Of a DNA stretch of 62,573 nucleotides, positions 1 through 62,573 are shown in pieces. Each line of letters begins with the position of its first letter. Position 1 is the stretch's first letter. The position numbers and the translations under genes are program-made. The stretch comes from Sphaerodactylus townsendi (lineage: Eukaryota), in the NCBI RefSeq assembly GCF_021028975.2, contig NC_059428.1, positions 156,675,428-156,738,000 on the forward strand, in the 5' to 3' direction. The notes under the pieces are model-generated. The model had not been told where the DNA came from and did no database searches. It worked only from the letters and a program-made list of their open reading frames with translations.

Positions 1-952
1 GATTATTTATTAGAGGCTAACCGGTGAAATGAAAACCTGCATTCTTGGGGGCGGGGGATAATCCTTTCCTCAGAAAGCCAGATACACACGGTACACACGC
101 AAAGATCGAGGGGTTTTTAAAAGCCAATACAAGGTGGGAGAAGAGGCTGGAAGCAGTTACTGCTAACCAACGTGGCAGAGCGGCACGGAAGAATTAAAAG
201 AAATCTGACCATAAGCCACGCCGCCTCCAGGTAAGGATATCATGCTTTTTTCCTGCTCTTGTATCCCTTGTCTAGCACGCTGTGGAAATTTCTCCCTTTC
301 CCAACAGTCCCAAGCATCTTGCTATAGTCAACGTGACTGTGCCGTTACAGGTTGATGGCTAGAAGTTTACTCTTAGTGCAAAGCGAAAAGATGGCTCCCT
401 GTTACCTCTAGCAATGCATCATGATTAGAGAATTAAATGATCCAGATTGCAAGCACTTCGCGTGATGAAACGGAGCGGTGTCAAACCCAGCAAAAGGGCT
501 TTTCAGGACCAGTAATGGGAACTGGCGGGGTTGGGCACCTGGTGGGGACCACCCCTTAACAAATGGGCCACTTCTAACTGGAGATACTGGAGCTTTCCCC
601 AATCTTCTTGAGTCTGTGCATGTTTTGGCAATCTTGATAGAGGGAACTGCTGCCATGGGGGGCAGGGGGCATGGTGAACCACTTGATTCATGCCTTGGGG
701 AAGGGGTCAGTCTCAAAATATTTGAAGGTTCCAACTCAAGTGTCCTCCTGCAGGCAGCAATTTTAGAATGGGTGCTCCTTGTGGAATCCAAGATGATTCC
801 TTTTGGCATCTCCCGAAGCATTTCCTGGTCCAATGCGATGGAGGAAAGCCAGGATCGGGTCTGCTTTAGGGAAACAGGAAGTGGGTGCCAGATGCCAATA
901 AACTGGCAGGCACAGCGCTGGGGTCACAAGGGCCAACCAGTGCCGGATAAGA

Positions 953-1270
953 GCTAGCATGGGGAAGTGGTAAAGAGCAGGTACACTCTAATCTGGAGAA
1001 CTGGGTTTGATTCCCCTCTCTGCCACTTGAGCTGTGGAGGCTTGTCTGGTGAACCAGATTAGCTTGTGCACTCCAACACATGCCAGCTGGGTGACCTTGG
1101 GCTAGTCACAGTTCTTTGGAGCTCTCTCAGCCCCATCCACCTCACAGGGTGTTTGTTGTCGGGGTGGGGAGGGAAAGAAGATCGTAAGCCCCTTTGAGTC
1201 TCCTTACAAGAGAGAAAGGGGGGATATAAATCCAAACTCCTCCTCCTCCTCCTCCTCCTCCTCCTTCTTC
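953..1270 (+). mobile_element. tRNA-derived CORE-type SINE (Squam3-like)
   Basis: A/B-box head (gtggtaaagagc...gggtttgattccc), gggtgaccttgggctagtca core, (CCT/CTT)n tail; many copies in the window. Confidence 0.85.
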
Positions 1271-1712
1271 TCTGGTCATTAGTAATTTTCCTGGCACTCC
1301 ATTTCAGAACAACGCTATCTTAAGCCGATAACTCTACAATAGCATTGATTTCTTATTGGATTTTGCCCTTCCAGGACTTCACTGAAGTGGACCCCATTCT
1401 GTGAGAACGCCCCCTTCATGTTTCCCCTTTCGTTTAATACAAATCTTCCATCTTCCTCTACTCATGAGGGTGGGGGGTTGGAAAAGGCGTCCCACATGGA
1501 ATAGCCTAGGGCCTTTCTTTATCTGCTGGGGCCGAGCCCAAGAACATTCAATGGAATCAATGGAATCCAGGCAGACAGGCAGGATTTTGCAACGCTCCCT
1601 AAAGTCTGGCGCTCAAATTATAACACATAATGAGTCATTTTCAACCCGCTTCTTTTCCTGAAAGCCCAAGCTACACAACACCACACAATCCTGGGCACAG
1701 ACGGCTGCAGTT

Positions 1713-1913
1713 ATGAAAACGCTAGTCAAACTCTGGGCTCCGAGACCCATTTGGAACCCGAAGCTACTTTGGAAGTCGTTCCGTAAAGACGGCAGGGCGT
1801 CTGCGTCGCTCGACCTTGCCGAGCTCGAAGCCATTAACCGGTGTGAAAAGGAGGTCCCCGAGTATTTTAATTTCGCAAACGACGTTCTGGACAAGTGGTC
1901 GCAGATAGAAAAG
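1713..1913 (+). CDS. ACSM paralog coding exon 1
   Basis: MKTLVK...[21 protein letters not shown]|gtaact. Confidence 0.9.
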
Positions 1914-4900
1914 GTAACTGTTTTCTGACGGCAACTCCCTGCTCGGCCAGGCAATACATTCTCTAAATGGATAAACAGTTTTACACACCTGTAGTGGGGG
2001 AGGGAGAAGGATTAAAGATGAAGCCAGAATGATAAATGAAGCAAAATGAAGCCATGCTGAACTGCTGTCTAGGGCAGTGGTGGCAAACCTACGGCATGGG
2101 TGCCAGAGGTGGCACTCAGAGCCCTCTCGGTGGGCACGCAAAAACAGAGTAACCCCCACCCCCCACACACACATCTAGGCTGGCCTGGGCCGCTGGGCTC
2201 GATTATTAGCATTAAACCTAAGACCTAGTTTTGGGGAAGCAGTGTAGGCAACCTTGTTAAGTGCTGTTAAACCCCACTGATTTTCATGCAAAGTACCAAA
2301 ACACGATTCTTTATCTGGGAGTAAGCTCGATTGCTGGCAATGGGGCTTGCTTCTGAGTAAACCCTCCTAGGGTTGTGATTCACCCGTCGGAAGAGTTGCT
2401 TCAAAGCAAAGCCACTGACTACCACCAAGCTTACTCCCGAGTAACGCACACCTCGGAGCCAACCGTTTTTTCTAAACTAAAACCTCAGTATTCAGGTTAA
2501 ATTGCCATATTGGCACTTTGCGATAAATAAATGGGTCTTGGATTGCAATTTGGGCACTCGGTCTTGAAAAGGTTCGCCATCACTGGTCTAGGGGAAGGAG
2601 TATAAATATTGTACCAGAGCCAGCATGGTGTAGCGGCTAAGAGCAGGTGGATTCTAATCTGCAGGACAGGGTTTGATTCCCCACTCCTCCATCTGAGTGG
2701 CAGAGGCGTATCTGGTGAACCAGATGTGTTTCCGCACTCCTGCATTCCTGCTGGGCGACCTTGGGCTAGTCACAGTTCTTCGGAACTCTCTCAGGCCCAC
2801 CTGCCTCACAAGGGGAGAGGAAGGGAAAGTAGACCTCCTCCTCCTCCTCCTTTTTCAAGCTATGCTTCTTAATCCACATTTGCATAGGAAGAAAGACACA
2901 AATGCAGCCACACAACTGTATTTTGGCATATTTTGCCTGGGTTCACATCGGCCTAAAATACTTATCTTAAATTTGGGAGTAGCAGTGGCGTAGTGGCTAA
3001 GAGCAGTGGCTAAGAGTGGGTGCACTCTGATCTGAAGGAACCGGGTTTGATTCCCAGCTCTGCCGCTTGAGTTGTGGAGGCTTATCTGGGGAATTCAGAT
3101 TAGCCTGTACACTCCCACACACGTCAGCTGGGTGACCCTGGGCTAGTCACAGCTTCTCGGAGCTCTCTCAGCCCCACCCACCTCACAGGGTGTTTGTTGT
3201 GAGGGGGGAAGGGCAAGGAGATTGTAAGCCCCTTTGAGTCTCCTGCAGGAGAGAAAGGGGGGATATAAATCCAAATTCTTCTTCTTCTAAATTCAAATCA
3301 AAGTCTGCCTCATAATTTTCTCTTAGGTCAGGCTGATAGTGAGAACGTGACTAGCCCAGGCCAGACAGCTAGACTTCATAATAAATAGGGATTGGAGCCT
3401 TTCTCTCTCCAAGTCCCATTCAGCCATCATGACTCATAGCTGTCAATGGACCACGCTTATTCTTAGGCTGTTGCAGATCGTGATGCTGAGTCTCTGATGC
3501 TGCTTTTGCAGGAGGGAAACAGACCTCCTAACCCTGCCTTGTGGTGGATCAACGGCAAAGGGAGCGAAGTGAGATGGAGCTACGAAGAGCTGGCAGCCCT
3601 GTCGAGGAAAGCGGCCAACGTCCTCATGGATCCGTGTGGTCTACAAAGAGGAGACCGGGTGATCCTCATTCTGCCTCGCGTACCAGAATGGTGGCTGCTA
3701 AATGCAGCCTGCATTCGGACAGGTGAAAATGGCGTTGTTGTCCCTGCTTAGTTACGATGGGAGACCACCAAGGAAATCCAAGGTCACTACAGCCAGTGGC
3801 CAGCGTGTGGTAGTGGTTAACAGTCAATTGCAAATGCCTTAACAGTCCAGGTGCTCGGGAGCAACAGCCGCAGAAGGCCATTGCTTTCACAACCTGCATG
3901 TGAGCTCCCAAAGGCACCTGGTGGGCCACTGCGAGTAGCAGAGAGCTGGACTAGATGGACTCTGGTCTGATCCAGCTGGCTTGTTCTTATGTTCTTATGA
4001 CCCTAATTTGGAGGACAAGGTTTGATTCCGCACTCCTCCACATGAGCAGCTGACTCTTATCTGGTAAACCAGATTTGCTTCCATGCTCCTACATTCCTGC
4101 TGGGTGACCTTGGGCTAGTCGCAGTTCTCTCTGAACTCTCTCAGCCCCACCTACCTCGCAAGGAGAGGGAGGGAAAGAACTTTGTAAGCTCCTTTGAGTC
4201 CTTTTTTTCAGGAGAGAAAGGCAGGGTATAAATCCAAACTCTTCCTCTTTTTCTATGGGAATTAAATCAGCCAAGAGGTAGTGTAGTGGTGAAAAGCAGT
4301 GGACTTTAACCTGGAGAATCAGGTTTGATTCTCCACTCCTCCACATGAATCCTGCTGGGTGTCCTTGGACCTGTCACACTTTGCTCACGACTCTCTCAGC
4401 CCATGAAGAGGAAGACAATGCAAACCGCTTCCAAATGTCTCTTGCCTTGAAAACCCTACAGCATAGGTGTCAAACTCGCGGCCCTCCAGATGTTGTGGAC
4501 TACAGTTCCCATCATCCTCTGCCAGAATGTTGCTGGCAGCGGGTGATGGGAACTGCAGTCCAGAACATCTGGGGGGTCGAGTTTGACACCTGTGCCCTAC
4601 AGGGTCACTCTATCAGCTGAGACTTGATGGCACACAGATAAATCAATATACACGCCTGACCCCAAAGATGACTGTATCAATTCACTGCTCTTTCAGGGAT
4701 TATCTTCATTCCGGGGACACCTCTACTGACCGCCAAAGACATCCTGTTCCGACTGCAGGCTTCTAAAGCCAAGGGCATTATCACCAACGAGAACCTGGCC
4801 CCAGTGGTAGATTCTGTTTCTTCGTCTTGCCCCTTTCTGAGGACAAAGCTCCTGGTCTCTGAAGGCAAGAGAGGCGGCTGGCTGAATTTCAAGGAGCTCC

Positions 4901-7900
4901 TTCGGTGAGTGCCCTGGTTTCCGAAGTACACTCCTTCACTTAAGCGAGTTAAAAATTCTTCTGGTTCTGGTGGGTTTTCCTGGCTGTGTGGCCCAGGTTT
5001 GGTGGATCTTGTTCCTAACGTTTCGCCTGCATCTGTGGCTGGCATCTTCAGAGGTGTATCACAGAGGAAAGTCTGTTACACACAGGGACTTCCCCCTGTG
5101 ATACACTTCTGAAGATGCCAGCCACAGATGCAGGCGAAACATTAGGAACAAGATCCACCAGACCTTGGCCCCACAGCCCGGAAAACCCACCAGAACCAGT
5201 TGAATCCGGCCGTGAAAGCCTTCGACAATACATTAAAAATTCTTCCTTTTTGCAACAAGGAGGAAAGCACACATTCGATAATAGCTAACCTGTGATGGCA
5301 GCGTAAAAAGAACACAGCCAATACCTTTAAAAAATATAATAATGGGATGTGGTTCCAGTCTATCTCAAAGGCTTATAGCCCCCCTTGAAGAATGCCTCCC
5401 CCCCCCCATGACCAAATACTAGCACATGGGTTGTACACGAAGGCTGGGCATACATGGCTATTCTATGATTAATAGAAGTCCCAAGAACAGCCCCCAGAAT
5501 CACAGGCTAGCCCCTTGTTAGCGACACTGGGCTACTCTATAAAGCAGGGAGCCCTTGGAATTTAAATGGCTTCTGCAGGAGGCGGAGCCCAAACAAAAAT
5601 GGCTTCTGCAGGAGGCGGAGCCAAACAGTCAGTCTCTCCTTTCTTTGCAAAAAAAAGAAAAGCAAACTATAAACAAATGAAGGAGAGCTGAAGGAGGAAG
5701 GGAGAAAAAAGAAGGGGGAATGAAAAGAAGGAAAGCCTAAAAGGGGAATGGAACCACAAGCGGAGTGTTTTCCAGTCCTCCAAATCCTGCAGCTGCTATG
5801 GCAGACGAAGACCCTTTGGTTTGAACAAAGGCAGCCAGTAATAAGCCGTGCCTTACAATCACACTGCTCATTTCTGAAAGATCAGCAGATGCCCGGGAAA
5901 GTACTGGTGGCCACCACAACAAAAACCTTTCTGTAAAGTCCAACGAGACAGCTTCGTTACGAATCTCTGCCACTCTTTCTTTCCTTCCTTTAAGAGCGGC
6001 CCCTTCCAGCCACGACTGCGTGAAAACCAAGAGCGATGAACCCATGACTATCTACTTCACAAGCGGAACCACGGGGTCTCCCAAGATGGCAGAGCATACC
6101 CACAGTAGCTTTGGCATTGGGTGTGCCTTGCCTGCAAGGTATGTGCTCTGGAGTCTCAGATGCCTTCCAAACTTCTTCCTGTCCACACTTCCCTTAAGTC
6201 AGTCTGATTTCCGACTGCTGGTGACAGATCCTTTTTGGTGTTGGGCCCAGCCTTACGGAGTGGCCTCCCAGGGAACCCTGACACTAACCTTGTTCTGCAA
6301 ACACTACCAAGCCGTTTTTATTCAGACGGTCTTTGAAGGGAATTCAGGACCTTCAGAGGGTGTTGCGGAAGTTCTGGGGCATTTAATTCTTGTAAACAAT
6401 GCCTTTTTCAAGAGTGCAAACTTCTGAGCCGGCCTTGAAGCACAGTGAAAACAAAGTAAATAAATGGCAAGTCATTTACTTGGTAAATGGATAAATGAAT
6501 CCTTAAATACTGTGAATGACTTGGCTGAAAGTGACCTACTTGGAGAAAAAGAAGAAGACACACTCTCCATGCCCTTCCCCCCTCACAACAAACACCCTGT
6601 GAGGTAGGTGGGGCTGAGAGAGCTCCGAGAAGCTGTGACTAGCCCAAGGTCACCCAGCTGGCATGTGAGGGAGTGTACAGGCTAATCTGAATTCCCCAGA
6701 TAAGCCTCCACAGCTCAGGCCGCAGAGCTGGGAATCAAACCCGGTTCCCCCAGATTAGATACACGAGCTCTTAACCTCCTACGCCACTGCTGCTCCCTGT
6801 GGCACAAAAAGGATGGCTTGTGCCACTTGTCAGGAGATAGCTCCCTGGTAGCTTTCCTTGTAGGTAAAGAAATGTTGCAGAGTCCCTTCGAAGTATCCAG
6901 AGCTCACTCACTTTCAAAGGCAACACACAGGGCTGCCCCTGACATCTGAAGTTGTAGACCAGTGTGGTGTAGTGTTTAAGAGCAGGTGGACTCTAATCTG
7001 GAGAACCGGGTTTGATTCCCCACTCCTCCACCCGAGCGGTAGACTCTAATCTGGTGAACCAGATTTGTTTCCCCACCTCCTACACATGAAGCCTGCTGGG
7101 TGACCTTGGGCCAGTCATAGCTCTCTGTTATCTCTCTCAGTACTGGGAAATTCCACCACAATTCTCAGCATCTTCCCCAGACTATGGTTCCCAGATTTCT
7201 TTGGGAAGGGAGAACCAGGATAGTAGTACTGATAGATCAGTGGTTCCCAAGCAGCGGTAGGTATACCCCCCAAGGGTACATGCCAGAGCATTGGGGGTCA
7301 CGTGAAAAAAAAATTAAATAATGGGTTTGCTAATTTGAGGACACAATTCTAGGGAAGTGAGTTGCCAAGGGGTATGTGAATTAAAAAAGGTTGAGAACCA
7401 CTGCATAGGTAACTACCCTGTTTCCCCGAAAATAAGACATCCCCTGAGAATAAGACGTAGTAGAGGTTTTGCTGAAGTGCTAAATATAAAGCATCCCCCG
7501 AAAGTAAGACGTAGCAAAGTTTTTGTTTGGAAGCATGCCCGCCGAACAGAACACCAGAGCATGCAGCTGTGGAGCGGAAAAATAAGACATCCCCTGAAAA
7601 TAAGACATAGCGCATCTTGGGGAGCAAAAATTAATATAAGACACTGTCTTATATTCGGGGAAACACGGTAGCATGCAAGTATAAAGTAAAGACGCAGTCA
7701 TCCTTTCTAAGTATCTCTGGGCAAGCTAAAAATGAGCCCTGACCTATTCCTTTCTGTGTTTCGCAGGTACTGGCTGGATTTGAAACCATCAGATATCATG
7801 TGGAATATGTCCGACACAGGTTGGATCAAGGCCGCCATAGGGAGTGTTTTTGCTCCATGGCTTCGTGGCTCCAGCGTCTTCATACACCACATGCCGCAGT

Positions 7901-10900
7901 TCGATCCCAGAGAGATTCTGAATGTAAGAGGATAAATCCTATCACATGGCTGGGTTTACTTTTCATAATTGGTAACTGTGCAAAGTATTCTCTTAAGAGC
8001 CTATCGTTTCTGTCCCCCCTGTGTTCAGAACTGAAGAAAAGGGGGGACTTAAAGCTGTTCCAGACAATGACCCCTTCCGCACACGCAAAATAATGCGTTT
8101 TCAAACCACTTTCACAATTGTTTGCAAGTGGATTTTGCCATTCCACACAGCTTCAAAGAGCACTGAAAGCAGTTTGAAAGTGCATTATTTAGCATGTGTG
8201 GAGTGAGTCAAAGATTGATTAAATATTTGAAATGTAATGCAATATTGCGCTATACAAAAATTATAAAATTAAGTCCAGATATGTGATTTATAAATTACAT
8301 TTATTTTTCAGATATGATTATTTTAAAGCTAAGTTCGTTTTAAGATTAACTTTCATTTTGGTTTAAAAGTTTCTCTATTTTAATGATATCGGCACAGTTT
8401 GGCCAACTAGGCCAACATATGTCTGAGAGCGCAAAGGACGACAATGTTGGATAAGCAGATTCATATTCTGCTAAGCAAACTCACCATGTTTTTATCTTGC
8501 TCTCTCTCTCTCCAGACTCTGGTCAGGTACCCCGTAACTACCATGTGCAGTGCTCCGACCGGCTATCGGATGCTGGTCCAACAGGATCTTACAGGTACTC
8601 CTAGGCTCTAACAACAACACAAGCCTTTATTGGCATATAAAACAGGACAAAATTTTAAAACAAAACAAGGTTAAGAAATGCAGTTGAAACTGCTAATTTC
8701 GAGTATAGAATTTTACAACGGATTTCACAAAAGAGCACATCAGAGCTGTTCAGGAGATTGGGTATCTTATAACACTCATGCCGCTGAGAACATTGCAAGA
8801 AAATGGAATTCATGTATTTCATGCGTATCTTATTGTATTTAGGGCATAGAAACAGAGAATGGTCAAGTGTTTCAACCGTAGTCATATCACATGAACAAAC
8901 TCTTTTAGAACGTTCCATATTCTTAAATCTTCCCTCCAGCAGAGCTGATGGCAGCACATTACATCTTTGCAGTGGCCAAGTTGCTTCTCCCTTCTGGAGG
9001 TGGGATTAATCCAAAGCAGGCGAAAGATAATGCTGCTTTATATAACTCACACGCTGCGCATGGGATTAATAATGTAGTCGGAGAACAGGTTGTCTTGGCA
9101 GCACGAGTCAAATTATGAAAATCAAGATCCAAGAGCCTATTCTTAACTAGTCTGAAGGCTTCCACCTTTGCGAGCAGGTACTCCTGACTCTTTAATGCAG
9201 GAGTGACCAACCTATGGTGCTCCAGATTTTCATGGACTACAATTTCCATCAGCCCCTGCCAGCATGGCCAATTGGCCACCGCTACTTTAATGGCATCAGG
9301 AATGTACAGGCTCTGTCTTTCTGCACAATTACGGAGCCTTACACTTAAGGTTGAGCCACCACCCTATTGGTTGATCGACATCCGACCCACAGACTAACTT
9401 GCTCAGCCCTCCCACTTAAAACACAAAACGAAGATGTCGGATACTAGATTGGGTCATTAGTGCAACTATCTCAGTAGTTGGCATTGCCCTGCAGTTTTAT
9501 AAGATGACCTGTTATACAAATACTTCAATAACATTTTTAAAGCCAGCACAATCCTCTGCTCCAATCATCTGTCTCACAGATGAGTGTGCCGAGAACTGGG
9601 TGGGCACATGTGAAGAGGTGATCAAGTAGGGCTGCAAACCTCCAAGAGATGGTCAAGGAGGGTTGCAACTAAAGATCTCCCTCTACTACAGTTGATCTCC
9701 CGACAACCGAGATCAGTTCTCCTGGAGAAAAAGGCTGCTTTGGAAGATGGGGTCTACGTTATTATACCCTGCTAAGGCCCCTCCCCTCCCCAGCCCCACC
9801 CTCCTCAGGCTCCACCCACAAAAATCTCCACATATTTCCCAACCCAGAGCTACAAACCTTGTCTTCAGCCCAATGGGCGTCCAGGGTTAGTGCCCTGGCT
9901 CTGCACTGGGAGCCTTTCTACATTCCATTGTCCCCCACATAGCCCTTTTGAGAGGTCAAAGGTGATCCTCTCCTGGCCTATTCCCAGCAGAAAAACTGCC
10001 TGGATCCAACTGGCTGTCTCTGATATTCCCACCGTGTGGAGGGAGACATTACAATGAAGGAAAACGTTTTGGATGACGGGGCAGGAAAAACACAGGCAAC
10101 CCTACCCCCAACCCTATTTCGTTTCTCAACTTGAAGCTACAGGTTCAAGAGCCTAAAGCACTGCTCGACAGGAGGGGAGTCGCTCAACCCCGAAGTGCTG
10201 GTGCAGTGGAAAAAACAAACAGGGCTGGACCTCTATGAAGGCTACGGACAGACCGAAGTGGTAAGCGTGCGTGTGTAAAGTGCTGTCAACTTATGGCATG
10301 GTGTGATGGCGGCTTAACCTCAAGATCTGTATGGAAAGCTTTTACGCGGCAGCGCTACCGGCGATGAGGAGACGACAGCCTGAATGAAATTTCTGCCTAG
10401 CAATCATGCTGGCAGGGGATGACATGGAACCGCAGTCCAACACTGAGGGCCGCCGAAGCCGGACATAATTTTGCTGATTCACATAAGCCCTGCCAGCATC
10501 ATGCATGGCGGGGATGGTCAAGAGACTGATCATCCCTTGCGGATGGCCTCTCATGGCAAATCTATAAGCATTGACCTGGGCAGGGAGTTCTTCATGCATA
10601 TGGTTCTCCAGATGTTCATGGATTGCCTAATTCCCCATCAGCCCCTGCCAGCATGGCTGCAAGCGGTAGGGCATCTGTGGGAATTGTAGGTCTATAAGAA
10701 CAGATTCGCAGGTTACACATCCTGGAGGCCATAGTGTTGAATCCCGCTGTAGAGCTGCCAAAGAAACACAAGGCAAACAGAGGTGGTTTGCCGTTGCCTG
10801 TCTCTGCATAGGACCCCAGACTTCCTTGGTGGTCTCCCATCCAAATACTAACCAGGGCTGACCCTACTTAGCTTCTGACATCTGATGAGATCCGGCTAGA

Positions 10901-13900
10901 ACACGGCACTTTCTGCACAAAACCCGAAAACATATCCAAAATGTTTTCAATCCCCCTTATGTCCGCATTTACCCTCTCCAAACGATTTTTGCCTTTTATG
11001 TTGAGTTTGTCATGTGGAATCACTGCTTCGGTGATTCCCGTCTTGCAGCCCATCTGGAACTAACTCATCATTTTAGAACCTTAATGTGGCCACGATATGA
11101 AAATAAAAGCAACTGCATTTGCACAAATCTTTAAAATGTTACCATCTGGCAGACGATACAGGTCTATAAAAATTAGGACAAAGAGGCTTAGAGACAGCTT
11201 CTACTCTAGAGCTGTGGCGATGCTGAACTCCGGGGCTTCGTGTTGATGTGTTTGGGGCTGTGTAGGGATGGGTGGAGGAAGGGGAAAGTGAGGATGGGGT
11301 ATGAGTCTGGAATTGTGTGCATCGAGGAATGCTGCTGTAAATTTTCGTTGTGCGTGCACAATGACAATAAATGCTTATGCTAAAATACAGCTTTTCAACA
11401 ATCAAAAAGTCCTTCCTTAACTGATCTCTAGAAGGCTGTTTGAGTCTTGAAGGGCAGGGATTCCAGAGAGCGGGGGGCAGGGGGCTAACACAGAGAAGGC
11501 CTTCTTCTGCCTGCTTATCAATCTTACCTCCAGCATCTTCCAGCTCCAGAGGATTTAGGTCAAAGACTCTCATCCGGATTCTCCGTCTGCTGCAACAAGC
11601 TATCACGGGCCGCTCTGGAATCTGTTGACATACATAAAAGCATTCCGCCTTTACAGATCTCTCAATAAATAAATGGATACTCTTTTCTGATCTAATAAAC
11701 CTAGTGTGAAAGCTGTGGATTTTTTAAAACTCAGGTGGTTTAAAATTCTATTTGCTGCAGGGGGTGATATCACTAATGGAAAAAGGAAAGGAAATTAAAC
11801 CTGGCTCTATGGGTAAGCCGGTTGCATCGTATGACGTTCAGGTAAGACAACATCTTGTTTGTCAACCAGATGTGGAAAACGAGGAACAAGAATGGCATCT
11901 GAACAGGTGTATTCAGAGGCTGTTGGGAGGTTTGTTTCTCAGTCATACCTCACTCAGACTGGCCGCCATGTTTGCCATTTTCTAGATCATAGATGCCAAT
12001 TCTGCAAATATTCTTGCCTCTCATACGGGGAGGGAAGGGGAGATCAAAGCGATCAGAATCCAAATCCAAGCCGGTCCCAATTTTATAACTTTTTTCACAG
12101 CTCACGTGGTTGGCTTAATTTATAACACAGCACTTTCCCCTTTTCATCATTTCAGGATGGCGATGCGCCACACAATGATATCACCACACCATGCAAGTCT
12201 ATACGGTATAGGTGGAATAAACCACATGGATGCCGTTTTCAGTGGCAGCCTCGCGGCACATGTTAATATGCAGTTCTGTTCTCATCCAAAATCGCTACCG
12301 AGAGCCCAAGGGACTCCTGATGTATAAAAGGAGGAGGGCTGCTTTTCTAAAGGAGCCAGTGTGGTGTAGTGGTTAAGAGCAGATGCACTCTAATCTGGAG
12401 AACCGGGTTTGATCCACCACTCTGCCACTTGAGCTGTGGAGGCTGATCTGGTGAACCAGATTAGCTTGTGCACTCCAACACATGCCAGCTGGGTGACCTT
12501 GGCCTAGTCATGGTTCTTTGGAGCTCTCTCAGTCCCACCCACCTTACGGGGTGTTTGTTGTGGGGGGAAGGGAAAGGAGATTATAAGCCCCTTTGAGTCT
12601 CCTTACAGGAAAGAAAGGGGGATATAAATCCAAGCTCTTCTTCTAAACGTAAGAAATCAGACAGAAAAAAAAGCAAACTTTACAATCTTATCAGAGAGGA
12701 TGCTTTCCTCACTTAAAACTTTCCCAAACACTAGAACAGAAATTTTCATGGCCCATCCAGGAGGCATACCATTGACCAGAGGGAGTAGAAAAGGAACGCA
12801 ATGAAGAAAAACCCACAGGGGCGTTTAAAACAATTGGTTAATTGAAGGCAAGATATTTTTTAAAAGATAATCATGTTGAAATTGGTTTATTCTTCTTTTA
12901 GGTCACAGCAGCTCATGATTGACTCTCTAAAAAGCAGCAGAAAGTCCCCAGTTTGGATTGGAACCATTTTGCAGCTACAAGAAATAGGCTGCTATTTGCT
13001 CCCCTGTGGGAAAAAATACAGGGAACATTCAGGCAACCTGTTTCCACCAATGAAGCAAATAATACCTCAGGGTGGGGGATGGAGGGCTACTTGAAATTGG
13101 AAATCTGGGAACTTTAAGAAGAAGAGTCTGGATTTATATCCCCCCTTTCTCTCCTATAAGGAGACTCAAAGGGGCTTACAATCTCCTTTCCCTTCCTCTC
13201 CCCACAACAGGCACCTTGTGAGGCAGGTGGAGCTGAGAGAGCTCCGAAGAACTGTGACTAGCCCCAAGTCACCCCCCTTGGGAATGCAGAGGAGTCTGCG
13301 GAAACACATCCTGGTTCACCAGATAAGCCCACTCTAAAATTGAAGGTAGGGGAATCAAACCTGGTTCTCCAGATTAGAGTCCACCTGTTCTTAAACACTA
13401 CACCACACTGGCTCTTTTCACAAAAATAAGAATTGGCAATCCACTCTGGGATCTTTCAGTATCTTGTCTGGTTTGACCTCAAGCTTATAGCGATGTAATG
13501 TAAAATTTCAGCTGTGTTCTGACTCCCTTTTCTAATTGTTTGTTGCAAGGATAATCCAGAGAAAACGGCCTCAACCTTTCGTGGAAATTTCTACCTCACT
13601 GGAGACAGAGGGTGGATGGACGAAGATGGATACCTGTGGTTTGTTGCGAGAGCCGACGATGTCATTATGTCTTCTGGGTTCGTACATTTCGCTTTCAGAG
13701 CAAAAAAAAAACACACCAGAGATTTATTTTGTTATGGAATCAGATGGATCCAGCCAGGTTGATTCACATTACTGTAAAGTCGGTACCGAATGCATGCAAC
13801 ACATCCTATCTGGGACTGTCCTTACAAATGATTGAGAAACTCCAGTTGGTTCAAAAGGCTTTTACTGGAGCGAGCCAATGTAAACACATTTCACCTGTTC

Positions 13901-16900
13901 CTGAGCATGAAAATTGCCACCTTGTTTCCAAGCTCAAAACGTTGGTCCTTAACTTGCATGGGCCTTTATTTATTTACAATTGTCAAGTCGCAGGTAACTT
14001 ATGGTGACCCCATAGGTTTTCAAGATAAAAGTGGTTCAGAGGTGGCTTGCCCTTGCCTGTCTCTGCGTAGCAAACCCTGGACTTCCCTGGCAGTCTTTCA
14101 TCCAAGTACCAACCAAGGCCGACCCGGTTTAGCTTCTGAGATCTGACAAGATGGGCTAGCCTGGGTCATCCGGGTTAAGATGGACCTTATTTCAAGGACC
14201 CTTAATTAAAGGACTGTTTCGGTCTGTTTGGTACATACGTTCTGCTTGCCTGTTTTTGCTGACTGTGCCACCTCTCAGCACTGTAAAAGTGGCCACGGGA
14301 CATATTTCTGTAGCAGTCCTGTGGTCTGAAACTGTCTTTCAGAAGAAGATGAGAAAATCACCTTCCCTGCTGGCCTCCAGAAAACGGCACTGCTTTTAGG
14401 GCTGCCAACCTCCAGGTAGTGACTGGGGATCTCCTGCTGTTTCAATTGATCTCAGTTCACTTGGAGGAAATGGCCACTTGGCCAGGTGAACTCTATGGCA
14501 TTGAAGTCTCGCCCCTCCCCAATTCTTACCCTCCTGAGGCTCCATCCCCAAATTTCCAGGTATTTCCCAGTCTGGACTGGCAACCTTGGCTGCTTAGGAT
14601 GGCCTTTTGCGGAGTTTTAGGATATCAGGTAGAATGTCAACGCCTGTTCTGTGTATTTCAATGCTTTTCTAGGTATGGATTTTCCTTTCTGTTTTTATAT
14701 CGGATTTCATAGGTGTAAGATCACTCGCTGGGGGTAAAGGGTGGGGTATTAATACTTTAGCAAACCAACATGTTCCCAAACCAAGACAATCCTCACCCCA
14801 AACTTTATATACGTTTAAAATGAGAATCTGGCTACTTCTGCTCCTCTTCCTAGGTATCGTATTGGGCCCTCCGAAGTAGAAAATGCATTAATCGAACACC
14901 CTGCTGTGGTTGAGTCTGCCGTGGTCAGCAGCCCAGATGCTATCAGAGGGGAGGTAATGAAGAATTTAAAGTCTAACCTTTCATATTTAAGAACTGTGAT
15001 GTCATGAGGGCAAACCATTCCCCACTGAACCTCTTTCATCATCCTTCTATACTTTTGTCTTTGCTTTTTGCTGTGCAGCTTGTAGGTTCATCTATCCCAT
15101 GGACATGATTTTAAATGCAATTTTACACGGTATTTATACTAAGGATTTATACACGGTATTTATACTTTGCTTCTCACAGCCCTACGTTTTTGATGCAAAC
15201 ATCCCCTCTGTCAATGTTGCCTCTGCCTGGTGCTCGTTACCTTTGTGTATAAATGCGTACAACAACATAAACAGTGTTTACAGTGGTGTAAAAATGCCAC
15301 AAAATGACAAGACTCTGGAATACCAGAAGCAAAACCAGCCAGAACAAAAAAGATTCACAATGATAAGGGGGGGAAAGAGGGGGAAAGGCATATTTACACA
15401 TCATTGATTTATATACACAATATACATAATTTATATGTATACCCCCAAAGGGAGTTGGCTGGCACAAGAAGCGTCTTCCTATGCCAGCTGCTATCCCTGG
15501 TGGATTAAACATTTCCGTACATCCAAAAACATGCTTGGAATCCAGTTTGTCTTGGGTAATGCCATGCAGTATTTCCAAAAGACGGTCACAGCAGGGCATC
15601 CATACACCAAAGCTATTATGAGTACATTATTATTTTTTCCTTAGTTGCTCCAAATTTTTTTATAGCCGGTTCTCCCCCATTTGATCGAGGGCAATAGCTC
15701 TCAACAGGAACCAGATGCCCCCTTCCAGAGGGTGATTTTCTGGGGAGGGGGACTCACAATTTTTTGTGGGCAAATGTTGAAGACAGCATTCAGGATTTCA
15801 CTGCAACTTTCCACTTGCAGTTCCTTGTTCTGTACTGCTGACCCTGAGGATAAAACCCTGTCTTTTCTCCAGGCCCATAAAAATGAAACCCACAGAAAAC
15901 AGGAATGACCTCTATTGTAAGTATCATTTGGCAATACGAGGGACATTAGTTTTCCCTTGGCTATACCATTTGATCTTATCTCTGTATATTTAATTTAAAA
16001 AGACTTGAAAAAAGTAAACATTGCTTTGCCAGGAGTGGCGTTTTTGATTACCCAAAGGTTACAACCTGACTTTTCTTCCTAGGTGGTGAAAGCTTACGTC
16101 GTCCTGTCTCCTTCCTTTGCATCCCATGATAAGGAGGAGCTAACCCTTGAGCTTCAAGACCACGTCAAGAAAACGACAGCTCCTTACAAGTATCCCAGAA
16201 AAGTAAGGCCTGTTTAAAGCTCTACAAAACAGGCAGGGCCTCCAGGAAAAGGGCAATCATCGCTGAGGAAATTACTAAATTTTGTAAACAGTTTCCCCGC
16301 AGAGTTCCTAGTTTCTGATACAGGCTCTCCCCTTTGGGGATTAAACTGCAGTCGTCTTTTTATCCATAAAATGGACACCTCCAGCTGCCTCTGTTGAGTC
16401 ACGCTGCTGCGGTAAAAACAGGTCAAATCAAATATAGGCGAACTTCTCTTTGCTGCAACGGCTGACCACAAAATGGGTGCTCCTAAACTGCAGCGCCTGC
16501 AATAAAGAACGTTAATACATTATTGCTTAACCTATCAGGAACTCGAGTCTAGGTGCACGAATATAATTAATATGTGTCATCTTGAAGAGTAGAGGCAGTG
16601 ATGGCGAACCTATGGCACGGGTGCCAGAGGTGGCACTTAGAGCTCTCTCTGTGGGCACGCACAGAGTTCATCATGTGGGGGGGAAATCGCCCCCCCACAC
16701 ACACACACATTTAGGCTGGCCTGGGTCTCTGGGCTCGATTATTAGCATTAAACCTAAAACCTAGTTTTGGGGAAGCAGTATAGGTAATCCTGTAAAGCGC
16801 TGTTAAACCCCACTGTTTTTTATGCAAAGAACTAAAGTGCGTTCCTTTACCTGACAATGTGGCTTGCTTCTGAGTAAACCCTTCTAGGGTCATGATTCAC

Positions 16901-18734
16901 CCGTTCAAAGAGTTGCACGGTTGCTGCAAAGCAAAGCCACCTTCTACCCCCAAGCCTACTCCCGAGTAACGCACGCCTCAGAGCCAACCATTTTTTCAAA
17001 CCTAAAACCTCAGTATTCAGGTTAAATTGCCGTGTCGGCGCTTTGCGACAAATCAGTGGGTTTTGGGTTGCAGTTTGGGCACTCGGTCTCAAAAAGGTTC
17101 ACCATCACTGATATAGGGGATGGAGGCTTTGGGCCTCTCGGCCTACCTCAGCAAAACCTTGTAGTTTTCTGGGCCTACCTGAGGCCTCGCCTCCATTTGG
17201 GAGCGTCAAGCTTCATGTCCTGAAGAGGCCGTGTGGAACTGGATTTTCCAGGAGATATGACTGAAAAACTAATTTATAAATAAAACCTCATGGCTGGAAA
17301 GCTAGTTCCTGAACAGGTAAAGGTCAGGGTTGATGGAGGCACACAGGAATGGAGCCCTAAGGATTCTGGGAAATGTAGTCTGGCTTCCACAGAAGTCCTG
17401 CAAAATGGAGGACTGACAGAAAGCTGAAGAGGGAGGGAGGGAGACAAAGGCTCGTTCCGCACAAGCAGAATAATGCACTTTCAAACTGCTTTCAGTGCTC
17501 TTTGAAGCTGTGCAGAATGGCAAAATCCACTTGCAAACAGTTGTGAAAGTGGTTTGAAAATGCATTATTTTGCATGTGCGGAAGGGGCCAAAGAGCAGAT
17601 TTGGGAGCCTGGCTGGAAAAGAGCAATCCCATAATGCAATCCTGTGCAGACTCGCTCCATGCTAAGGGCCTGGGTTCGAGTGGAGTCCGCCTGGGTGGTG
17701 AGGGCAGAGTTGTGAGGAGTTGCCAACTCTGGGCTGGGAAATTCCTGGATATTTGGGGGGTTGGAGCCTAAGGAAGGTGGGATTGGGGAAGGGAGCGAGT
17801 TCATTGGGGTATAACGACACGGAGCTGCCATTTTATCCAGGGGAATTATCATCTGGCGATTAGATGTCATTCCAGGAGATCTCCAGGCGACACCTGGCCG
17901 TTGTCAACCCCGCTACTCAGTTTAACATGTGCGCCACCGAGGCATGATCACGTCCTCCTTTTACGTGGTTGTTCCATACTGCTACGTTGTGGTTGCTTTA
18001 GCTACAGGCTGGCTTGTTTACTATCCATTCAGCAAAGTTTGTAGCCTTCCTTCCAAACAAGCGGCTTTTCTTCTGGTTAGTTCCCTCCTTTCCATTTTTA
18101 TAACAAACATCTGAGAGGTGTCAGGCTGAAACCCGGGGCCTGAGTTCAGGTCCCCCCCCCCACCCCCACCCCCCCGGCCCGAGACATATCGCTGAAGAAA
18201 CTCAGACCTTCTCTATCAAAATCCACACCCCCACATATGCTGTTCGGCCTTTCTTTGGTTTCAGGATTCAAGAAAATCTATCCACTCTTGGTAGGTGGCG
18301 AAATGACTGATGTGTCAAAGACTGGGATCTAACCAGGGTTCAAATCCCCCCGAATTGCAATTAAATTTGCAAAGGGCTCTTGGGTCAGTCATTCTTGCTC
18401 AGCCTGGCCTACCTTGCCGAACTGTTGTGAAGATTGAACGGCAAAAAGAGAAGCATGTTCACTGCCCCGAGTTCTTTGGAAGGAGGCTGGGGCTTTCGAA
18501 AGTGATGCTTTTGTATAAAGGAAGCTATTCTGAGGTTATAGAACAGACTGAGATGTGCCTGATCGTGAAACAAATATCTGTTATTGATATGGCGACTACC
18601 TTGCGTTTTCTTTTTCTTTCGATCAGGTGGAGTTTGTCCACCAGCTGCCAAAAACTGTCAGCGGCAAAATCCGAAGAAATGAATTAAGGAAAAAGGAATG
18701 GGAACAGATCAAGCACGGCACTCACATATGGTAA
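1713..18734 (+). CDS. ACSM-family medium-chain acyl-CoA synthetase, mitochondrial (ACSM4/5-like paralog); 13 coding exons; apparent -1 frameshift after coding exon 6
   Basis: join(1713..1913,3512..3722,4697..4904,5995..6138,7767..7923,8516..8594,10137..10260,11761..11841,11986..12108,13550..13677,14854..14953,16083..16202,18627..18734). All introns are GT-AG. ANL motifs [19 protein letters not shown] and [11 protein letters not shown] are present, and the N-terminus is basic and presequence-like. Internal exon sizes match neighbouring ACSM3 except c6 (79 vs 80) and c9 (123 vs 102). Exact orthology cannot be resolved by eye. Confidence 0.9.
2075..2585. mobile_element. non-autonomous hAT transposon
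   Basis: TIRs cagtggtggcaaacct / aggttcgccatcactg; 8-bp TSD gtctaggg at 2067..2074 and 2586..2593; second copy at 16596..17110. Confidence 0.9.
2616..2852 (+). mobile_element. Squam3-like SINE (internally deleted)
   Basis: same head and core as 953..1270. Confidence 0.8.
2975..3288 (+). mobile_element. Squam3-like SINE
   Basis: full length; near-identical to 22645..22948 and 51207..51499. Confidence 0.88.
3512..3722 (+). CDS. ACSM paralog coding exon 2
   Basis: ttgcag|[12 protein letters not shown]...[17 protein letters not shown]|gtgaaa, 211 nt. Confidence 0.93.
3795..4249 (+). mobile_element. Squam3-like SINE interrupted by a CR1-type 3' end (about 3827..3999)
   Basis: SINE head breaks after gtggttaaca; the insert ends in the (TTCTTATG)n tail of squamate CR1; SINE resumes at about 4000. 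Confidence 0.75.
4462..4594. mobile_element. palindromic hAT MITE
   Basis: TIR cataggtgtcaaactc / gagtttgacacctgtg; TSD ccctacag at 4454..4461 and 4595..4602. Confidence 0.9.
4697..4904 (+). CDS. ACSM paralog coding exon 3
   Basis: tttcag|[25 protein letters not shown]...WLNFKELL|gtgagt, 208 nt. Confidence 0.93.
4962..5232. mobile_element. Penelope-like element remnant (inverted pseudo-LTR pair)
   Basis: about 105-bp inverted arms; 13-bp TSD ttaaaaattcttc at 4949..4961 and 5233..5245; hammerhead-like core CTGAAGA...GAAAC. Confidence 0.8.
5995..6138 (+). CDS. ACSM paralog coding exon 4
   Basis: P-loop [15 protein letters not shown], 144 nt, AG/GT bounded. Confidence 0.93.
6546..6796 (-). 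mobile_element. Squam3-like SINE
   Basis: reverse complement of the family sequence. Confidence 0.82.
6958..7140 (+). mobile_element. Squam3-like SINE, 3'-truncated
   Basis: head and core only. Confidence 0.75.
7238..7403. mobile_element. hAT/Charlie-type MITE
   Basis: cagtggttcccaa ... ttgagaaccactg termini; no clear TSD. Confidence 0.65.
7416..7668. mobile_element. Tc1/mariner-superfamily (Tc2-like) MITE
   Basis: TIR ccctgtttccccgaaaataagac / gtcttatattcggggaaacacgg, TA on both flanks, internal repeats of aaataagacatcccc. Confidence 0.85.
7767..7923 (+). CDS. ACSM paralog coding exon 5
   Basis: [19 protein letters not shown]...FDPREILN|gtaaga, 157 nt. Confidence 0.93.
8069..8209. mobile_element. 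PIF/Harbinger-type MITE (about 141 bp)
   Basis: same family as 17449..17589 and 34151..34291, which show 3-bp TSDs. Confidence 0.75.
8516..8594 (+). CDS. ACSM paralog coding exon 6 (1 nt short)
   Basis: [26 protein letters not shown]+g|gtactc; 79 nt, ends in phase 1 while the next exon needs phase 2. Confidence 0.85.
8610..9172 (-). mobile_element. 5'-truncated non-LTR retrotransposon 3' end (RTE-X-like; clade tentative)
   Basis: CCHC knuckle RVCSC...[10 protein letters not shown], gccaataaagg+(TGT)n tail, degenerate TSD at 8591..8609 and 9173..9191. Confidence 0.8.
10137..10260 (+). CDS. ACSM paralog coding exon 7
   Basis: [20 protein letters not shown]...YEGYGQTEV|gtaagc, 124 nt. Confidence 0.92.
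10765..10900 (-). mobile_element. 5S rRNA-derived SINE (5S-Sauria-like)
   Basis: 5S-like gaagctaag..agggtc..ttggatgggagacc followed by Sauria-type ggcaaaccacctctg. Confidence 0.7.
11380..11640 (-). mobile_element. degraded L2/CR1-group LINE 3' fragment
   Basis: PALWN...LKQ...LRK...LYF-like ORF2 C-terminus. Confidence 0.5.
11761..11841 (+). CDS. ACSM paralog coding exon 8
   Basis: [27 protein letters not shown]|gtaaga, 81 nt. Confidence 0.92.
11986..12108 (+). CDS. ACSM paralog coding exon 9 (21 nt longer than paralogous exon)
   Basis: ttctag|[41 protein letters not shown]|gttggc, 123 nt. Confidence 0.75.
12352..12644 (+). mobile_element. Squam3-like SINE
   Basis: family sequence. Confidence 0.85.
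13117..13414 (-). mobile_element. Squam3-like SINE
   Basis: family sequence, reverse. Confidence 0.82.
13550..13677 (+). CDS. ACSM paralog coding exon 10
   Basis: [21 protein letters not shown]...RADDVIMSS, 128 nt. Confidence 0.93.
13750..14390 (+). mobile_element. degraded L2 LINE fragment interrupted by a minus-strand 5S-Sauria-like SINE (about 13985..14180)
   Basis: [18 protein letters not shown]...HISPV resembles the post-RT region of L2 ORF2. Confidence 0.6.
14854..14953 (+). CDS. ACSM paralog coding exon 11
   Basis: [33 protein letters not shown]|gtaatg, 100 nt. Confidence 0.93.
16083..16202 (+). CDS. ACSM paralog coding exon 12
   Basis: VVKAYVVL...TAPYKYPRK|gtaagg, 120 nt. Confidence 0.93.
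16596..17110. mobile_element. non-autonomous hAT transposon
   Basis: colinear with 2075..2585; TIR cagtgatggcgaacct. Confidence 0.88.
17449..17589. mobile_element. PIF/Harbinger-type MITE
   Basis: ggctcgttccgcac / gtgcggaaggggcc termini, aaa on both flanks. Confidence 0.78.
18627..18734 (+). CDS. ACSM paralog coding exon 13 (last)
   Basis: [35 protein letters not shown]. Confidence 0.93.
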   Translation: MEFVHQLPKTVSGKIRRNELRKKEWEQIKHGTHIW

Positions 18735-19170
18735 AAGTTCTCCACCACCCTGTTCAGGATTAGGTAGTAAAGTCCAAAAGGGACACCAAATATGTGCAAT
18801 ACATGTATGCAGTTTTATATTTTAGGGGTTATTGAAGGGGGAAAAAACGGGACAGATGTTAAACAAGGACTTAATTTTAAACTAATTCCTTGTGATTTGA
18901 AAGCTTGTGGGGAATTCAGCTCATCCCTATTGGTTGTTCAATTGCATCAACCTCCAGAACAGATGAAGGGCACCGGGGAAGGGGGCGGGGCAAACAACTC
19001 CATTTGCAGGTCCTTGTACGACAGTTTGAGCCCCCAGTTTCCACTAGTAAAGAGAACTGGCTCTTTTCCAATTTTCTATGTGAATTTTCTACCATGTCAA
19101 TTTCAATGTGAATGTATTTGTACAACTTTGAATTGCTAGTAACTGATGGAAAGGTGGAGCAGACATCTGA

Positions 19171-19176
19171 AATAAA
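19171..19176 (+). terminator. candidate poly(A) signal of ACSM paralog
   Basis: AATAAA about 440 nt after the stop; a second AATAAA lies at 19234..19239. Confidence 0.55.
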
Positions 19177-20987
19177 AGCTCTTTATATTAGGACACACCA
19201 CGATAATGGACTGATTGTTGTCTGAAGGCACAGAATAAACACTTCTACCTGCCTTGTAGTAAAACAAAGCATCAATCTATGAAGGCCAGGTCTGTAGCAT
19301 TCTAGAGTCTCAAGGTGAGAACAGCTTTCCAAGCCAGACCCCTTAAGCAGAGCTATTGGAGATGGAACTTGGGATGGCCCGTACTCAAAGATTTTAACCT
19401 CTGGGATGATAAAGATGCACCGCAGTTAGAATAAGGCTGACAGCCTCAACCTGTGCAAGATAACTCTGCTACATCCTTCCGGTTCCGGCAACTGAGCAGC
19501 CCAGCCGACTATAATTTTTTAAAAACTCTGCTACATTCACTTTGTACAAGAAATACCAATGCTGAATTCTTATTTTGAAAAGGCTGTATTCTGCAAAGTT
19601 CAAACCCAAATCCGACAAAAAATTCACTGACAAACACCAGTTTCAAAAAGGGAAACAAAACCAGTTTTGTTCTGTTTTGAAGCAAGGTATACAAGACAAC
19701 ATACGAAACAAAAACGTTTCACCTCGTTAGATGTTTGGAACTGCAAGGATTCTTTTGTGGAGAGATGCTGTGAGGCCAAATGAAAAGTTGAGTGCCCGCG
19801 GGTTCTTTTTTTTAGCAGAGTCTACAAAACTCAACTTTAAAGCTGTTCACAAAAATATAATGTTTAGGTGGGGCGATAGGGTAGGAAATCCCTCAAGAAC
19901 ACGTCTGCACCTAGTAACTAGAAGATGCCCACAAGTCTTCCTGAAAAGCGGGGTATAAATCTTTGTTTGAAAAGACACTCAAGTCTCCAGCTATAGGTAT
20001 GTTTGGCCATTCACCTGTCAAAGTAACAGCTGCTCCCTCCTTCCCAGGGAAGCAGAGGAGCGGAGTGACTCTGCAGCTGTCAGGCCAAGGAAGAATTGAA
20101 AGGAGACAGCTTCCTGGCTCTGCAGAACTATGCTGGCTGCCTCTTCCAGTTTTCAAGAGGTGCAAGAGGCGGCCAAAGGAAAGCTGGGTGACCTGGCTGT
20201 GTACAACAGTCAACTGAGACTAGTTTGCCATAAGAAGGAATGAGTGAGGGAACATACAAACCCAGCAACTTAGATGTATTCTTGCTCGTGGCAGCCACGT
20301 TGAGGTTTGTTATGATATCAGAATGCATCCTGCTGTCCCCCAAGGAAACTCCTTCCAAAGTGGATCAGTGTGTAGAAAGGTTGCCACATCTCTTGGATAA
20401 ATCAGCACACTGCTCAGGTTAGCCAAAGGCTGGGTGTGAGATCGTGGGAAAGCCCAACGGCACCCATAGCGTTCTGACTGCTGTGGGATTCCCGTCCCAA
20501 TTTACCTGCTTTTCTGGCAATCTCCTCTGCCAGAAAAGATTTTAGGAGCTGTTTCTCCACCCTGAATGACAGGCAGGCTTTGCGAGTAGCCAAAGCCGAC
20601 ACCCCTTGTGCATGAAGTGCAGCCTTCAGAAGTATTGTCACAACTTTGGAAGGCTGCCAGCCAGTTCTGCAAAACCCAGCACCAGTGCAAAGCTACATAT
20701 CAGGTGGTAAACAGCTTGGCCTCAGGTACTGCAGCGGAATTTCAGCACCCATTTCAGCACCACAGGAAACAGAGCATCAGAATGCGACCCTCAACACTGA
20801 CAGAGGAACGACACAAGGAGAATTAGTCCTAAGAAACACTGCAAACAGGAGTTGGACGACGTGGCTTCTAACGCAGCGCTCTCAGCGGAGACTAACTTTG
20901 GGCACCACGTGGAATGCTTAAAACTCGTTAACCCCGCCATGCTACCCCGAGCCACTGGCTCTTCAAACAGTCGGCGGTCCTGCGGGT

Positions 20988-21289
20988 TCAAGGATCACTG
21001 TCCTTGTGATTGTCACTAGCCTTTTCCTCAGCTGATTCCCCATGCGGGTCTTTATCCTCCGTCGTCTTCTCGGCCCCTTCCAAGCTGCCCTCCCGCGGCG
21101 CCTTCGGGGCACCGGGCTGCCTGTCCTCTTGGCCGTCCTTCACCACCTCTTGGAGGTTGTATTTCCGGAAGAGGACGTAGTCCTTCGCCACGCTCAAGCA
21201 GCAGATGTTTTTAATTATTTCCACCACGATAGTGAACTTGGGGTTGCCCAGGTCGACTTTGTTTTCCGGGTTGAGATCGCTGACCACTC
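20988..21289 (-). CDS. THUMPD1: THUMPD1 exon 4
   Basis: ttgcag|VVSDLNPENKVDLGNPKFTIVVEIIK...KDSDP*. Confidence 0.95.
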
Positions 21290-24200
21290 CTGCAAAAATG
21301 AAAAAGGTGACGGGGGGAGGGGAGGGGGGAAAAACACAATCAAGGTTTATAAAATGATGAACAGCAAGGAGACGAAGGAGAGAGAAATCTCGAGAGCGCT
21401 GGTTGAAGCCGATGAGTAGGGGAGTAATGCCAAACAAAATTGCCAAACGATGCAAAAAAAATAAAATAAAATCTCCTGGAACTCATGGCCACAGGACAGC
21501 TCGAGGAAATGCACCTCCTGGAATCTCATGGCCACAGATTCGTTCAAGGAAATGCATCTCACAGAATCTTATGGCCACAGGTTAGTTCAAGGAAATGCAT
21601 ATCTGTCAGGATGTGTTTTTTCCTTCCATCAAAGGTGGAGCATTCACACCTACTCAGGAGAAGAAGGAAAGTTGGATTTATATTCCCCGCTTTCTCTCCT
21701 GCAAGGAGACTCAAAGGGGCTTACAAACCCCTTTCCCTTCCCCCCTCCCAACAGACACCCTGTGAGGTAGGTGGGGCTGAGAGGGCTCTGAAGAACTGTG
21801 ACCAGCTCAAGGTCACCCAGCTGGCATGTGCTGGAGTGTACAGGCTAATCTGAATTCCTCAGATAAGCCTCCACAGCTCTAGCGGTAGAGCGAGAATCAA
21901 ACCCGGTTCCTCCAGGAACAAGTGAGGGGATGATTCCAGGGGAACCCCCCTTTCCTAGAAATACGCAAAGAATGTTTTTTTTTTTTAATGTAAGGGAGTT
22001 TCAGCATCAAAACTGTTGAAAAATGACATTGTGTGACGCTGCATTGTGAGACCAGTCGCCATTTAGTGGGTTATTTAGAAACCACAGGAAAGCAATGCAG
22101 CAGCATCAAGAGTGGTAGGGAAGAAAGGTGGCAACAGTGAGAAAGAACAGACCGCTTACCTGCCAGCTCTTTGATGACTTCTTCCCGACTCAGGTGGCTG
22201 TTGTTGCGAGCCTTGTACGCGATCTGGAAAGTGCCCTTCTGAGGAGCCTTAAACCATGGCTCGAAGAAGGTCTCCGCGTAACGCTTCATGTCCTCCAGGA
22301 AGGCTTTGCAGGTGCCGGAAACGGGCAACATGCGCAAAATCACCCTCGTTTTCTTCTTCTTGGTGGTGTGCATATCCTTCAGGATGTGATGCACCAGCTT
22401 CTCGGGTTCTGCAAGAAGAAAGCGCTGGCATGATGGACGGCCCAGGCTAATCTGACCTCATCAGATCTCAGAAACTAAGCAGGGTCTGCTCTGGCTTGTT
22501 TTTGGATGGGAGACCACTGAGGAAGCCCAGGGTTGTTATGCAGAGGAAGGCAACAGCAAGCCGCCTCTGAACGTCGCTTGCCCTGAAAATCTGACTGGGT
22601 TGCCATCGATTGACTGTGACTTTGCAGCATTTTAGTAGTAGTAAGGAGCAGCAGTGGCATAGGAGGTTAAGAGCTCGTGTATCTAATCTGGAGGAACCGG
22701 GTTTGATTCCCAGCTCTGCCGCCTGAGCTGTGGAGGCTTAGCTGGGGAATTCAAATTAGCCTGTGCACTCCCACACACGCCAGCTGGGTGACCTTGGGCT
22801 AGTCACAGCTTCTCGGAGCTCTCTCAGCCCCACCCACCTCACAGGGTGTTTGTTGTGAGGGGGGAAGGGCAAGGAGATTGTAAGCCCCTTTGAGTCTCCT
22901 GCAGGAGAGAAAGGGGGGGATATAAATCCAAACTCTTCTTCTTCTTCTATAGTAGTAGTAGTAGAAGAAGAAGAGTATGGATTTATCCCCTGCCTTTCTC
23001 TCCTGTAAGGAGACTCAAGGTGGCCTACAAGCTCCTTTCCCTTCCTCTTCCCACAACAGACACCTGGTGAGGCAGGTGGGGCTGAGAGAGTTTGGAGAGA
23101 ACTGTGACTAGCCCAAGGTCACCCAGCGGGAATGCAGGAGTGGAGAAACAGATCGGGTTCACCTCAAGTGGAGGTGTGGAGAATCAAACCCAGTTCTCCA
23201 GATTAGAGTCCCCCTGCTCTTAATCACGTCACCACACTGACTCTGTCACACACAAGCCTAAAATAACCAGCTAAATCATTTTTTAAAAGAGGGGAAAAAA
23301 ACACAAACGCAGTCTACAAGATACAATAATTTAAAAGCTAAGAAAGACTGCAAGTAGCAACACTTGTAGGAGATCAAAACAGAGTGGGAGCAATCCACAT
23401 ATACACAGTCAAATATAAATTACAGAAGAACACATGTTTTAACTTTTATTCTTGCCCTGAAGCAGCCATGCAAAGTTTTCCACTTTTATTTCTTAGCCCC
23501 TATATTACAACTGAAAATACCTGTTTGTTTTCGTTCTTCTATCATGCTTAGTACATTGCAGGTACCGATTATAAGAACGCTAGTCCCCACTCTGGCTGTT
23601 TTTAGGTTCGAAAATGAGGGTGGTAGTGTAACCTGTTTTTCCCCCACACTAAGGATAAGAACAGCCAGAGGGTTGGTTTGGGCAGCAGAAATAGTCCAGT
23701 GCAAATTTTGAAAGAAACCCAACCCACCCTGCGACAGACATGCAGAGGCTGCGAGGGACCGGAAGAGAGCAAACTAAAGCTTAAACCGGACAATATGGAA
23801 ATGTGGCCGATGGGGAGCTGGGCTGACCCTGGAATGGGTTTCAACCTGCGTTTGGCCTCTCTTCCCCAAAATGATAAGACACCGTATGTCTGGGTGACAG
23901 AAGTGACCAGAAGAGTGTTTTTCCAGCTCTATAGCAGGAACACCAATGACATGTCTTAGGGACATCTGGCCTAGACTACCAGTGGTCTAGGGACATCTGG
24001 CCTTGACTTGCAGGCGGTTCAGAAACAGCAGTGGGTTCAGACTGTGGTGGTTATCTCGGACGTTAACAAACGCCAACTGCGATAACCTCCAGGCAAACCA
24101 TATTGGCTGTGAGCTTGTCATGACATTCAATGCTCTTCAGGGCATGGTGCCAAGATACCCAAGAAACTGCTTGTGTTCACCCAAGGAAGCTCTTGCACAG

Positions 24201-25628
24201 GAACACACGATGGCTGAAGCTTGTCTAGTGGCAAACCAACTCCATGACCTTCTCAGCACCAGTGGACAGCCAGCGTGGTGTTGTGGTTAAGAGCAGGGAA
24301 TCTAAGGTTTTTACATGTGGATTTTCCTGGGTTTGGGTCCTTTACATTACTGAAAGCTGGCTTTAGTGGCATGCCAATTAATAAAAATAAATATCAGGAT
24401 TCTCCCACAGAAAACCTCAACATACATAGTCTGACAGCATACGTTCTATCACATTTCATGGCGCATACACACACCTACGCCCAACGTCCGGATGAAAACC
24501 ACATTATTGGCCCCGCTCTCCACTGACTGAAAGCGTCTCAACCTCTGTGTCGTAGAAGCGCGGATCAGATCAACCTCCTTCCTCATAGCAGCCTCGGCAT
24601 CATCTTCCTCCTTTGCCTCCTCCTCGCTTCCCGACACGCTGCTGTCATTGCGGTCTGTGAACTGTCCACACACAATTGTTCCACAATCAGAGCATGACCA
24701 AAGCTAGAACAGTTGTTAAAATATTTGCATGCTGCCTTTTTCCACTCAGCAGGCCCCAAGGAGGTTCACTATATGACTAAAGAGGCACCCACTACAATAA
24801 CAGCAGAACTATGACTATGCACAACTAGGCAATTAAAATCACAATACATTACAATCAAAACAAGACACCATGATACAATGCCTTCCTAAACATCGCTTGC
24901 AAATGTTTCTAAATCCAACTGGGAAAGCATCAAAGATTCACTGGGACAACAGATCACCCCAGAGAATGTTTTAGCCCTGATTTAATCTCTATAGGAAGAC
25001 AAGCCCAGAGGTACACAAACAGGATCAAGTAGGGAAAGGTGGTCTTTCAGGTAAGCAGGTCAATAAAATACTTGACAGGTCAAAACCAGTATCTGAAGTT
25101 GAACCCGGAAACAAGCCTGCAACCAATGAAGTTGCTCCCAGACCTGCCTAATATGCTGAAAGTATCCATCATCCGTTTCCCATAGTAGGAAATATGTTTA
25201 TAGACCCCCGATTTATAAGCCTTCTGGAAGGTTCCTGCCCAGAGGCAGATCGGGTTCCAGATGGCCTGAACCTTCTTCAGTTACTACCTGGGATAACTAA
25301 ATAGAACCTCCATGCTCAGGTTCAGTGTACCCCCCATTTGGGGTTATTCACAGGCATCGGGCTGGCCGCTGCTGGGGACCAGGGAGATCCTTTGGCCTGC
25401 CTCGCACCAACGCACCTGCTCGGGCCCGTAGAGCTGCTCTCCGTACTCGCCGAGCAGGCTGTAGGCTTCGGCCACGCACTTGCGCTGGTTCATGTTGCAG
25501 GTGATTAAAATGCCGCACATGCCAACCTCCAGCTGGCGCCCCGCGTCGGCCCGGGCCCGTTTGGCCGCCGGCACGTACTGCGCTTTGCCCCGCCGCTTGT
25601 GAGCCGCCGCCGCCTCCCGGGCAGCCAT
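20988..25628 (-). CDS. THUMPD1: THUMP domain-containing protein 1 (NAT10 tRNA acetylation adaptor), 316 aa
   Basis: complement(join(20988..21289,22160..22408,24475..24661,25416..25628)) = 951 nt, phases consistent. Recognisable THUMPD1 peptides: KRRGKAQYV, GILITCNMN, RRFQSVESGANNVVFIRT, KKKTRVILRMLPVSGTCKA, FRKYNLQEV. Position between ACSM genes is syntenic. Confidence 0.97.
21473..21600. repeat. minisatellite, about 42-43 bp x3
   Basis: unit approximately ctcctggaatctcatggccacag....ttcaaggaaatgca. Confidence 0.8.
21657..21916 (-). mobile_element. Squam3-like SINE
   Basis: family sequence, reverse, 5'-truncated. Confidence 0.82.
22160..22408 (-). CDS. THUMPD1: THUMPD1 exon 3
   Basis: 249 nt, PEKLVHHIL...EEVIKELA|gtaagc. 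Confidence 0.95.
22432..22630 (+). mobile_element. 5S rRNA-derived SINE (5S-Sauria-like)
   Basis: 5S-like head (gatctcagaaactaagcagggtc...ttggatgggagacc) plus Sauria-like tail; related copies at about 26930..27100(-), 43610..43775(+) and 55390..55490(+). Confidence 0.75.
22645..22948 (+). mobile_element. Squam3-like SINE
   Basis: full length, young. Confidence 0.88.
22963..23243 (-). mobile_element. Squam3-like SINE
   Basis: tail-to-tail with the previous copy. Confidence 0.82.
24475..24661 (-). CDS. THUMPD1: THUMPD1 exon 2
   Basis: 187 nt, FTDRND...VVFIRTLGV|gtgtgt. Confidence 0.94.
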
Positions 25629-25960
25629 AGCAGCCGCCCCGGACAAGCCTCCCTCCACGCGCGGGCCACGATGGCGTCACCCGCACGCGCCGCGCACAGG
25701 CCACGGCCAGAAAGAAAAGGCTAGAGCGGACATTTCCTGTGAGAACCGAACGGTCCCCAATGGGAAAGCGCGGGGGGGGGGGGGTGCGCTTTCACCATAG
25801 AGATACCAATTCATAGAGCGGCGCCACCCATAGGAAAATCCATTAAAAAAACCCGGACGTTTGAATGGAGCGCTCAGCGGCAGCGTCTCCATGGCAACAC
25901 TAGCAGCCGCTTCTCTCAATGCTTCCTGCCAGGTCCTAAACCCGGGCTGTTCTGTACCCG
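25350..25960. promoter_or_regulatory. CpG-island promoter of THUMPD1, with RFX X-box-like site at 25885..25898
   Basis: Visibly CpG-rich across exon 1 and upstream. GTCTCCATGGCAAC is a near-palindromic X-box. Confidence 0.7.
25416..25628 (-). CDS. THUMPD1: THUMPD1 exon 1
   Basis: 213 nt, MAAREAAAAHKRRGK...LYGPEQ|gtgcgt. Confidence 0.93.
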
Positions 25961-26070
25961 TGTCTCCCCTTGTTCCCAAAAGCAATTTAAAATCGAAACA
26001 AGGTGTTCAGGTAATTACCTGCCTCAAGAAACAAAATGAGCTATAGGGCAGTTTTGAACACCTCTGTGAT

Positions 26071-26542
26071 CTGATTGTAGTGGGTTTTCCGGGCTGCGTG
26101 GCCGTGGTCTGGTGGATCTTGTTCCTAATGTTTCACCTGCATCTGCGGCTGGCATCTTCAGAGAGGTGTATCACAGAGGGAAGTGCGCTACACACTGCGT
26201 CCAGTGAGAAGGGAATGTTTAGTGGGGTATGAAATTGTCCACGTCCCAGGGTGGGGAACCCATCGATGAAGTCCATCCAGTAAAGTTTGGGTGGAACTTG
26301 CCGTGCAAAGGTGTGGTTGATAGTATTTTATTGCGGGTGGGGTTTTTCAGACCAGGGAAATATGAATTTCCCTGGACTGAAAAACTCCACCCGCATTACA
26401 ATGCAATCAGCCACATTTCTGAAGATGCCAGCCACAGATGCAGGTGAAACGTTAGGAACAAGATCTACCAGACCATGGCCACATAGCCCGGAAAACCCAC
26501 CAGAACCAGTTGAATCCGGCTGTGAAAGCCTTTGACAATACA
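26071..26542. mobile_element. Penelope-like element remnant (inverted pseudo-LTR pair)
   Basis: same arms as 4962..5232; inversion centre near 26350..26375; ends gaaagcctttgacaataca. Confidence 0.8.
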
Positions 26543-29500
26543 TCTATGAACATTGAGCATTCTGATAACCATGCTGAATCTAGAATGTAATCACCTTGCA
26601 GGCAGGGACCTGTTTCTTCGTCTCCATCCAGTTAATGCACACTTAGGGCACTGAATTTGCATTTGCCTTCCTTTGACATCTAGTTTAGCTGCTGGGACAA
26701 GTTTATCATTCACGGAGACAAATGTATACAATAGTATATTATGGTTATTTTGTTTCAGAGGGTAGCCCGATAAATCTGAATCCAGTAGAGATCGCCAAGA
26801 TGTTTGGGCTATATAAGCTGAGAGTCGATCCCTTGGGAACTTTGAAGGGAACTTTGCCTCTTGAAAGCCCCCCCCCCCCCCCCCAAATCTTATGGGGAAA
26901 AAATGCCACCAAGTCTCCAGCTCACTTATGCCAAACTCAAGTGGGAATTTCAAGGCAAGAGATGTGCAGAGCTGGTTTGCCATTGCCTGCCTCTGCCTCA
27001 TGACCCTGCTATTTCTTGGAGGTTTCCATCCAGATGCCAGTCAGGGTCGACCCTTCTGAGCTCTGACGAGATCAGGTTAGCCTTGGCTGTCCAGTTCAGG
27101 GCTATAGCAATATTATTAATAATATGCACTATTGCATACCACATTTGTTGTATAATTATTATGTATTATTACACATAATGCTAGTAACAAAGCTAAAAGG
27201 CAGCTCTTGACACAGCCAGATACAGAATTCTAGCTTCAAATGCAGTGGGGATCCTGCGAGGGTCAATTACAACTCTACAGCCAAATCATTTTTTTTAACT
27301 TCTTGGTTTTGTATTATCTCTCCAGCAGTACGTGCTCCAAGAGAGATGATCACTTCTGCAGATCATCAAGACTCCCTCTTCCTCCCTAAACTAGCCGGGC
27401 CAGGCAGGCAGAGTGGGTGTGACTTGGCCTGGAGCTCTGTCTCCACTTGACTCTGCGATTTGGGGCCCTTGCAACAGTCTGAGGCAGAGCTCCGGGAAGG
27501 CACAGAGGCTCCTGCAGGGCTTGCAAGGGTCTGACAACCCTTCATGTGAGTCTTTCCTTTGAATACCTGTTTGGTCTCGTTATTGTTGTGTTCTTGAAGC
27601 CAGGCATCAGAATAAGGAAGGCGGCGTAGTTTTAAACAGGAACACAGTTTAACAAGTCCAGTTCTTTCTGTGGTGGAATGCCAACTTCCTTCCTCTCTGT
27701 TCTTGCTCACACCGAGTCCTGGCATGGACTCCAGGCAGTCTAAGATACTGGCCCAGATAAAAGGAACAGAGTTGTTGCAAATACCAGTTATTTCTCCCTT
27801 GCCTGACTATTTTTAGGGCTCAAAATGGAAAGGGAACTTGCTTTTAATGTTTCAGAAGAAAGCTCCATAAATTGGAATCAAAGGAGTCAACCCCACCCCC
27901 AATTAAATATGATAGATAACTTGATTGTAAAATGCAGCCATTCTGTATTTCACTGTTGGAATTCCTGGGGGTGGCATGTTGATTTTCCTTTTACAGGCTG
28001 GTACAAAACCAGAAACTGTTCCTTTTTCTTATTTTGAAGGAGTGACTCAAACGCTTGGGCGTTGCTTTAACTGTGCAAGGATGATCAGGGCAGTCTGCTT
28101 AAGGCTTTATAGGTCAAAATCAGAATCTTGGTTCTGGCTTGAAAACTAACTGGTCACCACTGCACAAAACTTCAAATTGAACGTGCCGTGAGGTGTCCAC
28201 TAAAGGCAGACCTCAGGATTCCGTCCTGGATGAATTGTGTTCAAGGCCCCATGTGGAGATCACTGCAGTAATCTAATCATCCCAGATTTTGTACCAGGAC
28301 AGTCAGTGCCACGTTAAAAGCAAGAACTTTGTCAGATGTCACGGGAAACATTTGTGTCTACAAGCCTGGCATCCCAAGCTATCCTATCTACCTCTGGTCT
28401 GATTCGCTTCCCAGCCTACTGGAGCAAGCAATACTTGTGTATAATAAGTAGATGCACTGGCCAGTTTTCTTCTTGTCATAGCAGAATTACCAAGAGGGAG
28501 GTAGACTCAGGATAAATTACACGCACTGAGCTTTAGTCTTTAAAAATGTTGGACTGGCCTCTGTAATTGATTGAAAAGTTGGGAGCATTTTGCAAAGGAC
28601 AACATTCATTGTCCAGCCTAGTGACATATTACCTCGTTTACCCCCTCATGGTTACTGGACAGTGCAGCACCAGGGTAACAGCCAAGAGAACTTTGACTGG
28701 ATTGTTTATAAGTGACCGCTAGCTCTTATAATGTGTGTCCCCAGCCTTCTGTATACCTCTTAGTGCACACATACAGAGTTTCCAGGAGGAAACATCTGCT
28801 GCTTCTAACCAGGGGATGGTCATTGTATAGTAAACAAAATTTATGGCAGGCAACCTGACCCATATTGTCCTCGGGATTTATTTCTACAGCTAAATTGCAG
28901 GTTTGTGGATATCTGATTTATATTCTCCAGCGTGGCAGGTAGCCCAGCTGCTGAATTTCACCGCATATGCCCCTAGATTACGTGTTGTTAAGCGAGGGCT
29001 GAACAACGAAACAGGTTTATACCTTTTGTAAAGACCAACCGCTGCCACACAAAATGGTATGCAAGCTTTACAGTTCACAAGAATTCTCCATCAGGGACTG
29101 CTTTGTTGTTGTTTTTTAAAGCCCCTTAAATGTAATATTGATATTGCTTATTATATCGAGATTGCGGAGGCTGCTTTTGCATCTTAAGGGAAATGCCTGT
29201 TGTTGATCCCTGAGAGCAGCGGGGGAGGAGACTCCGTTCAGGGATCAGCGGCTGGCTTTTCTGTTAAAATACAAAGGTCACAAAAAGCAGCCTCCACAAT
29301 ATCAATGCAAGCAATATGGAGGGTAATATCAATCCTTCCTTTTGACAGGAGACTGGAACTGGGGGGGCAGGTGAGACTTTTGATTGGATCAACAATAGGG
29401 GCAGTGATCGCGATTGAGTCGTGCAACAGACAGTGGGGCAGCTCCTTGTGTCTAAACAGGAAATGCCAGGAGACGCCACTGCAGAGGGACTGCAGGGCTA

Positions 29501-31033
29501 AGAGCACCACAGAAAGCGCTCCGTGCATAATGGGCCATAGTTTCTGAATTCACCAGCTAAAATGAACATTGCCGTTAGATCCGTTCAGTGGGCCTCGGGA
29601 GAGTTATCTGGATACAGCTGGGGCCCAAAGGGCTTTGTAAGCAAAACACTGCCTGCCTCATACGTGACTCAGCCAAAGTATTTATCTTTTGGCAAAAGGC
29701 CTTCACCATCTAGCTGTCCTTCATTCCTCGCAGCAGATATGAAAATATGCTCCAGAGGAGTTTCAGTAGGTTGCTGCTGTTTTGTGGGTTTGCTTATTCT
29801 GGTGGTCTGGTTTTGAACTTCTTGTGGTACTAAGACTGGCTCCATTGGAGGGAGATGTTTGGGGGTGCTGCTGAACCCCTTCCTTTTCTGGCCTTGCAGT
29901 AGGGTGACTATCGCCCTAGAGCAAGCTAGTCCACAGGAATCCTTCCGCATTTGTATTTATAGAAGTATCATGGGAGTCCTAATGATGTCAGAGACAGCAC
30001 CGCCAGAGAAAGCAATTCTGATACTTTGGATTTCTGCTTTGGTACTTAGTAATGTCTCTCAAACCCTGCTGCCCCACCCCCTTAACAGAACCAGGATGAC
30101 AGGGGCGTGTTATCATCAGGGACAGCTGGAGTGTGTGCGATCTCTCTTGGGGAAAAAAAAATCCAAAATGTTTCTTCGAAAGAAGCTGCATCTTTTGAAT
30201 AAATGTTCCAACCATTCGTTTTTTAAAATCCTTATAGAAACACCTTTATTCTTAATTTCTATAGCAAGGGATGAGTTCTAAGTGACTTACTTTAAAGCCT
30301 CCACCGGTGGGACTTTTCTGTTGCCAAGGTGATTTTTGAACTCAGGTAGAGGACTGAAACTGGCCACGGGACTAACCTGACCCCGTGGACGCATCTTGGG
30401 TATCCTGAAATGTTAAATGGCTAGGATAAGAGGCATGTCGGGAGCGCTTAGCCAGGCCTCCTGTTGGGATTTGGCAAGTGCCAGTCACACAATCCAGTAA
30501 TGAAGGAGTTAATTGTTGCATGCTTAGTTAGTGAGGTCAGAAGTCAGTGACCAGGTAATTGATACCTATTGGTTGGGTGGGCTACATGCAGGTCTGCACG
30601 TAGGCTTTAGATATATGTTCTTTGTGTTGCACTCTGCATGTGGTCAGTTCAGTCTATCTATAGCTTAGTAGCCATGTAATAGTCTAAGCAGCAAGCTGGC
30701 TGTTGGTGCTAGCTAGTAAGAAAGATGTTTATTGTTTTTCTTCCAAGTTTCCCTTCCCTGTAGTAAGTAAACTTTATTTCAGTAAAGCAACTGGTCTCTG
30801 CCTCATTATTGCATTAACTCTGCTAATTAGGTATTTGTCCACATGACACCTATGCAGAACAAATGGTAAAAATCCTGAGGTAGAAGAGAGGACAAAAAAA
30901 AGGGGTCCTGAAATTCTTACCATCTGGAGGAAACCAATGGCTTCTTTACTATGTGGCTGTTTCTGTTATGTATTTCAGGTAGGTGAGCTGTGGAAAACAT
31001 CCGGAAACGAGGACACTGTGGGAGTTCCCCACC

Positions 31034-31252
31034 ATGGCCTGTGTTGTGCCAATATTATGGAAGATCCAGGCCATTAAGGGTTGGTGCGCTCTTGGCCAAG
31101 TTCCCATCAGACCCTTCAGCAAACGTCCCTCGGTGCCCGCGGCTCAGAATTTTTCAGACTATGACTCCATCCGAGAACAGTATAAGCCCGAAGTGCCGGA
31201 GTGCTTCAACTTTGCAAAAGACGTGCTTGACAAGTGGGCCCAGATGGAAAAG
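31034..31252 (+). CDS. ACSM3: ACSM3 coding exon 1
   Basis: 219 nt, MACVV...[16 protein letters not shown]|gtatcg. Confidence 0.93.
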
Positions 31253-34200
31253 GTATCGTTTTGGCAGCTGGCTTTCAGGTGTTTCAAAACACAGGCACAC
31301 GGATTCCATGTGTGGTGGGCAGGTATTTTAATTTCACAGAATCAATGCTTTTATTTTTAAAACAACTAGATGGTTCTGTAACGGGAAAGATGTGCTGTTA
31401 GTTTCCTACCTCTTCTGCCTCCATCACTCCCCATCTTCCTCTGACTTTCCCTGGAACTCGATCTGCCGCAAGAGCTGTTTATCTTCACTGTCTGGAAAGT
31501 GTAGATAACAGTTTCATAAGAGCTGAGCTCCCCCCTCCACTGATCTATCTAACCAGATTGCTAAGCACTGGGGGAAATGTCAAAGGTTTATTTCAGCTTC
31601 CATTTTTAAAAAATTAACAACACATAATGCAATCAATGAGCCTTCTTCAGTTCCCCCACACCGCTGCAGGAGGTGGTCAGGCAATGAAAACATATCCCTG
31701 CCCTTTGGTCCAGAGCGCCCCTAGCTTGATACAAGAAGTCAGTGTATCGTAGCAGCTACAGGTACCTACAAGGTCCAAATCCTGACGATTTACAGCGCGC
31801 TCAATTGTCTCCTCAGGAGGGAAGAGGACCGTCCAATCCAGCCCTCTGGTGGGTCGGCGACCAAGGGGAGGAAGTGAAATGGAGCTTTGAAGAGCTGGCA
31901 TCTATCTCCAAGAAAGCAGCCAACCTGTTTTCGGAGCAGTGCGGCCTGCAGAAGGGAGACCGGGTTGTAGTGATCCTGTCGCGGATACCCGAGTGGTGGC
32001 TCTTGAACGTGGCTTGTCTGCGAACAGGTTAGCAATGACAGTGCTTGTTTGACGAGCCAATTGTCACTTGGAGAGGAGGATCGCGTGGCTTTTTGGAAAC
32101 ACCCTGTACTCCATCAGGCCACTGTCTGACAATGTCAGTATTGCCTACGTGGACTGGCAATGGTTCTCCAGGGTCTCCGCCAGAGGCGCTCTTTAACGGC
32201 TTTTAAGGAGGTGCCAGGGCTTGAACCTGTAAGCAATTTGCTGGATTCCCATACAGCCCTTTAAGCCAAAAGAGCAAGGAAACCCCTTCTCCCTAAGCCA
32301 AGGGAGAAGTGAAGAATCAGACCGGTTTGGTTAGCAAAACAGAGCTGCCTCTCTAGCTAGAGTCTCCGTTACAGCCTCCTAAGCCAAGGGGGCAAGGGAC
32401 TCTTCTTCCCTCAAGCCAGAGGGAAGAAAGAGAGGCAAAGAATCCCAGTCACAGACAAAAGTCTTGCAAAGAATAAAGCAAAGTTTATTTCTAAGCCAGC
32501 ACAGGTCTCACCAGTAATGAGAGCTGCCCCAAACTGCTGAAAGGTCCAAGGTTTTAAAGGGTCTTCTGGGGTTACATCAAAGCAAAGTCATATACATTTC
32601 AAAAGATTTAGTTTTGCAACAAATTATCACACGTCAACCATTAGTAGAAGTTCCCAAACATTCCAGGATGTTCCCAAACAACGTAAGCGGTAAATGCAGA
32701 GCCATCCATTTGCCTCCTGATTGCTTTTTAGCTCCGGTGGCTATCACCTTGCTTATGATACCCCTTGTACCAACAGTAGGGTAATTTAGTTCCTGAGAGG
32801 CCCGAGAAGCAACTAAGACCCTTTCCGCACGGGCCATTAACGGTGGCTTGGGGACGGCAAAAACGCCGTCCCCAGGCCGCCGTTCGCACAGGGGGCACAG
32901 CTGCGTCGCAGCCACGCCGCCCTCGCGCCGGCCGCCCATCCCCACGCCGGCGTTTCCCCAGTGTGCTCGGAAGCGCACTTGTTGGGGAAATGCCAGCTGG
33001 AAGCCGCTGCCGCTTCCCAGCGCTTCCCCCCCCCTGCTCCCTGTACTTACCTTGTCCCCAGGCCTCGGCGACGCGCCGGAGGCCCGGGGACACGCCGGGT
33101 AGGCCGGGCGCCGGCGCTCTGCAGCGCTGGCTGCCCAGCTCTTTCTAGGACCGTCCGTTCGGACGGTCCTAGCGTCGTCGGGTCAGCGTCGAGGACACCG
33201 ACCCGGCCACTTCCGCATTCGTGCGGAAACGGCCTAAGATATTTAGATTGTTTACTGCTACTACAGAAATACTGGGAGATGTTATCTTTCTGATAGCCTT
33301 GTGTAAATTAGCTTGTCAGACTGAGGGGTTCCAGTGGCTGTATCGGTTATGTTCATTTGGGTAGCTAAAGCAATTAGCAAAGGAATGTGGCTTCTAAGTA
33401 AGGAAGAGGGGTGCATGTAAGACTGGCAATCTATATTTCCAAGCTGGATCAGTTTATTCGTTTAAAGCTGAATTTCCTGCTCCATGGTATTGCTCACAAA
33501 CCTGATACCTGCTGCATTCAAGCCTGTTTCTCTACCACTGAGCTACAGCGGCTCTTCAAGCATATTCTGTCGCGGAGGAAGGATAATCACTGTGAATATG
33601 GCAGAAAAGCACAGCGTGTTTATTCTGTAACTCTGTAGCTGTTCCCTCCAGGACTTGGAAGCAAGCGACACATGACTGTCCCAATCTGATTTCTCTCTGC
33701 TAGGAACTGTTCTCATCCCCGGGACCACGCAGCTGACCGCAAAAGACATTCTGCACAGGCTGCAGGCGTCCCGGGCCAAGTGCATCATCACCGATCAAGC
33801 CTTAGCCCCGGCCGTAGACAGCGTGGCTTCCGAATGCCAGTCTCTAGCGGTCAAGCTCATCGTGTCAAGAGACCCCAGGGATGGCTGGCTCAATTTCCAT
33901 GATTTGCTGAAGTACGTATCGGCTTTTCCTCCTAGTTACGGGGAAAGTTTCTCCTGGGAGACGGGACTGGGCACAGGGCCAGGCTGCTTGCTGCGGGGTC
34001 AGTTTAGAGGGTGCTGCTTCCTGTTCACACCCAACCCTAAGACGTTACCTATTTTCGGAACAGCTGTGGGTTTGATTCGGGAGTTTGCATTTCTTGCACA
34101 GTCTGTGAGCCATCACGACGAAACTAGAGTTGTCTTTTCCCCCTAACAGAGGCTCCTTCCGCACATGCAGAATAATGCACTTTCAAACTGCTTTCAGTGC

Positions 34201-35644
34201 TCTTTGAAGCTGTGCAGAATAGCAAAATCCACTGGCAAACAGTTGTGAAAGTGGTTTGAAAACGCATTATTTTGCGTGTGCGGAAGGGGCCAGAATTTGG
34301 TAGAAGAAACGCGGTCAAAATCGATGCCTGTGCTTTAAGTCTGTTGCTTCTAAATGGCATATGGGATAAAAGACACAAACAAAAACCAGGATATTCACCA
34401 AAGAAATAGGCCGGATGGGAAAGGACCATATAACAAATGGATGGGCGAAACACATATTTGTGCACCCAAGCGTTCCCCTTGACTTCTCAGTGGTCTGTGG
34501 GTTTGGGCCAGGCTGGGACAGATTTCAGGCTGAACCGACTGCAACAGTGAAGACAAAACCACGTTGTCATCCCATCTTTTCTCCAAAGAGTCCAAGGCAG
34601 TGGATATGGATTGTCCCTCCTCCATTTTCGCCTCACCACAACCCTGCGGGGTAGGTTGCACTGAGAGAGAGTGACTGAAGATGAAGTGGCTCAGCCTCCC
34701 AGTTTAGCATTCTAACCATTCTAACCACTGTGCCAAGCTAGCTCTGGGTGGGATGGGCTTTATGAAATCATTATAACCATTACCTCTGTTTTATAAATGC
34801 ACGTGCTTTCATTTCGTGCCCCTTTGTGTCCTACAGCCGTGCACCTGCTGACCACAGCTGTGTGGCCACCAAGAGCTGCGAGCCAATGGCAATCTATTTC
34901 ACCAGCGGCACAACTGGTGCTCCCAAAATGGCCGAGCATTCCCACTGCAGCCACGGAATCGGACTTGCCCTCAACGGAAGGTAGGCGCGGGGGCGTTTCC
35001 TGCTTCCCGCATCCTGATGCACAAAAGTTTCAGCAGCTGTCCCAGCTTGACTTCCTGAGACCAGCGCAGACATTCCACATTTACTGAGCATGTTTTTAAA
35101 TTCATCTACACTATTGTTTCATGTACATTACTTTACATTATTGTTTTGTGAACATTACTGTTTTATTTACATTACATTATTGTTTCATGTCTGTTACTGC
35201 AGTAATTCTTACAAAACCACTGCAGGGTAGACCATTATTACCTGCATGTTGTAGATTGGGGAGGAGCTGAGGAGGGATAGAGCGCATGCCACACTCGCAG
35301 ACAGGGTTCAGTCCCTAGCCTCTCCTTGTAAAGGGCCCAGGGTGCTAGAAAAGTCCAAGAGGTTGAAAAGACAGGCGAGTCAGAGAAGATGGCATTCAGC
35401 TACAAGAGCTCTGCCCAGCAGACCAATCAGGCAGAGAGCAATAGCATGCTTACATGAAGCACGACGCCAAGGAGACGCTGGGGAGGATCTGTGGATCAAT
35501 AAAAGAGCCTCCGCTTGCATGTGGAAGGTCCCTGCCATCTCTGTCTAAAAGTTAGAGGTGAAAGGAAAGCCCTCTTCTCAACACCCAGGAGAGCCACGAC
35601 CAGTGTGAGAAAACCCAACTGACCTTAGTGGATGACAACAACAA

Positions 35645-35687
<43 letters not shown>

Positions 35688-38600
35688 AGAAGAAGAAGAA
35701 GAAGAAGAAGAAGAAGAGTTGGATTTATATCCCCCTTTCTCTTCTGTAGGAGACTCAAAGGGGCTTACAAACTCCTTTCCCTTCCCCCCTCACAACAAAC
35801 ACCCTGTGAGGTGGGTGGGGCTGAGAGAGCTCCGAGAAGCTGTGACTAGCCCAAGGTCACCCAGCTGGCGTGTGTTGGAGCGCACAGGCTAATAAATTCC
35901 CCAGATTCCTCCACAGCTCAGGCGGCAGAGCAGGGAATTAAACCCGGTTCCTCCAGATCAGAGTACACCTGCTCTTAACCACTGCACCACTGCTGGTTTA
36001 ATTGAGTGTAAAGCACCTTCACATATGTGCTTATTTGTTATCCTAGAGATTTTAGACACCCCCACGTTCTGTGTCCAAATCCTGCCCTGAATCTCACAGC
36101 TGTTTGTCGCTGTTGGTTGGGACACCAGCATCTCTTCCTAAGGAATTACCTGCCCCATGTATATTTTTCTAACTGACTGAGCCCCAACCCAACAGAATGG
36201 TTTCTAGTATAGTACCAAACTTCAGCAGTTATCTTCCACAAATGACTTAGTATAAAAACAGATTAGAGTGTTTGATATTTTGCAAGTCAGGGGTTTGAGA
36301 TTTGGAGTTTTGCCCGACATGACAATTCCTGTAATCTTTGCACCAGTGAACATCAACACATTTCCTTTCTGTTTCCTAGGTACTGGCTTGACCTAACTCC
36401 CGCAGACTTGATTTGGAACACTTCGGATACAGGTTGGGCAAAATCCGCATGGAGCAGTGTCTTTGCGCCATGGAGCCAGGGGGCAGGCGTCTTTGTCCAC
36501 GGCATGCCACGTTTCGAGCCAAAGCCTGTTCTTGAAGTATGTGACAAGCTTGTTAGCATTTCCCTAAGAACAGGGCTTTCCCCGAACAGGGTCACTGGGA
36601 GTTGCCAGGGTGAGTGGTCAAACTACGGCTCAGGCATAAAATCCCACACTGGGCCACAAAGCTCACTGGATAATCTTGAGCCAGTCACAACCATTCAACC
36701 TAATCCACCTCACAGGGCTGTTGTGACAATAAAACAAGGCAGACCTTTGTAGGACTCCCTGAACTCCTTGGAAGGACAGAATTGAAATGTGTTGCACCGA
36801 TACTATGGGGGTGAATCCTTATGGTCAAACTGGAATGATAAAACAGTTGGTTGAATTGATCTGTAATACCCCTGGCTTGCTGATCTCGAGAAACTAAGCA
36901 GAGTCAATCCAGGTTAGTAGAAGAAGAGAAGAATTTGAATTTATACCTCCCTTGTTTGCCTGTAAAGAGACTCAAAGGGGCTTACAAACTCCTTTCCCTT
37001 CCTCTCCCCACAACAGACACCTTGTGAGGCAGGTGAGACTGAGAGAGTTCCAAAGAACTGTGACTAGTTTAAGGTCACCCAGCAGGAATGCAGGGGCGTG
37101 GAAACAAATCTGGTTCACCATATAAGAGTCTGCTGCCCATGTGGAGGAATCAAACCTGGTTCTCCAGATTAGAGTCCACCTGTTCTTAACCACTAACCAT
37201 GTTGGACACAGTCCATCTGCTTTTAACTACTACACCACGCTGGCTGCCTAGTTCTTGAATGGGAGATTACCAAGGGAATCCTGGGCTGGCGCGCAGAGGC
37301 AGATAATGGCAAACCTACCATTCCATGGACTCACCTCTCAAAAAACCCACAATAGCCAGCAAACCACCTTATCTCACCCTGACCCAGTCTGGTTTTGTTT
37401 TGTTAAACTTTCCACCTTTTATAATCATTTAGACCCTGTCGAAGTTTCCCATAACAACTTTCTGTTCTGCGCCCACTGCTTATCGGATGCTTATACGCCA
37501 CGATTTAAGCAGGTAAGGAAGCTCTTAACTTCTTGTACTCTCAATGTGATTCAAAATTTCAGCCTTAGCGGTGTGAAAACGAGATCTCAGTGGCACACAG
37601 TGCAGCTCCAAAGAAAGGCACCTGAGTCCCCCAGCATTCCCACACTGAGCCAAAACTGTGAATTTACTTCAACACATAGGTAGAAAACCAGCCATCTGGT
37701 AAAGGCCCTGAATAATGCTTGGGGTCTCACCTGCAGGTATGTGTCAAATTTCGAATGGGCATAATTTGGCAGTTAAGAGAACGAGCTGTGAACCACAATA
37801 TCTCCAGCTGACACCCTTGAGGACCTCCTTAGACCACTCTCAAACGTCCCGGTTGCAAGATGGCGACATAAACGCAGGTCTGCCTCACAGTGGTGTTGTA
37901 AGGGTCACACAAAGATCATATGCAAGGAGGGGTCATTTTAGTTCAGGAAAGTGGCATAGGCAGAAGCTTAAACTTTCCCTCTTCTTGCTCCCTGATCCTG
38001 CTCAGATAGGGCCCTACTCACCTGATAATAGACTTTTAAGAAAAACCCATCGGGAGCTCTTACACCTAGAGCACAGGTGTCAAACTCGTGGCCCTCCAGA
38101 TGTTGTGGACTACAGTTCCCATCATCCCCTGCCAGAATGCTGGCAGTGGATGATGGGAACTGTAATGCATAACATCTGGAGGGCCGCAAGTTTGACACCT
38201 ATGACCTAGAGCCGTGGTGGCGAACCTTTGGCACTCCAGATGTTATGGACTACAATTCCCATCAGCCCCTGACAGCATGGCCAGTTGGCCATGCTGTCAG
38301 GGGCTGATGGGAATTGTAGTCCATAACATCTGGAGTGCCAAAGGTTCGCCACCACTGACCTAGAGCATGTTGGTTTGGTGCATCTCATGCAACTTTTAAG
38401 CTTTGAAACAAATCTGACTAGTAAAGTAGAAGGGCAGCCGCACATTTTCAGGACCCTTGCGGTTGTCCTCTTGACAACGCAGAACGTAGAATGAAGTGTC
38501 TTATCCTGCTTTTCAAAACTGTAGACTCCTCCTCCACAAAGAAATCACAAAACCGTTGGTCCTTTTCCCAACTGGCTGGTTCACCTCGATCTCTTTTCCT

Positions 38601-41600
38601 TTCCTTCTTCATCTTCAGTTACTCCTTCCGCAGTCTGAAGCACTGTGTGAGCGCTGGAGAGCCCATGAACCCTGAAGTGATGGAGGACTGGAAAAGAGAA
38701 ACAGGCTTGGATATCTACGAGGGCTACGGACAGACGGAAACGGTAGGCAGAGTGTGTTAAAAACTGAGGACCAGGCAACATTTCTGGGAAGGTTCCTACA
38801 ACCGTAGGTCAGCTTTGGGGGCTCTTTTTAAAACAGAAATGGCTTGGTGCACACAGGTGGACGTTCTCATCCCCTGCAGGGAATTGGTTGAAATAGCTTT
38901 TCTGCTCTGCCACGAGCAGAGTTTCAAGGTTCCCTGGGCTGAAAGGGGTGATGAGTTCATTCCATCTTTCTTCCTCATAGCTTTTTCTTTATAAGGTGAC
39001 CTCTGACAGCTTTTTGGAGACATTAGAGGCTTGCTGGGGGGAAGGAGAGATCTTGATAAACACCTCCATAACAGGTTTCTGTCTGTTCTGGTGGACACGC
39101 TTACCTTCCACTTTTGTCATTATGTACAGGTGCTGGTCTGCGGAACGTTCAAGGGGATGAAAATTAAGCCCGGCTCTATGGGGAAGCCGTCTCCTGCCTA
39201 CGACACTCAGGTATCATATCTCTGTGAGGTCCACTGAATAGTGGAAGGCTGCCGTACTCTAGCTTTTTGAAGCAAGAGGCCATTCTCAGCATGCCGCTTC
39301 TGCTCAATTCAGTAAGCCTTTATTGGCATATACACGATAGTTCCAGTTAAAATATAGTTCCAGTTAAAATATAGTTCCAGTTAAAAAATACAGTTCCAGT
39401 TAAAAGTGAATAGTAAAAAACTTCGCGTTTGTCATACATTCAGTTTACAAACTTCTGACAAAAACTTTGCCACTATAAGGCAACAATGAAAATCCTGGCA
39501 ATTTAAAAGCGTAACTACTTTATCTGATTCAGTATAATCAATCATAGGATCTATAGCTTGGGGTAGCAGGCTGGATCGGAGTTCTTGGTATAATACGCAG
39601 TTCAGGAGAATGTGTGGGATGGAATCCAGCTGTCCTATGCTACAGGTACAGAACCTCTTATCGCTTGGAAGACCTTTAAGTCTTCCTCTATGTAGCGGAG
39701 ATGGCACGATGTTAAATCTAGCCAGCATATAGGCTCTCCGGTGTATGGGATTTGTGAGCGCTGTAATGTAATAGGCTGGGTATCCCTGCGTGAAGGGAAT
39801 TGACATATTTGTTGGTGAACAAGATTTATTTGCCAAGCTCTGCAGTTTGTTGATAGTCCATGGCTAACAGCCTCTCTTTAATGAGGTCAAAAGTTTCAGG
39901 CCGTTTCTGCACGGGCAATTCATGGCGGCCTGGAGACGGTAAAAACACCGTCTCCAGGTCGCTTATTCGCGAGACGGGCTTAGCGCTGCAATCGCAGCTG
40001 CGCCGCCTCGCCGACCTGAAGGCGGCGTTTCCCCAGAGCGCTTCCCCAGCTTTTTTTTTAGTCGCCGGCATGAAGCCGCTGTCGAGCGACAGCGGCTTCA
40101 TCGCCCTCCACCAGGCACTCACCTTCTCTCGGGCGTTAGCGTCGCCGAAAGTTTGGGATACGCTTGGCCCTGCGCACCTGCTTCAGGCGCCAGAAGCTGC
40201 GGTCCCCAGCGACTCATGACGCCGAGGCCCGGACAGGCTGGTCGGCTCAGCGGCGCCCGGCTGCCAACTGCTTCAAAAGGACCGTCCATGCAGGCGGTCC
40301 ACGTCTTCAGGTCGGCGCAATCGCCCGACCTGCTGCCGTTCCGGCCGCCCGTCTTGAAACCGGCCTCAGTAAAGGTGAGCATGTTGAAGGAGTCGCTGTC
40401 ATAACCCAGTTCCCCGATCTTTGCTGTAACTGTTGTGCACCATTTTGAATGGTATGCCGCCGCTGCTGTTCTGGGGTGCCCCGCTCCATCCTAAAGCAGG
40501 CTGCGATCGCATCCCTTCGTCCTTAGGGCAGAGAGTGTTTCGTGTTTGTTTTCAGATAATAGATGAAGACGGCAACATTTTGCCTCCTGGGAAAGAAGGA
40601 GACATCGCCATCAGAATCAAACCGACACGCCCGTTTCCCCTTTTCACGCAGTACACGGTAAGGGCCACAGGAGAACGTCGGGGTCGCAGCCAGATGGGAA
40701 AAACGGAACCAATTCGTACCGTGGGTGGGGGCTGTCCCATGCCGGACTGCTCTTCAGTGCAAAGCAATTCCTTGCATGTTAAAAAAAAGAAAAGAAAGAA
40801 AACCAGGTAGTCAAGAAGATGGGTTCTACCTTCTCCACAACATGCAAGTTGTCTGCGCAGGACGTGTTTTTCTTGGGAGAGCATTTGATAATGCAAGACC
40901 CTTCTATATACCGGAAGATGAAGAAGGTGCCCCTAGGTTAACTGGACAGGAGATTTTTTAAAAATTAAAATGCCCTGCAGTCAAAAGCTATTCTCTTGAG
41001 GCTTTTAACCGGCATACAGTCCTCCAGCTCACATTCTTGCAATGTCCTTAACGCTGTTTTGAGCAACGTATGGGCGACAAATCAGCATTAATGCTGAAAG
41101 TGTACTTTTAGATAAGCCGACTTCCATACCCACCCCTCTTCATTGCAAAAACTAATACTCGCATGGGAGCAGCAGTGGCGTAGTGGTTAAGAGCAAATGT
41201 ACTCTAATCTGGAGGAACCGTGTTTGATCCCCCGCTCTGCCGCCTGAGCTATGGAGGCTTATCTGGGGAATTCAGATTAGCCTGTACATTCCAACACATG
41301 CCAGCTGGGTGACCTTGGGCTAGTCACAGCTCTACGGAGCTCTCTCAGCCCCACCTACCTCACAGGGTGTTTGTTGTGAGGGGGGGGAAGGGTAAGGAAT
41401 TTGTAAGCCCCTTTGAGTCTCCTATAGGAGAGCAAGGGGGGATATAAATCCTCCTTCTCCTTCTTGTTGCATCTGACAAATGCCTGTTAATAAATAACTC
41501 AGGACGATCCTAAGAAGACAGCCTCAACTGTACGTGGAAATTACTACGTCACTGGAGACAGAGGGCTTCGAGACGAAGAAGGCTACTTCTGGTTCGTAGG

Positions 41601-44600
41601 AAGAGCCGACGATGTCATCAATTCGGCCGGGTAATATCACGCGAGCAGTCAGCCTGCTCAGCGCTGGGGCTTCTCTGAAACTTGTTTCCCACCAGCAATC
41701 TGTAGCGAGGTAACTCAGAGCCTGCTCTTGCTTCTCAAGGTACCGCATTGGACCATTTGAAGTGGAGAGCGCCTTGATAGAGCATGAAGCCGTTGTGGAA
41801 TCTGCCGTTGTCAGCAGTCCAGATGCCCTCAGAGGAGAGGTAAAGGGTTACATCACTGACGGATCTCTAAAGTACAGCTCTAGAGCCAAAAAGTGGGCTG
41901 GATGTTCTGAGTGCCAGAAGATCAGATTCCCTGTATAGCAATGATCCCACCTTTATGCCCATCATGGAACAGAAGGTGGTCCTCCCACCTGCTTAGTTTC
42001 TGCAAGTTTGTAGCACCGTGTGCCTTCTAGTCCTACAGCCCCAACTGCCCTTCCTCTTCCCCCACTGAAGCTGCACTGATTGCCAACATTCCGTGACTAC
42101 CAATTGGAGCAGACGTTTGTATTTGCCACAGGGACAGCACTGGGAAAGTGCTCTCCCCTAACATGTAGAACGGATTGCTGGCCTTCCTACTGGGTTTCTG
42201 TGTGCCCCCTCCACAAACCTGGTCCCACCACCAGATACAAAGAGCCATAACACGGTGAATGCAATGAACCAGCCATGCAGTTCTACACATTATACTTGGG
42301 AGTAAGGCTCACTCAAGAAGAGGAGACTACTCTTGACCGCGCCCTCTGAAGAACGCAGCACGTGTTCTTTAGATTTTAATTCTTGGAAGGGAGGACGACC
42401 TGGGAATGTTGCCTGTCAGTCCAGCTGCTCACCTCAACAAACCGGATCTGCAAGCAGAAAGCTAGACAGCAGTCTGACAAAAAAACCCTCAACACTGAGA
42501 ACTCCCCACCCCTCCCCACCAATAGTGACATTCTGTTCTCTTTTCTTAGAAAGCACAAGCAGGCTGCAGGCAATACATACCCCAGATGGCTAACCCCAGT
42601 CTGAGCTATTGAGCCTTGATTGGAGATTGCAAATGCCTTAGCAGACCAGGTGCTTGGGAGCAGCAGCAGCAGCAGGCCATTGCTTTCACATCCTGCATGT
42701 GAGCTCCCAAAGGGCACTGCTAGCAGCAGAGTGCTGGACTAGATCAGGGGCAGGGAACCTGCGGCTCTCCAGATGTTCAGGAACTACAATTCCCATCAGC
42801 CCCTACCAGCATGGCCAATTGGCCATGCTGACAGAGGCTGTTGGGAATTGTAGTTCCTGAACATCTGGAGAGCCGCAGGTTCCCTACCCCTGGACTAGAT
42901 GAACTCTGGCCTGATCCAGCAGGCTCTCTCTTCTGTTCTTATTCATTCTGGGACAGACAAATAGTATTGGCTCCCTCCGCAACCCCAGGGAAGATCATCA
43001 GATGGCTTGTACTAACTTCCACCATCTTAAAGATTAACGTCAACCTTTTGTTTTTGAAGGTTGTGAAAGCCTTTGTCGTGCTGGCCCCTGAGTACGTCTC
43101 ACATGATCCCGAAAGGCTAACCAAGGAGCTGCAAGACCACGTCAAACAGGCCACCGCTCCGTACAAGTATCCAAGAAAAGTAAGTCAGGACCCGCTTACT
43201 TCACCGCCCCTCAGTTTATTATCAGTGCTGAGACATCTTACAGATGCTTCAGGTGTTTATGAATTCTGCTCAGGCAGCAGTAATGTCAGCAAAAGGAAAA
43301 TCTATGAGGCTGCAGATGGTCTTTGTGACTGCAACCAAAGAAGCTCCTTTGCTGCGTCAAGCCGAGGTCCCATCTAGTCCAGTGCTAGGTCCAAAAGCAG
43401 ATTTCCAGCTACCTCTGAAAGACCTCAGAAGGACACTGTCCCTGCCTCTCACAATCATGAACTGTGTTGTGTGAAGAAGCAACTTCCCTCACCTTTCCCT
43501 GCAAATCAGTTCGTATCAAATGCCTCAAGGAACACATAGAGTAGTCTTCTGAATTTGACTCTCCAATGTGAGATGAATATACTTCCAAAGGAGATGAAGG
43601 CCTGGCTCGGATAGCTCAGGCTACCCTGATCTTATCAGATCTTGGAAGCTAAGCAGGGCTAGTATTTGGATGGGAGACCTTCAAGGAATACCATGACTGT
43701 GATGCAGCGGCAGGCAAGGCCAAACCACCCCTGAACATCTCTTGCCTTGAATACCTCAACTGTGACTTGATGGCAAAAAAAGTGCGGCTACAGTAGACGT
43801 TTTTAAAAACAAATGGTTATGGGAACATTTTAGTCGCTCAAGGGTTCTCTTTCAAAGGGATCTCCTTTTTTGCAACACATCTCCTTCTGACACTACTGAA
43901 TGAACGTCGGCATTTGTTAGATTGGCTGCCGCAAAATCACAGCAGACTAATATGATTAACCCACTGGAGGGCTCCTACCTTCCCCCCTTCAGTAAAGGGC
44001 TACCAAGGTATTTCTATAATATATCTTCACCGCCGACGTACCTTATACGCCGACGTACCTTCTATAATATATCTTCACCTCCGACGTACCTTAATGCTAG
44101 CCCGACTGAACGTCCTACCCTCAGCAGTCCTGAGCGGCAGATTTCTCCAGATCCCATACCAACAAAGAACGTGCCCCTGCTCACAAAAAGCCATCAAAAC
44201 AATCAAGCACATCCTCCTAGATTGCGAACTATATGCTTCATCTAGAAGACAATATATAGACCCATATACTGAGAACTATGCCTACCCATTAGACAAGGTC
44301 AAATCTTTCTATCTGCTTTGTGATCAGTCTCCTCAGAGATCCTTTGATCGTTGCCAAATTCCTGGTAGCTTGGCAATAACAGATTCGCCACAGATTTTAG
44401 TTTATTTATTTATTGTTTTAACTGCTGAAAATGTCTGAACCTACTTATTTTAACTTGATTCTCCTCAACCTCTCTGTTGTATTTTAAACTCATGCCAATA
44501 AAAGGTTGATGATGATGATGATTAACCCATTGGAGCTGCACCTGTTCTATGTGCTTTCAATCATGTTTGGCCTCTGCTCGGGCCACTTGTAATTCTCGCT

Positions 44601-44699
44601 CTTGCCCAACAGGTGGAGTTTGTGCCGCATTTGCCAAAGACGGTCAGCGGGAAGATCAGAAGGAACGAATTGCGCAAGAAGGAGTGGGGAGAAGCTTAG
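31034..44699 (+). CDS. ACSM3: Acyl-CoA synthetase medium-chain family member 3, mitochondrial, 586 aa
   Basis: join(31034..31252,31817..32027,33704..33911,34837..34980,36380..36536,37433..37512,38619..38742,39130..39210,40556..40657,41503..41630,41740..41839,43060..43179,44613..44699) = 1761 nt, intact frame. Kozak ccacc[24 protein letters not shown] and CVSAGEP are ACSM3-type peptides. Lies between THUMPD1 and ERI2 as in human. Confidence 0.95.
31817..32027 (+). CDS. ACSM3: ACSM3 coding exon 2
   Basis: 211 nt, [12 protein letters not shown]...NVACLRT|gttagc. Confidence 0.95.
32228..33498 (-). mobile_element. solo LTR (ERV-like) with nested Harbinger MITE
   Basis: TG...CA ends, 10-bp terminal inverted repeat tgtaagcaat / attgctcaca, 4-bp TSD aacc at 32224..32227 and 33499..33502; minus-strand AATAAA near 32484. 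Confidence 0.75.
32817..33234. mobile_element. GC-rich PIF/Harbinger-type MITE
   Basis: TIR gaccctttccgcacg / cgtgcggaaacggcc, TAA TSD. Confidence 0.82.
33704..33911 (+). CDS. ACSM3: ACSM3 coding exon 3
   Basis: 208 nt, [22 protein letters not shown]... Confidence 0.95.
34151..34291. mobile_element. PIF/Harbinger-type MITE
   Basis: aga TSD on both sides; same family as 17449..17589. Confidence 0.8.
34837..34980 (+). CDS. ACSM3: ACSM3 coding exon 4
   Basis: 144 nt, [19 protein letters not shown]. Confidence 0.95.
35633..35717. repeat. compound microsatellite (AAC)n(AGC)n(AAG)n
   Basis: directly visible; forms the expanded tail of the adjacent SINE. Confidence 0.95.
35683..35995 (-). mobile_element. 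Squam3-like SINE
   Basis: family sequence, reverse. Confidence 0.86.
36380..36536 (+). CDS. ACSM3: ACSM3 coding exon 5
   Basis: 157 nt, [24 protein letters not shown]. Confidence 0.95.
36920..37245 (-). mobile_element. Squam3-like SINE inserted into a 5S-Sauria-like SINE
   Basis: 5S-like head at about 36870..36918 resumes at about 37250. Confidence 0.7.
37433..37512 (+). CDS. ACSM3: ACSM3 coding exon 6
   Basis: 80 nt, [26 protein letters not shown]+ag|gtaagg. Confidence 0.95.
38072..38203. mobile_element. palindromic hAT MITE
   Basis: TSD acctagag; same family as 4462..4594. Confidence 0.9.
38212..38357. mobile_element. palindromic hAT MITE (different TIR)
   Basis: TIR ccgtggtggcgaacct / aggttcgccaccactg; TSD acctagag. 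Confidence 0.9.
38619..38742 (+). CDS. ACSM3: ACSM3 coding exon 7
   Basis: 124 nt, [13 protein letters not shown]...YGQTET. Confidence 0.95.
39130..39210 (+). CDS. ACSM3: ACSM3 coding exon 8
   Basis: 81 nt, [27 protein letters not shown]. Confidence 0.95.
39305..40453 (-). mobile_element. 5'-truncated RTE-X-like LINE 3' end with nested GC-rich Harbinger-like MITE (about 39899..40400)
   Basis: [13 protein letters not shown]...RFCTC...[10 protein letters not shown]; candidate TSD atgccgc(tt/cg)ctgct at 39291..39304 and 40454..40467; 17-bp tandem repeat in its 3' UTR at about 39337..39405. Confidence 0.75.
40556..40657 (+). CDS. ACSM3: ACSM3 coding exon 9
   Basis: 102 nt, [34 protein letters not shown]. 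Confidence 0.95.
41166..41465 (+). mobile_element. Squam3-like SINE
   Basis: family sequence; ends about 35 nt upstream of the ACSM3 c10 acceptor. Confidence 0.86.
41503..41630 (+). CDS. ACSM3: ACSM3 coding exon 10
   Basis: 128 nt, DDPKKTAST...TGDRG...[10 protein letters not shown]. Confidence 0.95.
41740..41839 (+). CDS. ACSM3: ACSM3 coding exon 11
   Basis: 100 nt, [15 protein letters not shown]. Confidence 0.95.
42745..42892. mobile_element. palindromic hAT MITE inside a CR1-type 3' end (about 42620..42940)
   Basis: TSD gactagat at 42737..42744 and 42893..42900. Confidence 0.9.
43060..43179 (+). CDS. ACSM3: ACSM3 coding exon 12
   Basis: 120 nt, VVKAFVVL...TAPYKYPRK|gtaagt. Confidence 0.95.
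43970..44517 (+). mobile_element. 5'-truncated RTE-X-like LINE 3' end
   Basis: [16 protein letters not shown]...RTCPC...HILLDCELY; gccaataaaagg+(TGA)n tail; 18-bp TSD atgattaaccca(c/t)tggag at 43952..43969 and 44518..44535. Confidence 0.85.
44613..44699 (+). CDS. ACSM3: ACSM3 coding exon 13 (last)
   Basis: [28 protein letters not shown]. Confidence 0.95.
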   Translation: MEFVPHLPKTVSGKIRRNELRKKEWGEA

Positions 44700-45695
44700 A
44701 GCCCCCTGCTTTTTGCTTGCAAGAGTTTGTTCCGAGAACAGAGAGTTTTTATATTGTTTCCTTGTGTGCCGGCGCTGGATGGAAGACTCACAAGTCCACT
44801 CCCTCAGAAGCAGAGCCCGAGGGATTACAGCGAAGTACAGGGTCAGACCTTTGGGTGAGGATGAGTGGTTGAGCCGCCGCTCCCAACCTCACAAGAAATC
44901 CCCAAGCATCCTGCCAGGTTAACCAAAGTCAAGCGAAACTCTACTTCCAGATGTTGACTTGCGTAAGAACGTTGCGTACCCCACCCCCCACCCCAAGCCA
45001 CAAACAGATTGGCTTCCAAAACAGTGCTGTGAGTCTGATGCTGAAGCCAAAGTGATCAAACATAGAGTCTGGTTCCTTCTTTTTACCCTGACCAAAGCGA
45101 TTGAAGAATGACCAAGTATTCCCCACAGGGCGTATGCCCAGAGGAGACCGTCCATTCAGACTGCTTCAAACAGGATAACAATGCTGGCATCCAGTTCTGG
45201 CCTGTTTGGAGAGTTAAAACTGTATGTTGGCAGACTGGGAAAGGTCTGGAGCAAACCTAAGTCATTTTAATCAGGTTTGGTTTCAGCGGCTGAGAGATTG
45301 TGTTTGCCCACGCTCCCTCTGCGTGGCTGGCCCTTCAGTGAGCCCCCCCCCAATGCTCAGCCTTCCCAGTTCTTACCCATTACAAGTTCCTTTATCCACC
45401 TGAGCCCCTCAGCTAGTAGATGTTGAAAATCTGCCCACAGCCCAATTTTAGCAATCTCCCCCCTCCTGTTTATAAGTGAGCACAGAAGAACCAGTATGCT
45501 GTAGTTGTTAAGAGAGGAATCCACATTGCCTCTTAGCTTGAGAAACAACTTTTAAGTCGTAAAACCAGATGCTGCTCTTCATGCCTTTCGTAATGGTGGA
45601 CGTGCGCCATCAAGAACAGAAAGGAGCCCTGCAATACTGCTTTGTAAGCTAAGCAACTTTTCCTTAAGTCGACACTGAAGGCTGTTCTCCTAGAC

Positions 45696-45843
45696 CAGGC
45701 GTAGGGAACCTGCGGCTCTCCAGATGTTCAGGAACTACAATTCCCATCAGCCCCTACCAGCATGGCCAATTGGCCATGCTGACAGAGGCTGATGGGAATT
45801 GTAGTTCCTGAACATCTGGAGAGCCGCAGGTTCCCTACCCCTG
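45696..45843. mobile_element. palindromic hAT MITE
   Basis: TSD tcctagac; almost identical to 42745..42892. Confidence 0.9.
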
Positions 45844-46119
45844 TCCTAGACATTTCAGGAGCAAACAACCTAGCTTCCTAGCTCCATTTCAATGAATGAT
45901 CCCAGCTCTCCAGCTGTTGAAAAGTCTTGGAATCTGCATGTCAGTTTAGAAGACAGGCAGTGGGATCCTCAAGTTTGATGGCAAGCTGGCGCAACCGTCT
46001 GGCTTTTCTAGGCCACACAAAACCAAAAGAACATCCCATTGCCCAAAAGCTTATCAGCTTTCCCTTGGTTTGCTGGAGGGGAAAAGCCAACTGAGGGTTA
46101 ATTTGTAAAGCACCAAGTT

Positions 46120-46141
46120 TTTATTTCATTCTATTAATAAA
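46120..46141. terminator. adjacent convergent poly(A) signals: ERI2 (minus, 46120..46125) and ACSM3 (plus, 46136..46141)
   Basis: TTTATT and AATAAA are 10 nt apart, between the two stop codons. Confidence 0.5.
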
Positions 46142-46608
46142 GGACTAAAAAAAATTTAAAGGTTAAAACCATGATGGCTACTTTGTACATAATTTATGAA
46201 GGCAGAAACAGGGCTAAAGCCCCATGGTTCAGCTCTTTAAATCCACAATGGGTGCATGGCTCCAGTTATCTAACAATGTCAGCTGTACAAGTCATAAAAA
46301 GGATCACACAGGTCGTAAGCTCGGATTGTATGAAAAATAAATACACTGCAATAGGAAACCCAGGAACTTTCTTTGTTCCAATTAACCCTGATCACAGAGT
46401 CCAACCCCTCCAGAGTCTGGAATGTTTAAATGTCTATTCCACTCTGGTTCATCCTTCTCCCTTTGATTCTTGTAGCTTCGCACCATCAGCTTCCTAAAAC
46501 ATTTCCCAGACAACCTGTGGGACAATTATGCCCCTGGGGAACCAAATTTAGCAACCTCCCAACTTGCAGGCGCACACACAGTAAGCGAGGCCAACTGTGG
46601 ATGCATTG

Positions 46609-47889
46609 TCACGTTCGCATAGAAGGTCGGAGACCCAGACATTTCTTTTGAATGTTTCCCGATGAATGCAAAGTTGTCCCAGGGGATGGTAGCCCGACAG
46701 GGCTGAAGGGAGAGGAAGGAAGCGTGCATTTATCTTTTAGAAGCGTATGCTCCCATTTGAAATAGCCACAACTCTTTCGGTTCCCTTCCTGCTTTCCCAC
46801 TGGGCAGCTAAAGAACGCTTTACCATGATTGGGGCCCCCCTTGGATACCTGGAGCCTTCTAGCTCTCCGACCACATTTGCATAAAGGCGGGGTCACTTTC
46901 CCATTTTCGGTGAACCTGAAAGATCGGTTTTGATTGCTGGAAGAGTTTAAGATGCCGCAAGGCACTGGACGCGATACTGAGCGCCTGAAAGGGTTAATGG
47001 ATGGTGCATCTTTGTCTTTGTATATGTCAAAGGGTGGCTTTTTTCCTGGAGGAGCAGGCGGTGGACTGGACGGCTTCCTCTTCAGAGCTTCAGAAGCAGA
47101 CATCAGGCAGTCTCCATTTGATGACATGGAAGCTGTGTTGGTCTTTGCAGCGGGGAGTTTAAAAACAGAAGCGTTGGAAGACTTGCTTGGAGCTGTGCCT
47201 TTGCGATAAATCGTAGTATTTGGACTTTTGTACACAACAGACTCAGAGAGTTCCTCGTTCAGAGTCATTTCAGGAGCCCCTTCGGATTGCAAATTGCTCA
47301 CGTCTGACTCGCTCGCATCTGTTCTTTCTCCGGAGACCGGTGAACTCCCAATGCCCGAGTGGTCCTCCAACAGTAGGCCTTCTGAACTCTGGTCAGATTC
47401 TGGTATCAATGGGAAATCCTCCCAGTCGGCCAGCATGGACAGACAATCAGAAGTAGTCCCAATGTCCATATCGGAATCATTGATGGAAGAAAGCGTAGTG
47501 GACACCAGCACCAGCCCTGCGTTCTGTGCCGGGGCACTGGCCATCAGATGCCTGTTGCTTAGTCCACTCTGGATGCTAAAAGAGGACGGCTGAAGACAGC
47601 CAATAGGGGAATGGAGTCGGCCAGCAGGCGGAGTCAAATAACTTGGAACGCTGCCGCAGCCAGCGGTTTTGGACCCATTTCTTGACAAAATTGGGATGCT
47701 TCCATACAAACACACTGGTGCGTACTCCGGTTGTTCTTCTCCAGTGTCATTTTTAATTGACGAGGTGCTTTCACAGTCCCCGTTTTTACCCAACCCCGAT
47801 GTTTTTGCACTGTTGCTGCTCCCCAAGGGGCTGGCCTCGGTAGGCTTTGCATTCAAAAATCTGGCAATAGAGTTCTTTCCTGGAGGTGC
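46609..47889 (-). CDS. ERI2: ERI2 exon 9 (last)
   Basis: 1281 nt, Ser-rich linker plus GRF zinc finger, ends LRPSMRT*. Confidence 0.95.
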   Translation of the reverse strand, partial: APPGKNSIARFLNAKPTEASPLGSSNSAKTSGLGKNGDCESTSSIKNDTGEEQPEYAPVCLYGSIPILSRNGSKTAGCGSVPSYLTPPAGRLHSPIGCLQPSSFSIQSGLSNRHLMASAPAQNAGLVLVSTTLSSINDSDMDIGTTSDCLSMLADWEDFPLIPESDQSSEGLLLEDHSGIGSSPVSGERTDASESDVSNLQSEGAPEMTLNEELSESVVYKSPNTTIYRKGTAPSKSSNASVFKLPAAKTNTASMSSNGDCLMSASEALKRKPSSPPPAPPGKKPPFDIYKDKDAPSINPFRRSVSRPVPCGILNSSSNQNRSFRFTENGKVTPPLCKCGRRARRLQVSKGGPNHGKAFFSCPVGKQEGNRKSCGYFKWEHTLLKDKCTLPSSPFSPVGLPSPGTTLHSSGNIQKKCLGLRPSMRT

Positions 47890-50800
47890 CTAAAGATTCC
47901 ATAAACACATGAATAGGTTTTTTAAAGGGAGGGGAACTACAGAAACAGAGAGGCTAGGACAAGCAAGAAACATCTGCCTCGGAATCCTTCACATCGGTAT
48001 CAAGATCAGAGCATTGAAGTTTGTTCTTTCAGCAAAGTCCTCACTCAGTCTGTGCTCTTCGAGGACAGGCGCCAAGAAGAAAGAAACCACTAACCTTATG
48101 CAAAGATTTAGTGATTTTCATCACGCATCCATCGCGGATCATCCGCCAGGCAAGGTGAGCCGTGTTCCGAGAATCATCCAGCCCTTCAGAAAACCAGGGA
48201 TCGTATGGTTGTAAATGTCCACGTACATTAAGCAAGAGAAGGTAAAACATGGCCTAAACCTGGCCTGACACAAGGATTTTCACAAAATCGATTCAGAATT
48301 GTTAATCAGTGTCACACTGTCTGCCTCAGTAAATTAAACGCCACATGGGCCGACAGTTCCATTTCCCGCTCCCTCAACCAATTTTCAAAGAGTACAGGGT
48401 GACAAGAGCACAAATTCGACAAGAGAGCACATACTTTCCATGTGGAAGGTCATAGGTACCACCAAAGGCCCTGCTAGTTAAAAAGGGATCTCGAGCGGCA
48501 GTGAGCCGAAGAAACATTTCCTTGGTAGGCTATCCATTACCTGTGCTATCCTATCCCTACCTGCTCCATATACCTTAGCTTATTTTGTTCAAAGCTGGAA
48601 AAACCCAACAGGTGTTGTCTACCAGAAATGGTTGCAGAGGATTCAAAATAAGTTTCTCAGCTGTCCCAGAAACAGGAAAAACAACACTCACCAGAATGCT
48701 CCCGTCCTGCAAATACGATCCCCAAGTCCTGCAGAGCGCCGTTTAATCCTTGGGGCCTCCTTGAATAAAAGAGCTAGAAGGAGATAAATGCAATTGCTAG
48801 CTTGGTTGCTGTGCTCTTCATTTTGATAACTGCATAGCAGTGTTAACATCTCAGNNNNNNNNNNNNNNNNNNNNNNNNNNNNNNNNNNNNNNNNNNNNNN
48901 NNNNNNNNNNNNNNNNNNNNNNNNNNNNNNNNNNNNNNNNNNNNNNNNNNNNNNNNNNNNNNNNNNNNNNNNNNNNNNNNNNCCCTTTCTCTCCTGTAGG
49001 AGACTCAAAGGGGCTTACAATCTCCTTTCCCTTCCCCCCTCACAACAAACACCCTGTGAGGTGGGTGGGGCTGAGAGAGCTCCAAGAAGCTGTGACTAGC
49101 CCAAGGTCACCCAGCTGGCATGTGTGGGAGTGTACAGGCTAATCTGAATTCCTCAGATAAGCCTCCACAACGCAAGAGGCAGAGCTGGGAATCAAACCCG
49201 GTTCCTCCAGATCAGAGTGCACCTGCTCTTAGCCACTACGCCACTGCTGCTCCTGGTCTTTAATTGTACGATATTCCCCCCGCCAAATGGTTTACAATTA
49301 AAATGCTTAATTAAAACTATGAACTTTCGTTCTGCTGTTCCCCAGCTCTCCCAGAACCAAGATTCTGGGGAGATCAATAGTTGCAGTTAGAGGGACAGGC
49401 AAAAAGGGTTAGTTCCTTTTCTGTTAGGGTTAGAGGGACAGGCAAAAAGGATTAGTTCTGACAAGAATGCCTTCCATTCACGAACAATTACATTGGTGTT
49501 CAAAGCACCATCATCACAAATAAAGCTCAGTTAAAACAGACAGAAAAAATGAGGGTGGGAGGGGGAGAAGTCAACCAGCAGATAACCCCCCCTCCCAGCC
49601 CAAAACCTTTCTAACCAGTGTTGGTAATTAAATTTATATACCGCCCTCCCCCGAAAGGCTCAGGCCGGTGAACAACAACATAATATAGCATCAATAAACA
49701 TCACAACAGTAATAATCATAATATCAAGTAGCAACAGCAATAAACAATATTTCAAATATCAGCGATTATGATACAACAAAATACAGCATCAATAAATATA
49801 GCAACAACAATCAAACATCAAGCAGTAACAATAACAGCATTATAAAACAGCATTACGAGCAACAATAAACGTAACATAACATTATAAACAACAAACATCA
49901 GTAGCAATATATAAGAAATAAAACAATACAGCAATGAATAAACAATAAACAAATGAGATGAGTTAAACATTGCATCTTAGATGGCGACTATATACGAACT
50001 TATTATTAAACTTCTGGACATATTAAACCTAACGGTAACCCTTACAATAATAGCAGCAATTAACTAACAAACTTTACTAACTTAATAACAGCGTCTATTC
50101 TAAACACAATACAGTCCCCAACAATATACCCAAAAGGAGTTAACTAACCTAACCCTCCCTCTACATTCCTAATGTTTTTAAAAGCCAAGAGAATTCCCGC
50201 ACTGTGGTGTTGCCCATAAGAAAGCTTAGGTCACAAAAAGAATTAAAGACAGTCAGAATAACCATCTGACTGCTATGCTACTGCTGCGGCTCAATTATCA
50301 GCAGTAAAGGAATACACACATTAAGAGATGCTTAACGCAGTAGTGTGTTTAACATGCAAAAAGCAGAACATGTACTAAAGAAGGTCCACAGGCAGTGCCA
50401 ACCCAGCAAGGTTATGCAAACTATCAGTGGAAGAATACACTGCAGGAACAGCAACATGGTAAAAAGCCAAGCTGAGAGAAAGAATGACAAAAGATACCTA
50501 GCAACCCATGCCTTTTCTCTAAAAATGTTATCTAATTAAAGCATGGCTAGTTTCTTGAGGGGCAGAGGGGCTTCATTTGGAAATACATTTGGGTGGTAGA
50601 GAATGGGTCATTGGCTTTCTTTTGCAGATCTGTGTTTCCCACTCCACTGGTGCTCCTACCTTGTACGTGGCCCTGAGGTCGATCCAGGAGTGTAAAATCT
50701 CTGGCTGACGCAACTGCTTCCTTTTGCATTCATATTGCAAGCAAACCCCCAGATCCCAGTCTGAATAAGAAACAGAGAAACGTTGCCGTCGATGTTTCAT

Positions 50801-53800
50801 ACTTTGCTCCCACAGCAGTCAAATGGGGTTCATTTTGGTAGCCTGCATGCTGCACCAATTCAGGCATCCACCCGCTCGGAGCCCCTGTGGCTTTTGCAGA
50901 GTGCAATGTTCACATTTTTAATTGGTTTCTCTTTTTGAGAGGCAGATGCTGACTGACATCTCCCTGATGGCCTTTCTTAGGCCAAAGCCTCTGGCAGAGA
51001 GCCCCTTGTGGTGAAGGAATATTGTTATGCCGGCAAAAAAATGCTGGAGTGGTAGGATATAACCCATTATTGTCTGTGTGTATACGCGTATGTGGTTTTT
51101 TTTTTAGTTTGCTTGTTTTGCTGCTGCCGAGTCACATCTGACTTATGGAAACTCCTATTAGGGGTTTTCAAGGCAAGAGATGTTCAGAGATGGTTTGCCA
51201 CTGCCCGAGCAGTGGCGTAGGAGGTTAAGAGTTCACGTATCTAATCTGGAGGAACCGGGTTTGACTCCCAGCTCTGCCGCCTGAGCTGTGGAGGCTTCTC
51301 TGGGGAATTCAGATTAGCCTGTGCACTCCCACACACGCCAGCTGGGTGACCTTGGGCTAGTCACAGCTTCTCAGAGCTCTCTCGGCCCCACCTACCTCAC
51401 AGGGTGTTTGTTGTGAGGGGGGAAGGGCAAGGAGATTGTAAGCCCCTTTGAGTCTCCTGCAGGAGAGAAAGGGGGGATATAAATCCAAACTCTTCTTCTG
51501 CCTGCCCAAGCCTCATGACTCCGGTCAACTACTGAACCTCACCTCACCAAAAGATAGAAGCTCCATTGTGAGCAAATAGTCCTCTTCTTCCTGTGGAATG
51601 CTCTGCGGTGGACATGGCTCTTCAGGAGCAGACCTAAAAATGGAGCATTCCACAAGAAGTATTTGGCCACAACGGAGCTTCTGTCTTTCGGCGAGACAAG
51701 AACCCCACAATGCTATTAGTTCGTTCTTCTCTGCATCAGGCTGAGTGATAAAAAGTGCTATTACGTTTAATAGGCCCTGGGTTTTGGGAGAAGAAATTTG
51801 ATTTTTTTAAAATAAACCCCCACCAAATTTATTTTGAAAGTACTGCAAATTACCTGACCAGGTAACAAATGCACATAGTTTCCCTTCAGAAGCAGCAACA
51901 TTTGGAAGAGCTGAATCAAAAATTATTTTCTTCTCCTTTTGTATCTTCTGAATCCATTTAGAAAACTGAGACAGGCATATAGGCAGAGGGACTCCTTCAT
52001 CGACTTGATTCTTAACACAAGAGAACAAGAGGCCTTTAAGTTTTAGAGAGAAGGTTCTTTTTTACCTGCAGTACTACCCAGTCTTGAAAATATTGGCGGT
52101 TTCCCCACTTTTAAAATGACCTCCGTTTTGTCTGGTCCAGGACCTTTTTAGCCCGAGGGTCGTGTTCCCGGGCTTCCCCACTGCCCCACACCCTGCGCAG
52201 GGTCATCAAAAGGCGCCGTTTTGAGCAGCGCCAGAATGACCCGTGCTGAGGGGGTGCAAGAGCAGCAGAGTCGGGGCGGCTGCGTTGTAGCCGCCCCTGT
52301 AGTGGGGAGTGCAGTTGGACCCCGCGCTACTCGGCGAGAGTAGCGCACAGCAAACAGTGAGTGGGGAAAAGGCCATTGTTATTCACTAAATCCAACTTAA
52401 TTCAAAATCAAATTTTTGCTGTTCTAACAAACAGAATCAAAACTGTTCTTACCTGTGTGATACCTGTTAGCTCCGTGCAAAATTCAGAGAGAACTGGATG
52501 TTCCTGAGGTTGGACGTACATATGGAATTCAGACTCAATCTTTCCATTTGTGGTGTTTAATAAAACGGCTGGAAATTCAACTGGGAGAAAAGCATATTGT
52601 CATAAACACTTCCATTTTACCTTAAGCATTAAGCTAAGGCTCAGTTTAACAGAGAGGTTTGCAAGTCTTTTGATCTAAATAGTTTTCAGTATTGAGAACA
52701 ATTTTACTACGGTAGTATCCCATGTTGTGGAAAAACATGGCATCTAGTATGTAGTATTTCATGAATGCACAGAAGTCCTGCAAAGCTTGGGACTGCAGGC
52801 ACAAATGCAGACTGCTTTGAATGGGCTGATGAACTACAAGACACAATCAGAGAGAATTATCTTGAAAACAGCTCCACTGATCATTCCAGCACATCAAATA
52901 TAAAGGCACAAATATCATAGTAGCTAAAATAGTAGTCAATAAAAACAAACAAACTGCACAAATAATCTTTGAACAGACTCATTTTTAATTCTCCAGTTTG
53001 TCCAGAAACAATCCTTCCGAAGAGTCAACCTCCACTTACTTATTTCTTGGCTGTAATGCTTTCTCCCGTCTCTCCAGCACGTAGACTCAAAATCAATGAT
53101 GATTAAGTAGCCGAACACCTGCCCTGCAGCACAAAAGGAACTGCATGACGCTTCTGTCAGAAACAGCAGGAGTGTTTAAACATTCACCTTGTGAAACAGA
53201 TGTGGCACTCACTCAGTTTAGATCTGTGACTCTGACCATCAGGTGACGATTTGGAACTTCTTCTAAGAATTCCAAGCTGCCTGTGAGGCAAATACATAAT
53301 AGTCAAAATTCTAGTCCTCATTGTGACAAAAGAACAGACTTTTACACATAAAGCAAGGTTGTTTCCAATAAATGTAACCTATAGGTTCATAAGGCTGCAT
53401 TAAACACAGTGAAGAATCCACATGGGGACATTTTATACATCTACCTTTCTTGTGGAAATCAGGGATTATGGTACATTTCTGAAGCATGCAAGACAAGGGA
53501 TTTAGCCACTGTCTCATGACAAAACTAATTTGGATCTCACTGAGAGAGCAAAGTGGCATCCGACATTTTCGTTATTTATTGTTGTTGTTGTTGTTATTGA
53601 TTGCTTATATTATTTTATTACTTATTTATTGACTCTGCCCATAGGCAGCTCTTCTCCTCAAGGTGGCTTACAACAGTCACGACATATACAATAAAACCCG
53701 CCACTATCTGCAACCTTCGCTTTAATCAAACAAACAAATGTAAAAAAAAAACCCACCCTCCTTCCTTCTACCTGAACACTATTACAAAACTCCCTGCTAC

Positions 53801-53865
53801 CCAACAGGTAGAGAAGGCATGAGACCCTCCACTAGGCCTCACCTGGCTAGCCGTTTGGTCGCCAT
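46609..53865 (-). CDS. ERI2: ERI1 exoribonuclease 2 (DEDDh 3'-5' exonuclease with C-terminal GRF zinc finger), 670 aa
   Basis: complement(join(46609..47889,48095..48183,48692..48773,50660..50760,51854..52010,52453..52580,53040..53123,53213..53280,53843..53865)) = 2013 nt, intact. Starts MATKRLARQLG; ExoI IIDFESTC, ExoII TWSDWD, ExoIII HSGLDD; GRF finger CKCGRR...GPNHGKAFFSC...CGYFKW. Confidence 0.97.
48095..48183 (-). CDS. ERI2: ERI2 exon 8
   Basis: 89 nt, LDDSRNTAHLAWRMIRDGCVMKITKSL. Confidence 0.95.
48692..48773 (-). CDS. ERI2: ERI2 exon 7
   Basis: 82 nt, LFYSRRPQGLNGALQDLGIVFAGREHS. Confidence 0.95.
48855..48982. other. assembly gap (128 N)
   Basis: N run where the microsatellite tail of the adjacent SINE is expected. 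Confidence 0.99.
48983..49253 (-). mobile_element. Squam3-like SINE
   Basis: family sequence, reverse. Confidence 0.86.
49670..49955. repeat. degenerate A-rich (AAC/AAT) low-complexity tract
   Basis: directly visible. Confidence 0.8.
50660..50760 (-). CDS. ERI2: ERI2 exon 6
   Basis: 101 nt, WDLGVCLQYECKRK...WIDLRATYK. Confidence 0.95.
51207..51499 (+). mobile_element. Squam3-like SINE
   Basis: family sequence. Confidence 0.87.
51854..52010 (-). CDS. ERI2: ERI2 exon 5
   Basis: 157 nt, NQVDEGVPL...CAFVTWS. Confidence 0.95.
52453..52580 (-). CDS. ERI2: ERI2 exon 4
   Basis: 128 nt, EFPAVLLNT...EFCTELTGITQ. Confidence 0.95.
53040..53123 (-). CDS. ERI2: ERI2 exon 3
   Basis: 84 nt, YLIIIDFESTCW. 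Confidence 0.95.
53213..53280 (-). CDS. ERI2: ERI2 exon 2
   Basis: 68 nt, QLGILRRSSK...|gtgagt. Confidence 0.9.
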
Positions 53866-54350
53866 AGTGACGGCTCCCCTCAGCGCCTCGCGATGCCCTG
53901 GCCCCGCCCACCCCTGTCAACCAGCCACTCCGTCCATTTCAAACCTCCCGCCGGGCCTGGACACCCCGCCTCCTATCGATCCCATCGGAAGCTCGGATAG
54001 TATTGCCTGCCCACCCTACTTCCTGGAATTTCAAAGGAAACAGCGAGACCGGCTCTGATGCGACCGGCTCAGGCAGAGGGAGCCGATTGCCGAGCTGGAC
54101 TTTTCCTCGTTTGCAGGATCTGTGATTGTTTTATTATAAGAAAGGAGCGAGCGGTTGATGAAGGTGAAGATTTCCTCTTGTAAACGATTTCCCTGTTTTG
54201 GGACCTTATTTGAACGGGGTGGAGGGGTGGAAGGTCCCTTCAGAAATGAAGAGAAAGAGCCAGGGGAACGCCCCGCATCATGCACGTGGCTGCAGGGCAG
54301 GGTGCATTTCTGCCAGCCTATCAAATCGGAAGGCTTATTCGCAGCATGAC
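53820..54350. promoter_or_regulatory. bidirectional CpG-island promoter ERI2/REXO5
   Basis: CpG-rich, with GC boxes (CCCCGCCC), between divergently oriented start codons at 53865 (-) and 55551 (+). Confidence 0.7.
53843..53865 (-). CDS. ERI2: ERI2 exon 1 coding part
   Basis: ATGGCGACCAAACGGCTAGCCAG|gtgagg = MATKRLA(R). Confidence 0.92.
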
Positions 54351-54993
54351 TATAGCCTCATCTAAAAATCTTTGCATTAAACTGCTGGTTTTCGCTTTGA
54401 CTTTTTTAAAATTATAGATTCATGTGATCATATATGCGTTGATCGCAGTATTTTACAATGAGCTCTTCCTGTCCCCAATGATGATTATATTTTTGTCCCT
54501 GGAGGGGAGATGGCTCGTGGGAGTACGTTTAGAAGACAATTGCAAAGCTAAACAGTAAACGCATGCTTACCCAGAAGTATTAAAGTGTATTTACTCCCAG
54601 GTAATAACATTGCCATATTTGTTTCTTGGGATGGAAGAGGCTTAGAACAGGCAGAGCATCCGATCTGGGGCACCAGCATCCTTACTCTTGAAGAGACTAT
54701 GGAGGGCTACTGCCAGTCAGAGCAGATGATCCTTTCAGTGAGCTATTTTGAACCACTGACTGTGGAACCGTGCCATTCGCCATTTTGGGTCAGGAAGGAC
54801 TTTTCCTCCAGGCCAGATTGGCCAGTGCCCCTGGAGGATTTTTGCTTTTCTGCGGGCATAGAGCAAGGGCCACTGAGTGGGGGATGTAGATGTCAGTTTT
54901 CTAGATGACTGCTGAGGTGCCTTACTGCTCCACTGTTGTAGAAATATTCCTTTATCCAAACAAAACCAACATTTTCTTGGCTTCTAAATCAAC

Positions 54994-55258
54994 AGCCCCT
55001 TGGCACAGAGTGGTAAGCTGCAGTCCAAACTGGGCCCATGACCTGAATATGATCCTAATGGAAACGGCTCAAGGTTGACCCAGCCTTCCATCCTTCCGAG
55101 GTCAATGAGTACCCAGCTTGCTGGGGATAAAGTACGGACAGCCAGGGAAGTCAATGGCAAACCACCCCATCAACATAGTGTGCCTAGTAAATGTCATGAT
55201 GTGATGTTATCCATGGGTCAGTAACGCCCCTGTTCTTGCACAAGGAACTACTTTTACT
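54994..55258 (+). mobile_element. Sauria SINE (Squam1-like)
   Basis: ggctcaaggttgacccagccttccatccttccgaggtc...gagtacccagcttgctgggg...ggcaaaccacccc, ACCTTT-like tail. Confidence 0.8.
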
Positions 55259-55550
55259 AAATCAAAAGTAAATGCTGTTGTAAAACATAGGATATTGCTG
55301 CTGCCTTCTTTGCAAAGGGCTGCAGGCATGACTAATTTCAGGTGGCCTGGGATCTTTGTACGACTTATTTACTTTATTTCTGTGGCTGCCCGAATAGCCC
55401 AGGCTAGCTCAATCTGATCAGAGCTCAAAAACTAGGCAGGATTGGTATTCAGATGGGAAACCACTTCCGCTTTTCTCTTGCCTTGAAAACACCATGTTTA
55501 TGATTTTTCTCCTCAGGTACGATCCACCTTAAACTGTGCTTCAAAACAAA

Positions 55551-55685
55551 ATGGCCGCAGCAGTCCAAGCGATGAAAAGCAAAAGGCCACATGAAGATGA
55601 GGAAGCCGTAAAAGAAACCCGGGAGTCCAAAAAGAAAAGGAAACTCGCTGAAGGGAACACTTGTCGGAACCAGCACAGAACTACG
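55551..55685 (+). CDS. REXO5: REXO5 coding exon 1
   Basis: acceptor cctcag at 55516, aaaATGG start, NLS-like KKKRK, |gtagtt. Confidence 0.75.
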
Positions 55686-58600
55686 GTAGTTGGTGACAAG
55701 CTGTATTTTTCCTGTACTTCCCTACAATTCAGAAGAGGCAGTGCAGTGGGAATGCCACTGTTATGTGAAGCTGTCGTAGGCATGGATCCATGTTATCTCA
55801 GCCATGTCGGCTCTGACTGGAAGTGGCCCTCTGGACTCTGCAAGCAGAGAAAGGCCTTTCCCCACATCTGCTCTCAGAGATCCTTGAAATTCCATGGAGT
55901 GAACGGAGGCCTGCTATGTAGGAAGCAGCAGCTCTACCGCTGAGCTATGGTTCACTTGCCTCTTCCTCTTTCATCTGTTAAGAGTGTCAAACTCCAGGTG
56001 TTCATGGACTACGATTCCCGTCAGCCCATGCCAGCAGGGCCAATTGCTGGGAATTGTAGTCCATGAACATCTGGAGGGCCTGAGTTTGACACTTATGGTT
56101 TAGAGAGTTACAGTGAGATCTGAGTGAAATCTCCACGTTGTTATTAAGCAGTGGTTCTCAACCTGGGGGGTCGAATGACCCTTTCACAGGGGTTGCCTAA
56201 GACTCTCTGCATCAGTGTTCCCCATCTGTAAAATGGATAAATGTTAGGGTTGGGGGTCACCACAGCATGAGGAACTGTATTGAAGGGTCGCGGCATTAGG
56301 AAGGTTGAGAACCATTGTTATTAAGGTAACCTTTGGCTGGGTGTTCTCTCTGGACCTAACCCGTCTCACAGGGTTGTTGTGAGAAAAGAAAGGTGGGAGA
56401 ACGATGCATGTAACCCTGAGGTCCTTAGATAAAACATTTTAGATAGACACAAATATGCTGATTTCCCGAGTCTGTGTCAAGCCCCGGATCTGTATCCGAC
56501 TCAGACTCTGCAACATTCAGTTCAAAAGTCTTTTTATCGGCAGACAACAGCTAGCAAGAGGTCGAAAGCCAATTCCTAACATGGCTTTCTTACACACTCT
56601 ATATCAGTCCCCTAACAACTTCCCTGTTCCCGTGTTCTACCCAAGCTACAAAGCACATAGAGAGAAAGGAATGTGTGGAAGAGATAAGGCCACCTGGCCC
56701 TGGGCGCCTCTGCTTGGTTCCCTAGGCAAAGTGAAAGTGCATCACTCCCCCATCACTCCATCCCCCTCCCTCCGTACCAGACTGCAGCCGCGCCTTCTCA
56801 GATGCCAGGCTCCCGCCTTACAGTCTGGCCAGTCGATGCTTTTGCTAAGACTTGGCTGGCAGTATTCAGGAGAAGCCCAAGATGACGAACTGAACATCGG
56901 TCCATTTCCTGGGGTTTCTACCTAGCAGGTGCAGTGGGCCGAGGTTCTCGGACAGGATGCTGGAAATGGTAACCTCCGATTTTTTTTTTCAAACCTAGCC
57001 TCTCTTGCTTTTATAGGTAAGGGTGCCTAAATCAGGACTGCTTCACAAAGATTAGTTATGCCTAAAACAGGGGTCTGCAACCTGCGGCTCTTCAGATGTT
57101 CATGGACTACAATTCCCATCAGCCCTGCCACTTGGCCATGCTGGCAGGGGCTGGTGGGAATTGTAGTCCATGAACATCTGGAGAGCCGCAGGTTGCAGAC
57201 CCCTGGCCTAAAACCGCAAAGAGTTCCCCAGTATATGTCCTTGCTTTGCAAAAGTTGAAACACGGCGGTGAGCTCCTAGCCAAGAGAAAAGGAGAACACG
57301 TTTCACTTGTACGTTTCGTGATTTTCTAAGAGCGTCTGGCTGCATTTGTTTCACATTTGGAGGCTGCTCGGCTGAGATTGCGAGCTTTGCCAACGGCGTG
57401 TCTGATGGCAGTCTTTGGCACCGGCACTGTTTATGCTAAACTCTTTCCAGGCGACCTTAGTTTTGCGTAACTAAAATCTTGCATGATCGACTTGTTCTCG
57501 GGGGCTTTTTTTAAAAAAACTGAGTCCTTTTATGCCAGACAAGCTGTCCGCTTCTGGATTTCATTACTGTCAGGGTGGCCGGAATCCTGAAACGCTGCCT
57601 CTACATAAAACAATTCACAGCCTCTCCTCTCATTTCTCAGGAGAAGAAACCCCGCCTGTCGACTGAAGCCTTTGGGGAAGATTGCAAAATCAGCTACGAC
57701 CAACTGTACGAATTCCTAAAATATGCTGCGCTGGGAAAAGGCCAAGCTGCTGCTCAGCCCAGGTAGCAGGCTCTTTTAATGTTCTATACATGCTGAAGAA
57801 TCAAAGCTATTCCAAGCACCCCTTCCTCAACATGGTTCTAATATTTGTAGATGAGCTGTTTGTTATGGCATAGTCTTGCTTTCATTATTAGATTTCCTCC
57901 CCCTGTGGTGGCATTCAGACAACCTAAACACACCACAACGTTTTTGTGATGCGTTCCTTCCCTTTCCTTTGCACTCAGCCTAAAATCTTCCCGGCTTGCT
58001 CCTGTCCCAGTCCAGTGCTCCAACCACTACACCTAACTGTCCAACAGGAAAAGTTTCGTCAACTCTAAAATCATGCCAGCAGCTTGTCGTCTTCTTTGAT
58101 TTGCAGATGGTGCTGTATTCGTCACCGAAGGCATCTGGCTGGAACGGTGGTGGTGGTTCTTCACGAAGTGAGTCAGCTCCACTTCTACAGGTTTTACACG
58201 CAATTCAAGCATCTCCGCAAAACCTTCAGGCACGTAAGTGTGTCATTCTCCCCACCCCGGCCTCCTGCATTTTGAAATCTGGATGAAACCCGGAGTTGTC
58301 TAAAACACACTGTGAATTTATATAGTATCGTTTGTGTTCAGAATGTTTAATGGGTACACTGTAATCCTCGCAACAGACCTACAAGGTAGACCAGCAAGGT
58401 AATCTTATTTATATCCTGCTTCTCTCCCTAGCGGGGACCAAAGGAACTTACAGCATCATTCCGTCCTGATTTATCTACACAATAAGCCTGTGAGATTTTA
58501 AAAAGAGCAGCGGGCTTAAGGTCAGCTGGCAGTTTTCCATGAAGGAGCGGGAATTCGAACCTGGGTCTTCTTGATCCTAGTCCAGCCCTTTAGCCGCTAC

Positions 58601-61600
58601 ACCATGCTGGTGCTGCATTTTTTATGAAAGCGCCATGAGTTAGGCTGGGGGTCATTGCTGCCCACACAACCACCCTGGCAGGGAAGGCTGGGAGATGCTG
58701 CCCAGTAATTGAACTGCTATTGACAGAGAATGCACCAGATCAGAGTGGAGGAGGAGGAGTTTGGATTTATATCCCCCCTTTCTCTCCTGCAGGAGACTCA
58801 AAGGGGCTTACAATCTCCTTGCCCTTCCCCCCTCACAACAAACACCCTGTGAGGTGGGTGGGGCTGAGAGAGCTCCGAGAAGCTGTGACTAGCCCAAGGT
58901 CACCCAGCTGGCGTGTGTGGGAGTGTACAGGCTAATCTGAATTCCCCAGAGAAGCCTCCACAGCTCAGGCGGCAGAGCTGGGAATCAAACCCGGTTCCTC
59001 CAGATTAGAGTGTTGAATCAGGTGCCACGTTAAAGAAGACCGCTTCCCAAATCAAACAAAAGCTGCCTTTCATTTCCCTGCCGCCCTTTTTTATTTTCTC
59101 TGCACAGGATGCTTTGACATTAATCACCCTCCTGGGAGGGAGGGCGCTTACCAGTAGAGGCAAAACACGACTTCTCCAGTTCAGAGCCGGGTTTCCAGGA
59201 AAGAAAGTCGACATTGTCTGTCAACAGGACGCTAGGCTGAGCTTTCCCTGCCGCCCCCCCCCCCCTCTGGAAGTCAAGGTCATTAATGCAGTAAGCAGCT
59301 GGATGCAAAAGAGACGGGTTTTAGTCACCAACAATTTCCTGCAATGTCGCCATCTCCTGCCCTCATCCAGTTTTTGAACAAATTAACTATTTCAGTCAAA
59401 CCCCAGCACAAAAGTAAATATATGACCTAACGTTTATTGGTTTCTTTAAAGCTCAAAAGAAAAGCACTTGACTAAATTTATGGACGATCGGAGACCCCTG
59501 ATAGAGTACGCAGGCAAAACAGAAACAAAATAAATTGTTGGCTAGTGGTTTTGAAGGGTGAGGGCTGTTTAAAATAAGAGCCGGTACAGAAAAGGGAGAC
59601 TTTTAATTAGGAATCATGATGTAGATTTATTTTTGTCGGGATGCTTAATGATCGAGTGCTAAATAAACTTTCTAAGTGTTAATATTCAGGAGTCCTTATG
59701 GAGTACGTACTTTGTAACTTAGTGAATTTTTTAATCTTTGTGTGTGTTGGAAAGCTTTTGAAGTACAGATGTGAATTTCATGTGAAAAAATGTCAGATTC
59801 ATAGGTTACTCTGCTCTTCCACCTCGTCCACTGGGAGGCGGGATCCCTCCTAGAACAGGGCTGGGGCAGGCGTCCTAGTTGCCTAGTGGTTAAGGCCACC
59901 CTAGCATGGATCACGAGTCACAGGCAGTTTGATACAGGCGGAGATGGTCCTTAAACACGCCTTTCCCCAGAGATCTATTTTTACATAAGAACATAAGAAC
60001 GAGCCTGCTGGATCAGACCAGAGTCCATCTAGTCCAGCATTCTGCTACTCGCAATGGCCCACCAGGTGCCTTTGAGAGCTCACGTGCAGGATGTGAAAGC
60101 AATGGCCTTCTGCTGCTGCTGCTCCTGAGCACCTGGTCTGCTAAGGCATTTGCAATCTGAGATCAAGGAGGATCAAGATTGGTAGCCATAGATTGACTTC
60201 TCCTCCATCAATCTGTCCAAGCCCTTTTTAAAGCTATCCAGGTTAGTGGCCATCACCACCTCCTGTGGCAGCATATTCCAAACACCAACCACACGTTGCG
60301 TGAAGAAGTGTTTCCTTTTATTAGTCCTAATTCTTCCCCCCAGCATTTCGAATGAATGCCCCCTGGTTCTAAGTTTTAAGTTTCAAAACAGGGAGAGCAG
60401 CCATCAAAAGACGTCTTCTGTATCAACTTAGATTGTTACTTCCTTTTCTGACCTGTGCATTCATTCCTTTATCTGTCTCTTGTTTAAGACGTGCTGTGTT
60501 GTTTGTCAATAGCGATTCTCTTTGCCACCAGTCTCTGGTTTTACCGAAAGGCTCTGGGGCGTAGGAAGCAACAACAAGTCACTGCTCAGCAGAGAAGGTA
60601 ATTTAATCCACTGTGTCGTGTGAATTTCCAAACACCATGTAATCGAGACTCAAGACACTGATCTTGGAGAAGCATACATTATTCCCTCCGGTTCTATTTT
60701 ATTCTCAAACTTTTTGAAGGGGAACCCCCCTCTAAACTTCCTGTAGTCTTTAGGTCCCACTTGGCAAAGGTCACTCCACGTGAGTGTCTCCCTCCTCAAC
60801 GTAGATCGCAGGAATCTGACCTCAGTTAACACTAGATTTGTACTGTAGCTTCCATGTTCACAAATGTATCCTGTATTTCATGGCCATTTTGCCCTTTATG
60901 CAGAGGCAAAGCCAGATTTGTCGCTAAGCTTCCAAGAGCCACTTTCTACCCGCCGTTTTCTTCCTCATCTTGCACACTGCAAGAGAATCACGACCCGTTT
61001 GTGAACTCCACCGACTGTGGGAGAACCTGTTCCCTCAATGGCTCTCATTTCTTTGAAGGAACTCCTGATAAACTTATGCAAAAGTCTGGTTTTCCCTAGA
61101 AGAGCTTTGAAAACAGCTTCCATATGCTCCCATCCAACTTTCCTGATTTGTTCCTTATTTCAGAACTGAAGAATGATCCGGTAATTCAGAAATATGGGGA
61201 AGAGAAGCGTGGGCTTTCCAGTTACATTCTAACCCTGGATGAGATGCGTCGCCACAACTACCCTCTAGAAGGTGACTGTTGCAATGTGCTTTGAACACAT
61301 TAAAATGTTTTCCCAGGTATTCTGGTAAAGGGTCCAGTGCCAAGGTAAGTGTATGGATGCCTGCTAAACTCTGCATCATGGGTAGGACAGCCTAAAGAAA
61401 GCACATCTTGGAGGTGGCAGGGTAGAAGAAGGGGAGTTTGGATTTATACTCTGCCTTTCTCTCCTTTAAGTACACTAAAGGTGGTTTACAAGCTCCTTTC
61501 CCTTCCTCTCCCCATAACAGACACCTTGTGGGGTAGGCGGGGCTGAGAACGTTCTTGAAAGAGCTGTGACTGGCCCAGGGTCACCCAGCAGGCTTCATAC

Positions 61601-62560
61601 GGAGGAGCGGGGAAACAAACCCAGTTCACCAGAGAAGAGTCTGCCGTCCATGCGGAGGAGCGGGGAAGCAAACCTGGTTCTCCAGATTAGAGGCCACCGC
61701 TCTTAACCACTGCACCACGCTGGCTGTCTAGGATTTGAATTAGGAGCCCTGTTGATCAGCGATGATTTCGTATAGCACCAGGGCAGCCACTGTTCAGAGA
61801 AGGGGAGTACAGACGGTTTTGGGCACAGCAGTCCCACAGTTTTCCTGGCCTGGAAAGTCAGGTGGTGCTGGAGGGCCAATCAGTGGTTGCTGAGGAATAT
61901 AAAGACTTGCAGACCTATTTCCAGCCTTCCAGCCCTCCTGCTGAACCTTGGCTCGATGTGCTTCATTACTGGGCTGGGATTTGGACCCATTTCTATATCC
62001 TGTGTGTCAGCCTCTGTGCTGCACACTGGCTCTTGTGATGGTGTGCTTTGAAAAAAAATGATCTCCGCTTCATTCTGCAGGTGCCAGTGACTGCAGCCAT
62101 TTTGCTTCCCTTGGTCACAAGGTCCTGCTTTCGGATAACAGCCCCCTCTTCGGACTCGACTGCGAAATGGTAATTGTTGTTGACAAAGAACGGTTGATCT
62201 GTGCAAAATAAGGGATGTCAGAGTCCAATGTAGACACTGGATTTTGAAAAAGTTCTGAAGTTCTTGCCACAGGGAACCTTCTCGGGTCTGTTCGCAGTCT
62301 GGAGGTGTAACCTTCGTTCAAAGCGACTCGTTCCTTGCTTTTAGGAACTATGGAAAACCAACAAGGTTAATTCTCTCACAATAGCGAAAAAGGACTGTTG
62401 GGCCAATCAAACCTGAGCCATTCTGAACGGTTCTTTCCTTTTGCCCAGTGTCTCACTGACAGAGGATCCGAACTCACACGAATCTCCGTGGTGCCAGCGG
62501 CCACTGCATCATGGATGAGCTCGTAAAGCCCTCGTTGCCAATAAGGAATTACCTCACAAG
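55551..62560 (+). CDS. REXO5: RNA exonuclease 5 (DEDDh; 5' part, continues beyond window); apparent frameshift in last visible exon
   Basis: join(55551..55685,57641..57762,58107..58233,60513..60597,61164..61271,62081..62169,62449..62560). Peptides LKYAALGK, SQLHFYRFY, DPVIQKYG, SPLFGLDCEMCLT and MDELVKP match REXO5. Head-to-head with ERI2 as in human. Confidence 0.92.
56149..56317. mobile_element. SPIN (Space Invaders)-type hAT MITE
   Basis: cagtggttctcaacct...gaccctttcacaggggttgcctaagac and ggggtcaccacagcatgaggaactgtattgaagggtcgcggcattaggaaggttgagaacca match SPIN/URR1 ends as I recall them; TSD ttattaag. Confidence 0.85.
57068..57205. mobile_element. palindromic hAT MITE
   Basis: TIR caggggtctgcaacct; TSD gcctaaaa. 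Confidence 0.9.
57641..57762 (+). CDS. REXO5: REXO5 coding exon 2
   Basis: EKKPRLSTEAFGEDCKISYDQLYEFLKYAALGK. Confidence 0.92.
58107..58233 (+). CDS. REXO5: REXO5 coding exon 3
   Basis: WCCIRH...SQLHFYRFYTQFKHLRKTFRH|gtaagt. Confidence 0.93.
58748..59010 (-). mobile_element. Squam3-like SINE
   Basis: family sequence, reverse. Confidence 0.86.
59985..60372 (-). mobile_element. CR1 LINE 3' end
   Basis: (CATAAGAA)n tail; reverse strand encodes KRKHFFTQRVVGVWNMLPQEVVMA...FKKGLD. Confidence 0.85.
60513..60597 (+). CDS. REXO5: REXO5 coding exon 4
   Basis: RFSLPPVSGF...|gtaatt, phases fit neighbours. Confidence 0.78.
61164..61271 (+). CDS. REXO5: REXO5 coding exon 5
   Basis: LKNDPVIQKYG...DEMRRHNYPLE. 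Confidence 0.9.
61425..61725 (-). mobile_element. Squam3-like SINE
   Basis: family sequence, reverse. Confidence 0.8.
62081..62169 (+). CDS. REXO5: REXO5 coding exon 6
   Basis: DNSPLFGLDCEM (ExoI motif)|gtaatt. Confidence 0.93.
62449..62560 (+). CDS. REXO5: REXO5 coding exon 7 (frameshifted as assembled)
   Basis: CLTDRGSELTRISVV in one frame, ASGHCIMDELVKPSLPIRNYLT in another; |gtatgt. Confidence 0.85.
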
Positions 62561-62573
62561 GTATGTTTGTAGC

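What the first reader, a model, noticed from the sequence alone, without database searches (positions are those of the whole stretch)
8516..9191. LINE target-site duplication copied a splice donor and may preserve the base missing from a frameshifted ACSM exon
Seen: coding exon 6 of the ACSM paralog is 79 nt (gat ctt aca g|gtactc). The paralogous ACSM3 exon is 80 nt (gat tta agc ag|gt), and the next exon starts in phase 2, so canonical splicing gives a stop at 10154..10156. A minus-strand LINE fragment begins 15 nt into the intron and is flanked by acaggtactcctaggctct (8591..8609) and agcaggtactcctgactct (9173..9191), so the TSD spans the exon/intron junction. The downstream copy reads agc ag|gt, exactly the in-frame 80-nt ending. 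Inference: the TSD records the ancestral exon end and the exonic copy lost one G, by real pseudogenisation or consensus error. The duplicate is also a potential cryptic donor. Caveat: the extra G could be LINE-derived microhomology.
Basis: partly seen in the sequence, partly recalled or inferred. Interest (0 to 1): 0.7.

Follow-up and report, generated by a model that had tools for sequence, protein, structure and literature searches.

The report
Assembly error beside a LINE scar
The apparent frameshift in this lizard fatty-acid-activating gene (ACSM4-like) is absent from short-read data of two samples of the same species and is most likely an assembly error; the neighbouring retrotransposon did copy the splice donor, as such insertions ordinarily do, but the copy does not preserve the missing base.

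Summary
The letters are as described: a 79-nt exon 6 (8516-8594), a stop at 10154-10156 on canonical splicing, and a 5'-truncated antisense LINE (8610-9176) whose target-site duplication (TSD) spans the donor. (1) The 'extra G' (9174) is LINE body: 25 of 29 other copies align from exactly 9176, and all 25 carry these bases. (2) Short-read contigs of both same-species samples laid (X1, X3) have a T after 8592, lack 8603 and read A at 8605. That gives an 80-nt in-frame exon and a perfect 16-nt TSD. Two related species lack the LINE and also give 80 nt. The assembly is noisy nearby: the LINE copy has 11 insertion events and no deletion, and exon 9 holds its orthologue plus 21 scattered extra bases (not checked by reads). 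Verdict: most likely a consensus error in a probably intact ACSM4-like gene, beside an ordinary young LINE insertion. The scan noted a donor-copying TSD before in this genome (TWSG1, unchecked). Use of the copied donor is untested; no RNA holder was listed.

The parts
8516..8594 (+). Coding exon 6 of an ACSM4-like gene; 79 nt as assembled, 80 nt in short-read contigs (one T after 8592)
   Evidence: gene name from the closest full-length hit examined, P0011, named ACSM4-like by its source
8592..8605 (+). Cluster of three differences between assembly and reads: T missing after 8592, extra base 8603, G instead of A at 8605; likely consensus errors
   Evidence: tables 3 and 4: one contig each in X1 (depth 59.8) and X3 (depth 20.5)
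8593..8609 (+). Left TSD copy = native exon end and splice donor; 16 nt in the reads version
   Evidence: shared suffix with the right copy is 16 nt in the reads version and 4 nt as assembled
8610..9176 (-). 5'-truncated non-LTR retrotransposon fragment (3' end of the ORF, 3' UTR, polyadenylation-like hexamer, short GTT-type tail); clade not determined
   Evidence: a longer copy, L006, carries an RVT_1 frame, E 2.2e-35
9172..9176 (-). The last 1-2 nt also match the target (microhomology)
   Evidence: 25 of 25 copies aligned from 9176 carry these five bases; X1 contigs of other copies run on unlike the window behind 9176 (table 7)
9176..9191 (+). Right TSD copy; duplicated donor with the cut after 9177, use untested
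9151..9177 (+). Formally possible 27-nt in-frame cassette between an antisense-LINE AG and the duplicated donor; weak acceptor, hypothetical
   Evidence: one of 3 in-frame, stop-free candidates among 21 AGs; 10 pyrimidines in the 18 nt before it
10137..10260 (+). Coding exon 7 (phase 2 start); the apparent stop at 10154-10156 arises only with the 79-nt exon 6
11986..12108 (+). Coding exon 9, 123 nt instead of 102; holds the orthologous exon with 21 scattered extra bases and no deletion; likely unpolished long-read sequence, not checked by reads
1713..18734 (+). Whole ACSM4-like coding span, 13 exons, all introns GT-AG; 594-aa frame without internal stop once one base is allowed at the end of exon 6

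Best explanation
The 79-nt exon is most likely a consensus error of the assembly: short-read contigs of two same-species samples show an 80-nt in-frame exon, so the ACSM4-like gene is likely not frameshifted here. Separately, a young LINE inserted antisense 15 nt into intron 6 and copied 16-17 nt of target, likely by ordinary target-primed reverse transcription with 5' truncation at a 1-2 nt microhomology; this left a second copy of the donor about 580 nt downstream. The native donor is likely still used. Use of the copy alone would hit a stop three codons into the intron. Shown: the reads version, the perfect TSD, the LINE origin of 9172-9176, the empty site in two related species. Inferred: that the window's version exists in no animal, the TPRT mechanism, that exon 9 is also an artefact, that the gene is functional.
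For:: X1 (sample S1) and X3 (sample S2) each have one contig over 8300-8635/8636 with T put in behind 8592, 8603 left out and 8605 G>A; the X1 contig has only that one other letter in 334 nt; those three changes give an 80-nt exon in frame with exon 7 and turn a degenerate repeat into a perfect 16-nt TSD, which is the state expected at insertion., table 5: X4 (organism B) and X5 (organism C) join 8592 to 9175, the empty site, again 80 nt; 9172-9176 is LINE; the window's LINE copy has 11 insertion events (24 nt) and 0 deletions against the majority of 30 copies; the 29 others average 5.1 insertion and 0.7 deletion events; exon 9 gives 25 of 34 identities to the snake ACSM4-like protein after skipping 21 extra bases with no deletion (40 shuffles: at most 17-18); the other 11 exons need no indel and all introns are GT-AG. 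Residual indel errors in long-read assemblies, and polishing bias in repeats, are described in PMC8574707 (passages seen).
Against: The runs are assembled contigs, which drop minor alleles, so a heterozygous 79-nt allele in the assembled animal is not strictly excluded. X1 and X3 come from one study, and the best holder may not be independent of the assembly. Only 4 of the 16 listed runs were laid. The exon-6 error is a deletion, whereas the nearby noise is insertion-rich. Exon 9 was not checked against reads and, oddly, stays in frame and stop-free as assembled. The sequencing technology of the assembly is not known to me. No RNA was examined.
Confidence: 0.9

Rival explanations
1. The 79-nt exon is a real null allele carried by the assembled animal (heterozygous or private), and the samples laid carry the intact allele.
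For: Contigs show presence, not absence (tool caveat). The gene sits in a cluster of at least four ACSM paralogs plus a partial copy, where loss could be tolerated (inference).
Against: It needs a deletion, an insertion and a substitution within 14 nt on one haplotype, while the roughly 290 nt upstream match X1 exactly. All three differences lie at a repeat edge next to insertion-rich sequence.
Confidence: 0.06
2. One reading: the TSD preserves the ancestral exon end, and the exon copy lost a G.
For: The downstream copy does read like the paralog's in-frame ending. In a narrower sense the base at 9175 matches the base inferred for relatives B and C from the joint 8592 to 9175, so the last three exon bases of the empty site are matched.
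Against: 9172-9176 is LINE sequence in 25 of 25 copies. The reads put a T, not a G, at the gap. The match at 9175 is also LINE sequence, so it cannot be read as a record.
Confidence: 0.01
3. The gene is a decaying pseudogene for another reason: exon 9 is truly degraded, and exon 6 is incidental.
For: Exon 9 as assembled has 15 of 41 identities in 5 blocks to the snake protein, against 52-88% for the other 12 exons, and a poor donor.
Against: 21 insertions with no deletion inside one exon, with the orthologous codons recoverable and every other exon clean, is not how neutral decay looks (general knowledge: substitutions far outnumber indels and decay spreads over all exons).
Confidence: 0.03

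Closest known systems
5'-truncated non-LTR retrotransposon insertions with TSDs near splice sites (NF1 de novo L1/Alu series, PMC3219598, passages seen)
   Same: Short direct repeats flank the insert (6-17 bp in that paper, 16 here); 5' truncation; insertion at or near a splice site; a cryptic exon inside an inserted L1 is described there.
   Different: Here the element has a short GTT-type tail rather than a long poly(A), its clade was not determined, the native donor is intact, and no splicing defect has been shown.
Duplication of AGGT by transposon insertion as a route to intron gain (Yenerall and Zhou 2012, PMC3443670, passages seen)
   Same: A TSD copies an AG|GT sequence to both sides of the element.
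   Different: The copied AG|GT is an existing donor, so the element lands inside an existing intron; no new intron arises and the coding sequence is unchanged.
False frameshifts from residual indel errors in long-read assemblies (PMC8574707, passages seen; PMC8812927, search listing and start of abstract only)
   Same: A single-base indel creates a frameshift and premature stop; errors persist at and in repeats, where short-read polishing is unreliable.
   Different: None in kind. The platform used for this assembly was not established here.
Vertebrate ACSM4-like medium-chain acyl-CoA synthetases (P0011, XP_039216381.1, named by its source; human ACSM2A 2WD9)
   Same: AMP-binding and AMP-binding_C domains in P0011; 13 coding exons match P0011 in order; exon 7 matches ACSM2A at E 1.4e-9; a THUMP-domain gene, a second ACSM and an RNase_T/GRF gene follow.
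   Different: Orthology rests on best similarity and neighbourhood, not on a tree; substrate and expression were not tested.

Membership tests
TPRT-type non-LTR retrotransposon insertion | Target-site duplication flush with both element ends | tested here: met
   16-nt perfect repeat in the reads version; 21 of 28 other copies tested have exact TSDs of 11-16 nt
TPRT-type non-LTR retrotransposon insertion | Shared 3' end with tail and variable 5' truncation among copies | tested here: met
   All 29 copies fetched end at the same tail and extend 5' by different lengths
TPRT-type non-LTR retrotransposon insertion | Family encodes a reverse transcriptase | tested here: met
   RVT_1, E 2.2e-35, in the longer copy L006; the window's copy is truncated downstream of it
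TPRT-type non-LTR retrotransposon insertion | Empty site with one copy of the target in relatives | tested here: met
   Joint 8592 to 9175 in X4 and X5, 2 of 2 other-species runs laid
A named LINE clade (L1, L2, CR1, RTE, Rex1 and so on) | RT phylogeny or match to a repeat library | not tested
   No repeat library on hand; no tree built
Unitary pseudogene by frameshift | Disabling lesion present in reads of the species | tested here: not met
   2 of 2 same-species runs laid show the in-frame 80-nt exon
Unitary pseudogene by frameshift | Further lesions or relaxed selection across exons | tested here: inconclusive
   11 of 13 exons clean; exon 9 garbled but not checked by reads; dN/dS not computed
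TSD as a record of a lost ancestral base | The diagnostic base lies in target-derived, not element-derived, sequence | tested here: not met
   9172-9176 is element sequence in 25 of 25 copies
TE exonisation / cryptic donor | Splice junctions at the duplicated donor in RNA | not testable with these tools
   No RNA holder was listed; only sequence-based candidates

The most novel reading that the evidence does not exclude
The TSD-copied donor, predicted to pair with U1 better than the native one (-7.1 against -5.5 kcal/mol, because the native site has T at -3), teams up with an antisense-LINE AG to splice in a 27-nt in-frame microexon (9151-9177). This would add nine LINE-encoded residues to a species-specific ACSM4-like isoform: an exon born from a TSD-made donor.
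Probability: 0.04. Interest if true: 0.4.

Novelty: not a real feature. Interest (0 to 1): 0.08.

Why it matters
Little biology. The frameshift that gave the finding its interest is most likely not in the animal, and a LINE whose TSD overlaps a donor is an ordinary event. The practical value is a warning: this assembly appears to carry unpolished, indel-rich patches at repeat edges and even inside exons (exon 9), so apparent gene losses from it need read checks. The locus is also a clean presence/absence marker: filled in both organism A samples laid, empty in the one sample each of B and C. If the copied donor were shown to close an in-frame microexon, it would be a tidy case of exon birth from a TSD.

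Tried and rejected
Non-canonical rescue of a real 79-nt exon, considered by eye: the nearby AGs and the intra-exon GT at 8527 either keep the wrong phase or delete 12-23 conserved residues; not needed once the reads gave 80 nt. Loss of one A or G from a doublet was my first guess for the missing base; the reads show T. A compensating -1/+1 pair in exon 8, written in my notebook, is not supported: no indel is needed at normal penalties, and at low penalties the intact paralog exon gains as many spurious indels. The word-indexed protein search with exon 5 found nothing (weak evidence by the tool's own note). A PDB search with exon 9 as assembled found no ACSM. No RNA holder listed. No contig of any of the 4 runs covers 8997-9037; a hole proves nothing and I do not count it. 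dN/dS, LINE clade assignment and a maximum-entropy splice score were not computed; the U1 duplex energy is a crude stand-in. I ran three paper searches, none for this locus, so I make no claim about whether it is in print. No supplements were read.

Full report
Observation. Exon 8516-8594 is 79 nt, and joined to the acceptor at 10137 it reaches TAA at 10154-10156. The gene has 13 coding exons over 1713-18734, every intron GT-AG. Allowing one unknown base at the end of exon 6 gives a 594-residue frame with no internal stop. The closest full-length protein examined is P0011, named ACSM4-like by its source; gene 1 has more identities to it than the in-window paralog does in 10 of 13 exons. A THUMP-domain gene, the second ACSM and an RNase_T plus GRF zinc-finger gene follow (76 of 140 candidate frames scanned). 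The names THUMPD1, ACSM3 and ERI2 for these are recalled from mammalian gene order, not from a call. Exon 6 is 80 nt in the in-window paralog and in both complete upstream paralogs.

The element. A search of G000 with 8610-9200 listed 41 matches from 40 scored of 1714 candidates; 29 other copies were fetched. They are 89-93% identical to the window copy, share the 3' tail and are truncated at different 5' points. One longer copy carries an RVT_1 frame. Homology to the window copy begins at exactly 9176 in 25 of 29 copies (the other four begin at 9168-9170). All 25 carry the five bases of 9172-9176 and continue with a different LINE sequence beyond it. The sequence 9177-9191 is not LINE and is the right-hand TSD. 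TSDs of 11-16 nt were found in 21 of 28 other copies; in 16 of them the junction could be placed, and 10 had at least 1 nt and 4 had at least 2 nt of microhomology. The 1-2 nt overlap here is ordinary for the family.

The reads. Sixteen runs were listed, none on record as RNA; four were laid on 8300-9500. X1 and X3, two samples of organism A from one study, each give one contig running from intron 5 through the exon into the LINE tail. Both put a T behind 8592, leave out 8603 and read A at 8605. The X1 contig has no other substitution in 334 nt; two further gap letters are counted in each contig but not listed. Applied by position, these three differences make exon 6 80 nt and in frame (Thr, then AG|C Ser) and lengthen the shared TSD suffix from 4 to 16 nt, ending at 9176. 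X4 (organism B) and X5 (organism C, another study) join 8592 to 9175, skipping 582 nt: the empty site, which also gives 80 nt. The tool marks the letters between as not known, so the C at that place in B and C is inferred from the joint coordinates. The insertion is therefore likely younger than the split from B and C, whose contigs differ from the window by 10 of 293 and 13 of 298 letters upstream of it (table 8).

Why an assembly error is the best reading. Three differences in 14 nt at a repeat edge, all resolved to the perfect TSD in reads, would otherwise need three mutations on one haplotype. The neighbourhood is noisy in the same assembly. Against the majority of 30 aligned copies the window's LINE has 11 insertion events (24 nt) and no deletion, mostly at 8950-9050; the other 29 average 5.1 insertion and 0.7 deletion events. 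Exon 9 is 123 nt where the three paralogs have 102; it gives 25 of 34 identities to P0011 once 21 scattered bases are skipped, with no deletion, against at most 17-18 in 40 shuffles. Such indel residues, and polishing bias in repeats, are described for long-read assemblies (PMC8574707, passages). Against this reading: contigs drop minor alleles, X1 and X3 share a study and the best holder may not be independent of the assembly, the exon-6 error is a deletion, and exon 9 has not been checked against reads, so 'the gene is intact' is inferred.

How the real feature works. Likely target-primed reverse transcription placed the element antisense with its tail 15 nt into the intron; second-strand cleavage at the exon end copied 16-17 nt, including the donor, to the far side (mechanism from established knowledge, as summarised in PMC3219598, passages). 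The native donor is intact. Skipping it for the copy would read Arg-Tyr-Ser-stop into the intron, a likely NMD substrate. The copy has C at -3 where the native site has T in reads, and is predicted to pair slightly better with U1 (-7.1 against -5.5 kcal/mol; the 24 other annotated donors range from -1.9 to -11.5, crude measure). Of 21 AGs in 8900-9172, three give in-frame, stop-free cassettes (51, 42 and 27 nt), all with poor pyrimidine tracts (7, 6 and 10 of 18). Candidates upstream of about 9060 rest on garbled sequence. None was tested on RNA.

Comparison and novelty. It works like, and meets the tested features of, an ordinary 5'-truncated non-LTR insertion; the clade was not determined. 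It resembles AGGT duplication by transposon insertion (PMC3443670, passages) but creates no new intron. It fails the tests for a frameshift pseudogene and for a TSD that records a lost base. An earlier unchecked note of this scan describes a TSD copying the TWSG1 donor in the same genome, so even the real part is not unique here.

Verdict. Observation partly confirmed; interpretation partly supported on the TSD and not supported on the missing base or on pseudogenisation. Most likely an assembly error (0.9) beside an ordinary LINE scar. Interest 0.08.

Noticed in passing
window 11986-12108: Exon 9 of the ACSM4-like gene holds the orthologous 102-nt exon plus 21 scattered extra bases and no deletion, yet stays in frame and stop-free; likely unpolished long-read sequence, not checked by reads.
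   Followed up: partly
L003-L031: Across 29 LINE copies in G000, private insertion events outnumber deletion events about 7 to 1, which suggests repeats in this assembly are poorly polished and their apparent ages inflated.
   Followed up: partly
G000:C4 about 156,648,800-156,653,600 (L039-L040): A further ACSM paralog upstream of the window shows coding exons 1-5 only; exons 6-13 were not found in the roughly 23 kb up to the window gene's start. Truncated copy or assembly collapse.
   Followed up: partly
G000:C4 about 156,608,700-156,644,500 (L035-L039): Two complete-looking ACSM paralogs lie upstream on the same strand, so the cluster has at least four full ACSM genes.
   Followed up: partly
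window 8592-9175: Presence/absence marker: LINE present in both organism A samples laid, absent in the one sample each of organisms B and C.
   Followed up: partly
window 9200-9280: A very high-copy short repeat with an internal inverted part starts about 10 nt after the right TSD (summed contig depth in the millions); not classified.
   Followed up: no
window 20991-22457 (-) and 46612-52599 (-): THUMP-domain exons between the two ACSM genes, and RNase_T plus GRF zinc-finger exons after the second; the order recalls mammalian THUMPD1-ACSM3-ERI2.
   Followed up: partly
window 48855-48982: A run of 128 N; nothing can be said about it.
   Followed up: no
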